Part shown: piece by piece, positions 1-64,000 of the stretch
Layout of the letters: each line of letters opens with the position of its first letter
Position numbering within the stretch: position 1 is the stretch's first letter
Source of the DNA: a virus
Reading direction: 5' to 3' (one strand)
DNA: 64,000 nt
Virus record (IMG/VR): IMGVR_UViG_3300045988_071280
Notes under the pieces: generated by a model
Database searches by the model: none
Seen by the model: only the letters and a program-made list of their open reading frames with translations
What the model was told of the DNA's origin: nothing
Position numbers and translations under genes: made by a program

Positions 1-3000
1 TCTCATAGTTAGATAACGCTATTTTTATTCCCTCTTCTAAATTAAATTCTCCTGTAGTATAGTAATTATCTACATTTCTAACTCTATCAGTTAATACTCT
101 TAAAGAATCTAAGTTATCTTTTTTATGGATATTAGTAATTCTTAAAGATGTAGCTAAAGTAGGTGTGTATATTAAATTAGTATCTACATCTATCCCTAAA
201 TACGCTCCATCACTTCCAGCATAACCAGATTGTAATAAATCACCGGAAGTAATTAATATCTTATCATTTTGTTGAGCCCATGAAGATAATAATTCTAATT
301 CAAATTTAGATAATTGTGTAACTTCATCAATAAATATCAATCTCTGATCTTGGAATATTCCAGATTTAAAATTAGAAGGAGTTAAATATTTAGGGTTTAT
401 TCTAACAACTAATTCCTTGTCTTGAGTTTCTAGTATATCTATAACTCTCTCATTCTCTGGAATGGTTTTAGATTGAGAATCATTAAACTGTTTCTTGGCC
501 TTTTCTATTATTTCTGGGGATACTAAAATAGAATTTAATAACATATCAGCAGTAATTGCTGTTAGTTTTTTATTCTTAATAGCATCATTTATAGTATTTA
601 ATCCTTCCGTTTCAGAATAAGATTCTCCAGTAATTGAATTTAATAAATTAACTGTTTGTTGTACCTTAGGTCCAGATATAACAGCACCTTGTTCTCCCAA
701 TAATTTATTAGCTAATTTAAATACTAAAGAATCAACACCAGTAGTCTTACCTACTCCTGGAGCTCCATTTATAAATACTGTATTTTGTAGTCTAGATATA
801 TAATTCTTATATTTATCTCTAAGTGCTGGATTTGTAATACTATTCTCAAACTCCTTAGTTAACTCGGTAGAGTTGTTCATGAAGTTTATATCTATAATAC
901 AAGCTAACGCAATCCTTGCAGCATATTCTTGAGAAAATATAGGAATTATAAGTTGTTTATCTGATCCCAAGGATTCATTCACTATATCTCTTAATGCATT
1001 ATTAAATGTAGATGCTTTTGTGGTTAATATAGTATGATAATAGATAAATAAATCGGAGGGAGACATCTCAGTTATTTCAGAATTTAAAGAAGCCGGATTA
1101 TTATAAGCTTCTTTCATTAATTTAGAATAATCATAATTCTGAAATAATTTAGATATTAAATGTTCTTTAGATACTGTATTATTTTTAGATAACTTAGTAG
1201 CATTATCATAAATTCTATCTTCTACTTCTAGAATAAGTTTCTCTAATGAAATATATTCTTCATCGGTTAAATCTGAATTATTTAAACTATCTAAATTATA
1301 ATTAGATAATATATCATCCACTCCTTCAAATAATTCAGGAGCTCTATTTTTAAATAATTTATCTTGATAATTCTTTATAAGAGCTTGTCTAGTTTTTATA
1401 GCTGTAAGCTTATGCTCTTTAAGTTTATTACCTTTATTTTGCTCAGATAATTTTTTATAAAATCCTAATTTATTCTTTATCCTCTCTAATTCTTGTATAA
1501 CTTCAAACGCGGAATTAGATTCTATTTCTGGAAGTTTTTCTGATACTCCTAATTTTTCTCTTATATAATTTAAAGTAGAATTAAATCCATATCCCCCATT
1601 TTCAATAGTAGAAGATTGCATCGAAGATACTACTGATTGTAGTGCATTAATCACATTTATCGCAGTATCAAGTTGTTCTAATTTAACTTTTCCTTGCAAG
1701 ACATAATCAGAAAGTGTATTAGTAGATTTTAATAAATCACTTTCATTTGATAATAATTCAAAGATATTAATATTTCCAGTAGATTCATCTATATTTAAAT
1801 ATATCTCAGATAATAAAGTATTTAAAGGATTCTCTACTAACTGAGAAGAATCTATCGAAGCTTCTGATAAAATATTTATTTCTGATAAAGATGATTTTGT
1901 TTTAGATTTATTTGAATCATTTATACTTTCTATAATGATCCTTTTCTCTACATCATTTAAATTAGAATTTTTTAATAAATTCGCTACTTCAAACCAATCT
2001 TTTACGTTTTTTAACTCCTCCGATATTAGTAGTATTTCCTCTAAATTATTAACTCCAATTTCTTCAAATCCCTCTTTTAAAGCAGCTTGAAAATCCGGAG
2101 ATTGGGATTTTATATTTTGTAAATCATAATTAACTAATTCCCCAAGACTCTCATCCACATAAGATAAAAGATTAGATACATAAGAAGAGTAATCTAATTC
2201 TACTTTATTATCAGATTTTAAATATGTTTTTATATAAGAATATAAATCTTTAGTCAATTCTATTCCCTCATTTCTAGCACTTTCAATTAAATTCATCATT
2301 GATCTAGTTCTAAGTTGGGGAATTAGATTAAACTGTAATAATCCAGATAAATTAATAAGAATCTTTCTAATATTAGATATCGCTTCCTCTGGAGAATTTA
2401 AATTAGGAAGATTTAAATTATCTTGTATATAAGATTTAACTACAGAATTAGAAACGTTCTCATTTAAAAATTCTTCTATAGATTCTCTTATTACGAAATT
2501 TTTATCTAAAGTAGGATTCGAGTTTAATTTATTGTTAATAGAATTAGATAAGGTATCTATTTTCTGATCTATATTAAATATTGTATCAAATATATTAGAT
2601 ATAAATTCTCCAGAATTCTTATATGTAGAGAAAATACTACCTACATCAATTCCAGATCCATCCTGATTTATTGAATTAAAGAAGTTTTTAATTATATTCT
2701 GAGTATTTATATCAGATAAATCCGTATTTCTGTATTCAAATATATAATCAATTCCTCTTTCTACCGGAACTCCTAATTCAAGTCCTAACTTTCTCGCTAA
2801 ATCAAAATTACGTTTTGCATCTTCGTCAAGATTAAGCAAAGCCTCTTCATCTATTCCTGATAGATATCCTTTTATTTTATTTAATAATGGTAACTTAGAT
2901 ACTATATTTATAATATTATCACCATATTTCTGTGATAATGACGTAAATATTTTATACGCTTTATCTAATTTCTCATTATTATCTTCTCTATAAGCTTTAT

Positions 3001-5566
3001 ATCTAGATTTAATTTCCTCTCTTTCAGATTCTGATAAAGATCCATACGGTTTGCCGAGAATATTTTCTGTATATGTATATATATCAGAAGAATAAATTTT
3101 ATTAGATATTTCGCTTATATTAAATAAAGCTCTTTTTAAATATTCTTCGGATTTTCCTCCTCGTAATAATATATCTTTCTCTGTTCTTTTTTGTTGAAGT
3201 TCTTCATTTATTATATTTAATCTATTCTCCAACTCTATTTTATTTGGAATTTCTTTATTAGGAGCATTTAATTGATTCTCTATATCTTTCTTTTCTAGAA
3301 GTAAGTTTCCTATTTCTTTTCCTAATTGATTATAATCTCTAATAATATCTAATCTCCCATCAAATTTAATAAGATCTTCTACTCTCCTATCCCTTAATGC
3401 GGATAAAGATATTAATTCCTCGTCACTAAGGCGTAGATTTTCTTCATTAATAATAGCATCCCATTGATTTATTAATTGTAACGATAAGTCTATTACAGCA
3501 TCATTTTGGGAAATATCTCCAGATTCTACAGGAGAGTAATTTATATTCTCTCCTTCTATTGTTCTATTAGTAGCAGAAAGATTTTTTGGAGCTACACCTT
3601 GTTGTCTTAATCTCTCTAATTCTGAGATTAATTTAGATTTACCTCCATTTCGTAATATGTAAAAGATATTATCAGTAGCTTGTTCCGGAACTCTTTTATT
3701 TATATCAGATAAATTATTAGCAGCTTTAAATATAGCCCCACCAATAGCACCTCCAAAACCAGCCATTAAGTATCTTTCTAATGGATTAGAGGATAAGAAA
3801 TCAAAAGAAGCATCTTTTTGTGTACCAGAAATTCCTGTGAATATATCTGTAATAGCTTTAGACATATCCATAATAGCTTCTTCTGACATTTCCTCAATTC
3901 CCTCAGCTACAGCATTACTAGCTATTCCAGAACCTGAGATAATATTATTTATAGGTTCCTTTACTTTTTTAAATGTATTTATAGCTTTCTTTAATACAGA
4001 ATTAAATGCAGCTTTATCTTTTGTATTATTTGCAGTATAATGTAATAATTCTCTATTTTCTTCGATAAACTTTTTTCCAGCATTTCTTATAGCAGCTCTT
4101 TCACTATCAAATCCCAATCCCTCTAAAGCTTTCTGTCCTATTTCTGTAGATTGTATCATCCAAGTAGTAGCACCCATAGCTAAGCCTGCAGTTAAGGCAG
4201 CTGTTCTTCTATCATATCCGGCATCTAAAGCATCATTATAAACATCCATTGTAGAAGTTCCGGACATATAGAAATTAGCCATAAATCTACCTAAGAAATT
4301 ATTTCTTATATTAGCTTTATTTATTGCATTTATAACAGCAGGATCGTTACGAGTAATTGTATTATATAATCCTCTATTTTGAATTATACTACCATCAGAA
4401 ATAGCTTGTATTATATCATCTCCATATTTAGCTTTTATAGCTTTTAGAGCAGCCCTTTCAGAATTTCCAATACCAAGCCAGTTTGGAATTTGAGCTAATA
4501 ATCTTTGTTGGAATAATTGACTGCCAACGTCTGAGATTAATCTCCCAAAATTCTCAAAGGTTAATATTTTTTCTTGGGATTTATCAGATACACTAGTATT
4601 AAATTGATTGGCTTTGGCTTCTATAGTATTTAATATTCCATAATTAGGATTAGGATTATTATTAATAAACCCATCCATCATTTTATATAGAGTAATACCT
4701 AGCTTAGTACCTTCTCGAAGTACTAAAGCTCCAGCATAAGCCTGACCTACATATGGGATAAATAAAGGAGCGATACTAGCTATAGTTTGTGCTATAGTAG
4801 ATCCGATACTAGATTCTTCTCCATCATTATCAAAAAAATCAAATTTATTCCACGTAGAATTTTCTCTAGTAATTACATCAAATGCACTTAATACTTGTTT
4901 ACCGTGAACCTCTCGATTACCAAGAGTTTCATAATAAGGCATTCCACTTTCATCTAATTTTATTTCTCCCTTTTTATGTTGTATTAATCTTCCTGTTTCT
5001 GGATCAGTTTCTTGTATATCTCTATCATATTGAGCTAAAACTATCGGAGTTTTAGTTACTGTTCCCCAAAATCCTAAATCCTCTGGAGTAATATCCATCC
5101 ACCTATTATTCTCAGTATCAAAAATTTTATTTTGTTGAGCCATTTCTCTAGTAGACATACTAGTCATTTCTGTCCCTAGTATAGTATTTAATCCGGTGCT
5201 TTGAATAAAAGGATTTTTAGTCTTTATTATATCTAAAGAAATATCTTGTACAGGAGAAAGTTGAGATTTAAAAGGAGACATTATATCATATTGCACTTTG
5301 GGAAGATCCTCTTCTGTAAACTGTCCTATAGATAATGTATTATATGAAGATAATGCTTTATTATAAAATGTATCAAATGCGTTATCATCAAATTTTCCAT
5401 CGGGTGCAGTAAATGCCTGAACAATCTTTTCGTTTTGTTTATATTCATCCTTTGACTTCAATTCTATATCATTAGGAGTAACTCCGTTCTGTAAGAAGTC
5501 TATATAAGTTTTATCTTGGTTTGAGTAATATAACCCAAACCAATCCTTTTTTTCTAAATTATCCAT
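1..5566 (-). CDS. giant virion/ejected-cargo-type protein, first 1855 codons only (3' end lies beyond the left edge); contains a RecD/SF1-like P-loop NTPase module
   Basis: The ATG at 5566-5564 lies 1 nt after the upstream stop. My manual minus-strand translation stays open down to position 1, which explains why the track lists no ORF here (there is no stop inside the window). Motifs seen: Walker A FINGAPGVGKTTGV (~735-775), Walker B LIFIDEVTQL (~320-345), a GDLLQSG motif, and Gly/Ala-rich hydrophobic segments. Confidence 0.75.
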   Translation of the reverse strand, partial: MDNLEKKDWFGLYYSNQDKTYIDFLQNGVTPNDIELKSKDEYKQNEKIVQAFTAPDGKFDDNAFDTFYNKALSSYNTLSIGQFTEEDLPKVQYDIMSPFKSQLSPVQDISLDIIKTKNPFIQSTGLNTILGTEMTSMSTREMAQQNKIFDTENNRWMDITPEDLGFWGTVTKTPIVLAQYDRDIQETDPETGRLIQHKKGEIKLDESGMPYYETLGNREVHGKQVLSAFDVITRENSTWNKFDFFDNDGEESSIGSTIAQTIASIAPLFIPYVGQAYAGALVLREGTKLGITLYKMMDGFINNNPNPNYGILNTIEAKANQFNTSVSDKSQEKILTFENFGRLISDVGSQLFQQRLLAQIPNWLGIGNSERAALKAIKAKYGDDIIQAISDGSIIQNRGLYNTITRNDPAVINAINKANIRNNFLGRFMANFYMSGTSTMDVYNDALDAGYDRRTAALTAGLAMGATTWMIQSTEIGQKALEGLGFDSERAAIRNAGKKFIEENRELLHYTANNTKDKAAFNSVLKKAINTFKKVKEPINNIISGSGIASNAVAEGIEEMSEEAIMDMSKAITDIFTGISGTQKDASFDFLSSNPLERYLMAGFGGAIGGAIFKAANNLSDINKRVPEQATDNIFYILRNGGKSKLISELERLRQQGVAPKNLSATNRTIEGENINYSPVESGDISQNDAVIDLSLQLINQWDAIINEENLRLSDEELISLSALRDRRVEDLIKFDGRLDIIRDYNQLGKEIGNLLLEKKDIENQLNAPNKEIPNKIELENRLNIINEELQQKRTEKDILLRGGKSEEYLKRALFNISEISNKIYSSDIYTYTENILGKPYGSLSESEREEIKSRYKAYREDNNEKLDKAYKIFTSLSQKYGDNIINIVSKLPLLNKIKGYLSGIDEEALLNLDEDAKRNFDLARKLGLELGVPVERGIDYIFEYRNTDLSDINTQNIIKNFFNSINQDGSGIDVGSIFSTYKNSGEFISNIFDTIFNIDQKIDTLSNSINNKLNSNPTLDKNFVIRESIEEFLNENVSNSVVKSYIQDNLNLPNLNSPEEAISNIRKILINLSGLLQFNLIPQLRTRSMMNLIESARNEGIELTKDLYSYIKTYLKSDNKVELDYSSYVSNLLSYVDESLGELVNYDLQNIKSQSPDFQAALKEGFEEIGVNNLEEILLISEELKNVKDWFEVANLLKNSNLNDVEKRIIIESINDSNKSKTKSSLSEINILSEASIDSSQLVENPLNTLLSEIYLNIDESTGNINIFELLSNESDLLKSTNTLSDYVLQGKVKLEQLDTAINVINALQSVVSSMQSSTIENGGYGFNSTLNYIREKLGVSEKLPEIESNSAFEVIQELERIKNKLGFYKKLSEQNKGNKLKEHKLTAIKTRQALIKNYQDKLFKNRAPELFEGVDDILSNYNLDSLNNSDLTDEEYISLEKLILEVEDRIYDNATKLSKNNTVSKEHLISKLFQNYDYSKLMKEAYNNPASLNSEITEMSPSDLFIYYHTILTTKASTFNNALRDIVNESLGSDKQLIIPIFSQEYAARIALACIIDINFMNNSTELTKEFENSITNPALRDKYKNYISRLQNTVFINGAPGVGKTTGVDSLVFKLANKLLGEQGAVISGPKVQQTVNLLNSITGESYSETEGLNTINDAIKNKKLTAITADMLLNSILVSPEIIEKAKKQFNDSQSKTIPENERVIDILETQDKELVVRINPKYLTPSNFKSGIFQDQRLIFIDEVTQLSKFELELLSSWAQQNDKILITSGDLLQSGYAGSDGAYLGIDVDTNLIYTPTLATSLRITNIHKKDNLDSLRVLTDRVRNVDNYYTTGEFNLEEGIKIALSNYE

Positions 5567-5567
5567 A

Positions 5568-7442
5568 TTATTTAAATGCAGCTGGATTTAATCCTCCAGT
5601 TTGTTGTGTAATTTGATTAGTATTTCTTATTACATTTTCATAATCTAAATTAGATTTAGCTGTTTGAGGAGCAGTTTTTCCAGTAAATAAGATTGACATT
5701 AACTCATCTTGTACAGGTAAGAATATAGAGGATTTATATATATCATCGTCGGATATGAGCCAATATTCTGGAGGTACGTAACCATTAGCTCTCAACATTT
5801 TATTTTCTAGATTAGATCTAACTCTAGCATACATATCTCTAGCCTTATCCTCTAAATCATTATTTAATCTCTTAGTAATACTATTTAATTGAGTTTCCTT
5901 TGCCACTTCTTCTGGAATTAGAGATGGGATAACCATAAATTGATGCATATAAGATAATTGACTTTGTGCTGGTTCTCCGCCTCTAAGTATTAAATGATCT
6001 ACATTATGTGCTCTGTATATATTTAATTTCTGATCTTCTGTAACTGTAGGACCTATAGCAGAAATTTCTCTATCTGCATCTTCTAAACGCTTTAATGCTT
6101 TTAAATCTACTACTTTAGAACCTGTTTTAGGATCTGTTATATATGGTAACCATGTCATCGCTACTCTATCTCCTTCATATAATATCTTACTTAAATCATT
6201 CGGGTTTAAAGTAACTCCAGTTCCAACAGAAGCTCCTGAAATATCTACTAAAGAACCTAATCCTCCGTTAGTAATTATATCAGATAAATAATTCTCATTT
6301 AATACTTCTCCTTTAGCTCCTATTAATGGTCTAATACTAGCTTTAGCATCAAAAGAATATTTATCTCCTACATTTACTACATATTTCTGATTTTTAGGAT
6401 CTGATACATAGCTCATTAGAGGGTTAATATCAGTTAATCCTCCTTTACCTCCAGAACCACTTCCTGATTTACCTTCTATATTCTCATCTTTTAATGATTG
6501 AGAATAAGAATGATCAGTTCCGAAGATTAGGATATTTTTAATACTTTCTATAGCATTTTCTCTAGGATCTCCAGTATTATTAATAGCAGCTCTTGCGATT
6601 AAAGTATTTTTAGATTGTTGGTCTAAATTATTCCATATGTAATTTAAAGCAAGATTAGCATTTTTTCTTTGTGTAGCAACTTCCTCAGTTAATTTAAAAG
6701 TTCCATCAGGAGCGGTATTTAACTTCTCACTTACAATAGCTTGTAATCCTTTTTCTAATTGATTAGCTCTAGCTTTATCAAAGTAATAATCAGAAGATTG
6801 TTTTTCTACTCCTATAGATTTAACAATCTCTTCTATTCGTTTACTTATATCGTTTATATTTAAACTTCCAGCAACCGTTTGAGATAGGCTATTATCAAAT
6901 ATATAAGCTTTACTATTATTCCTTAGAGTTAAGAGATCATTATTAGTTAATACTCTATACTCTTCTCTACTTTCTGAGTATTGATCTGGAGTAATCATAA
7001 CAAGTTCTCCATTAGAGTTTTGTGCGAATAAATTTCCAGAATAATCTATTGCTGCTTCTGAAAGTGTTCCTTTAGATAGTGCGTGTTCTTTTGCTTGATC
7101 AAATATCTGTTTATTATTCTGAATCTCGTTTAATCTAGATACTAATCCTGTATATTGTCTAACGCTAATAGGTTGTCCTAAAAGATCTGTATCAGCAAAG
7201 ATATTACCAACTTGTTCTGCGAAATAATTAACTTCATTAGTTAATCCTTTACCAACCATTTGACCTATAATATCTTTTAACTGTCTCTGAGAATTATCAA
7301 TCTTAGTATCACCAGATTTAGCAGAAGAATTAGCTACAGCTGATGTCCCTTCTTCTCTTCCAATAGGTTGAAAGAAAGGAGAATACCCAACCCACGGGGC
7401 CAGTTGTCCTCCTTCTTGAAATTTTTTAATATTTAACTTCAT
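5568..7442 (-). CDS. virion (ejected/cargo-like) protein, 624 aa
   Basis: Long ORF spaced 1 nt from both neighbours. N-terminus is MKLNIKKFQEGG. It sits in the block of large virion proteins. No domain recognised by eye. Confidence 0.6.
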   Translation of the reverse strand: MKLNIKKFQEGGQLAPWVGYSPFFQPIGREEGTSAVANSSAKSGDTKIDNSQRQLKDIIGQMVGKGLTNEVNYFAEQVGNIFADTDLLGQPISVRQYTGLVSRLNEIQNNKQIFDQAKEHALSKGTLSEAAIDYSGNLFAQNSNGELVMITPDQYSESREEYRVLTNNDLLTLRNNSKAYIFDNSLSQTVAGSLNINDISKRIEEIVKSIGVEKQSSDYYFDKARANQLEKGLQAIVSEKLNTAPDGTFKLTEEVATQRKNANLALNYIWNNLDQQSKNTLIARAAINNTGDPRENAIESIKNILIFGTDHSYSQSLKDENIEGKSGSGSGGKGGLTDINPLMSYVSDPKNQKYVVNVGDKYSFDAKASIRPLIGAKGEVLNENYLSDIITNGGLGSLVDISGASVGTGVTLNPNDLSKILYEGDRVAMTWLPYITDPKTGSKVVDLKALKRLEDADREISAIGPTVTEDQKLNIYRAHNVDHLILRGGEPAQSQLSYMHQFMVIPSLIPEEVAKETQLNSITKRLNNDLEDKARDMYARVRSNLENKMLRANGYVPPEYWLISDDDIYKSSIFLPVQDELMSILFTGKTAPQTAKSNLDYENVIRNTNQITQQTGGLNPAAFK

Positions 7443-7443
7443 A

Positions 7444-10400
7444 TTATTTCTTAATTATTCCTCCGAATCTAAATACTTTAGGATATTGTCCAGATAATCC
7501 TAATTTTTGTAAATCTATATTCCTCTTTAATCCTTTAAGTTGTAACTCTTTTTGAGCGTTAATAATATTTTTATATTCTGGATCTAAGAATAATTTAGTA
7601 GGATCTTTCTTATATTCTTCTTTTTGATATAACGCATCTAATCTTCTCTGTAAATCTGATGCAGTAATAGAATCCTCTGTAGATAATCTAGCATTTTTAT
7701 ATTGAGAATCTAAAAGTTGTTCATTTACTTTTCTAGCATTATTTGTATTTATATACTGCTTAGTTTGTTCTGTTACATCATGTAAGAATGTATCCCAGAT
7801 ATTAGCATTTTGTCCTATCTTCTGAGCTTTTAAATTCGCTAAAGTATTTAAATACTCCGTAGTAGCTAAACGATTTCTATTTGCAGCTTCCTCTCTTCTC
7901 ATTAAATTATTAGCATTAACTTGGAATGCTTTTTCTCTAGACTGTTGTATAGCTTGTTCATTTGCTAAATCTCCTTGCAATCTTGCTTCTGCTGCATTTT
8001 TAGCTACTTCTAAATTATATGCTAATTGTCTGTCGGCATCTGAGGTTAGAGGTGTTCTAGTTAATCCTTCTAAATTTGCTGCTTGTTTATAATAAGCTTG
8101 TCTAACTCCTTCATTTCCTTGAATAGAATAATTTAAATCTGTAGGGAGATTTATTAAAGAAGGTCTTAGATTCTTTCTTAGTGTTTTATATATCTTATTA
8201 TTAGCTGCTGTTTTTTGTATAGCAGAAGCTAAAGAAGATATAGTAGTTAGAGGAATACTTCCTAATGACGATTTAGTTGGAAGATAATTTTGAGATTCAA
8301 CATTAGAACCAGTTGAAGATTTAGTGATAGGAGTATTTAAAGAAGGTGTATTCATTGATTTTAAATTAAAATCAAAAGTATTATTATTTAAAACTTCGGA
8401 ATCAATTCTTCTTATTCTAGAAGGCGATTTTCTAGTTACAACAACTTCTTCTAATATGTTAGTAGGTGTAACTCCTCCATCTTGATATTTAATAACTCCT
8501 CCATTTTTAAATTCTTTAACTTTTTTATTTGCTTCAATCCATTCTTTAGAGCCTAATTCATATTTATCTCTTTCTTTAAGAAGTTTATTTCGAATAAAAA
8601 AGTAATCTAAAGTACCTCCATCCTTATGTTTTTTAGGTAATCTATCTCCTACATCTTTACTTTTCTTCTTACTTACTGTTTTCTTTTTAGAGGAATGTTT
8701 AGATGCAGCTTGATATTCTTGAGCATTTATACGTTTTCTTAATGCTGCGTCCTCTTCTGCTTTAATTAAGAGATTTAATATTCTTTCATCGTTTTGATTA
8801 CTAACACTTTCATTCGGAGTTGTAACTATTCTAGATAAATTCTTATTTTCTTCTTTATATCCTAACTCGTTACGTCTTTTTGTTTCCTGACCTTTTAAAT
8901 ATGCTAATTGTCTACGTTTTTTAGCTTCTTCTAGTTTTTGCTTATTTTTGGCTATTTCTGCCTTTCCTTCATCGCTGTAAATATAAATTTTATCTTGTGC
9001 CTTTTTTACATCAGATTTAGTCATTCTACTAGCTCTCCCAGAAGGTTCTGCTAAACGACGCGTTGTTCCGAAAGGTGTAAATTGCATTTGTTCTAGTATA
9101 GAACTATTTAATTCCGCATCTGTAGGTCCTTTTGTTGGATTTACAACATTATGTATTAATTGCTCTTTTTGCTCAAGTATTTCAGATCTAGGAGCTCTTA
9201 AATTAATTTTTCCAGGAACTTTTTCAGTTAATTTTCCATAATATACTACAGTAGGAGCACCTAAAGTTTGTCCGAGATAAATATTATTATCCTCTAATTG
9301 TTTCTGGATATTGCCACGTCTATAATAAGCCTGTTCTGCTACTAATCCTTTCTGGAAGGATGAAAGTTTATTATTCTTAATCTTATCTAAAGTTTCTGGC
9401 GTTAATTCTCTTCCAGCTACTTTAGTTTCTTTTACTTTTCCAACTCCACGTGTGAAAGGATTATACCATTTACCTTTAGGTATTTTTATATTACTTAAAT
9501 CCTCATCAGTTAAATCCGTATATTGAGATTTTAATTTAGTCTTGACAGTAGTTAATTTATCCTCTGTCGACATCTTATTAAATCCCTCTACCTCATTATT
9601 CTTAAATAAAACTTCTTTAGTTTTACCGTTAACATTAACTTCTATAGGTTTAGATAATTCTCCTGCACCAGCTTTTTGAGTATATAACTTCTTCCCAGCA
9701 ACATTTCTACCGATACCCGTTACAGCATTTAATCCATTAGCTAACAATCTCCAGTCATTTATAGTTAATTCTTCTCCTGACATTACTTTACCTAAAGCAG
9801 TAAGAGAAGTTCCTAATCCTAATGCAGTGAATGCTTTACGTAGTATTGGAGCTGCTGTTTTTATTGCTTTAGTTACTTTAGCTCCTTTAGCTATTGTTCC
9901 TAATCCGGGAATTAATGTTGCTGCATCCATTCCTAGATTTAGTATTAAATTTCCAGTATCACTCCATGACCAATCATCGTCACGTTTATAATCAGCAATA
10001 GCAGTAGAAATTGTAGATCCTAATCCCGTTGCAGCTCCCACAGCATTTCCTACTCCTAACGCAGCGGTAGAAGCTAAACCAGCTACATCTAATGCTAATG
10101 CAGTTAAATCTGCTTTATCTGCTGCACTTAATAATTCTCCAGAGAATACGTCTGACATAGAAGCAGATTGTTTATCTTGTAGATCTGAGGAAATTGAATT
10201 TCTTAATATTCCACCTTCTTGATACATTCCTACTCCACTTGGTATATATCCGGTACCTGCATAGTTACTCATTGGAGTATATTTTAATCCTAAAAATGGT
10301 TTAATCTTGTTATCATATAAGCCATATTTAGAATATAAATCAGCCAAAAATTTACTTCCCAAGGTTAAATCTCTCCCTTCAACTGGATTTACATTAAGCT

Positions 10401-11904
10401 TATTTAAATTAATAGAAGAAATTCCTGGATAATTTGATGTCGGACTAAATTGTAAATAACCTTGATTATATTTAAATTCCCCAGGAATTATATCTCCAGT
10501 CTTTTTATTAATAGCATAAATCCCCGTCGATTTATATGGTCTACCACTACTTAGATAACTCTCAACATTCTGAGGATTATTTATTCCAATAAATTCATAA
10601 TCTTCAACAGCTTGATTATCTCCTATATAAGGATTAAAATAATCAATACCATATTCTTCTCCTTCCGGAAGATTTAATAACTTAGCTAATTTATAGTAAG
10701 CATTATAACTCTGTTCTTTATCCCAATCTTTCTTATATTTAATATTCTCAGCATTTTTTCTCCAACTATATACTTCTGGATTATATATATCATTTAAATA
10801 TTTAACATTACTTCCTACATAATCCTTAATCTTTTCATAAGGTATATAATCAGTATCATACCATCCAGATTTTAACATATATGTAGCTGGGTTAGATTCA
10901 AACGGAAAATAGCCTCTTAATCCCACAAGATTCCCAGAAGAATCTTTTTCTCTTAATCCTTCTTTAGTGACTACTATATTTTTTCCGTTAAAATTATAAC
11001 TTAGAGGAGCATTTTCTGGTAGATTATTTGTTTTCCTTATTTCATCCTCTTCTTTCTTAATCTGTTCTTCGGATTTAGTAGATCCTTGAGTAGAAGAATT
11101 TTGTTGGTTTGAATCTCCAAAAATATATTTCCATATATAATCACCAAAACGCTGATTATTCTTCTGTTCTTCCCAATCAAATTCTGAATTAGGATCCCCA
11201 TTTCTACCTTGAGATAAATCTTCTATAAATTGATCGTACTCCTGTATAGATTTAAAAGGAAGATTCTCATATCCCTTAAATGGAGTTTTATCTTCTGATG
11301 ATAAATACTCATAAAATCTTCTTCTATTATTTTCTAAAGCCCTAATTACATCATCAATCCTTTCAGAAGTATTTTTCCTATTATATACTTCCTGATTAAT
11401 CTTTCCTCCCCATACGGAATTAATTAATTCTCTAGGATTCCATGACACATCTATTTTATCAGGTTCTTGTAAAGTATTAGAATATTCAGTGAGATTTAAA
11501 AAGTTATTATCTATAGCTTTAGCTAAATAATCACTACTATATTTATCACCTAAATTAAATCCTTCTGAGTTGTTATATTTAATATCAAATCCACTTGGAG
11601 TACTATTAATCTCTTGTATATCACCTTTACTTAGAGCATCTAAAAATCTATTATAAGAAGCATCTACTCCAGATCCTCTTCTTCTATAAGAGTTTTTTAA
11701 ATTTCGGGAGTCATCAGAACTAACCCAATTCTGGAGTTTTTCTTTAGCTTCTTTTATATCGTATTTTTTACCGTTAATAGTAATTGTCTTTGTTTCCTGC
11801 TCTTTTTTATTATAAAGGTCTTGTAATTTTTGCTTCCTTTTATTATATTCTTCTATATTTGAAGGAGATTTACCTCCAGTTTCAAATTTAGGAACTTGTG
11901 CCAT
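7444..11904 (-). CDS. very large internal/ejection or tape-measure-like virion protein, 1486 aa
   Basis: 1486-aa ORF with a central Gly/Ala-rich hydrophobic block (LALDVAGLASTAALGVGNAVGAATGLG...) and long K/E-rich coiled regions. The x-x-G-G motif recurs (KFETGG, MYQEGG, HKDGG, FKNGG, KYQDGG, FRFGG). Confidence 0.6.
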   Translation of the reverse strand: MAQVPKFETGGKSPSNIEEYNKRKQKLQDLYNKKEQETKTITINGKKYDIKEAKEKLQNWVSSDDSRNLKNSYRRRGSGVDASYNRFLDALSKGDIQEINSTPSGFDIKYNNSEGFNLGDKYSSDYLAKAIDNNFLNLTEYSNTLQEPDKIDVSWNPRELINSVWGGKINQEVYNRKNTSERIDDVIRALENNRRRFYEYLSSEDKTPFKGYENLPFKSIQEYDQFIEDLSQGRNGDPNSEFDWEEQKNNQRFGDYIWKYIFGDSNQQNSSTQGSTKSEEQIKKEEDEIRKTNNLPENAPLSYNFNGKNIVVTKEGLREKDSSGNLVGLRGYFPFESNPATYMLKSGWYDTDYIPYEKIKDYVGSNVKYLNDIYNPEVYSWRKNAENIKYKKDWDKEQSYNAYYKLAKLLNLPEGEEYGIDYFNPYIGDNQAVEDYEFIGINNPQNVESYLSSGRPYKSTGIYAINKKTGDIIPGEFKYNQGYLQFSPTSNYPGISSINLNKLNVNPVEGRDLTLGSKFLADLYSKYGLYDNKIKPFLGLKYTPMSNYAGTGYIPSGVGMYQEGGILRNSISSDLQDKQSASMSDVFSGELLSAADKADLTALALDVAGLASTAALGVGNAVGAATGLGSTISTAIADYKRDDDWSWSDTGNLILNLGMDAATLIPGLGTIAKGAKVTKAIKTAAPILRKAFTALGLGTSLTALGKVMSGEELTINDWRLLANGLNAVTGIGRNVAGKKLYTQKAGAGELSKPIEVNVNGKTKEVLFKNNEVEGFNKMSTEDKLTTVKTKLKSQYTDLTDEDLSNIKIPKGKWYNPFTRGVGKVKETKVAGRELTPETLDKIKNNKLSSFQKGLVAEQAYYRRGNIQKQLEDNNIYLGQTLGAPTVVYYGKLTEKVPGKINLRAPRSEILEQKEQLIHNVVNPTKGPTDAELNSSILEQMQFTPFGTTRRLAEPSGRASRMTKSDVKKAQDKIYIYSDEGKAEIAKNKQKLEEAKKRRQLAYLKGQETKRRNELGYKEENKNLSRIVTTPNESVSNQNDERILNLLIKAEEDAALRKRINAQEYQAASKHSSKKKTVSKKKSKDVGDRLPKKHKDGGTLDYFFIRNKLLKERDKYELGSKEWIEANKKVKEFKNGGVIKYQDGGVTPTNILEEVVVTRKSPSRIRRIDSEVLNNNTFDFNLKSMNTPSLNTPITKSSTGSNVESQNYLPTKSSLGSIPLTTISSLASAIQKTAANNKIYKTLRKNLRPSLINLPTDLNYSIQGNEGVRQAYYKQAANLEGLTRTPLTSDADRQLAYNLEVAKNAAEARLQGDLANEQAIQQSREKAFQVNANNLMRREEAANRNRLATTEYLNTLANLKAQKIGQNANIWDTFLHDVTEQTKQYINTNNARKVNEQLLDSQYKNARLSTEDSITASDLQRRLDALYQKEEYKKDPTKLFLDPEYKNIINAQKELQLKGLKRNIDLQKLGLSGQYPKVFRFGGIIKK

Positions 11905-11920
11905 AGTTAATGATTAAAGT

Positions 11921-11955
11921 AAAAAAATGGAGTATTATATTTAAATAATACCCCA
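11921..11955 (-). terminator. rho-independent terminator
   Basis: On the minus strand, a hairpin TGGGGTATTAT-loop-ATAATACTCCA is followed by T7. It lies just downstream of the 11967-12245 gene. Confidence 0.6.
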
Positions 11956-11966
11956 TCTAAGATAAT

Positions 11967-12245
11967 TTATTGTCTTTTCTTTACTACTAATTTTCCTCCT
12001 CGACGCGCCATTACAGGCTCAGTAGGAGCTTCTGCTTGAGCAGCTTGTCCCTGAGTCATTTCGACTAACGCTGAACATACCGCCAATGCAGCTTGACAAT
12101 CCTGATTTTGAGTTGCCTGAGCAGCTAATTGAAGAATTTGTTGAAAGATTTGTTCTGGACTAGGTTGAGCCTGAGTAGCAGGTTCCGCGGGCATAGTTCC
12201 GCCCTCTTGTAAGATTTTTACTTTAAATTTTTCGTTTACTTTCAT
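11967..12245 (-). CDS. small virion-associated protein, 92 aa
   Basis: ORF with a leader ending in ILQEGG, an A/Q-rich core and a basic C-terminus. It has its own promoter-like motif upstream and a terminator downstream. Confidence 0.55.
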   Translation of the reverse strand: MKVNEKFKVKILQEGGTMPAEPATQAQPSPEQIFQQILQLAAQATQNQDCQAALAVCSALVEMTQGQAAQAEAPTEPVMARRGGKLVVKKRQ

Positions 12246-12273
12246 TTCTTTAATATTTAACGTTAAACTTGTA

Positions 12274-12281
12274 CAAAGTTA
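12274..12281 (-). promoter_or_regulatory. Bacteroidota-type -7 promoter element (TAnnTTTG)
   Basis: The minus strand reads TAACTTTG about 29 nt upstream of the ATG at 12245, inside a 150-nt intergenic gap. Confidence 0.35.
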
Positions 12282-12394
12282 GGATTTTGTATATAAAAAT
12301 CCTATTGTTTGGTAGTATTTAATAATTCTGAATTATTTACCACCTTTTGAACCTTTACCTTTAGATTTGCTTTTAGATTTACAAGCCATAATGT

Positions 12395-12967
12395 TTAGGA
12401 TTTAAATTTGTTAGATATATATGTATTTACCTCATCTATTCTATTTAACCATCCTTTTAAAAATTTACTTTGAGAAGGTTTTCTATCTACTATTGATTGA
12501 TAATATTCTTTTCTTTGGGAAATAAATTCTTGAAGCAGATTTTTAGAATTGCATAAATTCGCTAATCTAATTGTAGTTGGTCCAATTTTCCCATCTATAT
12601 CTAAGGATTGTCCTAAATTTGAAATAGCTTTTTGAAGGCATTTAACACCATTAGAAACACCAGCATTAACGGAATGGTCTAATAGATGGGCTGAGATATA
12701 AATGTTGCTTATATCATCTATTTTACATTTATCATAAAAATTATCTTTATAGAATTGTTCTACTAAATCTTCTAATTCTTTAACTGTTGTTATAATCTGT
12801 CCTCTTTTTAATGGTTTAAATTTATCAATAATCCTCCATCCTTCCCATTTAGGGAAATTAGCACGGGATATTCCACAATATGTCTCCTTCCCGGAGTCGT
12901 CGGGGTCAAATACATAACCTCCCTCGTTTTTTAGGATCATTGATATAAGAATGTGGGATTTATTCAT
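12395..12967 (-). CDS. GH108-family lysozyme (muramidase) with C-terminal PG_binding_3-like domain
   Basis: The N-terminal segment LKNEGGYVFDPDDSGKETYCGIS matches the GH108 signature (EGG-Y-x-D-x-D-x-G-x-T-x-x-GI). The 190-aa size and the C-terminal half are typical of GH108 plus a peptidoglycan-binding module. Confidence 0.75.
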   Translation of the reverse strand: MNKSHILISMILKNEGGYVFDPDDSGKETYCGISRANFPKWEGWRIIDKFKPLKRGQIITTVKELEDLVEQFYKDNFYDKCKIDDISNIYISAHLLDHSVNAGVSNGVKCLQKAISNLGQSLDIDGKIGPTTIRLANLCNSKNLLQEFISQRKEYYQSIVDRKPSQSKFLKGWLNRIDEVNTYISNKFKS

Positions 12968-12988
12968 TTAAATATATATTTATTAATA

Positions 12989-13660
12989 TTATTTAGTCTT
13001 TACATATTCCGGATCATTATTATCCTGAATTTTCATGTATTTAAATACAGACTTACCTAATCTCTTATATGCGGAATCTGTTTTTAATTTCTCTGCTTTT
13101 TTAGCTTGGCGAATTAAGACTCTAGTATTCTTCCTAGAAAATATTCTCTCTCCACCTTTTATTTTATACTGTACTTTACCGTTAGTAGAAAGTATCTCCA
13201 ATAAATCTTCTAAATCATCAATATCATTCTCTATCTTGTCTTTAGGAGATTCATCCTCTAAATCTTCTAAATAATCTAATTTTTCTTCAAGTACTTCATC
13301 TAATCCCTCAAACTCTACACTTTCTCCAGATCGAATTCCGGAATTATTAGATACCTCTAATACGAATAATACATTCTTTTCAGATATAATACTTGTATCA
13401 TTAGGTTTCCCTTCTTTATTAGATATTACTTTAAATTCTGGAGAGATGAAGATTATATCTAAATATAAAGGAGTATCTTTCATCCAATAATTTACTTCTT
13501 CTTGTACTTCTGGATATATAAATAGAAGCCCTTGATTTTTAGATAAACTTTCTATATGCATAAATCCATGTTCTCTTTCCCAGTCATCTATAGCAGTATC
13601 ACAGAGGTATTCTTTATTATGTACTTTAACTTTTACAATTGATTTTTTTAATTCTGACAT
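12989..13660 (-). CDS. DUF192-domain protein with acidic/basic C-terminal extension
   Basis: The pattern EREHGFMH...QGLLFIYPE...NYWMKDTPLYLDIIFIS...FVLEV...G...GESVEF follows the DUF192 (COG1430) consensus. Confidence 0.65.
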   Translation of the reverse strand: MSELKKSIVKVKVHNKEYLCDTAIDDWEREHGFMHIESLSKNQGLLFIYPEVQEEVNYWMKDTPLYLDIIFISPEFKVISNKEGKPNDTSIISEKNVLFVLEVSNNSGIRSGESVEFEGLDEVLEEKLDYLEDLEDESPKDKIENDIDDLEDLLEILSTNGKVQYKIKGGERIFSRKNTRVLIRQAKKAEKLKTDSAYKRLGKSVFKYMKIQDNNDPEYVKTK

Positions 13661-13669
13661 AATTATATA

Positions 13670-14482
13670 TTATTTAAAATAAGGATCCTCATCATCAGCA
13701 TAATAATTCTTCATGTTATCTCTTAACAAATAAGATCCTACTTTGGGATTAAATTTAATATCTTCTCTAATTTCCAAGGATTTTTCTCTTTTAGGAATAG
13801 TGTATTTTCCTGTAACTATAGAAGGAAAGTCGTATGTATCATTTACTTTGATAGTATTATTATCCTTATCCCATTGAATGGTAAAATTCCCGAAAAGATC
13901 TAATCCTGTTGCAAAATGCTGATTCTTATCCGGACGTTCTATATATTTAACAGTTAATCCTTCATTAACTACTTTCGGCTCTCCAGATTCTAGTACCTCT
14001 TTTCCAGTTCTATATATTTTTTCTAATCTAGATTTACTAGGTAATTCTGGAAATTTTTCTATATATTTATCATAATTACGTAGAATTTTACCTACATTTA
14101 AGGTATCTACCATAGATTGTACTCTACGGGCTACAGGTTGTGGGATTCCTACATATTCAGTATTTTTAGGATCTTTATCTTTGTCAGCATTTATCCTAGC
14201 TTTGGAAGATTTTATTAATCTCGAATCCTTTCCTAAATTTAAATAATGTTTAAAGAAAGCCTCTTCAATAGGAGTTGCTAATTCCCTTTCTTCTCGGATT
14301 GGAACTGGAGTATTAGTATAATTTAAATATGGAAGACGTATGTAATAAGGAGCACTCCAATAACCATCAGCTGGATTGAGAAAATTATATACTCTCTCTG
14401 CTTGAGTTTGTTTTATATTACTTTTTCCTCCATTCTGATACTTTTGTATTAAATAAGAATTTACTCTATTTAAATTTAACAT
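13670..14482 (-). CDS. virion protein, 270 aa
   Basis: ORF in the structural operon. Its N-terminal leader ends in QKYQNGG. Confidence 0.5.
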   Translation of the reverse strand: MLNLNRVNSYLIQKYQNGGKSNIKQTQAERVYNFLNPADGYWSAPYYIRLPYLNYTNTPVPIREERELATPIEEAFFKHYLNLGKDSRLIKSSKARINADKDKDPKNTEYVGIPQPVARRVQSMVDTLNVGKILRNYDKYIEKFPELPSKSRLEKIYRTGKEVLESGEPKVVNEGLTVKYIERPDKNQHFATGLDLFGNFTIQWDKDNNTIKVNDTYDFPSIVTGKYTIPKREKSLEIREDIKFNPKVGSYLLRDNMKNYYADDEDPYFK

Positions 14483-14502
14483 AGCATTATATATAAAAGG
14501 CT

Positions 14503-14540
14503 ATATTTAAATAGAATATATTTCAATTCTATTTAAATAT
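14503..14540 (-). terminator. AT-rich 15-bp hairpin, possible terminator/attenuator
   Basis: ATATTTAAATAGAAT-loop-ATTCTATTTAAATAT lies directly downstream of the stop at 14548. The trailing T-run is weak. Confidence 0.35.
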
Positions 14541-14547
14541 ACCTACA

Positions 14548-15747
14548 TTATTCAGTTTCTTTAATTACTTTACCCTTATCGATAGTATTATGTAATATCT
14601 CCTTAACTAGTAACTTTCCTGCCTCAATAGCAGCTTCATCAGTATCTTCTTTATATAATTCCTCTAATTTCTCAGTGACTTCTAATCTAAGAATCAACTC
14701 TTCCCGTTCTATTTCCGCTACTTGAGATATCTTATCCCCTTCCTTTAATATAACAGGAATACCTTTTCTAGATATATCTTCTGTATCTAAATGATGAAGT
14801 TCTTTATGTAATTTACCTTCTGGAATTATATTCTTTTCTCCAATCTTACCACCATCTTTATATTTAAGGATATTTTTCTGAGATTTAGCATATTTAATTC
14901 TAAAAGATTCTAGGAATTTAAATCCATCTCTTCCGAATCGGATATTATTTAATCCTCCCGATTGTTCTAGTTGTAATTTATTTGCGAACATATCAGAAGA
15001 ACTTGCTGCTCTTGCTGATTTATCTGATGCATCTGTTAAGATATCATCTATAGTATCTTGATATCCCTGAGCTTTATCCATTTTTCTATTAGCTTTTTTT
15101 CTAGCTTTACTAGAATATAAACCATATTTTTTTCCACTTAATGTTCCAGCATCCGAAATAAATTTACCAGTTCCGGTATAAGAAGAGTTGTTCGCTATAT
15201 TTTGATCTACAGTAAATGTTCTAGATTTTTTTCCGCCGAAATTATTAATCATTGCTGCTGGAGTAAGAGAAAGTAATTTACTCCCAAGAATAGCATCTGA
15301 TTTAGTCATAGCATCATTATAATTACCAAATTTACTTATAATATCAGATACAAGACCACCAACTTTCATAATTCCTCCTACTAAAGGATTTATCATCATT
15401 ACTATATTAGAAGCAGAATCAAATGCTTTATCTCCAGCTTTTTTTAAATCCGCATATTTTCCTGTAGGTTCTTTTCTTCCTATAAGAGTAGAAGTAATAT
15501 CTGCTGCTTGTCCTATAATATTCCCAGTAGATGCCGATTTACTTATTCCAGAATTATTATTTAAATTAGCACTAGCTACTGTACCTTTAAACTTATTCCA
15601 TCCTCTACCTAAAGCTCCGGATCCGGTTTTTCCTAAAGTAGCATTTTGTAATGCCATTGTATTTAATTTAAGAGGTTCGCTAGCACTAACTGCACCAATT
15701 AATGGTTCGCTTGATGTGAGTACTCCTCCAATATTAAATTTTTTCAT
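14548..15747 (-). CDS. virion protein, 399 aa
   Basis: ORF with leader MKKFNIGG, a Gly/Ser/Ala-rich N-terminal half, an internal KYKDGG and an acidic C-terminal part. Confidence 0.5.
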   Translation of the reverse strand: MKKFNIGGVLTSSEPLIGAVSASEPLKLNTMALQNATLGKTGSGALGRGWNKFKGTVASANLNNNSGISKSASTGNIIGQAADITSTLIGRKEPTGKYADLKKAGDKAFDSASNIVMMINPLVGGIMKVGGLVSDIISKFGNYNDAMTKSDAILGSKLLSLTPAAMINNFGGKKSRTFTVDQNIANNSSYTGTGKFISDAGTLSGKKYGLYSSKARKKANRKMDKAQGYQDTIDDILTDASDKSARAASSSDMFANKLQLEQSGGLNNIRFGRDGFKFLESFRIKYAKSQKNILKYKDGGKIGEKNIIPEGKLHKELHHLDTEDISRKGIPVILKEGDKISQVAEIEREELILRLEVTEKLEELYKEDTDEAAIEAGKLLVKEILHNTIDKGKVIKETE

Positions 15748-15757
15748 TTTAATTTAT

Positions 15758-18700
15758 TTAACAAAAACTTATTTCAAACATTGTTTGTAATGCGGTAATA
15801 ATAACTCTCTTATCTCCACTATATTTAACTCTAATCTTTATATACTTATCTCTAGGTCTAGTTTCTTCAATTTTTAATTTAATATTCCCTTTACTCCCTC
15901 TTTGATATTTAAAAGGTTCTAAAGTTACATTAACAAAATCTTCTTGATATCTAGTATTACCTTTAATAATACCACAAGTAGACATATCCTTAATAGGTTG
16001 AATTCTTCTTAAACTATACTCAGATAATCTATCGTCATAAAATATAATAGCAGAACTTCCGATGTTATTATTATTACAATCTTTATTATCAATGAATTTT
16101 ATATAATTATCTACTTCATTTTCTTCTTTCTCTCCCTTTTGTACTAAATATGAACCTTCTTTTAAATCTGGGACGTTAGAGAAATCATAAGCATCACCAA
16201 TTACTTCAAATGAGACTAATTCTGGGAGGACATTATTTGAGATGATAAAGAGATTTGTGAAAACTTTATGGTATCCAACATTTTTATTTACAACAAATTC
16301 GAATTCAAATGGGTCATATGATAGAGGTACTCCTTTTGAATCTCGCTCTTTATACCATGAAGTTGGGTAGATTTTTTCTTTGTTGTCAAATATTCCAGCT
16401 ACTCCGTGTCTCCAGAAATAAGTAGGATTTTCCCAATATTCCTCAGATGTTCTTAAATATACAATATCATTATATCTATTACTAACATCTACTCCAATTT
16501 CTTCTATATTATCAGTTATTGATTCATTTCTTCCTCTAACTAATTCTGCCTGTATATTTAAAGAATAGTATATGGAAGATATATCAATATCTTCTCCTTT
16601 ACTATATTTATTTCTTATATTAGAGTCTGATGATTTTAAAACTAGATAAGTTGTAATATTCTTAATATTATCAGATGTACCTTCTTCATATGTAACTAAT
16701 TTAAAATCATCATTATCTGGATAATCTTCCGAATTATTAAAACTGTATTTAGAATATTTAATTCTGAATTTATCAGAGTCTAAATTTAATTTAATATGTA
16801 ACTTCCCTATAATAATATCTTTAGTTATTCCAGAATTTATTAAATTAGGAATCTCTACTCCGGAATAATTAACCCTTAATTTAGAATTATTTGGATCTTC
16901 TAAATTATATTTAGATAATATATTAGTATATTTATTATCTTCAAAAACACTTCCTAAAACTATTCCGTAAGAACTCTTAGAATTTTTCCAAGAAGAGGCT
17001 ACTCTAGAAGTAGATTTAGAATCTTCCTTATTACTAGAAAAGTATACGTTAGAAATATTTTCTGACATTAATGGAATCCACGAATATCTTGTTGTCCATA
17101 ATTGTAACTTCTCATTATAACATAGATTCCACTCTTTAGATGTTATCAGTTCTCCTACATTGTTGCTTTCTTTAACATCATCATAGAATGTAAACATTAC
17201 ATCAAATTTAAATTTGTTATAATGAGTTTTTACATTTCTAACTCCAACAAGAGGTTCTCTTTCTCTTTCTAGTAAAGAAATATTATCATTTAAATATTTT
17301 TGTATCTTAAAGTCCGAAATTACTTCAAAAGTTCTTCCATTAGTTCTCCATATTTTCTTAGCTATAGTATCTACCCCATAAACAAAATTATCCGTTCTCA
17401 ATATAGAATCTTTCCACTGAGAACCATACATTTTAGATAATAAAATTGGACGTTCTGGAAGAACATTGTTAGAATTTAAATATACAGGATTATTTAATTC
17501 TCCAGCTGTTTGAATTCTTTCGTTTACAGGAATTAATCCAGTTCCTCTTTCGAATACAACAATTAAATTTCCGAACCATTCTACAATTGAGGTTATATTA
17601 CCATATTCATGATTATAATCTTTATAATTATTTAACTGAAATACTCTATATGAATTTTTATATGCATCTGATATAAATATATCTGAATACATTATTCTAT
17701 TTGAAAACTCATTTTTTATATAAGGAACATCTGGAACGACAAAATGATATTTATCAGAAGTAGAACTATTTAATCCTGAATTATATAAAGTACTTTCTGG
17801 AATTTTATATTCTCCAGAAGTATTAAATCTAGATATAGGATAGAATGTTCTAGGATGTCCATTGAGTGCAACTTCTGATACATTTGTTTCATCTTCACAT
17901 CGTAATGCAAAATTTATATTAGACGCACAATTAAATGTAACCCAATGTCCAATTCCCACTGCATTAACATCTCCTCTATTTATTAATTCCGCTTTTTCTA
18001 AATCAAGAGCTCCAGTATCAGATCCGGAATAATTATTTTCCCATGTATTAGGATCTACTATAGTATCATTAGTTGGACTTTCAGGATCTTGAAAATTTCT
18101 ACACATTCTATGAGTAAAGCTCCCATAATAACAATCTCCTCTATAACATATCATAGAATCGTTAGTATATTCCCAAGCTTGTCGATCTGAAATAGAGTAA
18201 TATGAAGATAAATCACTAAATCTAGATTTAAAATAATCCTTCATTAAGGATTCATTATATCCAGGAATCATTACCTCAAATATCCTACAATTTCCAATAA
18301 TTCCCTCAGTTCCTACATAAGGACCCCAAGACCCTCGTAAAAGATTTTTAGCTGTTCTACTAGTATCTTCTTTATAAAAATATTTAAATTTATAAGCAAC
18401 TTCTGCTTCTCCAGCTCTAGATGAGAAATCAGTAGTTCCAGATGTTTTTAATTGTATATTATCATCTATATATGTAAGACTTACATCTTTTATAGTAGAT
18501 ATATCTGAAGTAGTATTATCTTTATATCCATCTATATAATAATGTCTTTCATTATTTCCTTGAATAAAATATTTTTTGTTTGACTGTATAGAAGATTCCC
18601 TACATACAAATTTAGATCCATTAAATATTTGAGAGTAAAATTCTGAGTTTAATTCTGCTTCTGGAATTATAGAAGCATAAGATGTAGCAAAAGTTGTTGT

Positions 18701-20644
18701 TAATACTCTATCAGGATAATCGCTAGTTAGAATACTTTTTCCATTATTATTTGCAATAAAAGATTCTGTAAAATATATAGTATCCTCAATTGGAAGTACC
18801 GGAAGATGAGAAAAGGATTCTAAACCAATTGTGATTCCTTGACAATATACAGTTGGCACTCGCTTTTGTCTAACAAAGAAAAATCCTTTAGTATATTTTT
18901 TTAATTCTTCTATAACTTTTGGTTGAAATTTAAATTTAATTCCTAAAGGAAGATAATTATTTCCTTCGTCAAGAGCACTACTTTCAGAAGATCTTTTCAA
19001 TCTAACTACTCCTCTAGCATTTGAAAGTACGACACTATCTCCAGAAATAAACCCTTCTTCATTTACTTCTATGTAAGATCTTATCTTCTCTCCAAAAGTA
19101 TTTTCTTTATATATTTCAAATTCTTCAAATTCAGAATTATTTCTTAAGTCTCCCCCTCTTATATTAAATACTGGAGAAAGAGTATAATCATTTAATATAT
19201 AAACAATTCCAAATCTATAAATATCTTCCCAATATCCTAATCTATAATATATATTATATGGGTTGTAATATCCTCCTTGATTAAGAGAGTTTGTAGAAGT
19301 ACCATACATTTTATATTCAGCATCTACTCTACCAATAGAGTCTTCTGAATATATTTCGGGACAAATTCGTAAAGATAAATCAGCTAATTCTTTATATGGA
19401 ACAGTTACTTTATCAATATTACCTAAAAATAATCTATTCTGAACTTGAGCTTGGGTTTTAGCTTTATCTATTATATTATAAGAAATATTTATATCATTAA
19501 GACTAATTTCAGAAACTGGCTCTAAACCAACTATAGTTATATCACAAATAGTATTTATTACTACATATTTATCCTCTATTTTATATGCTTTAGTAATCTC
19601 TGTTCCATTTTCAGTTCCAGTACATCTTGTATAATAAATACTTATATAATTATAAGAGGTGTCTATATTAGATAGTAAGAATTTAATTAATTTATGAGAA
19701 TTTGTATCATATAATCCACCTTTTATAGTTTTAGCATCATCTAAATCTCCTAAGAATACTGAAACAATTCCACTTTCAGAAACAAAATCTGTTTCATTTC
19801 CATCAGAATCTACATATTTAAAATAAAATACATAATTACCAACTTTCAACTCTCCTCCACTTTGTACTCCTTTAAATTCGAGAATTGGAATTTGATTTAT
19901 AGACTTATATAAATTAACTTCCCCGTTTAAAGAATCTTCATCATAGATATTTGTGTCATTATTTCCTTCTCTATCTACTACTTTATACATTCCGTTTTCT
20001 AAAGGAGTAAATCTAGAATTTATTAGTCTAGGAGTATTTAAATCATCATTTAATATTAGATTAACTGAACCATCATAAGATTCTTGTATCTCTATATCTA
20101 TAGGGTGATTTAAATCAAAATTAAGATCTTTTGTAGTAAAATCTACTAACTCTCCTTTATAATTAGATATAATAAATTTTTCATCTCCATTATTTATACT
20201 TACTTCTTCATTATCAAAGTTTAAAGGATTTAATCCAAATACTTCTCTGGGAGTATATTTTTTTAATGGGGAAGATAAAGTAGATGTTGTATAATTATAC
20301 TTATTATCAATATCACCTGGTTGAGTTTCACTTATTACATATTGAGTATCTATATTTTCTTCTGTAATATATATTGTAATAGGTTTAGAGAATTCTACAG
20401 TATAGTTGGTATCTGAATTTTTTTTATACTTTAAAACTTCTAAAATATCTAAAGTTGCTTCTATATTTTGATTGGAAGATTTTAATAAATATCTTCCACT
20501 AACATCATTTTTTAAATATCTATTACCAGAAATCCTTAAATTACGAAAAGGATTATATTCATAAGCTAAAAATCCTTCTGTTTGAATTACTTTATAATAA
20601 ATATTAAACTTAATATCAAATGGTACTGATATAAAACTCTTCAT
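15758..20644 (-). CDS. very large tail structural protein, 1628 aa
   Basis: Uninterrupted 4.9-kb ORF spaced 1 nt from the upstream 1240-aa ORF. Composition is rich in beta-formers (N/Y/S/T). The position matches the tail hub/muzzle genes of crAss-like phages (inference). Confidence 0.6.
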   Translation of the reverse strand: MKSFISVPFDIKFNIYYKVIQTEGFLAYEYNPFRNLRISGNRYLKNDVSGRYLLKSSNQNIEATLDILEVLKYKKNSDTNYTVEFSKPITIYITEENIDTQYVISETQPGDIDNKYNYTTSTLSSPLKKYTPREVFGLNPLNFDNEEVSINNGDEKFIISNYKGELVDFTTKDLNFDLNHPIDIEIQESYDGSVNLILNDDLNTPRLINSRFTPLENGMYKVVDREGNNDTNIYDEDSLNGEVNLYKSINQIPILEFKGVQSGGELKVGNYVFYFKYVDSDGNETDFVSESGIVSVFLGDLDDAKTIKGGLYDTNSHKLIKFLLSNIDTSYNYISIYYTRCTGTENGTEITKAYKIEDKYVVINTICDITIVGLEPVSEISLNDINISYNIIDKAKTQAQVQNRLFLGNIDKVTVPYKELADLSLRICPEIYSEDSIGRVDAEYKMYGTSTNSLNQGGYYNPYNIYYRLGYWEDIYRFGIVYILNDYTLSPVFNIRGGDLRNNSEFEEFEIYKENTFGEKIRSYIEVNEEGFISGDSVVLSNARGVVRLKRSSESSALDEGNNYLPLGIKFKFQPKVIEELKKYTKGFFFVRQKRVPTVYCQGITIGLESFSHLPVLPIEDTIYFTESFIANNNGKSILTSDYPDRVLTTTFATSYASIIPEAELNSEFYSQIFNGSKFVCRESSIQSNKKYFIQGNNERHYYIDGYKDNTTSDISTIKDVSLTYIDDNIQLKTSGTTDFSSRAGEAEVAYKFKYFYKEDTSRTAKNLLRGSWGPYVGTEGIIGNCRIFEVMIPGYNESLMKDYFKSRFSDLSSYYSISDRQAWEYTNDSMICYRGDCYYGSFTHRMCRNFQDPESPTNDTIVDPNTWENNYSGSDTGALDLEKAELINRGDVNAVGIGHWVTFNCASNINFALRCEDETNVSEVALNGHPRTFYPISRFNTSGEYKIPESTLYNSGLNSSTSDKYHFVVPDVPYIKNEFSNRIMYSDIFISDAYKNSYRVFQLNNYKDYNHEYGNITSIVEWFGNLIVVFERGTGLIPVNERIQTAGELNNPVYLNSNNVLPERPILLSKMYGSQWKDSILRTDNFVYGVDTIAKKIWRTNGRTFEVISDFKIQKYLNDNISLLEREREPLVGVRNVKTHYNKFKFDVMFTFYDDVKESNNVGELITSKEWNLCYNEKLQLWTTRYSWIPLMSENISNVYFSSNKEDSKSTSRVASSWKNSKSSYGIVLGSVFEDNKYTNILSKYNLEDPNNSKLRVNYSGVEIPNLINSGITKDIIIGKLHIKLNLDSDKFRIKYSKYSFNNSEDYPDNDDFKLVTYEEGTSDNIKNITTYLVLKSSDSNIRNKYSKGEDIDISSIYYSLNIQAELVRGRNESITDNIEEIGVDVSNRYNDIVYLRTSEEYWENPTYFWRHGVAGIFDNKEKIYPTSWYKERDSKGVPLSYDPFEFEFVVNKNVGYHKVFTNLFIISNNVLPELVSFEVIGDAYDFSNVPDLKEGSYLVQKGEKEENEVDNYIKFIDNKDCNNNNIGSSAIIFYDDRLSEYSLRRIQPIKDMSTCGIIKGNTRYQEDFVNVTLEPFKYQRGSKGNIKLKIEETRPRDKYIKIRVKYSGDKRVIITALQTMFEISFC

Positions 20645-20645
20645 C

Positions 20646-23600
20646 TTAAGAACATTTTGAAGTACTAAATAGATTTGTTACATTCCCTATATCTCCTAGA
20701 ATCTCTCCGTTTCCAAACGCTTGATCCCATCCAAGATAAAGATTACAATCAGAAAATAATTTAGAAGTGTCTGGATTACAACAGAGGTTAAAAGTATCTT
20801 CGGCATTTGCATAAGTAGTTAATAAAACTGTCGCAGAATTTGTATGTGGACCATTAATTGCAGTATTCTCATTTTTTTCTGATTGAGGAAAATAAAATCC
20901 TTTATCTTTAATACTTAATCTACTTATTGGAATAAATTCATTACCTCTCTTATAACTTAAATAATTATTTGGAGTAATACTTATATAAGATGTATATGAA
21001 GCAGAGGTATTATATAATTTAGAATATGTTGATAGATCTGAACTAAATATATTAGATTTAAATATATATGAAATAGGTATATTAAAAGATCTAGTTATCT
21101 CCATTTGTGAATAGTCATTGTTTGTTACTGGAGTATTTATAATCTTACCATTGGATTTAAGTGACTTTTTATAATTAGATACTAAATCATTTATAGAAGT
21201 TGAGAGGGGAGAATTATTAACATTTATATTAGAATTATATACTGTATCTAAAGAAATTTCCCCTTCTATAATACTATCGAAATTAGAATGATATTCTACA
21301 TTACTTGGTATATATTTATTATATGTAAGTTCACCCGCTTCTACTTCTTCTTTATATAAATTATTAAAGAATTTAGCAATAGAACTATTTGTACTACTTG
21401 GAGATAAATTATTTTGAAATACTAAAGGAAGTACTCCTATAGGATAATTAGAATTTGCTGTATTTTTGTATAGAATTAAATAAGAATAAGGTCTATTCAT
21501 TCCTATTTCATCTCTTAACAATTTAATACAACTTGTGACACTTCCACCTTCATTTTCTCTTAATAAAGTTGGAGAATATTCTCCATTTTTTGGAGATTTA
21601 GTACCTCCAGCAAATCCTATAATAGCTATTTTATAATCTTGATTATTATATTTAAATAAACTTTGTATTCTATTAAGTATTTTTGATGTTGCGGCAGATA
21701 CATTATGTAGTCCACTTATTATTCCAGAGTCTGGAGCACTCATCCATGAATCTCTAACTGAGGTATCAACAAATATATTAATAGGATTAGCAATACATAC
21801 CCAATCATCACCATTAAGATCATCAAAGTAAGGTATTCCAAAAGAAATATTATTCCCATTAAAACCCATAATATTTAAGGAATCTACAGCTTTAACGTAC
21901 TTTATTTTATCTCCTTTAATCTCTTTTTGAGATACTAAGGAGTGTACTTCCCTATTTAAATCAACAACTATTGTAAGTTTTCTATTATCCTTATTTCCAT
22001 TTATAGAAATATCTGTAGTTTTTTGTAAATTAATTTCACTATTTGTGGGTAAAGTAGGAATATTATTATTTTCTTCTAGAGTAACTTTAGTAAATTTTGG
22101 AGTTGTAGATTTAATAGATATATCAATATCTCCATACTGAAAAAGATTTATAGTATTTAAAAAATATTCTCCAGTAATTGTTTTTTCTGTACTAAGTACC
22201 GTTGAATATTCATCTCCGGGATTAGTATCTCTAATTAGCTCTGATTCTGTTTTTGGTCCAGTTATATTTAATTGCTTATTTATAGATTCCTGAGTTTCAG
22301 ATAAAGATAACTCTCCAGATAACCTTTTAGTTTCATAATTTTCTATTGGAAGAGTACTAAAATCTCTATTATAATCTGTTATCGGTTTTGAATATTCATT
22401 ATTGAACCATCCATTAGTTACTAATGTATAAATAGCATTATACTCCTTAAAACGATAATTAGTAGATAGATATCCATCCTGATATTTACCAGTAGTTCCA
22501 TATATAGAATCAAAAGTTAACTGTTGTTCAGATTTTTCTTTATATATATCTAATCCACATAGTCTACATATATAAAAATTATTAAATCTTAGTTTATTAT
22601 ATATAGAACTATTTATATATTGTTCTTGTGTAAAACAATTATTATAAAAATAAGATTTATTTTCTCCTAACTGTGGTTTAATAAATATACATTTAGGCAT
22701 TCCGTTAGATTCTTCCAAACATAAATTTTTTAATTCAGTAAGTCCTTCGGAATCATTATTTCTAACTTTAACAATCGCATCCAAATATTCACTTTGTTTA
22801 GTTCTATCTAATAATAGGAAATATCCAGAATAACCTATATCAGTGTAATTAGATTTAGATATAAATATTTTATTAAATTCATTTATATTATCTCCACACA
22901 AATTATTAAAATATTGTTCTGGATTATCTAATTTATTTCCATCTTGATTAAAATATGGTTCTGCCTTAAATTCCTTTGAGAAGCAATCTACTGTGAAATT
23001 ATATGATCCAGAAATGATTTTAGATAATGGATATATAAAAGAAGTTTTTGCGTGTATATCATAAAATTCTATATACATCACATTACATCTATTTAATCCA
23101 TTTTTAGTTCCTCTTACAAGAAAATCTGTACTAATCTCTACTTGTTTAAATTCATTATTATTATAATCTTTTATACTATTAGTAGAATATCTCCAAGTAG
23201 TAGATTCTTGATCTCCTGTAAGTTTTGAATAAGATAATTCTAAATTATAAGTTAAATCTTCAAAATATTGAAATCTAGAATATGGTTTTATAGTAATTGT
23301 TTTAATATTACTCGGATCTAAGTTTAAGAATTTTCCATTTATTGTTATATTCGAGTTTGGAATGTCTTCTTTCACATTAGATGATACATTTTTAGATGTA
23401 TATTGTGATTCACTTATTTCTAAACAGTTTCCATCAATTTCCGTATCCGATCCATTAGATATTGTTATATTCTCTAATCCCTCAAATTCTACTCCATATG
23501 TATTATTATAACTATTGGATATACTAGAAACAGAAAACTCTAGATCATAAGAATCATTATCATTTTCTATCACATTTCCAAGATCAACAGAAAAAGAATC

Positions 23601-24368
23601 TATATCCTCTATTTCAAGTACTATAGCTAAATATCCGTTTAATTTATCATTATAGATGCTAAATAATCCAGGATTTTTTACAGTATTTAAATCGGGATTT
23701 CCGTTAAATGCTTCATCTTTAGTATAGAAAAATTTTTGATGATTAATATTAAATGCAGAAGTTTGTTCTTCTATATATGTAACCATTCCATTCTCACCTA
23801 TTTTAGCTAGGTGCATATGATATAAACGTCTCTCTCCACTATTTTCTGTTATATAATAATTTAAATGTTCATAAGAATCTTTAAAGTTCTTATAATCATC
23901 GTTATTATTTAATCCTTCTATATAAATAAGAAATTTATCTCCCGGACGAAGAATATTTTTTTCTAAATCTCCAAAATCTACTTTTAAATAATTTATACGT
24001 AATCCTCCGTTTGAATTTGATACATCTGAGGTTTTTATAGATACATCTAAATTATCAGGAAGCTCATCAGATGTAATATTTCTTTCTGGAGAAGGAAATG
24101 ATCCAATCTCACACTCATTAGTAAAAGGATTAACAGATGCTATATATATAATCCCTCCATACTGCTTTATCCCAAGAGGAATAAAATCTTTCTTTAACGC
24201 ACAAGATTCAACTCTCCCATTTCCAGAATCATTCTGTAATATAAACTCATTACCATCGAAAGTAATCAATGTCCCATTTAAACAATCTGTTAATACTGTA
24301 TTCGGAACTACAGTATCATTCATATCCATTAATAATCCTCCATTAAAGGAGTTTTGAGCTATTTCCAT
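20646..24368 (-). CDS. large tail structural protein, 1240 aa
   Basis: 3.7-kb ORF, tightly packed in the operon, located after the connector-like genes. Confidence 0.6.
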   Translation of the reverse strand: MEIAQNSFNGGLLMDMNDTVVPNTVLTDCLNGTLITFDGNEFILQNDSGNGRVESCALKKDFIPLGIKQYGGIIYIASVNPFTNECEIGSFPSPERNITSDELPDNLDVSIKTSDVSNSNGGLRINYLKVDFGDLEKNILRPGDKFLIYIEGLNNNDDYKNFKDSYEHLNYYITENSGERRLYHMHLAKIGENGMVTYIEEQTSAFNINHQKFFYTKDEAFNGNPDLNTVKNPGLFSIYNDKLNGYLAIVLEIEDIDSFSVDLGNVIENDNDSYDLEFSVSSISNSYNNTYGVEFEGLENITISNGSDTEIDGNCLEISESQYTSKNVSSNVKEDIPNSNITINGKFLNLDPSNIKTITIKPYSRFQYFEDLTYNLELSYSKLTGDQESTTWRYSTNSIKDYNNNEFKQVEISTDFLVRGTKNGLNRCNVMYIEFYDIHAKTSFIYPLSKIISGSYNFTVDCFSKEFKAEPYFNQDGNKLDNPEQYFNNLCGDNINEFNKIFISKSNYTDIGYSGYFLLLDRTKQSEYLDAIVKVRNNDSEGLTELKNLCLEESNGMPKCIFIKPQLGENKSYFYNNCFTQEQYINSSIYNKLRFNNFYICRLCGLDIYKEKSEQQLTFDSIYGTTGKYQDGYLSTNYRFKEYNAIYTLVTNGWFNNEYSKPITDYNRDFSTLPIENYETKRLSGELSLSETQESINKQLNITGPKTESELIRDTNPGDEYSTVLSTEKTITGEYFLNTINLFQYGDIDISIKSTTPKFTKVTLEENNNIPTLPTNSEINLQKTTDISINGNKDNRKLTIVVDLNREVHSLVSQKEIKGDKIKYVKAVDSLNIMGFNGNNISFGIPYFDDLNGDDWVCIANPINIFVDTSVRDSWMSAPDSGIISGLHNVSAATSKILNRIQSLFKYNNQDYKIAIIGFAGGTKSPKNGEYSPTLLRENEGGSVTSCIKLLRDEIGMNRPYSYLILYKNTANSNYPIGVLPLVFQNNLSPSSTNSSIAKFFNNLYKEEVEAGELTYNKYIPSNVEYHSNFDSIIEGEISLDTVYNSNINVNNSPLSTSINDLVSNYKKSLKSNGKIINTPVTNNDYSQMEITRSFNIPISYIFKSNIFSSDLSTYSKLYNTSASYTSYISITPNNYLSYKRGNEFIPISRLSIKDKGFYFPQSEKNENTAINGPHTNSATVLLTTYANAEDTFNLCCNPDTSKLFSDCNLYLGWDQAFGNGEILGDIGNVTNLFSTSKCS

Positions 24369-24369
24369 A

Positions 24370-24969
24370 TTAAAATTCCGTTAAATCTTCTCTAGTTATA
24401 TTATCAATTTTAGTAAACTCATATCCATCAAAAGATCTTTTCAAGAAATATTCCGCATCTTTAGTAGAATAATTCTCAAAAAATACCTTATATCCAGGAA
24501 TTCCGTATAATTTAACTCTAAAGAAATGGTCATAATTTAAATTAAGCAAGCACTCATCGAGCACTCTATATAAGCATACATCCCCAAAATTAAACGTAAT
24601 ATTTCTTTTATTTAAATAAATAGATTTAAACTTCTCCTCAGTTAATCCAAAATAACAATACCCCCACCATTTAGTTCTACGCTGTCTATATAAAAACCTC
24701 ATCTTAGTAATCATCTTACTAATAGCATATCTAATTTTATGAGCAATACTTTGAAATGTAACTCTTCCAATGAGAAATTTAAACATCTTACCATCTATTT
24801 TACTAGATAAATAAACATCACTATTATTAGATATTACATAATATAAATATCTATTCCCATATTTAATAATAGTAGTTAAATCTTCTATACTAAATTCCGG
24901 AAATCTTTCTTGTAATATCGGGAGATAATCCTTTAAATACTTAATCTTATTAGCCATACTTATTACCAC
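24370..24969 (-). CDS. hypothetical basic protein, 199 aa
   Basis: ORF spaced 1 nt from the downstream gene and overlapping the upstream gene by 20 nt. No motif recognised. Confidence 0.45.
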   Translation of the reverse strand: MVISMANKIKYLKDYLPILQERFPEFSIEDLTTIIKYGNRYLYYVISNNSDVYLSSKIDGKMFKFLIGRVTFQSIAHKIRYAISKMITKMRFLYRQRRTKWWGYCYFGLTEEKFKSIYLNKRNITFNFGDVCLYRVLDECLLNLNYDHFFRVKLYGIPGYKVFFENYSTKDAEYFLKRSFDGYEFTKIDNITREDLTEF

Positions 24970-25411
24970 TATTTACATTATCAAAAAATTCTTTAGTTAA
25001 GGAGTAATTTAACATTACTCCTCTAGTTAAAGTTCCTTTCTTACCTTTCTCATAGAATAATTTAATTTGTGGGTATTTATACTCAGAATCAAAATAATTA
25101 TACATTGTATTTGTAGAAGTCTTTAGATGATTTAAAAGTTCTTCTCCTTTAAGTATTTCAATCCCTAAAATCATTCTTTTTCTGGTTGTAAATACGAAAG
25201 TAGTACTATTTCTGATAATATCCAATATTACTAAATATAAAAAGTAAATATAAATCCTACAACACCATAATCGGAGTTCTGCACCATTTTTATAATTCTT
25301 TTTAAGCATTTTTCTAGATACCTCTAACTTCTTTAAATCGAATTTTTCAAATAATTCAGGTGCGGAGAATGTATAACTAAGAGAAGATATTGTTGTATTA
25401 TTATATTTCAT
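24950..25411 (-). CDS. hypothetical protein, 153 aa
   Basis: ORF whose start overlaps the stop of the upstream gene at 25411. No motif recognised. Confidence 0.45.
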   Translation of the reverse strand: MKYNNTTISSLSYTFSAPELFEKFDLKKLEVSRKMLKKNYKNGAELRLWCCRIYIYFLYLVILDIIRNSTTFVFTTRKRMILGIEILKGEELLNHLKTSTNTMYNYFDSEYKYPQIKLFYEKGKKGTLTRGVMLNYSLTKEFFDNVNSGNKYG

Positions 25412-26100
25412 TACTTCTCTGGTTTAAATGATTTTCCGTAAGATTTTCTATCAAAGCTAGTCATTACATCTAAAATCCTATTCATATCGTTTTGAGATAC
25501 TTTTTCCGGAACTCTAGCTCTTTCACATAACCTAGCCCATTCTAATTTTATATTCTGAGCCATTTGATATGTATTAGGATCTCTAGTTCTAATAGCTTGT
25601 TTATATAAATCTGTATAAGCACAATATGCTGCAATTGCTTCGGCCTCTTTAGAATTTATATAAGGAAACCCTTCCTCGTCTAGAATTTGTTTCCTATATA
25701 AAACCAATACATTCTTATAATCCTTATCAAATAATAAAGTATTTTCCCTCATTTGGTAATTTAATAATACTCCATAATCATATAATAAGGATTTATTATA
25801 TTTCCAGTATTCTATATACCGTTCTATGTAATTAGTAATAACTTGAGGCCAACGTTGTTTGTTAGATGTTTTTTGAGAGTCTATAAAATTCCCAAACACT
25901 GCTTCGATACTAGTAACATCACATGGGAGTTCTAATTCCCCGTTTACAACGTCTCCAACAAATTCCTTTATCTCAGTTTGTTTATTTCCTATCTTATCAT
26001 ATGCAATCATTCCTGAGGATTCAAATTCTAATTGGTCTATATTTAAACCATAATTAGTTTGAATATATGTATATGCTGTGTGGAAGTTTAAATTCTTCAT
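25411..26100 (-). CDS. putative head-tail connector/adaptor protein, 229 aa
   Basis: ORF positioned between the capsid-proximal genes and the tail genes. Function is inferred from position only. Confidence 0.4.
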   Translation of the reverse strand: MKNLNFHTAYTYIQTNYGLNIDQLEFESSGMIAYDKIGNKQTEIKEFVGDVVNGELELPCDVTSIEAVFGNFIDSQKTSNKQRWPQVITNYIERYIEYWKYNKSLLYDYGVLLNYQMRENTLLFDKDYKNVLVLYRKQILDEEGFPYINSKEAEAIAAYCAYTDLYKQAIRTRDPNTYQMAQNIKLEWARLCERARVPEKVSQNDMNRILDVMTSFDRKSYGKSFKPEK

Positions 26101-26105
26101 ATATA

Positions 26106-26789
26106 TTAAGCTTTAGCTACTTGATCATTTGGTAGGTTAGGTGCACTAAGGCTACGGTACCATCGTACCTTCTTTTCTGTAATCCTTCTCTTAATATCAT
26201 TAGTCAAGAAGTTCATATTAGATACTTCTTCCGCATTACAGCAAGTAAATTGTTCTAATTGTCTAGGATCTTTAAATACGGCTATTATAGATAGTGTTTT
26301 AATCAACGGAGCATTAAATATATAACAATCATACATCCCATTTCCATTAGGTGCTGTATCTATATAAATATAAGGCTTTCTTCCTAACCACCTATTATAT
26401 TTATGATACTGATAAGATATATCTGTATAAATTTTAAACGGAGTATTTCTATCAACAGTTCCAAAATACTGAATTGCATCAACTCCTAAATCTGTAACAA
26501 TTTGAGGTATTTCTACATGAGGAATATTAGTCTCTCTAACATTTAAATTAGAATTACATAAATTACAATTCTCTATAGGTTTACAATCTACCTCTAAACA
26601 ATTAATAGATGTAACTAAATCCTTAACTGGGAGAAGTCCTTTTAAAGCATATTCTTTTATTATAGTTAACCTCTCATCTATTATATCATCCTCTAACTGT
26701 TCAACGGATAAGGATATATTAGATGTAATACCTCTTAATCCTGATAAAATATCGTTTAAAATCGCAGAGGCTAATTTATTTAATTCCAT
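26106..26789 (-). CDS. putative head-tail connector/adaptor protein, 227 aa
   Basis: ORF that begins a new transcription unit after the terminator at 26804-26840. Function is inferred from position only. Confidence 0.4.
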   Translation of the reverse strand: MELNKLASAILNDILSGLRGITSNISLSVEQLEDDIIDERLTIIKEYALKGLLPVKDLVTSINCLEVDCKPIENCNLCNSNLNVRETNIPHVEIPQIVTDLGVDAIQYFGTVDRNTPFKIYTDISYQYHKYNRWLGRKPYIYIDTAPNGNGMYDCYIFNAPLIKTLSIIAVFKDPRQLEQFTCCNAEEVSNMNFLTNDIKRRITEKKVRWYRSLSAPNLPNDQVAKA

Positions 26790-26803
26790 ATAGTATAATA
26801 TTT

Positions 26804-26840
26804 AAAAAGGCAGATAAGAATATTATTATCTTACCTGCCT
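26804..26840 (-). terminator. rho-independent terminator
   Basis: On the minus strand, AGGCAGGTAAG-loop-CTTATCTGCCT is followed by TTTTT, immediately after the stop of 26867-28009. Confidence 0.65.
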
Positions 26841-26866
26841 TTTATTAAATAATATATTTTCTTATA

Positions 26867-28009
26867 TTAAGCGGTTACAGTTACATTAACAGTTAATACT
26901 GTATCTGATCCTTTTTTATAAGTTACAGCTACAGCAGAATCTGTAGTAGCTTTACCTGTAATTTCTATTCCTTTAACAGTTACTTTATTAGTATCAGCAG
27001 AAGCTACAGTATTATATTCAGAAAGCTTAATATCTACATATTTCGTCTCTCCTACTTTTAATGTCATAGTTTGAGTAGCTGACCCTCCAGCTTCATTATC
27101 AGAAGCAACTTCGATATCATCCACAACTACTCCAGCAGCTTTTACAGCAGTTTCAAAATTGTCTGAGATAGTAGTATTAATCCAGAAAACAGCTTTAGTA
27201 ATAGATACTAATTTTTCACCTACAGCACCCATACCAGTATGATCTCTTTCACATTCATAATCAAATACATATTGATTATAAGAAGCTCCCGGTACAATCT
27301 TAGAATCATCATTATCCTGATTAAAGATACCAGTTCTGAGACTAGTCTGGATCTGTACATTTTTCAACATAGTCCAGTAAGTACCAACACCTTCTTTAGC
27401 AATTTGAGTATGGCTACCAGTTAAGATAGTTCTGTATACTGGTTCTTTAGGATAATAATTACCTAAAGCAGCAGTACTAAAATCTTCTAATTTCTGTACT
27501 TCTAGTACATTAAATAACTGGAACTCATTAGCAGAAGTTACAGTAATTTTAGCACCATCAAGATCAGCTTTAAACCGAAGATTGTTATAGAAATTACCTT
27601 GTTTATTTATAATTTCAGCTAATTTTAAAGCAATATTAGCAGCAGTATCGGTATTAACTACATCTAAATTAGCATAAAACATTCTCCGACGCCTATCATC
27701 CATAGTTTCAGCAAAATATGAATCAGCAGATCCGGAAAGCTGCATACCAATAGCTAATCTAATATGATTTATTACACCAGCAGTTGTGGGTTTAACAGCA
27801 TCAGTAATAGTAATTTCAGATACAGATACCTGAGGATTTGAAGCTGATGTCTTATATATCTTCCCACCTTTAATATTTGCAGTTTTATAATCTCCTACAC
27901 GAAGAACCCTAAAACCTTGTTCACCACTTATCTGATTATCGAACTTATTAAGTCCACTAAGCGAATCTTTCGCACTATTAATAATTACTTCATTTACAAA
28001 TTCAAACAT
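26867..28009 (-). CDS. abundant-type structural protein with C-terminal bacterial Ig-like (Big_2-like) domain, 380 aa
   Basis: The C-terminal ~70 aa (TLKVGETKYVDIKL...VTVKGIEITGKATTDSAVAVTYKKGSDTVLTVNVTVTA) has an Ig-like beta pattern. A strong terminator follows the gene. Confidence 0.55.
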   Translation of the reverse strand: MFEFVNEVIINSAKDSLSGLNKFDNQISGEQGFRVLRVGDYKTANIKGGKIYKTSASNPQVSVSEITITDAVKPTTAGVINHIRLAIGMQLSGSADSYFAETMDDRRRRMFYANLDVVNTDTAANIALKLAEIINKQGNFYNNLRFKADLDGAKITVTSANEFQLFNVLEVQKLEDFSTAALGNYYPKEPVYRTILTGSHTQIAKEGVGTYWTMLKNVQIQTSLRTGIFNQDNDDSKIVPGASYNQYVFDYECERDHTGMGAVGEKLVSITKAVFWINTTISDNFETAVKAAGVVVDDIEVASDNEAGGSATQTMTLKVGETKYVDIKLSEYNTVASADTNKVTVKGIEITGKATTDSAVAVTYKKGSDTVLTVNVTVTA

Positions 28010-28020
28010 GTTTTTAAATT

Positions 28021-28755
28021 TTATTTGTTAGGGGAAATTGGTGGAGCTATTGTTTGATTAACTATAGGATTAGTATTTAATCTAGGATCTCTATGTCTCT
28101 CTAAAAATAATTTCACCATAATATTTATTATCTCATAACATACATATTTAGGAAACTCTAAATCCTCCAGAATATCATCTTCGCTCTCTAAATCATTTGG
28201 AGTTAGGATTAATTCATTTGGATATTTAATATAATCTATAGATATATCTGAAATACTTATATCTTTATTATCTCCATAAAACAATTTCATAACAACAGGA
28301 GTTCCGGTTTTAATTTGTCCGGAATCATCGTTATATATATAATAATAAGGTGTTTTATATGAAGGTTTAAAATAATAATTATTTAATATTCCAGGATATT
28401 TATCAGATGTTAATCTTCTCGCTCCCTTTTTAATTACTGAATTAGAATCACATTTAGAATTAGGATTATTAAATGTAATTACACAATTTTTAAGATGAAA
28501 ATAATCGCTAGGTAGAGTAAATAATATCTTATCTCCTTTATCTATTATACTTCCTCCAGATAAAGTTGCTGTCATATTTAATACTCTAAGATCATCATCC
28601 TCTTGTTGATTCATATCACAAAAGTTATATTTAGTATTTATATACTGAATAACACTTTTATAATAATAATAATTAAACTCGTCTAAGAGCATACTGGGAG
28701 CTTTTTGTTTTTCTAATTCTATAAGTACTGCTTGATAGACTTGTTTTAAATTCAT
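28021..28755 (-). CDS. structural protein, 244 aa
   Basis: ORF in the capsid-proximal operon. No motif recognised. Confidence 0.45.
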   Translation of the reverse strand: MNLKQVYQAVLIELEKQKAPSMLLDEFNYYYYKSVIQYINTKYNFCDMNQQEDDDLRVLNMTATLSGGSIIDKGDKILFTLPSDYFHLKNCVITFNNPNSKCDSNSVIKKGARRLTSDKYPGILNNYYFKPSYKTPYYYIYNDDSGQIKTGTPVVMKLFYGDNKDISISDISIDYIKYPNELILTPNDLESEDDILEDLEFPKYVCYEIINIMVKLFLERHRDPRLNTNPIVNQTIAPPISPNK

Positions 28756-28763
28756 ATTATGTA

Positions 28764-29774
28764 TTATTTACTAGCTTTACTAGTAGGTTTACTTTTATTT
28801 TCTAATGAAGTTTTTTCAGCATCTTCTAAATCTTTTAATATTTCAGAATCGGATTTAGAATCATCCAAAAAACTTTGTGTTGAAGATACTTCATTCCGCG
28901 CTTTTAAATCCTCAATTCTTTTATTATCCTCAGAAATAGCTTCTATAATTACATCTTTATCTTTTACAGAGATTTCTTGAATCTCTCTTAAAATCCTATC
29001 AGTAATAAGTTTGTTCTTAGGATTCTTCATAAAATCAATACAAGAATCTGCATCTCTACCTATAATATCGTTATCATTATAAGTATATAATCCAGCTTTC
29101 TGTCTCAAAATACCTTTTTGCTTAGCATATGTAAATGCAATTAGATATTTAGTATCATTACTTTCAAATAAAGAAATAATCTTATCAGCATCTTTCTTAG
29201 CAATTTCTGTTAAGAATTCTTCTATTTCCTCATCATAAGCATCTTTTATATATTTACCTAAAAGCATTGCTCTAATTCTTAAAGCATCTCTTGAGGCGTT
29301 GTAGATATAATTTAATGCTTTATTTAATTTCCTTGAGGCCGTATTACGTTTCTTAGTATCCTCAATAATGCGTTCTACATAATAAACTGCTTGAGGTCCG
29401 ATTTTCTCCTCTGGTCCTACTAACATTTTACCACTTTCATCAAATTTCCCTCTATTATCAAAAATAAGATCAGAGAATTTAATAGCTTCCCATTGTTTTG
29501 CTTTTATAGGATTACTCAAATCAAATTCATCTCCATCTTTAATAAAGAATCTATCAGTAGTACGAACGAAGTAATCCAAAGGATTATCATCCTTACCTAA
29601 GATAATATTTCCGGATGAATCTACATTTCTAACACAAGAAGGATATTCTCTTGTTAATGGATTTTTAACTGGGGAAATTGACATCCCAGCATGATTAGGA
29701 CCAAAACGGCTACGTAAATGTATTACCGTATCTAATTCTTCTTTTAAAGCAGTTACACTTATACTCATATTCAT
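28764..29774 (-). CDS. structural protein with acidic C-terminal tail, 336 aa
   Basis: First ORF after the terminator that follows the capsid gene. No motif recognised. Confidence 0.45.
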   Translation of the reverse strand: MNMSISVTALKEELDTVIHLRSRFGPNHAGMSISPVKNPLTREYPSCVRNVDSSGNIILGKDDNPLDYFVRTTDRFFIKDGDEFDLSNPIKAKQWEAIKFSDLIFDNRGKFDESGKMLVGPEEKIGPQAVYYVERIIEDTKKRNTASRKLNKALNYIYNASRDALRIRAMLLGKYIKDAYDEEIEEFLTEIAKKDADKIISLFESNDTKYLIAFTYAKQKGILRQKAGLYTYNDNDIIGRDADSCIDFMKNPKNKLITDRILREIQEISVKDKDVIIEAISEDNKRIEDLKARNEVSSTQSFLDDSKSDSEILKDLEDAEKTSLENKSKPTSKASK

Positions 29775-29792
29775 TGATCATTAAATGTTTAA

Positions 29793-29824
29793 ATTTAAAA
29801 TAAAGAGGGTTGTTAGCCCTCTTT
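29793..29824 (-). terminator. rho-independent terminator after the last capsid-gene exon
   Basis: On the minus strand, AAGAGGG-CTAACAA-CCCTCTT is followed by TATTTT. It starts 8 nt after the exon 5 stop codon (29834-29832). Confidence 0.7.
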
Positions 29825-29831
29825 ATATTTA

Positions 29832-29967
29832 TTATAGCGGATTCTGTCTAAAGATAACAGAACGATAGGGTGCGTATACTGATACCCCACTATAACCCCA
29901 GTAAATCATACGACTGCCAGCTACAGGAGTACTTGCAGTTCCGCCTGAGATACCATCTAATCCCCCA
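29832..29967 (-). CDS. major capsid protein (putative), exon 5 of 5
   Basis: Not in the ORF track. After the omega-G at 29968, the minus strand reads T GGG GGA TTA ... CCG CTA TAA, which encodes GGLDGISGGTASTPVAGSRMIYWGYSGVSVYAPYRSVIFRQNPL*. The leading T completes the GT left open by exon 4. Confidence 0.75.
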
Positions 29968-30275
29968 CGTATTTTTCTTATATTTTCATATAAGCCAGAC
30001 TATATCATTAACTTATATTCTATTACCGTCTATAAGTTACCTCCCGTTTCCATATTTAACAATATGTACTCTACTCATTTATTCTCTAATATATTTCTTA
30101 TTAGATATATTTTCGATAGTCGTTGAACTTTGAATAAATATTTAAATAATATTTAAGCCTTAGCTGCTGATTAACATGTAGTAATTAATATGGACAATAC
30201 TATTTAGCCTTCCAGCAATTAGAGAGGTTTAATTTTTCTACATATCACTATGTAGCGGCGCTAGAGGAGTAGTTA
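29968..30275 (-). mobile_element. group I intron (P/Q/R/S family), ORF-less, 308 nt
   Basis: Minus-strand core elements: P AATTGCTGG (30212-30220), Q AATCAGCAGC (30163-30172), R GTTCAACGACTA (30117-30128), S GATATAGTC (29998-30006). P1 pairs exon GGCGU with AGCGCC and carries a U.G. A P2 hairpin CTACAT/ATGTAG follows. The omega-G is at 29968. Confidence 0.8.
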
Positions 30276-30760
30276 ACGCCAATTACATCAGTTTTTATCA
30301 TATCACAGCCTTTGAATGTCCAAGATTCAATAGCTGGTTTTCCGTTAGCTAAATCCGGAGTAAGATCTAGAATAAATCCAAATGCTTGATCAGGATATTC
30401 TATATTTAAAGCCTTATCCGGCATAAAGGTTATCGTATTACCTTGATATTCATAGCTAACAAAAGTATTACCTACTTTAATACCATCAACCGTTTCACCT
30501 ACTTTCTTCTTAACACCAGAAGATTTACTATACATCAAAGTAGCAGTAGGAGTCCATTTTCCAATTTCATCCATTAAGTTATCACCAACCTGATTCCAAA
30601 GTAAAGAGTTACAGATTAATACATAATCATTGCCAGTTAAATTCTTTGCCTTAGAGGTTAAGAAACTTAATGCTTCTTTGAAGTGTGAAGTAAGTAATTG
30701 ATCGAAAGAGATTAAGTATGCGTATCTTTCTATTTGAGGAATAATTCCATCGCCTATATA
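30276..30760 (-). CDS. major capsid protein (putative), exon 4 of 5
   Basis: Corresponds to track ORF 30248-30763, which needs a GTG pseudo-start. The exon is 485 nt, starts in phase 0 (YIGDGIIPQ...) and ends ...KTDVIGV with GT open. The ORF tail YSSSAAT* is read-through into the intron. Confidence 0.75.
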
Positions 30761-32127
30761 CACTATTTATACTTTATATTACTATAAAGATTAGACTATA
30801 TCTTTAACTTATCATTAATTTAAATACTTAAATAAATATCCTTTACAAGTTTTTCCTCTTCCTTTTAAAACTCTTCCACAACCTGGATATTGCTTACTAC
30901 ATTCTCCTACAGTTTTAAAAGTTTCTAATAATTCTCCATCTAAAGAATATCTTCCGACCATTCTTCCGGTATGAAGATACTTAGAAGATTCTTTATTTGG
31001 CATGGCTGGAATTTTTTCTATACTCCATTGATAACCTTGCCAAGTTCTATTTAATTTAATTGCACTACTAATACCCTTTTTTCCTAAAGCTCTTTCAGCT
31101 TCTGCAAAAGAACTATATTCATTTAAATATTCCCCAGAAAGGGAATATTGATATACAGGAGTATTTTTTAATTGCTTACATTTAGCTCTAGAATAATTAC
31201 CTTCTAATTCGTAAGATACATATTTATTATTTATCAAATATCCAGCTTTTATTGCTCTAATAACATTTCCTGTTGCAGAATTTAATTCTTTAGCAGCATC
31301 AGTTATAGATTGATAAAATTTTTCATAATTTCCATCTTTATCATATTGATAAACAGGAATTTTATGTTGATCAATAATAAAGTCTTTTGGATTTACTGAT
31401 TTAAATTTTTCAGTTGTCCATAGATATTTAGCACAAGGATGTTTTGTCATTATAGCAATACTTAATGTTGTATAATATCTATCTACAGCTCTTGAAGCAT
31501 CTGCAATAGATTTATATTCATTTATATATTCTCCTTCTAAAGAATATTGATATACAGCTTTAGCATTTACTCCTCTATCTCCCCCATTTCCTCCTAAAGC
31601 AGTGTTATACACATCCTTTCTTTTTAAAAATTCTTCATTAACAATAATTGATTCTAAATAATAAGCATCTTCTTCATTATCAAAAACTTGGATAGTTTTT
31701 CTAATAAAGGCTTTTACTCCATATTTATTAACAGCAGCTTGAAATACTGTTTTACTGAATTTATATGTAGAAGGTTGATTTATAACAACCCCACATCCTA
31801 AATACCCATCAAAAATATCTGGATTTTCGGTTTGATGTACTCCCACATATATTTTTTTATTAATTGTGTTAGTAGTTAGATATACTATATATTTCATATT
31901 TAAATTTTTATAAGTTAATTCCCATTTCCAGATAAAATCTGTACTCCTTGCGGATAGTCGTTGAACGTTCCTTTTGCGTTACTCAAAGAGCCTACTTATC
32001 AAAAGGCTTCGCTGCTGATTGTCTTTAAGTAGCAGATTAAAGATATTCCAGCAATTAAAGAATTTAATTTATCATACTGTTTCCAGTATGCGACCCATGT
32101 TTAACATAGACGTTTGTTAAAAGTCCC
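30761..32127 (-). mobile_element. group I intron (P/Q/R/S family) carrying a GIY-YIG homing endonuclease gene, 1367 nt
   Basis: Core elements: P 32048-32056, Q 32011-32020, R 31955-31966, S 30794-30802. P1 pairs exon GACCU with GGGUC. P2 is CATACTG-GAAA-CAGTATG. The ORF sits between R and S, i.e. in a P8-type position. Confidence 0.8.
30815..31897 (-). CDS. GIY-YIG homing endonuclease with four NUMOD/IENR1-like repeats, 360 aa
   Basis: The N-terminus MKYIVYLTTN...KIYVGVHQT...YLGCG...AVNKYG...FDNEEDAYYLE follows the GIY-(10-11)-YIG pattern. Four ~45-aa repeats of the type VYQYSLxGEYxNEY...A follow. The ORF lies wholly inside the intron. Confidence 0.85.
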   Translation of the reverse strand: MKYIVYLTTNTINKKIYVGVHQTENPDIFDGYLGCGVVINQPSTYKFSKTVFQAAVNKYGVKAFIRKTIQVFDNEEDAYYLESIIVNEEFLKRKDVYNTALGGNGGDRGVNAKAVYQYSLEGEYINEYKSIADASRAVDRYYTTLSIAIMTKHPCAKYLWTTEKFKSVNPKDFIIDQHKIPVYQYDKDGNYEKFYQSITDAAKELNSATGNVIRAIKAGYLINNKYVSYELEGNYSRAKCKQLKNTPVYQYSLSGEYLNEYSSFAEAERALGKKGISSAIKLNRTWQGYQWSIEKIPAMPNKESSKYLHTGRMVGRYSLDGELLETFKTVGECSKQYPGCGRVLKGRGKTCKGYLFKYLN

Positions 32128-32408
32128 AGGTCTCTGCGTTTGCGGGTCCACGATTGTAGCTTTCCCGTTGGCATCCACGTTACTGCGTGCCCAAAGATCG
32201 TGTTTAGCTTTAACTTCTAAGAAATTCTCAATAAGAGTCTTTTCCATTGAAGTCATAGTAAACAATTTTTCACTTCCTTTAGTTTCCGTATCACTAATTT
32301 TCAAGAATACATCTTCATTAGCTAAATAAGCTTGAGATGCATCAATATCATTTCTATGTAAAGTCAAGTAATTACGATGAACCTCCATATTAGATTGATA
32401 TTTTGTAG
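32128..32408 (-). CDS. major capsid protein (putative), exon 3 of 5
   Basis: Corresponds to track ORF 32101-32388. The exon is 281 nt, CT + 93 codons, encoding (S)TKYQSNMEVHRNY...DPQTQRP. The ORF tail GTFNKRLC* is intron read-through. Confidence 0.75.
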
Positions 32409-32639
32409 CGTTAGTACTTTATATCACTATAAAGATTAGACTATATCTTAATCTTATTATATAAGATCTTCTCTGCTTCGGAATTAAATATTCCTACTCC
32501 ATATTGGATAGTCGTTGAACGTTCTATATTGTATTTAAATACTCATATAGCTTCGCTGCTGATTGTCTTTAAATAAGATGTTCCAGCAATTCAGAGAATG
32601 TTTCAATATTTATTACTAAATAAAGGGGCCTACAATTTA
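32409..32639 (-). mobile_element. group I intron (P/Q/R/S family), ORF-less, 231 nt
   Basis: Core elements: P 32583-32591, Q 32555-32564, R 32509-32520, S 32439-32447. P1 pairs exon GGGU with GCCC. P2 is TATTTA-GTAA-TAAATA. The omega-G is at 32409. Confidence 0.8.
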
Positions 32640-32929
32640 ACCCAAAGTCGTGATAATCAAACGGATGAGCATTTGATAAGAAGTGAGTAGTCATACCCGG
32701 CTGACATGCGGAAGTATCCAAATATGACTGATAATCATTATCAATCAATCGAACAGTATATTCATAGAATTTATTACTCCTCCAAATTGGACGAGAAGTA
32801 ACATAACACTGTTGATGTGATTTATCTATTACAAAAATATCATGTTTATCATAGTATTTTTCCTTAAACAGCATCTTAATTTCTGTCCCTCCAATTCCAT
32901 CACCTTCGGGAACAGCGTAAAAAGGAATA
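32640..32929 (-). CDS. major capsid protein (putative), exon 2 of 5
   Basis: Corresponds to track ORF 32569-32874, and the frame stays open 18 codons further upstream. The exon is 290 nt: 1 + 96 codons + 1, encoding IPFYAVPEGDGIGGTEIKMLFKEK...HPFDYHDFG. Confidence 0.7.
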
Positions 32930-34223
32930 CGTTTAATGAACTATTCTATTTAAAGAATTTAGACTATATCATTTACTTATTTATGATATTTAAAGATATA
33001 ATCCTTATAATATTTATCACCCATCTGAATATTTTTTAATTTACTAGATGGGATATTGTATTTTTCTCTTACATCTTTTATACTATCTAAAGTCTCTATA
33101 TAATTTCCAAATGTATCATATATATCAATCGTTATTCCTTTAGAATAATATTTATCCGGAATATTTATTACTTCTGTGGTTGATATATAATAATCCTTAT
33201 ACCATCCATTATTATATAATATCACATTCTTAATTTTATTCCAAGAATGGAGCTTTATAACCTTCATCACCATCTTACCCTTAAATTGTCCTATATAAAC
33301 TCCATCTTTATTATATACATGATATATTAAATTCTTATAATTTGCTCTAGTTTTTGGAATAAATTCATCAACCAATTTATTAGATATATAATACTTATCT
33401 AATACCAAAGATTGATTTTTAATAGCTTTATTTATATCTAAATCTCCAAGATATTTAATACATTCATCCTTATCTAAGAACTCATTTAATAATTTCCCTT
33501 TTTTAGTATATAAATAAATAGTATTATTTAATTTATTTAAAGAATATTTAATAACATCTATCTCCGGTTCTAATGACCAATAGGAATTAAGAAATTTAGA
33601 TTTATTACTTATCGCGAATTGAAATTTTTTAGGAGATTCTCCATAAAAATCATATGCTTCTAAGGAATAATTCCATTTCTTCTCTAATTCTCCAGTTGTA
33701 TTAAATTGATATAAAGGAGATATGTTATTTACACTAGAACAATAATTATACGTATGATCGGAATTTAAAAAAGTATCATTAACTAATTCTAATTCCTTTT
33801 CATATGCCTCTTCTGGAGTATTAAATATATATAATATAGTCCTCTCAAAAGCCTTCGTCCCATATTTTTTAACAGCATATTGGAACGGAGTTTTTGGATA
33901 CATAAAAGTACTTGGTTGATTTATATAAACTCCAGATCCTAAATACCCATCAAAAATATCCGGATTTTCGGTTTGATGTATTCCGATATAAATTTTATTT
34001 AATTCTCCAACTTTAGATTTTAAATTTTTAGTAAGATATACAATATATTTCATAAGTAATTCAGTTTTTCAATCTTATTTATAAGATTTACAGGTTTCCC
34101 TTAGTCGTTGAACACTACTTTCATCAAAGTCATGCTGCTGATTGTCTCTAGTAGCAGTAAAGATTCCCAGCAATTTAAAGAATTTATTGTGAACCTCATT
34201 GATTCACATCCACGTCCCACTCA
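32930..34223 (-). mobile_element. group I intron (P/Q/R/S family) carrying a GIY-YIG homing endonuclease gene, ~1294 nt
   Basis: Core elements: P 34167-34175, Q 34134-34143, R 34102-34113, S 32962-32970. The omega-G is at 32930. The 5' splice site is ambiguous: 34224 (P1 CUAU/GUGG) and 34230 are both phase-compatible. Confidence 0.75.
32977..34053 (-). CDS. GIY-YIG homing endonuclease, 358 aa (paralog of 30815-31897)
   Basis: The N-terminal ~95 aa are clearly homologous to the other intron ORF (MKYIVYLTKN...IYIGIHQTENPDIFDGYLGSGV...AVKKYGTKAF). The C-terminal DNA-binding part has diverged. Confidence 0.85.
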   Translation of the reverse strand: MKYIVYLTKNLKSKVGELNKIYIGIHQTENPDIFDGYLGSGVYINQPSTFMYPKTPFQYAVKKYGTKAFERTILYIFNTPEEAYEKELELVNDTFLNSDHTYNYCSSVNNISPLYQFNTTGELEKKWNYSLEAYDFYGESPKKFQFAISNKSKFLNSYWSLEPEIDVIKYSLNKLNNTIYLYTKKGKLLNEFLDKDECIKYLGDLDINKAIKNQSLVLDKYYISNKLVDEFIPKTRANYKNLIYHVYNKDGVYIGQFKGKMVMKVIKLHSWNKIKNVILYNNGWYKDYYISTTEVINIPDKYYSKGITIDIYDTFGNYIETLDSIKDVREKYNIPSSKLKNIQMGDKYYKDYIFKYHK

Positions 34224-34441
34224 ATAGCAAAAGCATCAATACTCTTACGTCCGGGCTTAGGAATATCTTGATAAACCATATTTTCAATTCTCTCAGTTAA
34301 AGCTGATACAGTATGTCCGGGACATAAAGATGCAGCTAAACCTACTCTATGAGTAATTCGTCCCAAGAATTGGGAGAAATCATGAAAAGTTCTTGAGCCA
34401 TTCATATTGGCTCGATTTGAAATGTATTCTGCTACAAACAT
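34224..34441 (-). CDS. major capsid protein (putative), exon 1 of 5
   Basis: Corresponds to track ORF 34196-34441. The ATG lies 18 nt after the scaffold-like gene. The exon ends in phase 2. The boundary is uncertain by 6 nt. Confidence 0.65.
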
Positions 34442-34459
34442 TTTAAATTAAATTTAGAT

Positions 34460-35527
34460 CTAATCCTTTAGGTTAAGAAAACTTTTTAAATCTGAATTTT
34501 CTGTTTTATTATCTTTACCTGTTGATAGATTAGATGTGTTATTACTACGTTTTTTATTTTTAAGTTTATTTAATTTCTCTAGTCTATTCTTTAGGTACTC
34601 TTCATCGTTAAGTACATTATTATAATGTTCATGGATAGCTTCAATTAGTTCATCTCCATGAGTAGCATAAAATGCTAATTTAAATAATGTATCTGGATTA
34701 TCTAAATCACTTGCAAGTTTTGTCCTTCCCGTAATCTGGGGTTTAGTTATATAATCCATTGTACTATCTATATCTGATTCTTCAAGGTCAAAACCTCCAA
34801 TAGTCTTAATATTTTTTCCAGCCTCTCTAAGAGTACCTATTATCTTATTTAATTCTTCCTCAGATAACTGAGAATCTTGTTCTTCTTTCTGTTTAGCTTC
34901 GGCAGCTAATCTTTCTTCTTCTGCTTTATATATCTCACGTAATTTATTAACCTTTTTCTCAAAAGATTCAGAATTTTCTTTAGCTTTATTTACTTCATCA
35001 ACTAATTCATCTTCTGTTAAAATATCTCCGTAATTATTTTTCATATATAAAGCATATATATCCTCATCTGATAATTCATCTACCTTATAAACGGCTCCTT
35101 CATTTGCTAAATATTCCTCAATTCCTTTCTGTTTGTAATAATTTACTAAAGATTCAGAGTTAAGGTTATTTTCACGCATAAATGTAAGAAGATTTATCTC
35201 ATCGTCGTCTAGGTTATAATCATCTTCTTCTAAATTAAGAAGTTCTATTTGTTCTTCTCTACTTAACTCAGTAAATGGGACACTGTGAATTACTCCAGTT
35301 TCAGTATCCTCTATTTTTATATTATTAAAATCTATTCCTCTAGATTTAAGAACAGACTCTAATAAAGATTGTTCGTCTATAACAAGAGAAGTATTCTCCT
35401 TTGTATTAACTTCCTCTTGGGAAGTATCTTTTTTATCATCCACATTCTCCTCAGATGATTTTTGAGGAGTAGATTCTTCGTCTAATGAGTTGAAGATATC
35501 TAAATCATTTTCATATTCCATATACAA
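34460..35527 (-). CDS. scaffolding-like protein, 355 aa
   Basis: Very acidic, E/D/K-rich and coiled-coil-like (AEEERLAAEAKQKEEQ). It lies immediately upstream of the capsid gene. Confidence 0.55.
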   Translation of the reverse strand: MYMEYENDLDIFNSLDEESTPQKSSEENVDDKKDTSQEEVNTKENTSLVIDEQSLLESVLKSRGIDFNNIKIEDTETGVIHSVPFTELSREEQIELLNLEEDDYNLDDDEINLLTFMRENNLNSESLVNYYKQKGIEEYLANEGAVYKVDELSDEDIYALYMKNNYGDILTEDELVDEVNKAKENSESFEKKVNKLREIYKAEEERLAAEAKQKEEQDSQLSEEELNKIIGTLREAGKNIKTIGGFDLEESDIDSTMDYITKPQITGRTKLASDLDNPDTLFKLAFYATHGDELIEAIHEHYNNVLNDEEYLKNRLEKLNKLKNKKRSNNTSNLSTGKDNKTENSDLKSFLNLKD

Positions 35528-35533
35528 TATTTA

Positions 35534-35824
35534 TTACAGAAGTTCTATATATTCCCCAAACTCTGCTAAAGACTTCTTTCTAATATTAAAAGGAGTAGAG
35601 GAAATAGTTTCTTTAAGAGAATTTTTATATTTATCATCTAATTCAAATGATTCTGATTCTACATTCTCTTCTAAAATTTTCATAATCTCTAAATCTCTTT
35701 TAATTGTAGATAAAGTTAAAGCTTTTTGGCTCGGAACTTCATAACAAAATAACATCAAACTTACATAATTAGCTGGACGTTGTGCATCCACTTTAATGTC
35801 AATAGGCTTATTTTCAATAATCAT
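35534..35824 (-). CDS. hypothetical protein, 96 aa
   Basis: ORF at the head of the scaffold-capsid operon, preceded by a promoter-like motif. Confidence 0.45.
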   Translation of the reverse strand: MIIENKPIDIKVDAQRPANYVSLMLFCYEVPSQKALTLSTIKRDLEIMKILEENVESESFELDDKYKNSLKETISSTPFNIRKKSLAEFGEYIELL

Positions 35825-35852
35825 AGTTCATTAATTTTTAGTTATTCATCCA

Positions 35853-35860
35853 CAAAAGTA
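35853..35860 (-). promoter_or_regulatory. Bacteroidota-type -7 promoter element (TAnnTTTG)
   Basis: The minus strand reads TACTTTTG about 29 nt upstream of the ATG at 35824, in a 75-nt intergenic gap. Confidence 0.35.
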
Positions 35861-35899
35861 GATAATATTTGTATGTAATACAATAAATAAATAAAAATT

Positions 35900-36517
35900 T
35901 TATTTTTTAATTTTATACGATTGTATCTTTATCTTATCTTTAAAACAATCAGATGTTGCAGTAATTTTACTAATATAATGATTCCGGAATCCTATTATAT
36001 TATATCCAAATTCTTTTCTTTTCTTAAAATTATACCAATATATAATATCTCTATAGTCTATTATAGTTATATTTATATCAAAATCTAAAGAATCTATAGT
36101 AAGATACAATTTCTCATTATTAATTTCTAGAGTTTCATGTAATGTAATACAATCAATAGATTTAATTATCGGAATACAAGTGTCTTTTATTATTTCAATA
36201 TTATTTAATATAGTATCTCTAATTACTTTAGTTGTGTTTATATTAGCTTTAATTACATTGTCTAATTGTTTAATTTTTAAATCTTTTTTCTCTAATTCCG
36301 ATTTAAGTAAAGAATCCTTTGATAAAATTATTCTTTTAAATTGTTTCTCTGTTACGATATGTACTTGTTGAAGAGAATCTATTGTACATAATTCTGAGGT
36401 ATGAATATCTTTTAAATCTCTAATTTCTCTAGATTGTTTATCTACCAGTTTTATTAAATATATTAAGGATATGATAAAGATTCCTAATGTAATATATTTA
36501 ATTAGTATTGTTTTCAT
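35900..36517 (-). CDS. N-terminally membrane-anchored protein (spanin/lysis-accessory-like), 205 aa
   Basis: It has an N-terminal TM helix (LIKYITLGIFIISLIYLIKL) followed by a coiled region. It overlaps the holin-like ORF by 20 nt. Confidence 0.4.
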   Translation of the reverse strand: MKTILIKYITLGIFIISLIYLIKLVDKQSREIRDLKDIHTSELCTIDSLQQVHIVTEKQFKRIILSKDSLLKSELEKKDLKIKQLDNVIKANINTTKVIRDTILNNIEIIKDTCIPIIKSIDCITLHETLEINNEKLYLTIDSLDFDINITIIDYRDIIYWYNFKKRKEFGYNIIGFRNHYISKITATSDCFKDKIKIQSYKIKK

Positions 36518-36752
36518 TATTATTAGATTTATTTATATTCTTTCTCCATATAGATGTAATAGTGTCAGCTCCTAATAGAGTAGTACTACATATGAAGAGC
36601 ATATCTACTATTTCTGGGGATTCTATCACTTTTATTGTGCACCATACACATATAAATAAACAAACTACCCACCCAAAAAATCCACATACTCTCTTAGAAC
36701 TTAATCCAGAATGAGCTGTGAACATCTTAATAAAGAAATTATTACAGTTCAT
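36498..36752 (-). CDS. holin-like small membrane protein, 84 aa
   Basis: Two hydrophobic helices (VCGFFGWVVCLFICVWCTI and IVDMLFICSTTLLGA) are followed by a charged, polar C-terminal tail. Confidence 0.45.
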   Translation of the reverse strand: MNCNNFFIKMFTAHSGLSSKRVCGFFGWVVCLFICVWCTIKVIESPEIVDMLFICSTTLLGADTITSIWRKNINKSNNNENNTN

Positions 36753-36753
36753 C

Positions 36754-36897
36754 TTATTTATTTAATAAAGTATTTAATTTAGATAGTATAAGAGTTAATA
36801 ATTCATTATTCTCTTTTACATAATCTAATATACATAGTATTTGTTGGGATTGAGGACATTTATCACATCCTTTACATTCCCTTAAAGAATCTTCCAT
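36754..36897 (-). CDS. possible small Cys-containing protein, 47 aa
   Basis: Unlisted ORF MEDSLRECKGCDKCPQSQQILCILDYVKENNELLTLILSKLNTLLNK*. It fills the gap exactly, and its stop lies 1 nt before the next ATG. Confidence 0.3.
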   Translation of the reverse strand: MEDSLRECKGCDKCPQSQQILCILDYVKENNELLTLILSKLNTLLNK

Positions 36898-36901
36898 ATT
36901 A

Positions 36902-37672
36902 TTAAGCGTCTATTGTTAAATATTCTATAACCATTCTAGGATTATTATAATCTATATTAACTTGTATACCTCCAATTTGTAGTCCAGTAGAATCTAATGG
37001 AATAGCATTAACATTTCCAAAATCCCATAAAAGTACTCTTATACTATTTGATTCATTGATATGATATAACTTATTATTTATATATTCTATTGTGAAAATA
37101 TTAGCTTCTCCCATATTTCCTCCATATATTATAGGATGATTAATTGGATCAGCATTTCCATTAACGTCTTGTACTACTATTTTAATTGTTGAGTTAGTAG
37201 TATCTGTACTTCTTAATATACTTAAATACTTTTTATCATTAGTATCTGATACTAAAAGAGTTAATAAACAATTATAAGAATTTTCAGAACTTCCAATAGC
37301 AGTAATAGTATATCTAAAAGAAACTCTCCAATTATTTTTTCGATTCTCGAATAGATTAGCTATTAATATAGATGAATAATCTTTCATAAACATAGCTCCA
37401 TAACTATTATGCTGAATTAATCCTAATTCTTGAATAAATGAAGTAACAGAAGATGTAGTTGTATTAGATACTCCATCATATAAAAAAATCTGAGATAATA
37501 TTTTAATTATATCATTATCTGCTGGAAAATCATATAAACTATAACTACTAAGTGGAGTAGGATCGGCTCCAGAAAGAATAGCTCCATCTTTATGTATAAA
37601 ATTCATATTTGTACTACTAGGAGATCCTAATCTATTAGCAGCATCTTTAAGAGTTAAAAAATCCTTACTCAT
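36902..37672 (-). CDS. receptor-binding-like tail protein, 256 aa
   Basis: The N-terminal ~60 aa (MSKDFLTLKDAANRLG...ADPTPLSSY) are homologous to the N-terminus of 39125-40180. The C-terminal part is unrelated. Confidence 0.5.
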   Translation of the reverse strand: MSKDFLTLKDAANRLGSPSSTNMNFIHKDGAILSGADPTPLSSYSLYDFPADNDIIKILSQIFLYDGVSNTTTSSVTSFIQELGLIQHNSYGAMFMKDYSSILIANLFENRKNNWRVSFRYTITAIGSSENSYNCLLTLLVSDTNDKKYLSILRSTDTTNSTIKIVVQDVNGNADPINHPIIYGGNMGEANIFTIEYINNKLYHINESNSIRVLLWDFGNVNAIPLDSTGLQIGGIQVNIDYNNPRMVIEYLTIDA

Positions 37673-37676
37673 ATTT

Positions 37677-37991
37677 CTAAGTTTTAGTTCCGAATACTAT
37701 CCAATCTATAGTTTTTGGATCTTTTCCTCCACTATACAATTCTATATATGTCTTTGTTACACCCATAACATTACAAGAATATCCAGCTTCGTTATTTCCC
37801 CGAAATGAACATACAGCAGTTCTTGGTATATAATCTCCTTGTAACGATACTCTAGTTTCAGTATGTCCCTCACATAAAGTACTTCCCATCTCGAATACTA
37901 AAGGACCTAATGTCATAACTACATGACCTGGTCTAGTTATATCATGTTGAGTCTCTAATATATTATCTAATTCCGTTATAAACTCCGCCAT
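37677..37991 (-). CDS. small fibre-associated paralog A, 104 aa
   Basis: Starts MAEFITELDN and ends GGKDPKTIDWIVFG. It belongs to a four-gene tandem paralog set. Confidence 0.5.
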   Translation of the reverse strand: MAEFITELDNILETQHDITRPGHVVMTLGPLVFEMGSTLCEGHTETRVSLQGDYIPRTAVCSFRGNNEAGYSCNVMGVTKTYIELYSGGKDPKTIDWIVFGTKT

Positions 37992-38308
37992 AATTGATTA
38001 TTTACTGATAATCCTATTATTAAAAATGTTACAGTTTTATCATCTTTCCCTCCAAGAGAAAATGTTACTCCTGTAGTATTTAAACTAGATATACTTATAG
38101 CATATCCTTGTTCATCATTATTTTTTAATGAAGCCATTCCGGTAATTATCCCACTAAATCCTTTTAATGGTACAGAAACAACATCATACCCAGGACAAGT
38201 AGTAGTTCCATAAGCGATTCGTAGTCCTTTATAATTTATATATGTAACAGGATCTACCATTTCCACGGAATAGTCCTCTAAATTATCTTCTGTTAAAAAT
38301 TCAGCCAT
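37976..38308 (-). CDS. small fibre-associated paralog B, 110 aa
   Basis: Starts MAEFLTEDNL, contains NNDEQGYAISISSL and ends GGKDDKTVTFLIIG. Confidence 0.5.
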   Translation of the reverse strand: MAEFLTEDNLEDYSVEMVDPVTYINYKGLRIAYGTTTCPGYDVVSVPLKGFSGIITGMASLKNNDEQGYAISISSLNTTGVTFSLGGKDDKTVTFLIIGLSVNNQLWRSL

Positions 38309-38310
38309 AT

Positions 38311-38604
38311 TTAATCACTTTCTCCTATTATTAAATAATAAAATTCTTTAGGATCTTTCCCTCCGAGTATGAAAGTAGCCGAGGTATTAGTATAAGAGGA
38401 TAAATTTACTGTATAACCTGCTTCATTATTATTTTTTAAACAACAGAATACTCCATATACTGATTTAAATCCGGAATAAGTAATTGTTATACCTCTACTA
38501 GTTATAGAAGAATATCCTCCAACCATTCTGAGTCCTAAACCTTCAATCCCTCCAGATCCAGTAGAATCTAAAGCTCTATCGTCTACAGTTAGATATTCTG
38601 CCAT
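38311..38604 (-). CDS. small fibre-associated paralog C, 97 aa
   Basis: Starts MAEYLTVDDR, contains NNNEAGYTVNLSS and ends GGKDPKEFYYLIIG. Confidence 0.5.
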   Translation of the reverse strand: MAEYLTVDDRALDSTGSGGIEGLGLRMVGGYSSITSRGITITYSGFKSVYGVFCCLKNNNEAGYTVNLSSYTNTSATFILGGKDPKEFYYLIIGESD

Positions 38605-38605
38605 A

Positions 38606-38746
38606 TTATATTATTTTAGCTCTTTGTTTTAATCGATGTATATCATCTTCTAAAGATTGGATTTTGTCTTTTATTATATTTAATTCTAAGGAATCTTTTT
38701 TGATAAAGATTCTATGTAAAAATGTTTTAATTTTATTTAATAACAT
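38606..38746 (-). CDS. possible small coiled-coil protein, 46 aa
   Basis: Unlisted ORF MLLNKIKTFLHRIFIKKDSLELNIIKDKIQSLEDDIHRLKQRAKII*. Its stop lies 1 nt before the next ATG. Confidence 0.3.
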   Translation of the reverse strand: MLLNKIKTFLHRIFIKKDSLELNIIKDKIQSLEDDIHRLKQRAKII

Positions 38747-38756
38747 ATTAATTAAA

Positions 38757-39094
38757 TTAATATCCTATAGCTAACCAAAAAAATTCACTTCTGGTATTTA
38801 CTGGAGCAGTTCCTACTAATTCCACTGTTAACGAGGAATTTGTGAAGGATTTAATAGTTAAAACATCTCCTTTAGACCAATAACCATAATAGTTATTAGG
38901 AGTGAGTTGCACCATACAGCATTTAGTAGGAAATGTTTTTGGATATGATACTGTTGCAGTCATACTTCCAGTATTAAAGTTACTAAGTCCTGACTGTATC
39001 AATATCCCCCCCCCTGTAAGGTATCTGCTTTTGTAGGAGCTGTTTTAGAGAATAAGGTATTTAAATTATCTTTGGTTATAAATTCCTTTGCCAT
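38757..39094 (-). CDS. small fibre-associated paralog D, interrupted by a -1 frame change at a G9 tract
   Basis: The ATG at 39094 gives MAKEFITKDNLNTLFSKTAPTKADTLQGGGY*, with the stop at 39001-38999. The rest (ILIQSGLSNF...EFFWLAIGY*, track ORF 38757-39002 with a TTG pseudo-start) is in the -1 frame. One extra G, or a -1 slip on the G9 run, joins the two parts. Confidence 0.6.
39006..39014 (-). repeat. homopolymeric G9 tract (C9 on plus strand) inside a coding region
   Basis: Counted directly in the text: aatat-ccccccccc-tgtaag. Confidence 0.95.
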
Positions 39095-39124
39095 TTATTA
39101 ATATTTTATTTAATTATTATATAT

Positions 39125-40180
39125 TTATGTTAATTTTTTATATGTATTTCCACTTGTATTTAATTCTGTCCACCATATATCTCCTTTATAATTAATTAGT
39201 TCTGGCTGTATTCCAACATTTCCAAAATTCTTTACTATAGTACCGCTATATATCTCACATAAACAAGGATATTTAAGAGTAGCAGATTGAGATACATTTA
39301 TACACTTATTGCCTCCGTATATTAAGCATCTAACAAAAAATTCAGTCATCGGAGTGTATGATAAAGAAAGACTTGATGTTTGAGAAGAATGATAATCCCA
39401 TGTACTACTAGTCCTTATATAGCTATTATTAGTCTCTGCGTTAGCAAATGTAGCATAATTACCATTAGATTCTTTAGTAAGAACTTGAGAATACATAGTA
39501 GGACTAACATCCGCTCCTTTAGTATAAGAATATGAATCATTAGTCTCATTTACATATAACCTAGCTACACATCTATACGTTCCTCCAACATCAAAATACG
39601 CATAATGATAAGTGCCAACCTTCTCTACAAAAGAAAAAGTTCTCGGATATTTAAAATTACTACCAGTATAAGCAGCTATAGTAGTAAGAGTATTATTAGA
39701 TGTATTTAATTTATATATTCTAAATTGCGTATTAGCATTTGAAGAAGATCCACTACAACAAAATAGATAATTACCTGATAAAGCCGAAGTAGCTATATTA
39801 TACCAATATCCAGTAGAACCACTTAGAGATATAGATGTGGTAACCATTGTACCATTAACCACAACTCCGAAAGTGATATTTTTAAAATCAGAAGCTGCAT
39901 AAACAAATGGAATTCTTTCATCATCAGGATCTGCTACAACACCTATACGACAATAGACACTTCTGGAAGAAAGAAAATCGTTTAGAACCTGCATATTATC
40001 TACTTTCCTATTTACATCGTCATACGCAACGAAATCAGTATTAGCATAGCTAGTAAGTAAATCAGGATCCGCCTTTAATAAAAGAATATTTTGCTTTGAT
40101 ATATATTCAGTACCTCCAGTTACTGGTATACCTTGTAATTTCTCTATTGCCTGGTCAATTGTTATAAATTCCTTACTCAT
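39125..40180 (-). CDS. receptor-binding-like tail protein, 351 aa
   Basis: The N-terminus MSKEFITIDQAIEKLQG...ADPDLLTSY is shared with 36902-37672. The C-terminal part is rich in S/T/Y/N beta-formers. Confidence 0.5.
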   Translation of the reverse strand: MSKEFITIDQAIEKLQGIPVTGGTEYISKQNILLLKADPDLLTSYANTDFVAYDDVNRKVDNMQVLNDFLSSRSVYCRIGVVADPDDERIPFVYAASDFKNITFGVVVNGTMVTTSISLSGSTGYWYNIATSALSGNYLFCCSGSSSNANTQFRIYKLNTSNNTLTTIAAYTGSNFKYPRTFSFVEKVGTYHYAYFDVGGTYRCVARLYVNETNDSYSYTKGADVSPTMYSQVLTKESNGNYATFANAETNNSYIRTSSTWDYHSSQTSSLSLSYTPMTEFFVRCLIYGGNKCINVSQSATLKYPCLCEIYSGTIVKNFGNVGIQPELINYKGDIWWTELNTSGNTYKKLT

Positions 40181-40235
40181 AACAATTCCAATAACGAGAT
40201 TTTATTTTTTAATAATCTATTTAGATTCTTTTCAT

Positions 40236-40244
40236 CCCCCCCCC
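40236..40244 (-). repeat. homopolymeric G9 tract (C9 on plus strand), intergenic, 56 nt upstream of the ATG at 40180
   Basis: Counted directly in the text: ttcat-ccccccccc-tattta. Confidence 0.95.
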
Positions 40245-40277
40245 TATTTATAGAGGATTTTAAAGATATTTTATATA

Positions 40278-42653
40278 TCATATTTTCCATACTTTCTTTA
40301 AATTACTTATTTCTTGTTCTAAATATTTTATTTTTTCCTCAAATTCTTTCTGAGATTTAATTCTTAAATTATATTCCTCTTTTAAAGCCTCTTGAAGAAG
40401 GATTGTATATCTCTCATATGAAAATGTTAAAATAGAATTATTTATTTCTCTTACAAGCTCTGGATAATATTTATTCCAGTATTGAGCTGAGGTTCCTATA
40501 CATAAATCATTCTCGTCCATCCAATTATATTTAAATCCGGGAGAATTTAGTACTAGAGGTAATATATTAGATAAATTCTCTATATTATGTTTATATCTAA
40601 TATCAGATACAGAAGTTGTCCCAGCTCCGTTTGTATGAACAGTATGTTTTGTGAAAGTGATTTCATCAAGACTGTTAATTTTAGCCATTATTGATTCAGG
40701 TGTTTCTCCTGAAGAATTCATTAATGTATCTACATCGGCTCTTAAACTAAGAATATCTTGTTGTAATGGAACTAAATCAGATAGATAAGATATTTCATTA
40801 TCTCCCCATGTAATCCTTCTATTAAAAGTGCTAGGTATATTAAATACATTATTAGTTCCCTCCCCATTTGGAATCCATACTCGAAGATCGGTATCCATAC
40901 CTAATATTGACCAGTTTATTTCTTTTGTAGAAGATGCAGATAATTTAAGCATTCCATTTATCTCACAATCTCCTTTTAATCTTATGTACCTACAATATAC
41001 TTTTTCAGAATAGACTCCGTATATATCAGAACTTAATAAAGTATCAAAATATATAGGATCTCTAATACCTTCTAAACATCCCAATCTTAATCTCGGAGAT
41101 AAGGGTGCGACTTCATCATTTATACCTAAATAAGATTTATCTAAACATTCTCCAGTTTCGGGGTTTGTTTCTCTAATACTATGTAAATACAAAGAATCCC
41201 AATTTCTAAAATATAAAACATCTCCAACTTCCGGAAGTTTTTCTAACTCTCTCTTCCTTTCCTCATCAGTAGTTTCATCTAAATACTCTTCTAAATCCTT
41301 ATCTAAAACATTTTTATCAATAGTAGCAACTATATTACATCCAGAAATTGTAAAAGTATCCTCATCATAAATCCATTCTAATTCTTCAATCTTAATCCTA
41401 CCTTTAGATATTATTTTAGTAGTAGGAATTAAAGTGCTTACATCAATCTCTTCCTCAGAATCTTCTGGTATTTCTACATTATATCCATAAGAATACTTCT
41501 CAAAATATAAATAATCTCCTATTTTTATATTATAAATCCCATTTATAGATATCTCGTATTTAATAGGAATAACTTCCTCTGTTTCTCCTCCAGATTCTTC
41601 TTCATTAGGAACTATTTCAGATATACTAGATACAATTCCTTGTGGTTCAAAGAAATAATTAGTATTTAATCCTTTAGTAATAAAATCCTTCTCTTTAGAT
41701 GAACCATCCCCAAACGGGCCTTTAGCAGAATTTCTCACTATTAAATTATCTACTTCTAAAGTCCATTCGGAATTTATATTCGCTAATCTATATCCAGCCA
41801 TTCCTTCTATGAAATAATCTGATATTATCCCAGAATTAAGAACAGCTTCATCTTTTACATACATATTCCCATCTACTTCAAAATTATAGTTATAAGTTGG
41901 AGGATATCCTATAGATATATAATTCCCATTTATATATGTAATACCTTCTTTAGAATTAAATTTAATACCAGAAGTATTAGTATCTAAAGTTACTCCACTA
42001 TTATTAACTATTATATCTAAATAATCATTCTGATTTTTTATCTGCATCCCATTTGATCCTATTACATTAAAATCTCTAGGTCCATGAAGATTATTTTCTA
42101 AATTAATAGTTACTTTATCCTTAACTATTCCTCCGGAATTAAGACTTAAATATAATTCTACTAAAGTCCCATTATCATTATAATAATGAACTTTATCATC
42201 TGAATTAAAATAAACAAAATCAATAGGTAAAATTGCAGTATTATCTTGATTATTAATAATAACTTTTAAATTTCTTTGAGCAGTTCTAATCTGTTCTAGA
42301 GTAAGATCTTGATTATAATTAATAGCTAAATAATCCTCAGAATTCTCTACATCATCTCTTTTAGATAGTACTGGATATAATATTCCATTTATTTGAAAAT
42401 AAATAGCATCTTCCGATTCCACAAAATACCATCCATCCGCAGTTCCTATATCATTTTTATTCTGAACAATATTTATACTCTTATCATTACCATCAGTCTT
42501 AGATATCTTTCCGTTAGAAATAAGATCCAAGAAAGCATTTCCGAATCTAACTTTTACATTACCTTTTCCATTAAGAATTATATCAGTATCAGCAGATCCA
42601 ACCATTAAATATGGCTTTCCTAGAATCTTTTCTACTTTAATAAGTTCTCCCAT
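40278..42653 (-). CDS. tail fibre/spike with C-terminal intramolecular-chaperone (peptidase S74-like) domain, 791 aa
   Basis: The C-terminus has TSVSDIRYKHNIENL...FKYNW...IGTSAQ...FSYERYT followed by a coiled coil, which is the S74 autoproteolytic chaperone signature (SDxRxKxNI). It is homologous to the C-terminus of 45930-52364. Confidence 0.75.
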   Translation of the reverse strand: MGELIKVEKILGKPYLMVGSADTDIILNGKGNVKVRFGNAFLDLISNGKISKTDGNDKSINIVQNKNDIGTADGWYFVESEDAIYFQINGILYPVLSKRDDVENSEDYLAINYNQDLTLEQIRTAQRNLKVIINNQDNTAILPIDFVYFNSDDKVHYYNDNGTLVELYLSLNSGGIVKDKVTINLENNLHGPRDFNVIGSNGMQIKNQNDYLDIIVNNSGVTLDTNTSGIKFNSKEGITYINGNYISIGYPPTYNYNFEVDGNMYVKDEAVLNSGIISDYFIEGMAGYRLANINSEWTLEVDNLIVRNSAKGPFGDGSSKEKDFITKGLNTNYFFEPQGIVSSISEIVPNEEESGGETEEVIPIKYEISINGIYNIKIGDYLYFEKYSYGYNVEIPEDSEEEIDVSTLIPTTKIISKGRIKIEELEWIYDEDTFTISGCNIVATIDKNVLDKDLEEYLDETTDEERKRELEKLPEVGDVLYFRNWDSLYLHSIRETNPETGECLDKSYLGINDEVAPLSPRLRLGCLEGIRDPIYFDTLLSSDIYGVYSEKVYCRYIRLKGDCEINGMLKLSASSTKEINWSILGMDTDLRVWIPNGEGTNNVFNIPSTFNRRITWGDNEISYLSDLVPLQQDILSLRADVDTLMNSSGETPESIMAKINSLDEITFTKHTVHTNGAGTTSVSDIRYKHNIENLSNILPLVLNSPGFKYNWMDENDLCIGTSAQYWNKYYPELVREINNSILTFSYERYTILLQEALKEEYNLRIKSQKEFEEKIKYLEQEISNLKKVWKI

Positions 42654-42675
42654 AAAAGTACTTTATTATATTTTA

Positions 42676-42683
42676 CAAATATA
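42676..42683 (-). promoter_or_regulatory. Bacteroidota-type -7 promoter element (TAnnTTTG)
   Basis: The minus strand reads TATATTTG about 23 nt upstream of the ATG at 42653, just downstream of the terminator at 42722-42744. Confidence 0.4.
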
Positions 42684-42721
42684 ATAATTCTAGGCAAAGA
42701 ATCCAATAATTAGTATATAAT

Positions 42722-42744
42722 AAAAAAAAGAAGAGAATCTCTTC
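42722..42744 (-). terminator. rho-independent terminator
   Basis: On the minus strand, GAAGAG-ATT-CTCTTC is followed by T8, about 20 nt after the stop of 42765-43460. Confidence 0.65.
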
Positions 42745-42764
42745 TCTTCTTTCATTTTTGATAG

Positions 42765-43460
42765 TTAATCTCTATCTTCCTTATGTTTATGTTTTAAATG
42801 CTTCATATAATGATAGAAAGCTTTTCCCTCTGGGATAGCTTTATCACGTAACCATAAATATGTAAGCTTAGCACACATTTGAATATCGTCTTTACATAAA
42901 TCCTTAAATAAATGATAACAGATATTTAATGCATAATGCCAATCGTGTTCATTAAAATCCTCAAACTCAACTCCGAATTTTTTAGCGACTTGTTTTGATT
43001 CCTCATATTCAAATTCAGCTTCTTTTACTTTATAATCTTCTATAACACACTCAAGAGCTTCTTCACATAAATCTTTTGTGAAATGAGGACCATTAATCAT
43101 TTCATAGAGTTTAAATTTAATTATATGATACATTTCAGGACATTCTTCTTTTAAAGATTCCATCGCATCAATAAATTTATCCTCTAAATCTTCGAATAAT
43201 TCAGAATCGTCATCTTCATCATCTTCGAATAATCTAGATCTTTTATGTTTATATTTATATTCTTCCTCGTCCTTCTTAAACTTTTTATTAGTTCCTACAT
43301 ATTCCTCATCACTTCCCTCATTTTCATCATCTTCTCTAAATCCTCTATACTTCTTAGATTCTTTAGCTTCGTATGGATAATGTTTCTTATGGGATTTCTT
43401 TTTACTTCCCATCTCCGACATCTCCCGCAGTAATTTCTTCATTCCTTCTATTGATTCCAT
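42765..43460 (-). CDS. highly charged hypothetical protein, 231 aa
   Basis: ORF with a K/E/D-rich N-terminal half and a Cys/His-containing helical C-terminal half. No motif recognised. Confidence 0.45.
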   Translation of the reverse strand: MESIEGMKKLLREMSEMGSKKKSHKKHYPYEAKESKKYRGFREDDENEGSDEEYVGTNKKFKKDEEEYKYKHKRSRLFEDDEDDDSELFEDLEDKFIDAMESLKEECPEMYHIIKFKLYEMINGPHFTKDLCEEALECVIEDYKVKEAEFEYEESKQVAKKFGVEFEDFNEHDWHYALNICYHLFKDLCKDDIQMCAKLTYLWLRDKAIPEGKAFYHYMKHLKHKHKEDRD

Positions 43461-43962
43461 TGCTTATAATTTTAGTAAGTTCTTCAATTTTCTTTTCTAA
43501 AGCTAATATCCTATTATCATCAGAAGAAATTCGTCCAAGTGAGGGATCGTCTCCTAATAATTCTTGTTCTACTTTTTCACATTCTTCTACTATTTTATTA
43601 TATCTATCTAAAGATTTAAGTTGATTAGTAGCGTCAGTTTTCCTTACTCTAATTTCCTGTAATACATCCTCTTTAGTGATACATACAGTACGTGTATCAG
43701 CTCTAGCTATAGACATATCCCTAGTTACAGTAAATGGGAATTGAACACCATTAAATAATGCGGTAATAGTTAAACTTTGAACCGGTTGATTAATTCCGGT
43801 CTTCTGCATAAGAGTTTGGTATACATTATTTAAATTCTCCTTAGGAGGTTCATTAACAATAACTGTTTGAACTAATCCTTTTATATAAGTTAAATCCTTT
43901 TTAAATTGATTATAATCAATTAAATATAAAATATCACCTGGTTTTAATTCTCCGAAATTCAT
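43402..43962 (-). CDS. hypothetical protein, 186 aa
   Basis: ORF that overlaps the downstream gene by 59 nt. The C-terminal part is coiled-coil-like. Confidence 0.45.
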   Translation of the reverse strand: MNFGELKPGDILYLIDYNQFKKDLTYIKGLVQTVIVNEPPKENLNNVYQTLMQKTGINQPVQSLTITALFNGVQFPFTVTRDMSIARADTRTVCITKEDVLQEIRVRKTDATNQLKSLDRYNKIVEECEKVEQELLGDDPSLGRISSDDNRILALEKKIEELTKIISNGINRRNEEITAGDVGDGK

Positions 43963-43991
43963 AAGATATTATTTTATTTAAATATTAAACA

Positions 43992-44420
43992 TTACGCACT
44001 AGGAGTAGCTGCTACAGCAAACTCTAATGCTACATTTCTTGAAAATTTATTAAATGCTCCATCTGGACATCCACCACAAGTATTAGTAAACGTTTCAGCA
44101 TCATTTAAAGTAGTTGTGGTAGTTATAGTAGGAAGAGTACCTACAGGAGGAGGAGTAGTTAATTCTAGAGGAATAGTTATAGTATACTTCTTCACAGTAG
44201 TTTTAAGAACTGAACAAGAAACAGGTCTATAAGTTATCGTGTGCACTAGCGAATAATTTAATAGAAACACATTAGAAGTACCTACTCTAGTTATAACAGG
44301 ATCTTCGATAGTAATTGTACTGGAAAATCCTTCTCTACATATCAAAGATGGGAATCTTTCTACTACTTGGAGATAAGTAACTCCTTCATTAACGAATCCT
44401 TTATTATTTATTACACTCAT
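43992..44420 (-). CDS. hypothetical protein, 142 aa
   Basis: ORF following a terminator. It has a Thr/Pro-rich linker (TTPPPVGTLPTITTTTT) and the segment CGGCPDG. Confidence 0.4.
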   Translation of the reverse strand: MSVINNKGFVNEGVTYLQVVERFPSLICREGFSSTITIEDPVITRVGTSNVFLLNYSLVHTITYRPVSCSVLKTTVKKYTITIPLELTTPPPVGTLPTITTTTTLNDAETFTNTCGGCPDGAFNKFSRNVALEFAVAATPSA

Positions 44421-44429
44421 AACAGTATT

Positions 44430-44458
44430 ATATTAAATAAGGGAGATTTCTCTCCCTT
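44430..44458 (-). terminator. rho-independent terminator
   Basis: On the minus strand, AAGGGAGA-GAAA-TCTCCCTT is followed by ATTTAAT, 19 nt after the stop at 44477. Confidence 0.6.
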
Positions 44459-44476
44459 ACGATGTTAATATTTAAA

Positions 44477-45427
44477 TTAAGCAGGAGTTACAGTTGTTGA
44501 AGCTGCACATCCGCAACCATTATTGCATCCGCATCCGTTATTATATCCATAAGGATAAGCTTGGTAAGCAGGAATTGGTCTCGGAGGAATTATACATTCG
44601 AGATAGTCCAATTTAGCGGTAATAGGACTAATTAAAGCCTGTAAAGCATTATATTGCTGTAAAGTCTGAACACTGTTATTCAATTCAGCATTTCTAGTTT
44701 GAAGAGCTTCAATCTTGTAATCACACATCATGTCTTTAATAGACTGGAATCCTTGGTTAATAGCTATAGTCTGAGCATCTATTTTAGATCCTACATTAGC
44801 GAAACCTTGATTCATGTTATTGTTTATATTACAAGTTTGTTCCTGACAACGTAATTGTTCCTGATAACCTAAACTAGTTAAATTTAAATTAACAGCATCT
44901 ATTGATCTCTGAGTAGAGCAGCAGCATTGATTAATAGCTTGTTCAATAGAACATCCAGTAGATTGAATAGTACTTAAAATAGCACTATTAGATGCACAAA
45001 TCTGATTGATTATATCTTTTTGACCAAGACCTACAGTCTGACTAACTTGATTAATAGCATTCTGTATTGCGTTAGTATCACAATTCAACTGATTAGCTAA
45101 ATTCTGTACAAAGTTTACATTATCTCTAGATGCAGAGTTGATAGCGGTTAATAGATACTCATTAGACAATGCTGATTGTACTTCCGGAGTTCCTAAACCT
45201 GCACCAAATCCGTTACGTCCGAATCCACCAAAGCCACCATTACAGAAAGCTAAGATAAAGATAAGCCAAACAGCCCATTGACCTCCCCAACCATCGTTAT
45301 TATTTCCGTCTTTAGATAAAGCTAAAAGACCTGCTAAATCATTTATTCCATTAGTACTTCTTCCAGCTTCTGGAATAAAATTAAAAATATTAGGCATTCC
45401 ACTGCCCATTTCGGTAAAATTTGCCAT
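44477..45427 (-). CDS. Cys-rich, Q/N-rich membrane-anchored protein, 316 aa
   Basis: It has one TM-like segment (WAVWLIFILAFCNGGFGGFG), then a Q/N-rich helical region with about 14 Cys (QCCCST, CQEQTC), and a C-terminus GCGCNNGCGC. Confidence 0.5.
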   Translation of the reverse strand: MANFTEMGSGMPNIFNFIPEAGRSTNGINDLAGLLALSKDGNNNDGWGGQWAVWLIFILAFCNGGFGGFGRNGFGAGLGTPEVQSALSNEYLLTAINSASRDNVNFVQNLANQLNCDTNAIQNAINQVSQTVGLGQKDIINQICASNSAILSTIQSTGCSIEQAINQCCCSTQRSIDAVNLNLTSLGYQEQLRCQEQTCNINNNMNQGFANVGSKIDAQTIAINQGFQSIKDMMCDYKIEALQTRNAELNNSVQTLQQYNALQALISPITAKLDYLECIIPPRPIPAYQAYPYGYNNGCGCNNGCGCAASTTVTPA

Positions 45428-45452
45428 AGATTAAATAAGTTTAAATTAGACA

Positions 45453-45501
45453 TAAAAAAACTATCTTTGCGCTCCGATTGTTTTCATAGCACAAAGATAG
45501 T
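45453..45501 (-). terminator. hairpin plus T7, terminator or regulatory stem-loop
   Basis: On the minus strand, an 11-bp stem AACTATCTTTG/CAAAGATAGTT with a 22-nt loop is followed by TTTTTTT. It lies between 45571-45831 and 44477-45427. Confidence 0.5.
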
Positions 45502-45570
45502 TAGTATATGATTCATTTAAACGTATTTTCTATCTGTAGCTCACACATGTGATATTTTAATTTAAATTCT

Positions 45571-45831
45571 TTATCGTAATTCTTTATCGTAATTCTTTAG
45601 ATATTCACATTTATTTACAGCTCTTATTATAGTAGAATGATGTTTATTATAAATTTTAGATAAACGATAGAAGGAAATACCGTATTTAACGTGTAAGAAA
45701 TAGAATAAGATACTTCTAGCATCTGTATGAGATCTAAGCTTTCTATTATCTCTTAATTCTTCTATCGTGATATTAAATATATTAGATATTATACTTTCTA
45801 ATTTGTTTATTATTTCTTCCATAGATATCAT
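45571..45831 (-). CDS. small DnaA domain IV-like helix-turn-helix protein, 86 aa
   Basis: The segment RSHTDARSILFYFLHVKYGISFYRLSKIYNKHHSTIIRAVNKC parallels the DnaA C-terminal DNA-binding motif (R..AMYL...S...IG..F..DHTTV.HA..K). Confidence 0.55.
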   Translation of the reverse strand: MISMEEIINKLESIISNIFNITIEELRDNRKLRSHTDARSILFYFLHVKYGISFYRLSKIYNKHHSTIIRAVNKCEYLKNYDKELR

Positions 45832-45929
45832 GTTTAAGATTTTTATATATTCCTTAGTATCAATAAGTATATATAAGCTGTCATGTCTATGGAATGATAC
45901 TTATTTAGTAAATATAATATATAAGGTTA

Positions 45930-48900
45930 TTATATCAATTTCTGTATTAATGAGGTCAAATCGTTTAATCTAGTATTTAAAGAATCAATTTCTTCTTTAA
46001 ATCTCTTCTTTTCCTCTTCTCTTAATCTATGTTCTTCTTTTAAGGCCTTTTGTAATACTACTGTATAACGTTCGTAAGAGAAGGTTTTTGTTCCATCTTC
46101 CATCTCATGTACTAATGTTGGGATTTTATCTTCCCAATATTGTGCTGAGGTACCGATAGAAGTAGTTTTTTCATCTTTCCAGTTATATGTAAATTCTGGA
46201 GCATTGAGGACTTTATTTAAAGTATCATCTGGTAGAGATTTAAGATTAGATTTAAATCTTATATCTGATGTAGACTGTAACCCTGCTCCGGCTGAACATA
46301 CTACGTGTTTACTGAAAGTAATTTCAGACTGGGAGTTAATTTTTGACATAATAGTAGCAGCTGTCTCAGCACTTGGAATAGAAGGCTTACCTGAGATTTC
46401 CGACCATGAATATGATGGTTTTGTAGAGGCTTTTGCCCACGCATACACATCAGATGCTGGCATAGATGAGGGGAAATCAGTAATCTGAGATTTAGTATGT
46501 GTGTGAGATGATGGAGTGAATGTTGAAGGCTTACCACCGATAGCATCCCAAGTTAATTCGTCAGCAAATGCAACACGTTTCCAAGAGTTCCAGGTAGAAA
46601 GTATACCAGTTCTAAAATAAAGGCCCTTTGTAGGTACACCCCCATTCCCATTATATCCTACAAGTTCCCAGGAAGAATAGTTCGAACTCCATCCATGTAC
46701 ATGAATACCTCCCCAATAATCAGAGGTAGGCATTATGTTATTAGTAAATATAGCTTTCAATATATTACTCCCTACATTATTCGGGTACAGTGCAGTATTT
46801 CTGGTATCCTCTATTAGTAATGAGGAATGAGTATGAAAACTAGTAGCTGCCCCAATAGCAGCAGGAGTGATATTCACAGTTTTAGCTGCATTAGGAGCAT
46901 AGGTAGTATTAGTAGATCCGTTGAATTGGATAGTCAATGATGCTATATTATATGTATCTAAAATAGTATAGTCTGTACCACTCCTTCTATGGATCAGATT
47001 ATTAGCCCCTGACTCCAATCTAGTAAATCCTTGAGCAGTTCCAATAATTACATTTCTAGATCCATATGCATTTAAATACATATCTTCTGAATTACTAGCA
47101 CTAGCTCCTATATATCCACATCTTACATCTCCTTTATAAAAGTCCATGTAAGCTTCTTTATTAGATGAGGTATTCTTTAAAGATAATACAGGACCAGGTG
47201 TTGTTCTGGTAAGAGTCCCTCCTGATAATGGAAGATATTTATCTAAATCAGATTTATAAGGTATTTCACCAATTAAAGTTCCTGAATTAGTTCTAATTTC
47301 TGGTCCATTTTTTAAACAAAATACTTTATCGTTTACTCCATCTGATAAAAAAGTACCAAGTGAGCCTGATTCAAATCCAACACCACCCTTAATACTGTTA
47401 CCAATAGAAAAAATAAGATCGACCGCAGGTGCAGAACTTGGTGAATTAATTCTTAATACAATTCTATCACTACCACTTAGTACCCCTCCACTTAAAGGTA
47501 AAAAATCAGATGTAGAAGGAATTTGAGATACTTTAGCTAATTCCTCGTCATTAATAAAAACATGACCTCCAGGGGAAATTTTTAACATACTGGTAGCTGA
47601 TGTATTATTAGGATTACTAAGAGATAGTATTCCGTTATCTCCTGATACTGTAGTTTCAAGAGTATAATTATTTCTATATATCCTTATATAATTATAGACA
47701 TCCTGAGAAGAGCTTCCTATATTCAAACTTCCTGTTAATGTGCCTCCACTCAAAGGTAAATAATTACTTAAATGGGTTGTAGTAGCTAACTCTTTCCAAG
47801 ATGTATGTGCTGTAGGATCTTCCAAAGAATTAGATCCTCCTCTCACAAACCACCTATTAGTACTATATGTACCATAAATTTGACTAGATCCATGATATGC
47901 TCCCGGAATAACAACGAGAGATCCTGCCTCTTGTATAGGATATCCTCTATCAGTAGTAGCATCACCACTTTTTATTTGAGCTGCCATCATCGGAAGATGG
48001 TTAAATGAACTATTTATGCTTATAGTATCAAGATTCCTGGAAAAATTATATCCGTCAAATACTGTATATAACGTACCTCCCCTATCATGTACTAAATTAA
48101 ACAGTCCTGATCTTATTCTAGTAGTTCCGTGTTCAGCTCCTATATGAGTGTATTGTGAATCCTCAGTACCTCCGTTACTGAATACAAGAAGAGAGTAATT
48201 AGTAGCTCTGTCAAGAATTCTGGCTATACTCAGGTCATTATAAATATCTACAGGAATATTATTAAATTTAGAACCTCCAATAATCAAATGGGCATTAGTA
48301 GTTACGTATATTCCTTCAACAGCACCAGATGTCGTATTAAACAGTATTCCTTGGTTATTAGCTAATATAGGTCTCCCATCTTCTCCTATAGTCATATAAC
48401 CTCTACCACTATAAGGATAGTATACAGTACTCAGCTTATTTATATCTGATTTAAATGCAACTTGTTCAAACCAGTTTATTTTTCCATTATTTCCTCCACC
48501 TATAATTACACTACGATTATTACTAACAGGACTTATACTAATATACGCATGAGTATCTCCTGCTGCAAATCCTATAGAAGAAGAAGTAGCGGGACCTAAA
48601 CCACTATCTCCACTATTAGATCTAAATGGGACTATCCATGAAGTAGAATCATTTACTCCCCATATAGATTCTCTGAAATTATTTAAAAATAAAGTTCCAA
48701 AACTATCAGAAAGAGTATATTTTATTCTAGTAGCTTTAGGAGTCCCTATAATATTCCCCTCTAAAGTGTAATTTAATAAAAGTTCTTCTACATTTAAGTT
48801 ACTAGTATCATAGACTATGTACTCAGCACCATTCTTATAATGTTTTATATCATTGTCTCCTATAGTATGAATCGTAGTCTGTGAATTCTGATCATTTCCA

Positions 48901-51900
48901 GAAGTAATTATTCCCGATTTAATATTTCCATTAGCATCAGTATACCCTAATCTAGTAACATAATTATTCCCGGAATTATCTATATTTAATAACGCAGTAT
49001 TACCTAAATCACCTCCTATTAAAGTTTCATAATCCCCGAAGCTTCCTAGATATAAAGAAGTACCATTAGTACTATCTCCCATAAATAAAGCCCATGCATT
49101 TTCTCCAGTATCAGTCTTATTTACTAACGCAGAAATTGGAGAAAAATATAAAGGACCAGTTAAAGCATTTATAGATCCAGCACTTAGAGGTAAATAATGA
49201 CCAACTAAAGACTCTACGGTAGCAAAGGGTTTTCCATCTTCATCACAGAAATTTCCCCACATTGGAAAATCAACATGTAGTGGAGTATATGTTGAATTAA
49301 GATTATATATAACACTTCCGTTAGATTCTACAGTCTCACTAAGTTCTAATGTATTCTGTGGAACTCCAGATACATCACTACTTGAAGTGATAATAAATCC
49401 TCCTTTTGTATAAACTAATGTCACTTTCTTATTAGGATCGTCTGGATTAACGGCTACAAGACTATCGTATCCATCTATAGAAGTAATAGTATTAGTATTA
49501 CTATCCCAAGTTAAATAGTTCTTATTTAATTTAGAATAATCCGCAAATAGTATTTGAGAACGATCTGAGGTTCTAAATCCTGTAGGAATTATTATATTAG
49601 AGCTAAATGCTAATTCCGGAGATGATGTATTAATTATAGCACGTTCAGGAGATGGGATAAGTGTTATAGTATCATCATCCATAGTAAATACAAAACCGAC
49701 ACCTTGATTGGAAATTCTAACCCCTTCCCTTTGGAATCCTATATAATACTGTGAGTTACCTATAATAATAGGATTGCCAAAGGTAAAAGCTTTGTGAGTA
49801 TCAGTATATATAAGTAATTCAGAATTTTCATCAGGTGTCAGATTATCAGAAGATATAATAAAGCTAAAGTATGTCTGTATATCTTGCTCAGTTGTATAAT
49901 TTTTTATTCCGACAATACCTAAATCACCACCACTGTTTATTATTCTAATAAAATTAGTGTCGCCTTCTAACTCAGCAAAATTTAAACTACCCCTATCAGC
50001 ATAAATCATATTAGAAGAATAAATCAATTTCTTATCAGGATTATACTGCAAGAATTTCCTATCTTCTATATTTGTATCTAAATAAGCTGATTCATATCCA
50101 TCATCTCTTTTAAAAGCTGGAGCCCAAATCTCTTTATCAAATACATATTTAGTAGCAGAAGGGCTTGATTTAAATAAAATATCATCTAAAACCCTCAAAC
50201 TTAAATATTTATCATTAGTATCTCCATATTGTAGATATAAATCATTATCAACTCTTTTAAATATAAGATCGGTATCTTTCTCAGATAAATTCTGTAATGC
50301 AAATCTTAATGCTAATTGAATTGGAACCGTGCTCGTAGTTTGTGCTCTTTTAAATGTAGAATTCCAGGTTAAGAAAGCACCATCTACCATATCAGGTTCA
50401 TTGTCCCGAAGCATTAAAGGGAATTGATTTCCCTCAGTTCCGCATTTAAACCTATCATCGGATTCATCAAAAATAATAAAATAATTTGGAAGTTTTCCTC
50501 TATCAATCTCCAATCCAGAGATTCCTTTAGTAACGCCTTCACCTTGTTCCCCACTATTTAAAGTAAGGATGTTATCAGTTACTTTTACTTCTTCCGTATC
50601 TATAATAAAAGCATCTCCACCAAATACTATATCTTCTTTAATAGTTAAATTCCTAACTATTAAATCCCCATATTCTGTATCATCCTCATTTCTAACACTA
50701 AATCCTTCTTTTTCATTCTTTAATATCTGATCTCCTATTTTCCATGTTTTGGAAGGAGTACCTTCGTATGTAAGAGGATTACCATTAATATCTTTTAACC
50801 CTTGTATTATATTGAAATCAGTTGAGGTAATAGATCCTGCAATAGTTGATGTAGCCATTGGGAGAGAATAATACTTATCCTCGTAACTATTTAAAAAAGG
50901 ATTATATGATTGGTAATGTATAATTGCTTGTGTTGCGGATGTAGTTTCAGTATCAGTTAATTCTGTTAAATATTTAACTATATTATCTAATTTCCCTTTA
51001 TCGGATGATGACATTACTCCAGCCTTTTCTGGAGTTGCGGATTTAAATACTATCTGTACCAGTTCTTCTGTTCCTGTTTGAGGATTATTGGATGTTAGAT
51101 TTAATACAACAGAATTAGAATTATATGTATTATCAGATATAGCTTGAATAATAGAAGAGATATTTCCTAATTTATTCTTCTCCATTGCTGTAATTAATCC
51201 AGCAGTTGATGAAGTGGCAGCATCTAATACTAAATATTTAGATGTTAATTGTTTAGATATAGGATCGTATATAGGAAATATTATCTGTAATTCTTGTCCT
51301 GTATATTCTTTAGTAGTATCTCCAGTATAATAACTTTTTAAAGAGTCTATGTAATCCTTATACTTAGGAGACATTAGTCCTGATATAGCCGAAGAAGTAT
51401 CTGGAAAACTAAGTATCTTAGAACTAGATTGTCCAATTGTAGGATCTTTAGTAGTTACTTTAATAGAAGCTCTATTGTTACTATCTAAATATTCTACATC
51501 CTCAACATAATTATAAATCTGATTTATTTTAAATATTTGAGATGTATCTAATAAATCCTTTCCAGGAGCTACATCTACTTTTGATTCTAATAACTTCTGT
51601 ACTTCTTCTTTTGTATATATCTCATTATTAACAGTATTTAATAATCTAGAGAGATTTAAACAAGCCTCTTTAGACATTAAACCATTCTGATTTATATTCG
51701 CTTCTCGAATTGGTAAAGATTCAGTTCCATCACTACTAACTATATCTAATACTAAAGTATCAGCTCCGGAAAAAGATATCTCTTTTACATATTTAGTAAT
51801 TGAATCTAATTTAGTCTTATCTTCTTTACTAAATAATCCAGGAGTAGTTTGTGTAGCAACTGGAAGTGTAACACCATCTCCGGAAGAATTTAATATCTGA

Positions 51901-52364
51901 ATATTATCAGAATTTATTCTCATACTTAAATGGATAGTAGAAATATCTACCAAAGCTCCATCATTATATCTATATTCTGTAGAGTCTTTTTTATTAAAAA
52001 ACTCATATCCATCTTTTAATTGTACTCTATCCCAATATTTAAGAGTATCCCTCCAAGTACAGTGATAATATTTATCCTCTACTCTTAGTATATAAGATAT
52101 CCCATTCTTCGCGTTACCTGGGATATTATCTACTATATCCTCTACTGGACTTAAATGAGTAGGTTCTGTTACATCATTTAATTGAAGAATGTCTGTAGAT
52201 ATAATAACATCCGGAGATTGTTTAATAACAAGTTTTTTGGTAATAGGATTAAATTCTATTTCCTTAATTCTAAAATCCTCTACCCTTTTATCAAAACAAG
52301 ATTCAGGCGTTATATTATATACTTTACTTTCACATCCACTGGAATTTTGTGCTTTGGTAATCAT
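45930..52364 (-). CDS. giant tail fibre with repeat arrays and C-terminal S74-like intramolecular chaperone, 2144 aa
   Basis: The N-terminal third has about 6 repeats of the type xAGLMSxxDKxKLDxI. Motifs of the type YLPLSGGTLTG recur at least 4 times. The C-terminus has STSDIRFKSNLKSL...FTYNW...IGTSAQ...FSYERYT plus a coiled coil. Confidence 0.8.
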   Translation of the reverse strand: MITKAQNSSGCESKVYNITPESCFDKRVEDFRIKEIEFNPITKKLVIKQSPDVIISTDILQLNDVTEPTHLSPVEDIVDNIPGNAKNGISYILRVEDKYYHCTWRDTLKYWDRVQLKDGYEFFNKKDSTEYRYNDGALVDISTIHLSMRINSDNIQILNSSGDGVTLPVATQTTPGLFSKEDKTKLDSITKYVKEISFSGADTLVLDIVSSDGTESLPIREANINQNGLMSKEACLNLSRLLNTVNNEIYTKEEVQKLLESKVDVAPGKDLLDTSQIFKINQIYNYVEDVEYLDSNNRASIKVTTKDPTIGQSSSKILSFPDTSSAISGLMSPKYKDYIDSLKSYYTGDTTKEYTGQELQIIFPIYDPISKQLTSKYLVLDAATSSTAGLITAMEKNKLGNISSIIQAISDNTYNSNSVVLNLTSNNPQTGTEELVQIVFKSATPEKAGVMSSSDKGKLDNIVKYLTELTDTETTSATQAIIHYQSYNPFLNSYEDKYYSLPMATSTIAGSITSTDFNIIQGLKDINGNPLTYEGTPSKTWKIGDQILKNEKEGFSVRNEDDTEYGDLIVRNLTIKEDIVFGGDAFIIDTEEVKVTDNILTLNSGEQGEGVTKGISGLEIDRGKLPNYFIIFDESDDRFKCGTEGNQFPLMLRDNEPDMVDGAFLTWNSTFKRAQTTSTVPIQLALRFALQNLSEKDTDLIFKRVDNDLYLQYGDTNDKYLSLRVLDDILFKSSPSATKYVFDKEIWAPAFKRDDGYESAYLDTNIEDRKFLQYNPDKKLIYSSNMIYADRGSLNFAELEGDTNFIRIINSGGDLGIVGIKNYTTEQDIQTYFSFIISSDNLTPDENSELLIYTDTHKAFTFGNPIIIGNSQYYIGFQREGVRISNQGVGFVFTMDDDTITLIPSPERAIINTSSPELAFSSNIIIPTGFRTSDRSQILFADYSKLNKNYLTWDSNTNTITSIDGYDSLVAVNPDDPNKKVTLVYTKGGFIITSSSDVSGVPQNTLELSETVESNGSVIYNLNSTYTPLHVDFPMWGNFCDEDGKPFATVESLVGHYLPLSAGSINALTGPLYFSPISALVNKTDTGENAWALFMGDSTNGTSLYLGSFGDYETLIGGDLGNTALLNIDNSGNNYVTRLGYTDANGNIKSGIITSGNDQNSQTTIHTIGDNDIKHYKNGAEYIVYDTSNLNVEELLLNYTLEGNIIGTPKATRIKYTLSDSFGTLFLNNFRESIWGVNDSTSWIVPFRSNSGDSGLGPATSSSIGFAAGDTHAYISISPVSNNRSVIIGGGNNGKINWFEQVAFKSDINKLSTVYYPYSGRGYMTIGEDGRPILANNQGILFNTTSGAVEGIYVTTNAHLIIGGSKFNNIPVDIYNDLSIARILDRATNYSLLVFSNGGTEDSQYTHIGAEHGTTRIRSGLFNLVHDRGGTLYTVFDGYNFSRNLDTISINSSFNHLPMMAAQIKSGDATTDRGYPIQEAGSLVVIPGAYHGSSQIYGTYSTNRWFVRGGSNSLEDPTAHTSWKELATTTHLSNYLPLSGGTLTGSLNIGSSSQDVYNYIRIYRNNYTLETTVSGDNGILSLSNPNNTSATSMLKISPGGHVFINDEELAKVSQIPSTSDFLPLSGGVLSGSDRIVLRINSPSSAPAVDLIFSIGNSIKGGVGFESGSLGTFLSDGVNDKVFCLKNGPEIRTNSGTLIGEIPYKSDLDKYLPLSGGTLTRTTPGPVLSLKNTSSNKEAYMDFYKGDVRCGYIGASASNSEDMYLNAYGSRNVIIGTAQGFTRLESGANNLIHRRSGTDYTILDTYNIASLTIQFNGSTNTTYAPNAAKTVNITPAAIGAATSFHTHSSLLIEDTRNTALYPNNVGSNILKAIFTNNIMPTSDYWGGIHVHGWSSNYSSWELVGYNGNGGVPTKGLYFRTGILSTWNSWKRVAFADELTWDAIGGKPSTFTPSSHTHTKSQITDFPSSMPASDVYAWAKASTKPSYSWSEISGKPSIPSAETAATIMSKINSQSEITFSKHVVCSAGAGLQSTSDIRFKSNLKSLPDDTLNKVLNAPEFTYNWKDEKTTSIGTSAQYWEDKIPTLVHEMEDGTKTFSYERYTVVLQKALKEEHRLREEEKKRFKEEIDSLNTRLNDLTSLIQKLI

Positions 52365-52551
52365 TATTTAAAAAATATTCAATGATAGAATTAAATAGTG
52401 AATCTTTTACGCAATCTATTTCATTATATTTAAGGAATAAAACTTCTTCAACTATAAAACTTTCATCTATATAATTACCATACTGATATTCTTCTATTAA
52501 GGAGTGATAGTCCTTAATTGCTTTTTCTAGTAATTGGTCTATTTTATTCAT
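52330..52551 (-). CDS. hypothetical small protein, 73 aa
   Basis: ORF that overlaps the fibre start by 35 nt. No motif recognised. Confidence 0.35.
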   Translation of the reverse strand: MNKIDQLLEKAIKDYHSLIEEYQYGNYIDESFIVEEVLFLKYNEIDCVKDSLFNSIIEYFLNNDYQSTKFQWM

Positions 52552-52592
52552 ATATTATATATTAAATTTATTATTCTATTTAATTCTAAATT

Positions 52593-53171
52593 TTATTTCC
52601 ACTCTTCTGGAATATCTAATATACCAGAACAATCTTTAAAACAATCAGTAAAAAATTTAGCATCTGGACAGTATGTAAATAAATCCTCTGGTATAAAAGA
52701 TAGTTTCCTACATCGTTCAAAACAACTCTCAAAACTAGTAGCTTTTGTACAATTATATAAAAGTCTATTAGGAATAAAATTTAGAGAATGGCATCCAAAG
52801 AAGCAATAAGAAAAGATTCTAACATTATAACAATTTCTAAATAAATCTTCTGGTATAGATTGTAGATTTTCACATTCGTAAAAGCAATATTCAAAAGAAT
52901 TTAATTCGTTATTAATCTTTACTGCTATTTTATGTTCCCCTACATCTTTAAAAGTAGTATATACTTTCTCTGTTTGATTATGTAACAAATCTTTTCCTTT
53001 AGAATCTGTTATATATTTAAAATACCAACCTCTACTAGTCAATAATACTTTCTGATTTGGACGTTCTGTTATATAAATTAAAATAGTAGCATCTTCCGGA
53101 ATAGAAGTATAAGAATCTTCGCATTTACAACTTTGTGATCCTAATATAGTAACTACCTCTGATTTCTTCAT
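52593..53171 (-). CDS. BspA-type leucine-rich-repeat (LRR_5-like) protein, 192 aa
   Basis: The C-terminal half contains about 4 repeats of ~24 aa: F.YCF..C..L..IP..LF..C (FEYCFYECENLQSIPEDLF, FSYCFFGCHSLNFIPNRLL, FESCFERCRKLSFIPEDLF, FTDCFKDCSGILDIPEEW). Confidence 0.6.
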   Translation of the reverse strand: MKKSEVVTILGSQSCKCEDSYTSIPEDATILIYITERPNQKVLLTSRGWYFKYITDSKGKDLLHNQTEKVYTTFKDVGEHKIAVKINNELNSFEYCFYECENLQSIPEDLFRNCYNVRIFSYCFFGCHSLNFIPNRLLYNCTKATSFESCFERCRKLSFIPEDLFTYCPDAKFFTDCFKDCSGILDIPEEWK

Positions 53172-53971
53172 TACTTTCTACAATTACAAGAACTAAATCC
53201 AGTAGAGTATTTAAGGTAATCATTATTACAAAATCCTCCACAAACCTGAATCTCTTCTATAATTCTCTCGGCTTCATAATAACTACATTTATCTATTAAT
53301 CTATGGATTAATTCTAAAGCTATAAATACCATATTCCTATCTCTAAATACTTGAGAAATATTATTATCATTTTTTATATTACATCTAGTATATAATTTAT
53401 TATAATAGATATATTTTAATTTATTCTCGTAACAATATTCTAAATTCCCTAAAAGAAATGTCTCTTCCTCAATCCCTATTATATTAGAATTAGACTGATT
53501 ATTATATAAATCCATTATAGATATCTTCTTTTCAGTATAACTTCCGGATATAATAGTTATTTCATAAATCTCTACTTCTCCATTTGAAAGTTCTTTCGCG
53601 GAATAGAATATTTCTCCTTCCATATTTAAACTAGATGGAGATACTCCATGAACCCATTCGTAATTAGGTAACGCTAAATGATCTATTATATGCCATCCGT
53701 CTATTTTAGTAGAATAGTTTAATTTATAATCAGTATATTCCTGATCTGAATGACATACATAATAAAAATCTGATACTTTAGGATCATCTATAGTATTTAG
53801 AGTAATTAAATCAATAAATACAATATCTTTTGTTCTTAAATAATTAGCGGATATCTGAGATACTTCTGGATAGATACTACTAGTACTTATACCAGTAGTA
53901 TCCTTTAATGTAAATCCAGATATTCCGTATTCAGTTAATGAAATACTTAAATTTAATGAAATATTTTTCAT
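53171..53971 (-). CDS. hypothetical structural-module protein, 266 aa
   Basis: ORF whose start overlaps the portal stop by 4 nt and whose stop overlaps the next start by 1 nt. Confidence 0.45.
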   Translation of the reverse strand: MKNISLNLSISLTEYGISGFTLKDTTGISTSSIYPEVSQISANYLRTKDIVFIDLITLNTIDDPKVSDFYYVCHSDQEYTDYKLNYSTKIDGWHIIDHLALPNYEWVHGVSPSSLNMEGEIFYSAKELSNGEVEIYEITIISGSYTEKKISIMDLYNNQSNSNIIGIEEETFLLGNLEYCYENKLKYIYYNKLYTRCNIKNDNNISQVFRDRNMVFIALELIHRLIDKCSYYEAERIIEEIQVCGGFCNNDYLKYSTGFSSCNCRK

Positions 53972-54999
53972 TTTCCAAAATTTACTTCGTTATTTCTAGG
54001 ATTATTATCAAATAATTGTGCCCATTCAATATTAGCTTTCTTTTCTTCGATCTTATTCCTCTCTTTATCATTCTCATCTTTAGATTTAGCAGTAAACCAT
54101 TTAATAGAGGAATCTTGTTCTTTTTGTTTTAGATTTTCTACTTCTTTAATAGATTTTTGCAATTCCTCTTGAAGTTGCTGTATCTGTTGTTGAGCTTCTT
54201 TAAGAGCTTGATCATATTGCTGTATTTGTTGTTGAGCTTGTTGTATTTGATTATTCTCCTCTTTTTGACGTTTAATTGCATCTAATGTTATTTGTTTATA
54301 TTCTGTGATACTCTTACATCCAATAGCTTGTACTAATACATCAGCTGTTAATTGTCCTGATTTAATTAACTCAAGATTATATGCTTTTATAGTTTCTAAG
54401 TCTTGTAGAGCGGATTGAGTATCAGCAATATTTATATCAAAGTCTGTTACTGTATAATGTTCTGGAAGTGCTGTGAAAATAGCTTTTTGTTTCTCTCCAA
54501 GAATTATAGTTCCTTGAAATCCATCTTTATATACTACTTTAGCTATATTTAAACTATCTAAGAATAATTCTCTTAAAGCTAATGCCATGTTAGAGAAGTA
54601 TATTTTTGTGACAATTAGTGATTGATTAATTCCGGTTCTAACATTAGTAACAGCATCTCTGGTTTCAACTCCTCCAATAGCTTCTCTAAATGCTCCTGTT
54701 ATATTAGATGCAAGTTGCTCTATTTTTTCTATAGCTAGATCTAGAGCTTGCATGGATTGGTAGGATAAACTCATATCATATGTATTAAATACAGCATTTG
54801 GCATAGATTGTCCAGCCTCACTTTGGGAAGTATCTAATGCTGCGAATCCTTGTTTTACATACGCCATGAATTTAAGTAATCTGTTTGTTTCATCTTCCTC
54901 GTCTAAGAATGTGGGGATTTTAGAGAAATCTACTGCAATACCTTTTGTTCCACTTACTGCAATGGCATTATTTCGAAGGAAAAATAGTATATTATACAT
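53968..54999 (-). CDS. portal protein (putative), exon 2 of 2
   Basis: Corresponds to track ORF 53968-55002. An in-frame TAA lies directly upstream of the ATG ATG, so this cannot be a plain continuation of exon 1. The exon starts after the omega-G at 55000 (or at 54997). The C-terminus is a Q-rich coiled coil. Confidence 0.65.
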   Translation of the reverse strand: MYNILFFLRNNAIAVSGTKGIAVDFSKIPTFLDEEDETNRLLKFMAYVKQGFAALDTSQSEAGQSMPNAVFNTYDMSLSYQSMQALDLAIEKIEQLASNITGAFREAIGGVETRDAVTNVRTGINQSLIVTKIYFSNMALALRELFLDSLNIAKVVYKDGFQGTIILGEKQKAIFTALPEHYTVTDFDINIADTQSALQDLETIKAYNLELIKSGQLTADVLVQAIGCKSITEYKQITLDAIKRQKEENNQIQQAQQQIQQYDQALKEAQQQIQQLQEELQKSIKEVENLKQKEQDSSIKWFTAKSKDENDKERNKIEEKKANIEWAQLFDNNPRNNEVNFGK

Positions 55000-56116
55000 C
55001 ATTTATGTTCAATGTGGTTCGTTACTCCACATCCGGGAATTTACCCAGCTATATGTTTCCATATAGATCAGACTATATCATACATAATTGATCTAGTATA
55101 AGGTCTAAAAGATTTTTAGAAAAACATTCAGTTGATGTTTCATGTTCCCAATGTTTAGGCAAATATAAATTATTTTTAATTAGTCTTTTTAATTTAGTTT
55201 CTAATGTTTTACAATCTATAGGATTTTCAAAAGAAATAGTTTTAATTACTTCTATTTCATAGCCAAGATTTTTATACTCTTTAAATCTTCTAATTTGTCC
55301 GTTTTCTAAAGTATAAGATATTCCCAATTTATAAAAACTTTCTTCTTCATTATATAATCGTATAAGATAAAATGTATCACTACATTTCCAGTTTTTACAT
55401 TTTGGACATCCCCTACCCATAAATATATAATCATTATCTATAGATACTTCTCCATGTTCTGGACATATTAAAATAGATTTACCTCCGTGTCTACTAGTTT
55501 CAGTAATTTTAAAATCATACTTGTCTCCATAAATAAATTTAAGTTGATTGTAAAAATACTGTTTTCTATCAACCGCTGCCTCAATCGTAGGCATAAATCC
55601 TTTAGATATCAAATTTCCAGGAGTTACAGAAACTAAGCCAAATTGTGTTTCAAACAGCATTTTTGAGTTCATTCCACTATATTCAGATGCAGGCTTTATA
55701 TTATTATATATATGCTCTTGTTTTTCTTTCAATAGATTCATGAAATATTCAGTTTTGTTTATGGCTGCCTTTATTCCAGGAGTATAAAGTAAAACTTGTT
55801 TTGCTGTATTAAACGACATTACTCCATATTTGTCCTTTACTAAAATTGGTTTAGAAAGTCCTTTAAACCTACTTACCACTTCGATATCTTTATTATATAA
55901 AGACTCTACTTCCTTTTTAAATTGTTCTTCTGTGTACTTCATTCTTTTTCAAATTACTTATTAAATTATGTTTCCGTGCTTCGAACTCACTTGAGTCCTA
56001 TAATTAGTCGTTGAACCTTCCTTTAAAATATTTAAAGGCTTGGCTGCTGATTAGCATAGATAAATTATCTTTAGCTTCCCAGCAATTCTCGGAATTTACC
56101 CAGGACCTGTATATTA
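55000..56116 (-). mobile_element. group I intron (P/Q/R/S family) carrying a T5orf172/GIY-YIG-like endonuclease gene, ~1117 nt
   Basis: Core elements: P 56079-56087, Q 56043-56052, R 56005-56016, S 55071-55079. P1 pairs exon CAGGAU with GUCCUG and has a terminal U.G. The ORF stop TAA at 56116-56114 is the first intron triplet. Confidence 0.8.
55073..55942 (-). CDS. intron-encoded putative homing endonuclease, T5orf172 (GIY-YIG superfamily)-like C-terminal domain plus zinc knuckle, 289 aa
   Basis: The segment CPEHG...CPKC is followed by FYLIRLYNEEESFYKLGIS...R...E...TECF, which resembles the T5orf172 pattern. The ORF lies between R and S of the intron. The N-terminal half contains two related ~50-aa repeats. 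Confidence 0.55.
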   Translation of the reverse strand: MKYTEEQFKKEVESLYNKDIEVVSRFKGLSKPILVKDKYGVMSFNTAKQVLLYTPGIKAAINKTEYFMNLLKEKQEHIYNNIKPASEYSGMNSKMLFETQFGLVSVTPGNLISKGFMPTIEAAVDRKQYFYNQLKFIYGDKYDFKITETSRHGGKSILICPEHGEVSIDNDYIFMGRGCPKCKNWKCSDTFYLIRLYNEEESFYKLGISYTLENGQIRRFKEYKNLGYEIEVIKTISFENPIDCKTLETKLKRLIKNNLYLPKHWEHETSTECFSKNLLDLILDQLCMI

Positions 56117-57322
56117 ATCCTGTAAATCTGCTGTAGCTAATACTAAACTAAACGGGATATTTTGTCTCGTTGTCATAAATAACCCATTAACAGATAATGT
56201 ACATTCCTTAGGATTATCCATAGATCTAACTACATTTAAATCTACATCCCTAACAATATAAATATCACTAGCAATTTTAACTACAGAGTATCTATGCATT
56301 ACACCATCTTTTCCTGTCTCTATATATTCTACCTCATATACAGTAATTAATCTATTATTATATCCATACATTCCAGTATTCCCATCCCAAACAGGAGTTA
56401 CCTCTAGTCCCCCTAATATTCCGGTAGCAAATTCCGAATCCTCTGTAGTAGCAGCATTTATTGGTCCGGTAGATCTTATTATATACTTCTGATTATCAGT
56501 ATAATATGCCTTCTCTAATTCATCTCTTAACTTAGTTTTATCAGCTTCTGTTAATTCTGAATTATATTTAGATAGGATCTGATCTACTGTCATGTAATAT
56601 CTACAAACAGCTCTAGGAGATTTATTTAAATAATAACTATTAGGATTTTTCTCCACAAAAGTATTAATAGGATTTAATCCTTCTATATCCACATTATTCC
56701 CACTTCTAGAAGGTTGTGTTTTAAAATAAAGTGTTCCGGAGATTAATAAATCCGTCATTAATAATCTAGCTTTTATATCTAAATCAATACTTTTAGATTG
56801 AGATAAATATGTTATAATATTCTGTGCTGCTATTTCATATTCAGAAATAAAATTTTTATCTATATCTTCTTTTAATAACTGTAGAGACTTTTCAGTTAGA
56901 GGATCTTTTGTTATAGGAGTATTCTGATCTCCGAATTTAGAGAGAATAGTATTATATAAATTACTCATATATAATTCCCTAACTCCATCTAATACTTTAA
57001 GCTGTCTCTCTCTATTTATTAAAGATAATGTCTTTTGATCTTTACATGTAATTTGCATATTTAATGGAGCATCTAGAAACTTCCCAACTAAATAATCTAT
57101 GTGCTTTTTTATAAGTGGTATAAATTGTATTTGTGTCGGAGTTCCTATTCCATAATTTTCTTCGAAATGCTTATATTGATCTAAATCCATCTTCCCGTGA
57201 TAGTAGTTATAAGCTTTTCTTATTGCTACTTTATCATATACGAGATCAGAAATAGCTTGGTTGGCCTTCTGAATTTGATAGTCTTTTGATCCTCGTTTGT
57301 ACTCGACGCTCATCCAAATCAA
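56117..57322 (-). CDS. portal protein (putative), exon 1 of 2
   Basis: 402 codons ending ...LATADLQD, exactly at the predicted U.G splice site. The gene is adjacent to terL. The spliced product would be 745 aa. An alternative start is Met at 57313. Confidence 0.65.
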
Positions 57323-57587
57323 TTTTTTGTCCTACGAAGTATCTAGTTAGATTTAAACCTCGAAGGTGTAGTTCTTTCTTTATTTTTTCTAAAAACTTCT
57401 CTTTACTATCACATTGGATATATATACATAAAGGAGTTAAGTAATCTTCTGTTATATACATTTTAAGTATATAACCGTCCTCTGTTTTAATTATATCCAT
57501 TGGTTTATTATATATCGCTCCATATAATTCTAATATGTATTCTTTAATCATACATATTAAATATTCTTTTTCAGTCGTATTAATCAT
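57246..57587 (-). CDS. hypothetical protein, 113 aa
   Basis: ORF whose ATG overlaps the terL stop by 8 nt. Its 3' end overlaps the portal ORF start by 77 nt. Confidence 0.45.
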   Translation of the reverse strand: MINTTEKEYLICMIKEYILELYGAIYNKPMDIIKTEDGYILKMYITEDYLTPLCIYIQCDSKEKFLEKIKKELHLRGLNLTRYFVGQKIDLDERRVQTRIKRLSNSEGQPSYF

Positions 57588-57772
57588 ATACTGAATCTGT
57601 TCTAGATATTAATACTTTTAAATCCTCTGGAATTCCATCATCTGTAGGTATTTTTCCGAAATGTTTTACTCCATTAGAATCATAATAATATCCTATTTTA
57701 CTTATTTTAATTTTTTTCTTTTTCTCACCAATTCCTCCTAGTAATCTTAGTTCTTGATCGCCCATTTCGCAC
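57580..57772 (-). CDS. terL: terminase large subunit, exon 4 of 4
   Basis: Corresponds to track ORF 57580-57765. The exon is G + 64 codons: (M)CEMGDQELRLLGG...TDSVYD*. The leading G completes the AT left open by exon 3. Confidence 0.65.
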
Positions 57773-58041
57773 CATATTTGTTATCTATAAGGCTTTTTAT
57801 CCTTATATTCTTATAATTTCTTATAAGTTCAGCATATATTTTCATCTTATATTTAAATAAGATGTTCCGCACTCGTGGAAGGATTATTACTCTCATTAAC
57901 GTTCACCTTCTATGCGTTACAATGGCTAACGATGTTTTAGCTTATCTCGGTATTAGCATGGTATTTAAACTTTAACTTTCACCGATTTTGCGGAATTATT
58001 TTATTACCTTAAATTTCTTTAAGGAGGGACATGTAAGGTTT
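57773..58041 (-). mobile_element. group I intron (terL family), ORF-less, 269 nt
   Basis: P1 pairs exon GGGGAU with GUCCCU and carries a U.G. P2 is CCTTAAA-GAAA-TTTAAGG. P3 is TTCCGCA/TGCGGAA. The 3' end is GATAACAAATATG followed by the exon. It is homologous to the other two terL introns. Confidence 0.7.
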
Positions 58042-59060
58042 ATCCCCATCGCAGCGATAATATCAAACTTCCTCTTATTCTCATAAGAATAATCTTTTAA
58101 TTCATTTAACATCTCCACAGAATCAATTTTATCCCAAAATTCATTAACATAATCCTGAATAAGTTCAAGATAATACTCAATAACTCTTTTTGAGGGATAA
58201 ATACCATACATACTAGAATTTAAAGATTTCTTCTTAGATACATCTGTACTATTCGGAGATTGTAATTTTTTCATTAATAAATATTGTTTTCCTTTATCCT
58301 GAAAATAACTTACAATAGCTGTTCTGGAACTTTCTAATACTGCTTTTGCTCCATACCATTCTAATAATAGAATTGTCTGATTATAAGCCGTTCTAATATT
58401 CTCGGGTCTATCTTTATATATAGCTACATATTTATTCCCATCAAGTCCATAATTTCTCTTCTTTATAACTAAACAGAAATCAGATGTATCCTTCTGTCCA
58501 GTAGATTGATCAATACCTTGGTCAATAGAGTCAATTCCAGCAACATAAAGATTAGGTATTAAATCTCCATTCTCATCTCTTATAGGCTCTTCAAATATTT
58601 TAACTTTACCATTAGGAGAAGAGATGAATTTAATATTATCTCTACCTCCATCTGTAGCTAAAGCAAGTATACCAATTTTTGGTTTTATTCCGTAGCCATG
58701 AACTTCTATATCTGTTAATCTTTGTGCAATTAAATTCTGATTGAACATATTATCTCCTTTCCTAGATAAAGCTTCTTGGAAAGTCCAACAATACTCTGCA
58801 CAATGTACCATATAAGCAAAGGGATCATTAGAGTATCTTTGACGTTCAATCATTAAAAATTCTTCTGCTTTCTTACGTATTGTAACTCCTCGATTATCTA
58901 TTATCCCAGGTTGCATTACTATAGCGGTAGACGGGATAAAGTATGCTGTATAGACTGTACGATTATCTGAGGAGTGATTATGTTTATATGGTAAGATTCC
59001 GAAGGAAATTGGATCAAGAAACATTCGTTCTAGTCCTTCTAAGGATGGACCGCTATCTCC
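58042..59060 (-). CDS. terL: terminase large subunit, exon 3 of 4 (nuclease domain)
   Basis: Corresponds to track ORF 57996-59063, which needs a GTG pseudo-start. It contains RNase H-like nuclease motifs YVAGIDSIDQG, TSDFCLVI and FDIIAAMG. The exon is 1019 nt and ends in phase 2. The ORF tail INLTCPSLKKFKVIK* is intron read-through. Confidence 0.8.
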
Positions 59061-60194
59061 CACTTTGTTATCTCTAGAGCTTTTTATCTCTAGATTCTTA
59101 CACTTCTTAATTTATGTAAGGTCAGCATATATTTTCATCTGTTCTAGATGTCGAACACTCGTGGTAGGATTATATTTATTCACCTACTATGCGTTACAGT
59201 ATCAATTAACCTTTCGTAATTTAATTGATTACCTCGGGATTAGCATCACAGCTTTCCCCGATTTTGCTCGATTTTCTCAATGAAGATTCCTCTTCAAGCC
59301 GGCAAAATTCTTCGTAAATTTTATATTTTCTTTCTAAGTAAATAGTAGAATCTTTATATAACATTCTAGCTACTTTTCTAGCTTTATAATTACTATAACT
59401 AATTTTATATGCTTTATTATTTTGTTTAGGACAAACTTTAGTATATTCTCCTAAAAACTCTACTATACGTTGTAAGAAATCTTTAGTTCCAACAAATCCT
59501 AAATTTTCCCTAACTTTATTAGTATTATTTACAGGGTAAATTCCAAGAGTCCCATCTCCATCAAGATAACCTCTAATAAAATCATATATAAGAGATTTAG
59601 TTTTAAAAATAGAAGTATCTGGAAAAACTAAAGTAAGAGATTTTCTAGGAGTACATCCTTTAGAATTTAATGCTTCCCATATATGTTTGTTTCTAACAGA
59701 AAATCTACATACATCATCCTTTCCTTTACCATATTGAGGAGATATTCTTATTTTGTCCTCTGTGTATTCTAAAAACTCTTGAAATTTTTTTAAGTGTTTC
59801 CAGTCTTTGGCAGCTAAATTAATTTCTAATTTATATTCTTTAGATCCTATATTTCCATCTGCATATAAAAATCCTAGCCAGTATGCCTTTTCCTCAGTAT
59901 CTATAGTATCAAATACTGTTTCATTAATTCTACATCTATTTTGAGCATTTATGACTTCTATACCTCTCTTTTTTAAATGTCTAGAAATTAATCTTCTATC
60001 AAGACCGTATTTTTCACCTAATTTTGTTAAGCTTCTAGAATTTTCTGGAGTTTCCAAATATTCATTTATAGCATTTTCTAGTAGTAATTGTTTTTGTTCA
60101 CTTAGCATATATATTACATTTTATAATTAAACATTATTTATTACAAATGTAATATAAAATATTAATATTTACAAGTGGAGAAAAATATATCTTT
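59061..60194 (-). mobile_element. group I intron (terL family) carrying a LAGLIDADG homing endonuclease gene, 1134 nt
   Basis: P1 pairs exon CCGGU with GCCGG, which lies downstream of most of the ORF. P2 is TGAAGA-GGAA-TCTTCA. P3 is TCGAGC/GTTCGA. P4 is TCGGG/CCCGA. The omega-G is at 59061. Confidence 0.75.
59221..60108 (-). CDS. double-motif LAGLIDADG homing endonuclease with N-terminal HTH, 295 aa
   Basis: Motif 1 is YWLGFLYADGNIG and motif 2 is FIRGYLDGDGTLG. The N-terminus has an HTH-like segment LTKLGEKYGLDRRLISRHLKKRG. The ORF is not in frame with the terL exons. Confidence 0.9.
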   Translation of the reverse strand: MLSEQKQLLLENAINEYLETPENSRSLTKLGEKYGLDRRLISRHLKKRGIEVINAQNRCRINETVFDTIDTEEKAYWLGFLYADGNIGSKEYKLEINLAAKDWKHLKKFQEFLEYTEDKIRISPQYGKGKDDVCRFSVRNKHIWEALNSKGCTPRKSLTLVFPDTSIFKTKSLIYDFIRGYLDGDGTLGIYPVNNTNKVRENLGFVGTKDFLQRIVEFLGEYTKVCPKQNNKAYKISYSNYKARKVARMLYKDSTIYLERKYKIYEEFCRLEEESSLRKSSKIGESCDANPEVIN

Positions 60195-60621
60195 ACCGGT
60201 ACCATAAGCAATCTTAAACCCAACTCTTTGTCCAATTACCTTAATAAGAGCATCTCCTTGAATCCATTTTTTAATCAATTCGGGGTCAGAACCTGCTTCC
60301 TCATATATCAACAATTCACATCGATCACCTCTGACTTTAGAAGGTTTATCTGCTACGATACCTGTTATCATAGATTTAAATCCAGATTCATTACCTTCTC
60401 TATCTTTCTTTGATGCTCTTTTTTGGACCATAGTATTTATCGCTTGGCGTAAATGCTTAAATCCATTCTCTGTTTCTGTATTTAAATAATCCAATTGTAC
60501 CCAGCATTTCTCTAATGTCTTAGCTAAGAAATCACTAGTTGCTGCGGTATATATAGATTGAGACTCTGGTTCACATGTATACATTGCAACTCCATTATTT
60601 GCTCCCATTTCACTGAAACCG
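60195..60621 (-). CDS. terL: terminase large subunit, exon 2 of 4 (ATPase core)
   Basis: Corresponds to track ORF 60162-60608, and the frame stays open upstream (GFSEMGANNG...). The Walker B/coupling segment is CELLIYEEAG. The exon is 1 + 142 codons and ends ...KIAYGTG. Confidence 0.8.
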
Positions 60622-60915
60622 CTTCTGTTATCATAAAGACTTTTTATTCTTTATTTCCTGGAGTTTCCTCCTTACTATATTTAGATTTAATCATCTAAAG
60701 GATCGGCGCACGTTTTTATCTCATATTTAAATATAAGATATTCCGAACTCGTGGGAAGATTATTACTCTCTTAACGTTCACTTCCTGCGCTCTACGATAA
60801 TTAATTGATATTTAATCATCTCGGCATTAACATAGTTTATATTTAAACCTTAGTCTTTACCGATATTTCGGAATTTATTACCCCTAAATTACTTTAAGGG
60901 AGGCCCGGTATTTTA
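60622..60915 (-). mobile_element. group I intron (terL family), ORF-less, 294 nt
   Basis: P1 pairs exon GGGCU with GGCCU. There are two adjacent U.G pairs, so the boundary is uncertain by 1 nt. P2 is CCCTTAAA-GTAA-TTTAGGGG. P3 is TTCCGAA/TTCGGAA. The 3' end is GATAACAGAAG followed by the exon. Confidence 0.7.
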
Positions 60916-61724
60916 AGCCCACGTCCCTTTAAAACAAGAGCATCTTTATTTGTTTTCCTACATAATTCCAGATAATGAAAATATTCATATTGTTTTGCTA
61001 GAAACATTGGAAAAGATGTAGCACGTTTACCTTTTTTTGTTCCTCCTGTATTTAATATAATCGGAGTTTGCATTCGATAGAAATTTAAATAAAAATAATT
61101 CCATCCAGTTATAGTATAACCATGTGAACTATATCCCTCAGTACATCTTCTAAATCTCTCATCCCAGAAATTATTATATGCAGGACCTTTATAAGCATAC
61201 ATCTCATACTTCCCTGTAGCTTCTTTAGTCATCGCATCTTCTCTGAACCAATCAGGATTAAAATCTAATCCTTGTGTTTCTGTTATAGGTCTATACCCAG
61301 TAAGTTCATACGAAAGTTCGGGATCAAAGAAATCTACTGGATCTCCTATTTTAACATCCCAATCAGTAAATACTTCTGATTGTTCTAGAGCTTTAGTCTT
61401 TAATTTACTATATAAATAATCATCTATTTCAACTTCATCTCTAGCAATTTTATAATTAGATAAATCTTTAGATATATAAGAATTATCATATAATTTCTGC
61501 TCTTCCGATTCATCTTCTTTTAACTTTTCTGGAGTATCGTAGATACTAAGATCTTTTACTATTGTTTCAGTATCTAAAGAATTTAAAAGTTCCTTTGTAG
61601 TAGGTTTCTTTTTTACAACTCTTTTAGGTTTTTCTGGTTCGGAATCTACTTTTTTAGGAACATCTTTCTTTGCCTTTACTTTAGATACATTACCTTTTGC
61701 TCCATATGTAATTTTCCTAGCCAT
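60916..61724 (-). CDS. terL: terminase large subunit, exon 1 of 4
   Basis: Corresponds to track ORF 60894-61724. It ends ...ALVLKGRG-L. Joined to exon 2 it gives a Walker A-like KGRGLGFSE. The ORF tail KIPGLP* is intron read-through. Confidence 0.75.
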
Positions 61725-61726
61725 AT

Positions 61727-62308
61727 TTAATCTCTATATCCAGGTTCATAATCCCCTTTTATTTTAGATTGTTTTTCAATATCTTTTTTATATCTCTCCT
61801 CAGCAGCTCTAACCTCATCTAAAAGAGGACCTATCCCTTTAGCTTCTGCGATTACATCTTTAGCTTTATATCTTAGTTGTCCTGTCTCATCATTTACATC
61901 ACTTAAATCTACTAAATCATTAAAGTATATCGTTAATTTATCTATCACAGTATATACAGATTTAAGTAATTTATATGTTCTAAAAGAATCTCTTAACTCT
62001 TCATATTTCCTACAAGCTGTTCTAAATAAAGGATCGGAAAATTCCTCATCTGTTATAGATGCTTGTCTTCTCGCTTCTTTATTTCTATTCTGTTCAGAGA
62101 AATCGCATATAGGAGATTGCCAATCTAACATTAAATAAATATATTTAAATTCCCTAAATGCTCGTAATTTAAATCTTCCAGCAGGATCTTCTGGACATTT
62201 ATTTCTCTCAGACTCCATTAAATCATTAAATTCTTTAAGTAATAGAATCTCTTCCTTATTTAATTCTAAGGATCCGGTTTGATTATTATAATTAAAAAAT
62301 TTTACCAT
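61727..62308 (-). CDS. hypothetical protein upstream of terL (possible small terminase subunit), 193 aa
   Basis: ORF ending 2 nt before the terL ATG. It looks helical and charged. Function is inferred from position only. Confidence 0.35.
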   Translation of the reverse strand: MVKFFNYNNQTGSLELNKEEILLLKEFNDLMESERNKCPEDPAGRFKLRAFREFKYIYLMLDWQSPICDFSEQNRNKEARRQASITDEEFSDPLFRTACRKYEELRDSFRTYKLLKSVYTVIDKLTIYFNDLVDLSDVNDETGQLRYKAKDVIAEAKGIGPLLDEVRAAEERYKKDIEKQSKIKGDYEPGYRD

Positions 62309-62332
62309 AGTACATATCCATATTTAACAAGA

Positions 62333-62371
62333 AAGAGTGACATAAATAAGGAGATTATTTATATCACTCTT
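62333..62371 (-). terminator. 16-bp stem-loop between genes (terminator or regulatory)
   Basis: AAGAGTGACATAAATA-AGGAGAT-TATTTATATCACTCTT, with one G.U position. It lies between the stop at 62376 and the start at 62308. Confidence 0.45.
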
Positions 62372-62375
62372 CATA

Positions 62376-62603
62376 TCATACCTTTTCTAAATCTTTAGTC
62401 GAGAATACTCCTTCGCACATATCTCGATTAGAATTAAACCATACACACCTCATTCCAAGGAATGAAATTTCATTTTCTGATGAATCTACAACTTTTTCCA
62501 CTATAAGCATTTTAGGCTTAAATGGCATATCATGTTTTAATTGAACCAAATCTCCTGGTTTCAGAAATACTTTAGGTTCTTGGTATTTAAGATAATTCTT
62601 CAT
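62376..62603 (-). CDS. hypothetical small protein, 75 aa
   Basis: ORF that overlaps the upstream gene by 17 nt. Confidence 0.4.
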   Translation of the reverse strand: MKNYLKYQEPKVFLKPGDLVQLKHDMPFKPKMLIVEKVVDSSENEISFLGMRCVWFNSNRDMCEGVFSTKDLEKV

Positions 62604-63126
62604 TGTTATTAATTTTCTTAGAACTACAAGCTAATACATTTTGTTCTTGAATAATCCATAAAACAGTATCTCCAGTTCCGTCAGTATCAATTGGGAGATC
62701 TCTTTCACTATTAGCTATATACATTATATCCATTCCTGGGGCAACTGTTTTACAATCTGGACCTACATCTATTACACTACCTACAGAAATAAAGCGTTCG
62801 TTCCAAATATCTATATCTTCTCCCGAACGAGGATCATGTTTAACGTCCCGCTTTAATATAATTCCTCCCTTAGATTTAGGATTTTCATAAGGACTAGCGG
62901 GGTATTTAGAGAAGATTAAATAAGTTCCCATTGGTTTAATTTCCCAATTATTTACTTTATCCTCAAAAAACTCTACTTGTTTCTGGAGTTCTTCGTCAGA
63001 GACATTTTTTATTTTCTCATCGATTCCTATCGATTTAAGAGCTTTGTCAGTATTTAATTCTGACCTAACATTCTCCGGAACATATAATCCGGAATAATCA
63101 TTTTTCATTACTTTTCCCATATACAT
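62587..63126 (-). CDS. GroES/gp31-like co-chaperonin-fold protein with N-terminal extension, 179 aa
   Basis: The C-terminal ~110 aa align by eye to Cpn10: IKPMGTYLIF / KSKGGIIL / ISVGSVIDVGPDC / VAPGMDIMYI / TVLWIIQEQNVLA against IRPLHDRVIV / KSAGGIVL / GEVLAVGNG / VKVGDIVIF / EVLIMSESDILA. Confidence 0.5.
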   Translation of the reverse strand: MYMGKVMKNDYSGLYVPENVRSELNTDKALKSIGIDEKIKNVSDEELQKQVEFFEDKVNNWEIKPMGTYLIFSKYPASPYENPKSKGGIILKRDVKHDPRSGEDIDIWNERFISVGSVIDVGPDCKTVAPGMDIMYIANSERDLPIDTDGTGDTVLWIIQEQNVLACSSKKINNNEELS

Positions 63127-63146
63127 TTAAATTTAACATAAAACAT

Positions 63147-63413
63147 TTACCATTTGTTTAACACACAATGATTATTTTTATTTCTTGTCTTTGCCATTAG
63201 TCTGCATCCACATCCTTTAACCCATCCAACCATTTCTACATCAGATACCTGACCAGTACGAGGATTTATCCATAATTTAGGATCACAATAGCCTCCATAT
63301 TTTTCTGAATATAAAGGACATTCTTTACATATCTCTAATCTTTTTAAATATAGTTTTTCATTTATATTTAAAAATTCTTTTGCGTGTCCTGATAATATAT
63401 CTTTAATACTCAT
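63147..63413 (-). CDS. Cys-rich (putative zinc-binding) small protein, 88 aa
   Basis: ORF with the pattern CKEC...C...CGC...C. No family recognised. Confidence 0.4.
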   Translation of the reverse strand: MSIKDILSGHAKEFLNINEKLYLKRLEICKECPLYSEKYGGYCDPKLWINPRTGQVSDVEMVGWVKGCGCRLMAKTRNKNNHCVLNKW

Positions 63414-63418
63414 GATAT

Positions 63419-64000
63419 TTAAAATATTATAGGTTTATTTTCTTCTTCATATTTCCGGAGAATTAACTGCTTTTTATAATATTTAAGCATCTTCTCTATA
63501 TCAGATTTTAAATATTCTAGAACATACTCATTAACTTCACCATCATGAGTAAAGTGAACAATTCTTAGTTCATCAATAATTAAATCCGGATTTTGTTTTT
63601 GAAGCATCCATGCGTAAAGAGATAATTGAAGAGTATAATGTAAGAAGTTACAATCCATTATATTATTTAAAGGATATTTCATCATTTGATACTTCTTCTT
63701 TTTAGGATCAAAATAAGACTTTTGTTTTAATTTCTTATTAGTTTTATGATCTAATATACGAATATGATTTCCATTTTTAACAACTAAATCGGACTGCCCA
63801 GCAATACATAAAATCCCATCTGGATCTGTATAAGAAATTAACATCTCTGGTATAATTCCAGTATTTATATCTAATCTATGATGATTTTTATATACCGGAA
63901 GATTTCCGCCCAAATTAAATCTCTTAATTGTCCTCTCTGAGTCATTGTAAAATCCACTTTCCTGTTCTGCATGTACTTTTGTACCATACTCACAAGCTAT
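63419..64000 (-). CDS. PD-(D/E)XK (RecB/Cas4-like) nuclease, C-terminal part (5' end beyond right edge)
   Basis: The frame stays open from 63913 up to the window edge (IACEYGTKVHAEQESGFY...), so the track start is a TTG pseudo-start. Motifs seen: GTKVHAEQE, ILDHKTNKK and LQLSLYAWML (D-x-K and QxxxY). Confidence 0.6.
   Translation of the reverse strand: MACEYGTKVHAEQESGFYNDSERTIKRFNLGGNLPVYKNHHRLDINTGIIPEMLISYTDPDGILCIAGQSDLVVKNGNHIRILDHKTNKKLKQKSYFDPKKKKYQMMKYPLNNIMDCNFLHYTLQLSLYAWMLQKQNPDLIIDELRIVHFTHDGEVNEYVLEYLKSDIEKMLKYYKKQLILRKYEEENKPIIF

Follow-up and report, generated by a model that had tools for sequence, protein, structure and literature searches.

A gene cassette with a common N-terminal motif beside a crAss-like phage tail-fibre gene: candidate modular adhesins and variable G tracts

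Results

The window, by which we mean the whole 64-kb stretch of DNA analysed, carries on its minus strand a cassette of genes whose products begin with closely similar peptides (Table 1). The six motif-bearing ORF starts reported in the first-pass annotation lie where it placed them, between 36902 and 40180, and a six-frame translation of the window yields exactly six matches to M[AS][KE]?[ED][FY][IL]T, each at one of these starts, as compared to a chance expectation with a mean of 0.015 and a maximum of 1 in 200 shuffles. The codons of the motif differ synonymously among the genes (GCA, GCT or GCG for Ala; ACA, ACC, ACT or ACG for Thr), and it is therefore at the protein level that the motif is conserved. 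All six genes are present, but they are not strictly adjacent as had been described, since a 46-aa ORF without the motif separates E and D, and the spacings run from -16 to +30 nt rather than from -16 to +2 nt. This small ORF is also called as a gene in the relative L012, and its best family match in Pfam and PHROG searches reached only E 0.022. Invertible segments, shufflon-like repeats and terminators were not found in the cassette, and sigma-70-like sites are no more frequent there than in shuffles. Two architectures are represented: F and A consist of an N-terminal domain of about 58 aa followed by a large head, and E, D, C and B of an N-terminal peptide of about 10-30 aa followed by a knob of about 80 aa.

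Table 1. Coordinates of the cassette, its upstream neighbour and associated features
Feature	Position	Strand	Description
G	40278-42653	minus	791-aa tail fibre directly upstream of cassette; C-terminal Peptidase_S74 intramolecular chaperone
Second G9 tract	40236-40244	minus	G-F intergenic region, upstream of F
F	39125-40180	minus	351 aa; start MSKEFIT
N-domain of F	40007-40180		residues 1-58
E	38757-39094	minus	start MAKEFIT; 31-aa ORF (38999-39094) and 81-aa knob ORF (38757-39002)
G9 tract inside E	39006-39014	minus	separates 31-aa ORF from 81-aa knob ORF
46-aa ORF	38606-38746	minus	between E and D; without motif
D	38311-38604	minus	97 aa; start MAEYLT
C	37976-38308	minus	110 aa; start MAEFLT
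B	37677-37991	minus	104 aa; start MAEFIT; 16-nt overlap with C
A	36902-37672	minus	256 aa; start MSKDFLT
N-domain of A	37499-37672		residues 1-58

The chaperone domain of G was recognized by Pfam PF13884 (E 8.8e-7, residues 683-735), and PHROG tail-fibre families were also matched. An S74-fibre gene followed by an N-domain gene, as in G and F, recurs in five lineages (the window, the Dulem type, cr85_1, in which the Peptidase_S74 match is below threshold, L037 and L043), and lysis genes lie downstream of the N-domain gene wherever downstream genes are readable. The window holds two S74 fibres, and an N-domain gene follows one only. We note that the adjacency may reflect no more than the position of both genes where the fibre module ends.

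The two larger proteins, which the first-pass annotation described as alike at their N-termini and divergent thereafter, do share 56 residues at 39% identity (E 4e-8) and diverge beyond them. The N-domain profile matched 99 clusters, made up of proteins of 150-400 aa in which the match falls nearly always at residues 1-58, with the consensus MSKxFLTxxQAxxKLG...FxTK...GaD..L..Y..dFVvDDDI, and judged by its sequence it is a distinct, unannotated family, to which neither Pfam nor PHROGs offers a match. Fifty-one members carry 36 unrelated (BLAST-distinct) heads, Laminin_G_3 and BACON among them; because the domain stands at residue 1 on such different heads across distant lineages, it presumably functions in its own right, whatever the head. 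A tblastn search of 50,697 phage records with the N-domain consensus and full-length E returned Dulem virus 41 as the sole match, one distant N-domain member matched the crAss-like cr85_1 in tblastn, and in IMG/VR neither a distant N-domain sequence nor P0211 led to a confirmed locus. Between the N-domain and B-D, hhalign detected no homology, the common 7-residue motif being too short for profile methods.

The anchor-plus-variable-head architecture that had been proposed for the larger proteins fits the N-domain family and the exchanges seen in relatives, where heads have been swapped in place at both positions (at A the head is replaced in P0174/L012, and at F a P0177-type head is substituted). 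It does not describe F as a whole, which shows the reverse pattern, with a head conserved in relatives (77-98% identity) and an N-domain of three or more divergent types.

A helix is predicted in F at residues 53-71. The AF2 model of F has a pLDDT of 65, and its top Foldseek matches in the PDB are all beta-propellers; the 184 homologues of F are close ones only. The model of A, with a pLDDT of 65 overall and 73-84 in the N-domain, has a low-confidence linker before the head and resembles PL7 alginate lyase, galectins, LamG/LNS and BoNT Hc in Foldseek, as well as LamG/ConA-like phage proteins in BFVD. At such pLDDT values, and with Foldseek TM-scores of 0.3-0.48 for both models, fold class only is supported; at that level the head of F is predicted to be beta-propeller-like and that of A a ConA-like jelly roll. 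The structure predictions thus agree with the earlier suggestion of receptor-binding proteins, in that both predicted heads fall in fold classes typical of receptor-binding or glycan-binding domains, and the two proteins may accordingly be suspected of binding glycans.

Among the small proteins, the knob ORF of E matches Pfam PF21882, Gp53-like_C, at 45.2 bits (gathering cut-off 24.9; E 1.4e-11) over model positions 7-84 of 84, and E also matches PHROG tail-fibre families. PF21882 describes the knob at the C-terminus of gp53, a putative tail fibre in Acinetobacter phage AP22; in the matching PHROG families it caps proteins of 400-530 aa, whereas E, in which the N-peptide leads through a KADTLQGGG linker into the knob, is a protein of about 110 aa with an N-terminal part of 30 aa. 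B, C and D have no Pfam match at E up to 1 and are too divergent for PF21882. The motifs NN(D/N)E(Q/A)GY and GGKDxK, claimed for all four small proteins, are confined to these three, E having NNYYGY and VGTAP instead. Profile comparison nevertheless connects them: hhalign of B-D against E gives a probability of 78% (E 1.8e-5), the E-HMM matches residues 18-94 of D (E 3e-4), the BCD-HMM matches full-length E (E 1e-4), and the matches are reciprocal best non-self ones, at E 1e-4 to 4e-4 across the knob region. By these alignments B, C and D are remote paralogues of E. Neither the E nor the BCD alignment profile matched PDB sequences significantly.

Exchange among neighbours has left several products. 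P0129-P0131 are chimeras of a D N-terminus with a B C-terminus and point to recombination at the common NNNEAGY motif, and P0197 is an F N-terminus fused to an E C-terminus. For C, public data contain a cluster of 88 truncated variants of 89-93 aa.

The two G9 tracts are the only G or C runs of at least six in the window. Within E the tract sets the frame, with G7 giving 111 aa and G10 giving 112 aa, and with G8, G9 and G11 truncating the product; the G9 of the window splits E into two ORFs, and E is thus OFF as sequenced. The earlier description of the MAKEFIT gene as a paralogue of about 100 aa consequently fits the G7 and G10 forms and not the 31-aa ORF present here. Across 22 distinct related contigs the tract, as compared between assembled consensus sequences, ranges from 5 to 12 G, with 9 alleles ON and 13 OFF and both wrong frames represented; the sources include a GenBank genome and an ENA SPAdes contig, both with G12, besides contigs from IMG/VR and the window itself. 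The dN/dS of the E knob is 0.08-0.36, pairs of OFF alleles included, which indicates strong purifying selection and leads us to reject E as a decaying pseudogene, the exceptions being L018 and the deletion derivative L014, which look decayed. From this pattern of alleles the E tract appears to be hypermutable and to behave as a phase-variation switch, which may operate within populations.

The first-pass annotation had placed one member under G-tract control. For E this stands, since the tract toggles the frame, but in relatives more members are affected and tracts also coincide with deletion end-points. Further G tracts lie in F and C of relatives; for instance, GGAGGGAAA at 38045-38053 in C is expanded to G11 in L027, with a frameshift. 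A T7 run in A (37482-37488) is T6 in three relatives, likewise with a frameshift. In L014 exactly the DNA between the two G9 tracts has been deleted, with the junction at 40236-40244. The intergenic tract varies in length and flank in L003 and L012, the flank aligns with the 5' coding sequence of the type-3 N-domain, and the intergenic G9 is probably what remains of the run of Gly codons in such a domain. A 37-aa uORF passes through this tract and ends in ATGA; that F might be translationally coupled to it was considered and rejected, since the uORF is not conserved in L003 or L012.

Discussion

Tailspikes of the T7/SP6/K1-5 type are receptor-binding proteins of modular build, in which a conserved N-terminal anchor carries an exchangeable C-terminal head, and in Klebsiella phages of the KP32 type a second receptor-binding protein docks via a short conserved N-terminal peptide. 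The cassette resembles these systems in its conserved N-termini, its unrelated heads, the presence of several such proteins in one genome and exchange at the domain boundary. It departs from them in that the N-domain is a separate family, in that F varies its anchor and conserves its head, and in having four minimal members of about 100 aa.

We consider it somewhat more probable than otherwise that this region forms the distal end of a tail-fibre module in a gut phage of the crAss-like group and encodes modular, diversifying adhesins of the virion surface. The proteins would share an N-terminal attachment element, in which a short helix comes after a beta-strand 'EF[IL]T' and which is extended to about 58 aa in F and A, and each such element would be joined to a different, probably glycan-binding or glycan-cleaving head. 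They would most likely attach to the tail-fibre apparatus, and specifically to the upstream-encoded fibre after it has cut off its S74 chaperone. The repertoire would then be diversified in four ways: heads are swapped at the domain boundary, tandem knob paralogues recombine and are lost, slipped-strand changes in poly-G toggle the frame of E (and likewise of F and C in relatives), and DNA between G tracts is deleted. A phage population would in consequence hold a mixture of adhesin sets and so hedge its bets against host surface glycans that vary.

Docking through the N-terminus is suggested partly by analogy with PhiCrAss001, in whose fibre proteins the first 26-58 residues dock and the C-terminal parts project outward (PMC10172136). 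The same phage provides the strongest alternative, one that best fits the proteins of about 100 aa, namely that the cassette encodes capsid head fibres or decoration proteins with their N-termini in hexon pockets. PhiCrAss001 gp21 (97 aa, a trimer) and gp29 (122 aa, a dimer) are capsid head fibres that insert residues 1-38 and 1-58, respectively, into such pockets, and gp22 is a tail fibre (PMC10172136). In size and layout the knob proteins match gp21 and gp29, each of which consists of an N-terminal docking segment and a small C-terminal beta domain; gp29 is encoded within the lysis cluster, and a multi-copy site such as the hexon would be well served by several paralogues with the same docking peptide. 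However, the profiles of BCD, E and the N-domain scored less than 4 bits against PhiCrAss001 gp21-gp31 in hmmsearch, hhalign found no similarity between the N-domain and the docking peptide at the N-terminus of gp22, the genomic position is not that of gp21/gp22, and the E knob is Gp53-like, a tail-fibre C-terminal domain, rather than phi29 gp8.5-like or Ig-like. As in five lineages the gene directly before the cassette, or before other members of the wider N-domain family, also encodes an S74 tail fibre, we judge a capsid location unlikely.

Alternatively, the common N-terminus might reflect descent and local recombination only, without any docking, and the products might be soluble or non-structural, such as fibre assembly factors or lectins released at lysis. 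B-E are paralogous, and the chimeras of neighbouring genes described above would be expected from such a history. Genes directly downstream of fibre genes often encode assembly chaperones (lambda Tfa, Mu U and T4 gp38), a pattern into which the position of the cassette would fit. Yet G already has an intramolecular chaperone, the heads are lectin-like rather than chaperone-like in predicted fold, and the N-domain keeps its place at residue 1 on 36 unrelated heads in distant lineages, which implies a function not tied to the head; we regard this explanation as distinctly unlikely.

A further possibility, and to our minds a very unlikely one, concerns the tracts alone: their differences might be homopolymer sequencing or assembly errors, or transcriptional or ribosomal slippage might yield E whatever the allele, with no heritable switch in either case. 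Long G runs are error-prone, one IMG data set supplies most of the related contigs, and conservation of the knob ORF in OFF alleles would also fit constitutive slippage. Against these readings stand the range of 5-12 G across independent sources, the intact neighbouring long ORFs, rich in A/T runs, in the same contigs, a deletion that joins the two G tracts exactly, the occurrence of both wrong frames, since no single programmed shift would rescue all alleles, and the retention of the tract in a window where GGG makes up only 9.8% of Gly codons. Finally, it is extremely improbable that A and F are regulators whose N-domain binds DNA as a helix-turn-helix: the opening 'FLTxxEAAxKLG' of the N-domain, which we take to resemble excisionase/MerR-type motifs, and the AF2 model of A, in which a strand precedes a helix at residues 5-15 and a further helix spans 28-33, are offset by the lack of family support in either scan (no HTH match for A or F at E up to 1, and no HTH family among the 25 listed for 76 members scanned at E up to 0.001) and by the fusion of the domain to lectin-like or propeller heads encoded within tail-fibre modules.

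If the G tracts do act as switches, the nearest precedent is in Campylobacter phages, whose receptor-binding genes carry hypermutable polyG tracts according to the account of Sorensen et al. (Cell Rep 2021) given in PMC12823448 (see also PMC10877375). Common to both are a low-GC phage and, within one of its structural or receptor-binding-type genes, a long G run whose varying length toggles the frame. Here, in contrast, the phages are crAss-like and come from gut metagenomes, the genes form a cassette of N-terminally related modular members, and the tracts, known from assemblies, hit different members in different relatives and mark a deletion junction. We found no report in the literature of polyG switching in crAss-like phages.

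This leads us to speculate, with rather less than even confidence, that the cassette represents a previously undescribed plug-in system of crAss-like phages, in which a docking domain of about 58 aa, or its minimal strand-helix version, joins glycan-binding heads, dozens of them and interchangeable, to a tail fibre already freed of its S74 chaperone, in which poly-G tracts are reversible ON/OFF switches as well as recombination and deletion points, and by which one lineage continuously makes virions with different adhesin combinations.

In the human gut the crAss-like phages are more abundant than any other viruses (PMC10172136), and our findings touch on the question of how such phages deal with Bacteroidales hosts whose surfaces are phase-variable. 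The N-domain family marks exchangeable heads, its conserved pairing with S74-matured fibres suggests where those heads attach, and the G-tract switches would give virions a heterogeneous adhesin content. Should this prove true, phenotypic diversity driven by polyG would reach beyond Campylobacter phages to the crAss-like phages of the gut, and there would be a rule for annotating dozens of families that at present carry the label 'hypothetical protein'.

Genomic context

The window has a GC content of about 29% and every gene is encoded on its minus strand, in the order summarized in the table. The terminase shares only 24-26% identity with those of classified Crassvirales, which marks the window, judged by its sequence, as a distant crAss-like phage. 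Since both the 2144-aa tail protein and G, the fibre gene directly upstream of the cassette, end in Peptidase_S74, this phage has two fibres that carry their own chaperone; at its C-terminus the former is similar to the fibre of the Dulem type (Dulem virus 41-like). The splitting of the portal and terminase genes suggests introns or inteins within essential genes.

Features of the window, with genes in minus-strand order
Feature	Coordinates	Strand	Remarks
Large terminase, two ORFs	60894-61724, 57996-59063	minus	interrupted by endonuclease ORF
ORF within terminase	59221-60108	minus	PHROG endonuclease family phrog_4645
Portal, two ORFs	56114-57322, 53968-55002	minus	interrupted by endonuclease ORF
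ORF within portal	55073-55942	minus	
Tail protein, 2144 aa	45930-52364	minus	C-terminal Peptidase_S74 chaperone, residues 2033-2085
G, 791-aa fibre	40278-42653	minus	C-terminal Peptidase_S74
uORF, 37 aa	40177-40290	minus	ATGA overlap with F start
Six-gene cassette	36902-40180	minus	next after G
F	39125-40180	minus	N-domain protein
F-head patch	about 39180-39430	minus	A3 alignment columns ~262-345
E	38757-39094	minus	31-aa + 81-aa ORFs
Small conserved ORFs	38606-38746, 36754-36897	minus	in or beside cassette; the first 46 aa, the second 47 aa, Cys-rich (CxxCxxC)
D	38311-38604	minus	knob protein
C	37976-38308	minus	knob protein
Counterpart of L027 C tract	38045-38053	minus	GGAGGGAAA (given also as GGAGGG)
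B	37677-37991	minus	knob protein
A	36902-37672	minus	N-domain protein
T7 run	37482-37488	minus	A N-domain/head linker; coding strand
Small membrane proteins		minus	similar to PhiCrAss001 lysis proteins
Acidic scaffold-like protein, then large virion proteins		minus	
Two homing-endonuclease-like ORFs	30815-31897, 32977-34053	minus	phrog_314; structural region downstream of lysis-like genes

A shared N-terminus and exchangeable heads

The first-pass annotation had described six adjacent genes opening with a common peptide, two of them encoding larger proteins that agree at the N-terminus and then diverge. The pattern M[AS][KE]?[ED][FY][IL]T does occur six times in the six-frame translation of the window, as compared to 0.015 expected, and each occurrence is the start of a cassette ORF. 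The motif codons vary synonymously from gene to gene and the upstream DNA is without conservation, and therefore the constraint acts on the protein. The larger proteins, F and A, have 56 N-terminal residues in common (39% identity, E 4e-8) and no other similarity. While the six starts are real, E is broken by a G9 run and a 46-aa ORF lies between E and D; the motifs NNxExGY and GGKDxK, ascribed to all four small paralogues, are present in B, C and D but absent from E, and the spacings measure -16 to +30 nt rather than -16 to +2 nt. The original observation is confirmed, and its interpretation as exchangeable adhesins partly supported.

A profile of the ~58-aa N-terminal domain of F and A (N-domain; consensus MSKxFLTxxQAxxKLG...FxTKxxL...GaD...L..Y...dFVvDDDIvk), searched against 1.84 billion representative proteins, recovered 99 clusters (E < 1e-3); almost all are proteins 150-400 aa long in which the match covers residues 1-58. 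Pfam and PHROGs contain no family for it. A few heads match Laminin_G_3, BACON or DUF285 and most lack any match, with 36 BLAST-distinct heads among 51 clean members. Heads are also swapped within the clade: P0174 in L012 has a different ~200-aa head at the A position behind the same 57 N-terminal residues, and the same head turns up at the F position, there joined to an N-domain of another type (P0177; L016). As had been proposed, the N-domain proteins read as an anchor plus an exchangeable head, with the twist that the variable part of F is its anchor, the conserved F head being found behind at least three divergent, alignable N-domain types. The metagenomic loci L034 and L038-L042, which encode N-domain relatives, show hardly any long ORFs when translated with code 11, suggesting stop-codon reassignment, as has been reported from some crAss-like lineages.

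The AF2 models, reliable for fold class only, give F a beta-propeller-like head (pLDDT 65; best Foldseek matches to the clathrin terminal domain, the prolyl-oligopeptidase propeller, WD40 proteins and sialidases) and A a ConA-like jelly roll (pLDDT 65 overall, 73-84 in the deeply aligned N-domain), the latter matching PL7 alginate lyase, galectins, LamG/LNS and the botulinum toxin Hc lectin-like domain in the PDB and LamG/ConA-like phage proteins in BFVD. One patch of the F head occurs in two sharply distinct allelic forms (ESNGNYATFA...SYTPMTEFF vs EDTGRYSTWH...SREVITGFF) in homologues otherwise ~90% identical, and looks like a mosaic of the type found on receptor-contact surfaces. Separately, the T7 run in A is T6 in the relatives L003, L009 and L018, a frameshift that breaks A into ORFs of 82 aa and 164 aa; it may be a true polymorphism or an error in a homopolymer.

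Minimal knob proteins

The 81-aa C-terminal ORF of E scores 45.2 bits (cut-off 24.9) against the Pfam tail-fibre knob Gp53-like_C and also matches PHROG tail-fibre families. B, C and D gave no direct family match in the Pfam/PHROG search and have only 27 close relatives among 5.8 billion proteins; in hhalign their whole length aligns with E (78%, E 1.8e-5), and within a 231-protein set they and E are reciprocal best HMM matches across the knob (E 1e-4 to 4e-4). This argues that B to E are a single family of ~100-aa paralogues in which a short peptide at the N-terminus is followed by a knob of ~80 aa. Chimeras occur: P0129-131 join D and B at the common NNNEAGY motif, and P0197 joins the F N-terminus to the E C-terminus. 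The D-C-B-A block is missing entirely from L008, L010 and the Dulem type. Public data contain an 88-member cluster of truncated C variants (89-93 aa), and cassette-type proteins are labelled "hypothetical protein", save for a spurious enzyme name on one 104-aa member of the C cluster.

G tracts

Only two runs of six or more G or C occur in the window; each is a G9 on the coding strand, one within E (39006-39014) and one upstream of F (40236-40244). Across 22 distinct related contigs the tract in E ranges from 5 to 12 G, leaving peptide and knob in frame in 9 and out of frame in 13, with both wrong frames represented. Codon bias works against the run, GGG accounting for only 9.8% of the window's Gly codons, and yet it is maintained. 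Past the tract the knob ORF is intact in every out-of-frame allele but one, and its dN/dS is 0.08-0.36 (dS up to 0.74; pairs of out-of-frame alleles included); the gene is therefore used. Decay accounts for these data less well than reversible slipped-strand switching. Less probably, the differences in tract length are an artefact, or E is rescued by slippage at the level of expression.

Related tracts occur elsewhere. For instance, the type-3 N-domain of F in relatives has its own Gly-run tract, at which F is truncated in L007 (G10) and L020, and C in L027 (7360-7700) is frameshifted at a G11 tract. The second G9 of the window, intergenic between G and F, is alignable with the Gly-run of the type-3 N-domain and seems to be what remained of it when a type-1 N-domain took its place. 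L014 (6060-6420) has a clean deletion of exactly the inter-tract DNA, by which it lost F entirely and E in its 5' part; the knob that remains is interrupted by a stop codon and a frameshift. The uORF through the intergenic G9 lacks conservation in L003 and L012, and probably arose only incidentally from the relic sequence.

Proposed docking, and mobility

The N-domain gene comes directly after a gene ending in Peptidase_S74 in the window, in the Dulem type, in crAss-like cr85_1 (Steigviridae, where the S74 match falls below threshold) and in L037 and L043, two loci that look unrelated; lysis genes follow wherever readable. The gene after the window's other S74 fibre lacks the N-domain. This recurrent pairing is the strongest indication so far, but no more than a hint, that N-domain proteins belong to the tail-fibre apparatus, where they might sit on the fibre once the S74 chaperone is cut away. 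The main rival is that the cassette proteins are capsid head fibres. Fibre proteins of PhiCrAss001 dock on the virion through their first 26-58 residues, and both sites are used, the tail hub by gp22 and the capsid hexon pockets by gp21 (97 aa) and gp29 (122 aa) (PMC10172136). By analogy, the docking element is likely the strand "EF[IL]T" plus the next helix, predicted at residues 5-7 and 8-15 in both the F and A models. Homology of the knob-protein peptide to the N-domain was not detected by hhalign, nor was homology of either to PhiCrAss001 proteins (gp21-gp31) detected.

Dulem virus 41, from lemur faeces, has the F-E segment alone in common with the window (88% nucleotide identity) in an otherwise different genome; the F-E module therefore passes between lineages.

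Every single ingredient of the cassette has a precedent. An N-terminal anchor with exchangeable heads is common to many podoviruses, N-terminal docking segments are already known from PhiCrAss001, and polyG phase variation has been described in receptor-binding genes of Campylobacter phages (Sorensen 2021, as cited in PMC12823448). Our literature search found no paper on polyG switching in crAss-like phages. The novelty lies in their joint occurrence in a crAss-like lineage, in the uncharacterised N-domain family and its pairing with an S74 fibre, and in the array of minimal knob proteins.

Follow-up and report, generated by a model that had tools for sequence, protein, structure and literature searches.

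Tracts of G7-11 are described in the receptor-binding protein genes of the Fletchervirus Campylobacter phages, in which phenotypic subpopulations are formed (Sørensen et al. 2021, Cell Rep 35:109214, as reported in bioRxiv 10.1101/2025.10.21.683753). In the phages T2 and T4, contingency loci have been described in which homopolymers within ORFs undergo reversible frameshifts by polymerase slippage, and this is read as bet-hedging (Gomez, Barrick and Waters, bioRxiv 10.1101/2025.10.21.683753). The T2/T4 loci are mostly short runs (at least 6 nt) in genes such as agt and rIIA, and in coliphage tail fibres the homopolymer repeats are under-represented, at 0.77 times expectation (bioRxiv 10.1101/2025.10.21.683753). 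The polyG/polyC contingency genes of bacteria, which concern surface structures in Campylobacter, Neisseria and Haemophilus, have an intragenic run near the 5' end of the ORF and are switched ON and OFF by slipped-strand mispairing, G9 being typically 'on' and G10 'off'. Another known arrangement is the -1 frameshift of the lambda G/GT tail-assembly chaperone, where a slippery run in a tail-region gene makes two products possible from one start. The class of length-switching mechanisms is established, and the locus described here, a G9 run (tract A) in the fibre cluster of a virus genome (IMG/VR record IMGVR_UViG_3300045988_071280; the analysed stretch of 64,000 nucleotides is referred to as the window), most likely adds a crAss-like gut phage lineage to it.

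When compared with Fletchervirus, as far as the cited account describes that system, the locus is similar in having a G run of about 7-11 in a tail or receptor-binding gene (the receptor-binding assignment being suggested here by the domain), in having several tracts in the host-recognition region of an AT-rich genome, and in the variation of the tract length, which in those lytic phages gives ON and OFF subpopulations and here is seen as ON and OFF alleles among consensus assemblies. Unlike Fletchervirus, the lineage of the window is an unrelated one (its terminase is about 25% identical to those of Crassvirales) from human-gut metagenomes; tract A is at the junction of a leader and a domain, where a Gly2-4 linker encoded by it is tolerated; deletions that fuse genes occur, in addition, between pairs of tracts; and the system is known from sequences alone. 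No BLAST-level homolog is found in Campylobacter phages by blastn and tblastn searches of 50,697 GenBank phage records, so that the relationship is one of mechanism and not of descent. Unlike in T2/T4, the only long G runs of the 64-kb window are concentrated in the fibre-tip cluster. The intragenic run near the 5' end of the ORF is shared with the bacterial contingency genes, but tract A is viral and replicated by the phage's own machinery, and the switched product is a putative virion tip protein and not a cell-surface modifying enzyme. The slippery run in a tail-region gene is shared with lambda G/GT, but tract A is not conserved in length or phase, many alleles are in frame and a stimulatory structure is lacking. 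Distinctive for this locus are the linker position at a domain junction, the several tracts per cluster and the deletions and fusions between tracts. In the literature searches made, no report of poly-G tracts in crAss-like or gut phages was found, which is absence of evidence only.

Tract A is exactly G9 on the minus strand (39006..39014; C9 on the plus strand). The initial annotation, made from the window alone, had read the minus strand as a short ORF interrupted at this run, and this reading is correct: the ATG at 39094 opens a 31-aa ORF (38999..39094, minus strand), MAKEFITKDNLNTLFSKTAPTKADTLQGGGY followed by a stop codon, which is the product of the G9 (OFF) state. The leader (39015..39094, minus strand; MAKEFITKDNL…TLQ) begins with this ATG and has 26 codons (MAKEFITKDNLNTLFSKTAPTKADTL) plus the CA of a Gln codon, which is completed by the first G of tract A. 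The body (38757..39005, minus strand; ILIQSGLSNF…EFFWLAIGY) has 82 codons and a stop codon and in the window needs one more G. The 81-aa ORF that had been noted downstream (38757..39002), with its TTG pseudo-start and its end …EFFWLAIGY, is present as described, and its frame is regained by one added G, being in frame at G10, G7 or G13. The proposal that a tenth G would restore a full-length paralog is also borne out, as the addition of one G gives a 112-aa protein and such an in-frame product exists in relatives (locus L002; cluster P0002 and about 60 others). In these relatives the predicted fusion, …TLQGGGILIQSGLSNF…, is found as a real in-frame protein of 112 aa, of which the junction-spanning peptide is …ADTLQGGGILIQSGL…. 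The uninterrupted G9 homopolymer encodes, when in frame, the Gly2-4 linker, and a locked-ON form of tract A would be GGAGGTGGA. Tract A is most likely a hypermutable switch, as judged from the comparisons described below.

The 81-aa ORF is opened by the TTG at 39002..39000, with which the TGA stop codon of the 31-aa ORF overlaps; in the state that needs one more G, either TTG or ATG is found at this position. Such a codon directly after tract A makes expression of a leaderless body conceivable, by re-initiation in this state, and OFF may not be equal to null. Near the 3' end of the split gene there is a T7 run (38777..38783, minus strand; encoding …EFFW…), which is T8 in two of 11 relatives with identical flanks, and the T8 variant changes the last six residues of the gene. 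Similarly, the T6 run at the start of the 256-aa gene of the cluster is T7 in one of 14 relatives. These variants of the T runs could be either background homopolymer instability or assembly error.

The split gene belongs to a cluster of minus-strand genes, in the order 791-aa fibre, 37-aa ORF, 351-aa gene, split gene, 46-aa ORF, three genes of 97, 110 and 104 aa, and 256-aa gene. The cluster is headed by the 791-aa tail fibre (40278..42653), with a C-terminal Peptidase_S74 intramolecular chaperone domain. Residues 29-112 of the 112-aa product match the complete Pfam domain PF21882 (Gp53-like_C; profile positions 4-84 of 84, E 8.4e-13), with 49.1 bits as compared with a curated gathering cut-off of 24.9. 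The Pfam description of this domain is 'putative tail fiber protein gp53-like, C-terminal'. The domain starts immediately after tract A, which is on the domain boundary, and PF21882 is also recorded (precomputed) on 99 of 102 homolog clusters. The body also matches the C-termini of PHROG tail-fibre and virion-protein families. The virion role of the 112-aa protein is suggested by the name of its domain, and it may have a receptor-binding function. A PDB sequence search gives no significant match (the best ones, subtilisin at E 0.06, are noise), and the AlphaFold model of the fused protein, made with an alignment of 25 sequences, has a pLDDT of 48 and is too poor to use.

The motif M-A/S-(K)-E-F-I/L-T is at the start of six consecutive genes of the fibre cluster, including the split gene, in keeping with the N-terminal likeness to the small neighbouring genes that had been pointed out earlier. 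The three small paralogs of 97, 110 and 104 aa (37677..38604, minus strand) have this common N-terminal motif and a similar …GGKD…IIG C-terminus. In a profile-profile comparison (hhalign), the 112-aa family aligns nearly over its full length with these three neighbours (probability 82%, E 1e-5), which supports that they are distant homologs. Together with the PF21882 match, this also supports the label of fibre paralog given to the gene in the initial annotation. The architecture, as read from the sequences, is a short shared leader, then the poly-G run encoding a Gly linker, and then a predicted tip domain.

The window has 29% GC and 71% A+T, and in 64 kb only two G or C runs longer than 5 nt are present, which are tract A and a second G9 run on the same strand (40236..40244). 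In dinucleotide-preserving shuffles 0.06 G9 matches are expected per window as compared with the two observed, and two are reached in only 2 of 100 shuffles. The suggestion that a G9 run is very unlikely by chance in such DNA is in agreement with these numbers. The longest A or T run in the window is 8 nt (one A8 and one T8), and the two G9 runs are thus the longest homopolymers in the window. GGG accounts for 9.7% of the Gly codons in the window, and GGG-GGG is used in none of the 69 Gly-Gly codon pairs of its long ORFs. Tract A is uninterrupted in every relative, though the adjacent synonymous sites vary (CAA/CAG and ATA/ATG/TTG), and this pure-G state is kept across protein identities of 69-96%. 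Tract A appears to be kept by selection, beyond what the amino acids alone would need. As expected of a homopolymer contingency locus, an uninterrupted mononucleotide run of at least 7 nt (here G9) is found within the reconstructed gene (38757..39094).

The only GenBank phage among the 50,697 records that shares the DNA of the split gene (blastn and tblastn) is Dulem virus 41, a 92.9-kb genome from lemur faeces, which has G12 at the same site, is annotated there with two CDS and, like the window, needs one more G. A larger sample was obtained by body-anchored searches of IMG/VR and JGI/ENA metagenome contigs, which gave 38 unique loci with a readable leader; this sample is considered unbiased and consists mostly of Illumina data, being SPAdes assemblies of independent human-gut samples. 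In the 38 loci tract A ranges from G5 to G12, with 13 loci being ON, 15 being OFF and needing the loss of one G, and 10 being OFF and needing the addition of one G. In the CAA context, which is in frame at n = 9, the lengths are G7 (one locus), G8 (two), G9 (nine, ON) and G10 (four); in the CA context, which is in frame at n = 10, they are G5 (two loci), G8 (five), G9 (seven), G10 (four, ON), G11 (two) and G12 (one). The ON share of 13/38 is close to the expectation for random lengths, with no sign that ON is favoured in the sampled populations. In a search of 5.8 billion proteins, the majority of the split-gene clusters is full length (about 62 clusters of 110-113 aa, with GG, GGG or GGGG linkers), next to shorter products, with about 17 clusters at 81/82 aa (fragments) and about 10 at 100-101 aa.

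Close relatives also differ in tract length, and with it the reading frame is gained or lost, the remainder of the gene being intact. In the closest relative of the window, L068 (97.5% identity over 6.2 kb), the tract is G10 and the 112-aa gene is intact; in another one, L069 (95% identity), G7 gives an in-frame gene of 111 aa. Within this clade G9 is found in the window and in two other loci (L011 and L037), G8 in L038 (OFF), and G7 and G10 in the ON alleles. Among the first 23 loci the closest genome pair is about 1% diverged, and the comparison of near-identical genomes was instead made with contigs having an identical body protein. In these contigs, which are 55-95 kb long and come from different samples, G9 is found in some and G11 in others, with 0-2 mismatches in 660 flanking nucleotides.

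It has to be considered that these differences are technical, as proposed in the initial annotation for the G9 of the window: the true sequence would be G10, the gene would be intact and the variation among the relatives would be noise. Long G runs are difficult for the Illumina chemistry, some contigs have low coverage (1.5-6), the closest relative has G10, and a few A/T runs also differ by one nucleotide among relatives. In addition, four contigs (L016, L019, L024 and L047) end at or within about 40 nt of tract A, which fits either real heterogeneity or poor sequencing of poly-G. The control runs, however, give a different picture: only 4 of the 22 A/T runs of 6-8 nt with shared flanks vary in the same contigs, each by one nucleotide and in a minority of the contigs, whereas all four G tracts vary, with a range of 5-12. 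The overall range of tract lengths among the relatives, G5-G14 (G14 being a fusion junction in L059), also goes beyond differences of one nucleotide, and sequencing error explains neither the G9 and G11 alleles of the near-identical genomes, nor the unbroken run of a rare codon in every relative, nor the deletion junctions between tracts. An error at the G9 of the window itself is possible and would still leave the locus hypervariable; as an explanation of the family-wide pattern it fails, and taken as a whole this explanation is unlikely.

The substitution pattern bears on whether the gene is functional. The dN/dS of the body is 0.165 overall and 0.133 among the OFF-only alleles, and that of the leader is 0.44. 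The body frame is intact in 35 of 37 haplotypes, extra disabling mutations being found in the other two, namely the G5 allele class, which has a second frameshift in the body (L022, L032 and L033), and L039, in which the body is broken. The contracted out-of-frame G5 allele is seen in L022, L032, L033 and L031; this copy is probably truly dead, with a tract that would have shrunk below the hypermutable range. Such broken copies, the out-of-frame state in the window and the outright deletion of the neighbouring gene in some relatives are what would be expected of a plain pseudogene, inactivated by a frameshift and on its way to loss. This is highly improbable, however, given the low dN/dS of the body (0.13-0.17), the ON alleles in relatives that are 95-97.5% identical to the window and the preservation of the pure-G tract in divergent homologs. 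Together with the alleles of the near-identical genomes, the A/T controls and the purity of the tract, the selection data speak for a selected and hypermutable tract with OFF states that would be transient; they speak against both a pseudogene and technical noise.

Purifying selection on the body even in the OFF alleles is also compatible with programmed recoding, in which -1 ribosomal frameshifting on G_GGG_GGG or stuttering of the RNA polymerase would give a fixed ratio of the leader peptide and the full-length protein. Runs of G9-G12 are intrinsically slippery for ribosomes and polymerases, more loci of the CA context have G9 than any other length, and the phase that needs one more G is shared by the window, with G9, and Dulem virus 41, with G12. 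For such a mechanism one length and one phase are expected across the relatives, but all three phases are well represented in the 38 loci and most protein clusters are full length. A stimulatory RNA structure was looked for in the 91 nt downstream of tract A, and none that is stable is found (-15 kcal/mol, z = -0.66 with respect to shuffles); the region spanning tract A folds worse than shuffles. The programmed slippage that the initial annotation had offered next to phase variation is not favoured, in view of the changing phase, the many in-frame alleles and the missing downstream structure; we consider it decidedly unlikely as the main mechanism. A run length of at least 9 is permissive for transcriptional slippage, and ribosomal or RNA-polymerase slippage on G9-G12 may add a leak to the switch. 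Tract A is probably a contingency locus switching by DNA slippage, and the phase-variation proposal of the initial annotation gains strong comparative support from the length polymorphism, the changes between near-identical genomes, the purity of the tract in spite of the codon bias, and the purifying selection in the OFF alleles.

Many database products of this family are gene-caller artefacts of OFF alleles, being the 100-101-aa 'MSYSLNQLLQEQISYKGG…' and the 81/82-aa 'M(L)IQSG…' products (clusters P0064, P0065, P0072, P0074-P0077, P0079, P0080 and P0081-P0097). It was also considered that four alternative leaders occur on one body. This is rejected, as the 'MSYSLNQLLQEQISYK' class is the canonical leader read in a shifted frame from an incidental ATG (AATGTC…); judged from these sequences, this class is a gene-calling artefact of out-of-frame alleles and no recombinant. 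Real deletion fusions are limited to the MENMIYK… and MAGNKEIEV… leaders.

The second G9 run, tract B (40236..40244, minus strand), is 1.2 kb upstream of tract A. It is inside the 37-aa ORF (leader B, MENMIYKISLKSSINRGGDEKNLNRLLKNKISLLELL; 40177..40290, minus strand), which begins MENMIYKISLKSSINRGG…, sits between the fibre gene and the 351-aa gene and overlaps the stop codon of the former and the ATG of the latter. The overlap of its stop codon with the ATG of the 351-aa gene has the form ATGA, and its frame, …SSIN(R/G)GG…DEKNLNRLLK…, is kept in four variants with different tract lengths and inserts (the window, L011, L068 and L069). The 37-aa ORF may be a genuine small gene, or else a phase-variable element for translational coupling to the 351-aa gene. 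A scan of 38500..40500 for promoters and terminators gives no promoter enrichment and no terminators, and an action of tract B through promoter spacing is, in the absence of such enrichment, unsupported. The L002-type genomes have at the place of tract B a 364-aa gene with a poly-G/poly-Gly stretch at codons 26-32 (…GSSIGGGGGG|TEFV…). This stretch also varies in state: some relatives have it ON, with the product of 364 aa, and in others it is OFF, leaving 33 or 38 aa. The 110-aa paralog has a further run, tract C (38048..38053, minus strand), at …FSLGGKDD…; the copy in the window is in frame and, being interrupted (GGAGGG), stable. In relatives tract C is mostly G6, with G7, G8 or G11 in some, which truncates the 110-aa paralog to 60-94 aa. 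The length variation of tract C is recorded for L039, L043, L053 and L037.

Between tracts B and A the window has the 351-aa gene (39125..40180, minus strand), which is Dulem-like with 89% nucleotide identity. In several contigs everything between the two tracts is missing, and leader B is joined to the tip domain via a G run. In L057 and L058 the junction is G12, the fusion is ON with 113 aa and the deleted gene is the 364-aa gene; in L059 the junction is G14, ON with 102 aa, and in L021 it is G9 and OFF, the 351-aa gene being deleted in both. The corresponding proteins are P0063, P0069 and P0070, and the window-type leader B is present in L059, L021, P0063 and P0069. The deletions are recurrent, with loss of the intervening gene of 1.1-1.2 kb, and the fusions have three independent junction lengths in two parental backgrounds. 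The variable and longer junction tracts fit with deletion by misaligned pairing of two G runs.

The window itself is a mosaic. The fibre gene and everything downstream of the 351-aa gene match the L002-type genomes at 92-97%, and the 351-aa gene (39119..40187, compared with L060/L001 and L002) is 89% identical to the Dulem-like lineage of about 93 kb and is absent from the L002-type genomes, which have the 364-aa gene instead. These matches imply that the cassette bearing tract A moves between phage lineages; the fibre cassette would be exchanged between gut phage lineages with unrelated terminases and genomes of about 93 kb and about 160 kb. The terminase fragment of the window shares 24-26% identity with the terminases of Crassvirales and 40% with unclassified human-faecal phages, and Dulem virus 41 is absent from the terminase matches. 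Judged by the terminase identity of about 25%, the phage appears to be crAss-like. The portal matches phrog_6547. No tRNAs are found in the window, and the split gene has no relative in 185,579 bacterial and archaeal genomes; the weak terminase similarity hints at a Bacteroidales-like host.

The portal appears to be encoded in two parts, by an N-terminal ORF at 56114..57322 and, about 1.1 kb away from it, a C-terminal ORF at 53968..55002, both on the minus strand. For the terminase, the ORF (57996..59063, minus strand) covers the C-terminal half of the profile only. Both observations suggest structural genes interrupted by introns, inteins or homing-endonuclease insertions. A 360-aa ORF (30815..31897, minus strand) matches the homing-endonuclease family phrog_314 (E 2.5e-28), which fits with the split portal and terminase genes.

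From these comparisons the following mechanism can be proposed, in which the slippage, the reversibility within a lineage, the virion attachment and the receptor-binding role are all inferred. The polymerase would slip on the G run during phage DNA replication, adding or removing G's. The in-frame lengths (G7, G10 and G13 in the CA context; G6, G9 and G12 in the CAA context) would yield a protein of 110-113 aa, built as leader-Gly(2-4)-tip, which presumably docks on the virion fibre or baseplate via the leader motif common to five neighbouring genes. At the other lengths translation would stop at or just after tract A, so that the phage population would be a mixture of particles with and without the tip protein, as a form of bet-hedging on adsorption or host range. 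The window would have been captured in the OFF state (G9, needing one more G). Recombination or slippage between the tracts, which are in direct orientation, would delete the gene between them and fuse another leader to the tip domain. It is a tentative and rather doubtful extension that the poly-G tracts, beyond ON/OFF switching, are portable joints of a modular system built of a leader, a poly-G Gly linker and a body.

These loci also affect how phage genomes are read. Gene callers split or mis-start such genes, and OFF alleles account for the 'MSYSLNQ…' products and the fragments of 81/82 aa in public data; assemblies break at tract A, and strain-level comparisons will misread such loci as pseudogenes. 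The crAss-like phages are among the most abundant human-gut viruses, and to our knowledge their persistence alongside hosts with phase-variable surfaces is an open question. If the proposed switch is real, the poly-G run at the fibre tip would be a phage bet-hedging counterpart to the phase variation of the host. If the tracts also act as joints, crAss-like phages that are widespread in the human gut would possess a two-tier device for diversifying their host range, with fast and reversible ON/OFF switching and slower deletion and fusion, which would work without diversity-generating retroelements or invertases.

Follow-up and report, generated by a model that had tools for sequence, protein, structure and literature searches.

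Three spacers separate the open reading frames (ORFs) that resemble the large terminase subunit (TerL) on the minus strand of the window (the whole 64,000-nt stretch of viral DNA analysed here). The question is what these spacers are, and whether the coding segments around them form a single gene. The preliminary description proposed that three homologous group I introns divide terL into four exons. This proposal is backed by the colinearity of the joined exons, by intron-less alleles in related phages and by covariation within the spacers, and we are confident that terL is interrupted by three paralogous mobile group I introns. We infer both splicing and homing from sequence.

One terminase gene in four exons

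The coordinates, lengths and phases originally given for the four exons were reproduced exactly (Table 1). When joined (809+427+1019+193 = 2448 nt), the exons have matching phases and encode a product of 815 aa. This matches PHROG 6681 (terminase large subunit; E 2.8e-68) over profile positions 62-741 of 758. A similarity search returned 139 phage records, with an uninterrupted protein (43% identical) as the best. A comparison with uninterrupted terL genes had been suggested as a check: the spliced protein is colinear with MT835470.1 (43% identity over 703 aa), with no gaps at any of the three junctions. The closest proteins are Crassvirales terminases and the related contigs are 100-185 kb long; megablast of the terL region against GenBank phages gave no match. 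The predicted gene product is a full-length, colinear TerL of a crAss-like gut phage. The 61-aa ORF at 57580-57765 is, as had been claimed, the TerL C-terminus: it is joined to exon 3 in intron-less relatives (L004, L009, L011 and L016-18), and exon 4 is also aligned in MT835470.1.

Table 1. Predicted features of the terL region (positions are those of the window; IGS, internal guide sequence).
Feature	Position	Strand	Description
terL exon 1	60916-61724	-	809 nt, aa 1-270, phase 2; 3' end ...GGGCU, last 5 nt pair with IGS of intron 1
Intron 1	60622-60915	-	294 nt, ORF-less group I; omega-G 60622
Intron 1, 5' part		-	IGS (P1) 60901-60905; P10 strand 60906-60909; P2 (GUAA loop) 60881-60900
Intron 1, P3-P6		-	P3 60867-60873/60741-60747; P4 60859-60863/60821-60825; P6 60799-60817
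Intron 1, P5/P5a	60829-60855	-	CUAAG/UAUG receptor-like motif
Intron 1, P7 region		-	P7 60786-60792/60705-60710; P7.1 60754-60785; CACGAG 60748-60753; P8 60718-60739
Intron 1, 3' domain		-	P9 60680-60699; GAAA hairpin 60660-60671; AUAAAAAG-loop hairpin 60633-60654; tail GAUAACAGAAG
terL exon 2	60195-60621	-	427 nt; starts CGGU (P10 partner), ends ...ACCGGU
Intron 2	59061-60194	-	1134 nt, group I with endonuclease ORF in P1 loop; omega-G 59061
Endonuclease ORF	59221-60108	-	295 aa, LAGLIDADG homing-endonuclease type, within intron 2
Intron 2, 5' part		-	IGS 59299-59303; P2 (GGAA loop) 59278-59297
Intron 2, P3-P6		-	P3 59265-59271/59151-59157; P4 59257-59261/59234-59238; P5 59242-59253; P6 59201-59229
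Intron 2, P7 region		-	P7 59188-59194/59124-59129; P7.1 59164-59187; CACGAG 59158-59163; P8 59136-59150
Intron 2, 3' domain		-	P9 59097-59120; AUAAAAAG-loop hairpin 59073-59094; then tail to omega-G
terL exon 3	58042-59060	-	1019 nt; 3' end ...GGGGAU
Intron 3	57773-58041	-	269 nt, ORF-less group I; omega-G 57773
Intron 3, 5' part		-	IGS 58025-58030; P2 (GAAA loop) 58007-58024
Intron 3, P3-P6		-	P3 57989-57995/57865-57871; P4 57981-57985/57947-57951; P5 57955-57977; P6 57925-57941
Intron 3, P7 region		-	P7 57911-57917/57831-57836; P7.1 57878-57910; CACGAG 57872-57877; P8 57844-57863
Intron 3, 3' domain		-	P9 (GAAA loop) 57810-57827; AUAAAAAG-loop hairpin 57786-57807; then tail to omega-G
terL exon 4	57580-57772	-	193 nt including stop; TerL C-terminus, includes 61-aa ORF

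The junctions are fixed by relatives in IMG/VR with 96-100% identical TerL. Each of the three sites is empty in some of these genomes, and the empty alleles match the predicted junctions (60916|60621, 60195|59060 and 58042|57772) with exact length. Site 1 is empty in 11 relatives and site 2 in L004-L006, with a 284-nt ORF-deleted form of intron 2 in 15 relatives. Site 3 is empty in 6 relatives; others hold a 1042-nt ORF-containing or a 325-nt ORF-remnant form. The preliminary description also allowed intron 1 a different 3' end (after 60606); this is refuted by the 11 intron-less alleles, all of which fit 60916|60621. Only the boundaries originally proposed combine a U at -1, a terminal G and the homologous protein sequence, and omega-G lies immediately before the 3' exon in all three introns.

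The insertion points are at highly conserved TerL positions: KGRGL|GFSE (P-loop-like), GTG|GD and FDIIAAMG|M (in the nuclease part). The Walker A, Walker B and nuclease labels given to TerL motifs in the preliminary description are putative, because the spliced protein matched no Pfam family and PDB sequence searches gave no relevant match that would anchor them.

The spacers might instead be non-spliced insertions (other mobile elements or intergenic DNA), with TerL made as four polypeptides or reduced to a pseudogene, and the ORF list does include possible start codons near the 5' ends of exons 1, 2 and 4. We regard this as very improbable. Joining the exons in phase restores a colinear TerL, the junctions interrupt conserved motifs midway, the spacers covary strongly as structured RNAs (see below) and the gene is intact in close relatives. 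In addition, terL is essential for tailed phages.

A covarying group I core

When aligned to each other, the three spacers have a mean column identity of 70%. The shared blocks CCACGAG and GATAACA(A/G)A are present as first described, while a third, AAATCGG, does not hold for intron 1, which reads ATATCGG. All of the stems listed at that stage were also recovered, with two amendments: P3 of intron 2 has 7 bp (UCGAGCA/UGUUCGA) rather than 6, and what was called a second stem, which does covary, is P7.1. The common architecture comprises P1 with an invariant U.G, a GNRA-capped P2, and a P3/P7 pseudoknot around P4-P6, followed by P7.1, P8 and P9.

Scored with a covariance model of the core, introns 1, 2 and 3 reach 181, 90 and 199 bits, respectively (E 3e-45 to 2e-19), a likeness that chance would not produce. 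Intron 2, in which MAFFT misaligned P4'-P6, was left out of the model seed and aligned by the covariance model instead. The minimum free energy fold of intron 1 reproduces the helices (z -4.4), and the fold of intron 3 has a z of -3.1. Matches of the model at 12154-12319 and 26519-26564 were attributed to chance (E 0.6-0.9).

Within the terL intron set, the core helices are 99.1% paired and both sides change in 15 of 41 pairs; for P1, P2 and the 3' hairpin together, the corresponding values are 98.9% and 13 of 19. P1 is fully paired in 10 sequences from the 3 sites, with U.G at the splice site in every one and double changes between sites in 3 of its 5 pairs. Pairing counts lie above every shuffle and every slid control. 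The covariation originally claimed for P1, P2, P3 and the second stem is thus confirmed by double-sided changes, and it extends to P4, P5, P6, P7, P8 and one 3' hairpin. Searching with the core model gave 115 relatives, spread over 100 phage loci. In this larger alignment, which was fitted to the model except at P7 and whose loci were recruited by a sequence pattern over P3', P8 and P7', 94.6% of cells pair (30-47% with a slid partner), 39 of the 41 pairs are doubly changed, and the observed values were reached by none of 500 shuffles. P7.1 is 99.2% paired in this set, with double changes in all five pairs. P7, which was absent from the search model, is 100% paired and includes a position with AU 55, GC 34 and CG 5. 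All 94 distinct sequences have the same G-C pair in P7, with one unpaired nucleotide and a covarying pair (A-U, G-C or C-G) before it; this bulge and G-C pair are the predicted signature of the guanosine-binding site.

Every helix in the order P3-P4-P5-P6-P7-P3'-P8-P7', with its P3/P7 pseudoknot, is therefore backed by covariation. This is the group I order, and it leaves other classes of intervening sequence (group II introns, inteins or translational bypass elements) with a negligible probability; no evidence for any of the three was found. The spacers are not inteins because stop codons end all reading frames soon after they enter each spacer, within a few codons. Lengths of 269-294 nt are too short for group II introns, of which Rfam gave no match, and 269-1134 nt is far above any known bypass gap.

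The P7.1 hairpin between P7 and P3' points to type IA. This subgroup assignment is loose because IA introns usually carry two hairpins at this position (P7.1 with P7.2 or P7.1a) and here only P7.1, followed by single-stranded CACGAG, was seen.

From established group I chemistry, the IGS of each intron would pair with the last 5-6 exon nucleotides in the pre-mRNA to form P1, with U.G at the cleavage site, and free guanosine held in P7 would attack after the P1 U. The guide would then align the 3' exon through P10, with the terminal G of the intron occupying the same pocket, and exon ligation would generate a single 815-aa TerL reading frame. By inspection, P10 has 4 bp in intron 1 (ACCG/CGGU) and 3-4 bp in intron 3 (CAU/GUG, with compensated variants in relatives); in intron 2 it consists of G.U and A-U pairs only.

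Rfam detection and known relatives

A search with Rfam RF00028 (gathering score 50 bits) had been proposed as a check, and none of the three introns reaches this score. None was matched in scans of the whole window (even at E up to 10) or of 4.5 kb. When submitted alone, intron 3 gave 34.6 bits (E 1.9e-7) and the intron 2 core 24.5 bits, both with helices assigned identically, while intron 1 gave no match. This failure is a property of one model and not of the ribozyme class. RF00028 has the same helix order, and intron 3 is similar to it at J3/4-P4 (AAAUCGG in the intron, AAUUGCGG in RF00028), J6/7-P7 (GUAACGCAUA and UCAACGACUA) and J8/7-P7' (GAAAAUAUAUGCU and gAAGAUAUAGUCu). Model R1 also matches RF00028-positive introns, at 5191-5360 of L061 (E 1.6e-8) and at 32436-32600 of the window.

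The sub-threshold scores do lend something to the view that these are group I-derived introns that do not self-splice, either because they depend on a cofactor (a LAGLIDADG maturase or a host factor) or because one is degenerating and reduces TerL expression. LAGLIDADG proteins act as maturases in organelles, and the intron 2 ORF, in the P1 loop and approximately 890 nt from the splice site, could slow folding. We nevertheless consider this unlikely: no copy has lost any core helix, the P7 bulge and G-C pair, the U.G or omega-G, the same introns recur, in an essential gene, across many independent assemblies, and two of the introns are ORF-less and encode no maturase.

Both crAss-like phages with group I introns and terL genes interrupted by two or three introns have already been published, and the understanding of how group I introns work is unchanged by this case. 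In crAss-like phages (Delta and especially Zeta groups), such introns were located via endonuclease domains without modelling of the RNAs, and inteins, not introns, were reported as typical of Delta-group TerL (Yutin et al. 2021, PMC7886860). The present introns resemble those in the kind of host genome, their location in a core gene, the association with LAGLIDADG or other endonucleases and their high density (at least six in the 64-kb window). However, two of the three are ORF-less and would be invisible to an approach based on endonuclease domains. In Bastillevirinae (for example, SIOphi), terL contains two or three group I introns whose splicing was shown by cDNA sequencing (PMC11878797). 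The parallel with the present case lies in the gene and in its several IA-like group I introns, many of which have a homing endonuclease in a loop, but these Bacillus myoviruses are unrelated to the present phage, their terL is of a different family, and their introns were detected with RF00028/GISSD models whereas ours remain under the RF00028 threshold.

Phage Twort orf142 contains three related group I introns, and T4 td, nrdB and sunY contain IA2 introns. Like these, terL combines several similar introns in one phage gene with a P7.1-type insertion between P7 and P3', an endonuclease ORF in a peripheral loop and insertion at conserved functional motifs. Unlike these, the terL introns have a CCACGAG linker, a 3' AUAAAAAG-loop hairpin and a GAUAACA tail, and the intron 2 ORF is in the P1 loop. 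Where P7 is usually GACUA/UAGUC, theirs is GCAUA/UAUGC or GCGCA/UGCGC.

With a model built on the terL introns, over 100 relatives are recovered, located in phage genes for portal, polymerase, capsid and terminase proteins. We raise as a tentative suggestion, with the balance rather against it, that the terL introns belong to a large, unmodelled phage group I subclass systematically missed by Rfam, with the signature P7 GCAUA/UAUGC, a single P7.1 followed by CCA(C/A)GAG, a 3' AUAAAAAG-loop hairpin and a GAUAAC tail. If so, the intron content of gut phages is under-counted. The locus is a clean case of the Rfam group I model failing on what are, with high probability, real introns. Gene callers report four or five fragments and a small 'orphan' ORF in place of one TerL, and correct joining of the exons matters because TerL is a standard marker for phage classification.

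Probable mobility at three sites

The ORF of intron 2 matches the PHROG 4645 endonuclease (E 3e-57). In Pfam, it scores 22.6 bits for PF14528 (cut-off 22.5) and 21.9 for PF00961, below the cut-off of 23.1. Its translation contains two LAGLIDADG motifs, LGFLYADGNI and IRGYLDGDGTLG (which includes YLDGDGT), and it belongs to the LAGLIDADG homing-endonuclease family. The last 27 or so codons overlap P1', P2, P3, P4 and P5 and reach into P6.

In relatives, each of the three terL sites can be empty or hold an intron that is ORF-less, has an ORF remnant or contains an ORF, and the complete intron/endonuclease life cycle is thus on view within a single gene. Where intron-plus and intron-minus terL alleles show fixed differences, these are without exception synonymous, and those at site 1 all lie within -6 to +6 nt of the insertion site (the P1/P10 nucleotides). 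The endonuclease would presumably cleave intron-less alleles at co-infection, and repair of the cut allele would copy in the intron and a few nucleotides of the adjoining exons. The life-cycle stages and the synonymous changes at guide-pairing nucleotides provide a natural data set for homing and co-conversion.

On the tentative subclass reading above, the introns also seem to have spread between the terL sites, with the 5' guide and 3' domain remaining site-specific and the cores being exchanged; for example, the site 1 intron of L018 and L024 has a core like that of site 3. The endonuclease gene, in turn, would have been relocated between the P1 loop and the P5a loop.

terL exons and splice junctions

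The four open segments of terL join in matching phase, as the preliminary description had proposed, to give a 2448-nt frame of 815 codons. Reading on past the proposed 5' splice site of any upstream segment leads to a stop codon within a few codons. After splicing, the protein matches the terminase large subunit family PHROG 6681 (E 2.8e-68, profile positions 62-741 of 758). Its relatives among GenBank phages are, almost without exception, crAss-like phages; no close relative was found in the GenBank phage collection. The window has a G+C content of 29%.

Features of terL and of the other interrupted genes in the window
Feature	Coordinates	Strand	Size	Remarks
terL open segment 1	61724-60916	minus	809 nt
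Intron 1	60622-60915	minus		inserted at site 1
terL open segment 2	60621-60195	minus	427 nt
Intron 2	59061-60194	minus		inserted at site 2
LAGLIDADG ORF	60108-59221	minus	295 aa	inside intron 2, P1 loop
terL open segment 3	59060-58042	minus	1019 nt
Intron 3	57773-58041	minus		inserted at site 3
terL open segment 4	57772-57580	minus	193 nt
ORF between terL and portal gene	57246-57587	minus	113 aa	8-nt overlap with terL stop
Split portal gene	53968-57322	minus
Portal N-terminal part	57322-56114	minus		PHROG portal
ORF in portal spacer	55942-55073	minus	289 aa	spacer of about 1.1 kb
Portal C-terminal part	55002-53968	minus
Second fragmented gene	29977-34441	minus
Homing-endonuclease ORF	32977-34053	minus		PHROG 314
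RF00028 intron	32417-32649	minus		87 bits, above gathering score
Homing-endonuclease ORF	30815-31897	minus		PHROG 314
RF00028 intron	29977-30285	minus		70 bits, above gathering score

Two independent sequence comparisons, one with an uninterrupted homologue and one with intron-less alleles, agree that the predicted junctions are right. The uninterrupted terL of MT835470.1 (43% identical) aligns with the spliced protein as one tblastn segment (residues 92-794) with no gap at any of the three junctions (marked here by a slash): LKGRGL/GFSEM with LKARGVGFSEI, AYGTG/GDSGP with VWGTGGDQGP, and IIAAMG/MCEMGD with IIAAWGMCELGD. The alleles come from 23 IMG/VR loci, most with a TerL 96-100% identical to that of the window, and their polymorphism is directly visible: 11 loci lack an intron at site 1, 3 lack one at site 2 and 6 at site 3, and the length of every empty site is that of the predicted ligated junction. 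The division of terL into four by three homologous spacers is confirmed.

Because the intron-less alleles match the predicted length, the 3' end of intron 1 is no longer in doubt. An alternative 3' site after 60606, raised in the preliminary description, would remove five codons present in every intron-less allele. Moving any of the boundaries by a single nucleotide would either alter the protein or break the rule that U precedes the 5' site and G ends the intron.

A more distant terL (37-48% identical), in MT835539.1 at 1507-5736, is interrupted at sites 1 and 2 and uninterrupted at site 3. Both interruptions (2764-2954 and 4337-4487) are matched by R1, a covariance model built from the terL intron cores. 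This gene contains many in-frame stop codons, from which its phage appears to use stop-codon recoding; the terL of the window contains none.

All three insertion points fall in highly conserved TerL segments (KGRGL/GFSE, GTG/GD and FDIIAAMG/M), the first of which we take to be similar to the deviant P-loop KSARVGYS of lambda gpA. Homing introns typically insert at conserved segments.

RNA architecture, covariation and relation to the Rfam model

The three introns are mutually homologous, with their helices in canonical group I order. In intron 3, exon GGGGAU and GUCCCU make up P1, whose U.G pair is at the cleavage site; P2 is capped by GAAA, P3 is UUCCGCA/UGCGGAA and P4 is UCGGU/ACCGA, with P5 and P6 present between P4 and P7. 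P7 pairs A-(C)-GCAUA with UAUGCU; here a bulged C precedes a G-C pair, as is usual for the guanosine pocket. Between P7 and P3' lies a P7.1 hairpin, followed by an invariant CACGAG linker. P8 lies 3' of this linker and P3'; then come J8/7 (GAAAAUA), P9 (GAAA cap), another hairpin, whose loop is AUAAAAAG, and the tail GAUAACA...G. Unconstrained folding recovers P1, P2, P4-P6, P7.1, P8 and the 3' hairpins (z -3.1 for intron 3 and -4.4 for intron 1). Introns 1 and 3, and not intron 2, carry GAAA-capped hairpins in the P9 region and a CUAAG...UAUG motif in P5 that, by its sequence, resembles the 11-nt GAAA-tetraloop receptor. Since P7.1 is present, the introns may be labelled IA-like.

The compensatory base changes described earlier are supported. 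Among eight distinct terL-site cores, 99.1% of cells form standard pairs, compared with 30-48% when the partners are slid, and both partners have changed in 15 of the 41 pairs. For P1, P2 and the 3' hairpin (10 sequences from the three sites) the corresponding figures are 98.9% and 13 of 19 pairs, with the splice-site U.G invariant.

R1 covers 172 positions of the core and omits P7, which is a pseudoknot. A loose sequence pattern was used to recruit 100 phage loci, in which R1 gave 115 matches at E < 0.001. In the resulting family alignment, which is fitted to the model for every helix but P7, 94.6% of cells pair (30-47% when slid) and both partners vary in 39 of the 41 pairs, values reached by none of 500 shuffles. 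P7 is independent of the structure of R1, and its 5' strand lies outside the recruiting pattern. Its cells are 100% paired. One position is AU in 55, GC in 34 and CG in 5, and all 94 distinct sequences have G-C as the second pair. The 3' hairpin with its GAUAAC tail occurs in 52 of 104 distinct members, with more than 30 different stems, nearly all fully paired.

RF00028, the curated Rfam group I model, gives no terL match in the window, even at E values up to 10 over 4.5 kb. With laxer filters and each intron searched alone, all three fall under the gathering score of 50 in this check, which the preliminary description had proposed: the score is 34.6 bits (E 1.9e-7) for intron 3 and 24.5 bits (E 1.8e-4) for the core of intron 2, and intron 1 gives no match. 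Where RF00028 does align, to introns 3 and 2, it agrees with the P1, P2, P3, P4, P8, J8/7 and P9 that we assigned by hand. Reciprocally, R1 detects an RF00028-positive intron at 32436-32600 of the window (E 0.0016) and another in the phage locus L061 (5191-5360, E 1.6e-8), which RF00028 scores at 104 bits. These sub-threshold and reciprocal matches argue that the terL introns are group I introns of a lineage poorly represented by the Rfam model. The junction tests, architecture and covariation together support the group I interpretation put forward earlier, and we hold it very probable that the three spacers are spliced group I introns at these junctions.

Endonuclease genes and mobility

The ORF of intron 2 has two LAGLIDADG motifs; its Pfam match is marginal and its PHROG endonuclease match strong. 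Its last 27 or so codons traverse P1' to P6. In relatives, the site-2 intron is also found shortened to 284 nt, with nothing of the ORF left but its 3' end. The introns at sites 1 and 3 occur without an ORF (269-295 nt), with an ORF remnant (325-326 nt), or with a related LAGLIDADG ORF in the P5a loop (1042-1048 nt; loci L018 and L024 at site 1, L010, L012 and L026 at site 3). The 284-nt and 325-326-nt forms document deletion of the endonuclease gene. Related ORFs occupy different loops of paralogous introns, P1 in intron 2 of the window and P5a in the long forms, and in both arrangements the ORF extends at its 3' end into the ribozyme core.

The long site-1 intron (L018 4952-5999 and L024 6810-7857) is a mosaic: its P1-P2 and P9 regions are of site-1 type, and its P3, P6 and P8 are of the type seen in the long site-3 introns, a combination suggestive of recombination between paralogous introns of one gene.

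Comparison of intron-plus and intron-minus alleles across the full 2448 nt of terL gave only synonymous fixed differences. Site 1 has six, all between -6 and +6 nt from the point of insertion. Site 2 has nine, seven of them between -10 and +16, and site 3 has a single one, at -3. The near-site differences affect nucleotides paired to the guide sequence in P1/P10. This clustering is compatible with co-conversion in the course of homing, with selection for guide pairing, or with the two together. For splicing chemistry, endonuclease activity and timing we rely on what is established for the class, by which the introns would undergo standard group I splicing and endonuclease-driven homing.

Published systems and the wider intron family

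Group I introns and inteins, detected via endonuclease domains, were reported to occur at high density in Delta- and Zeta-group crAss-like phages by Yutin et al. 2021 (PMC7886860), and the point was repeated in a 2025 Zeta-phage paper (PMC12386605). From Bastillevirinae, terL genes containing two or three group I introns have been described, with splicing confirmed by cDNA sequencing (PMC11878797). The terL introns are therefore not a new phenomenon and will not surprise a specialist. Modestly new are the escape of this lineage from RF00028 and its wide occurrence in other phage core genes.

The window contains at least six group I introns, in terL, the portal gene and a second fragmented gene whose exon fragments have no PHROG match. 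RF00028 matches both ends of the portal spacer when this is searched alone (55944-56155 at 45.5 bits and 55049-55166 at 25.6 bits), and the spacer appears to be a group I intron of the canonical GACUA/UAGUC type that has its ORF in the P8 loop.

Outside the window, the R1 family (loci L027-L122; for example, L102 4112-6466, L061 3691-5360 and L108 12080-14059) includes many phages without any gene similar to those of the window. It interrupts genes for portal, DNA polymerases, three other TerL families, the major head protein, a DnaB-like helicase and a Sak4-like protein, and in some of these genes two to four copies are packed into roughly 2 kb.
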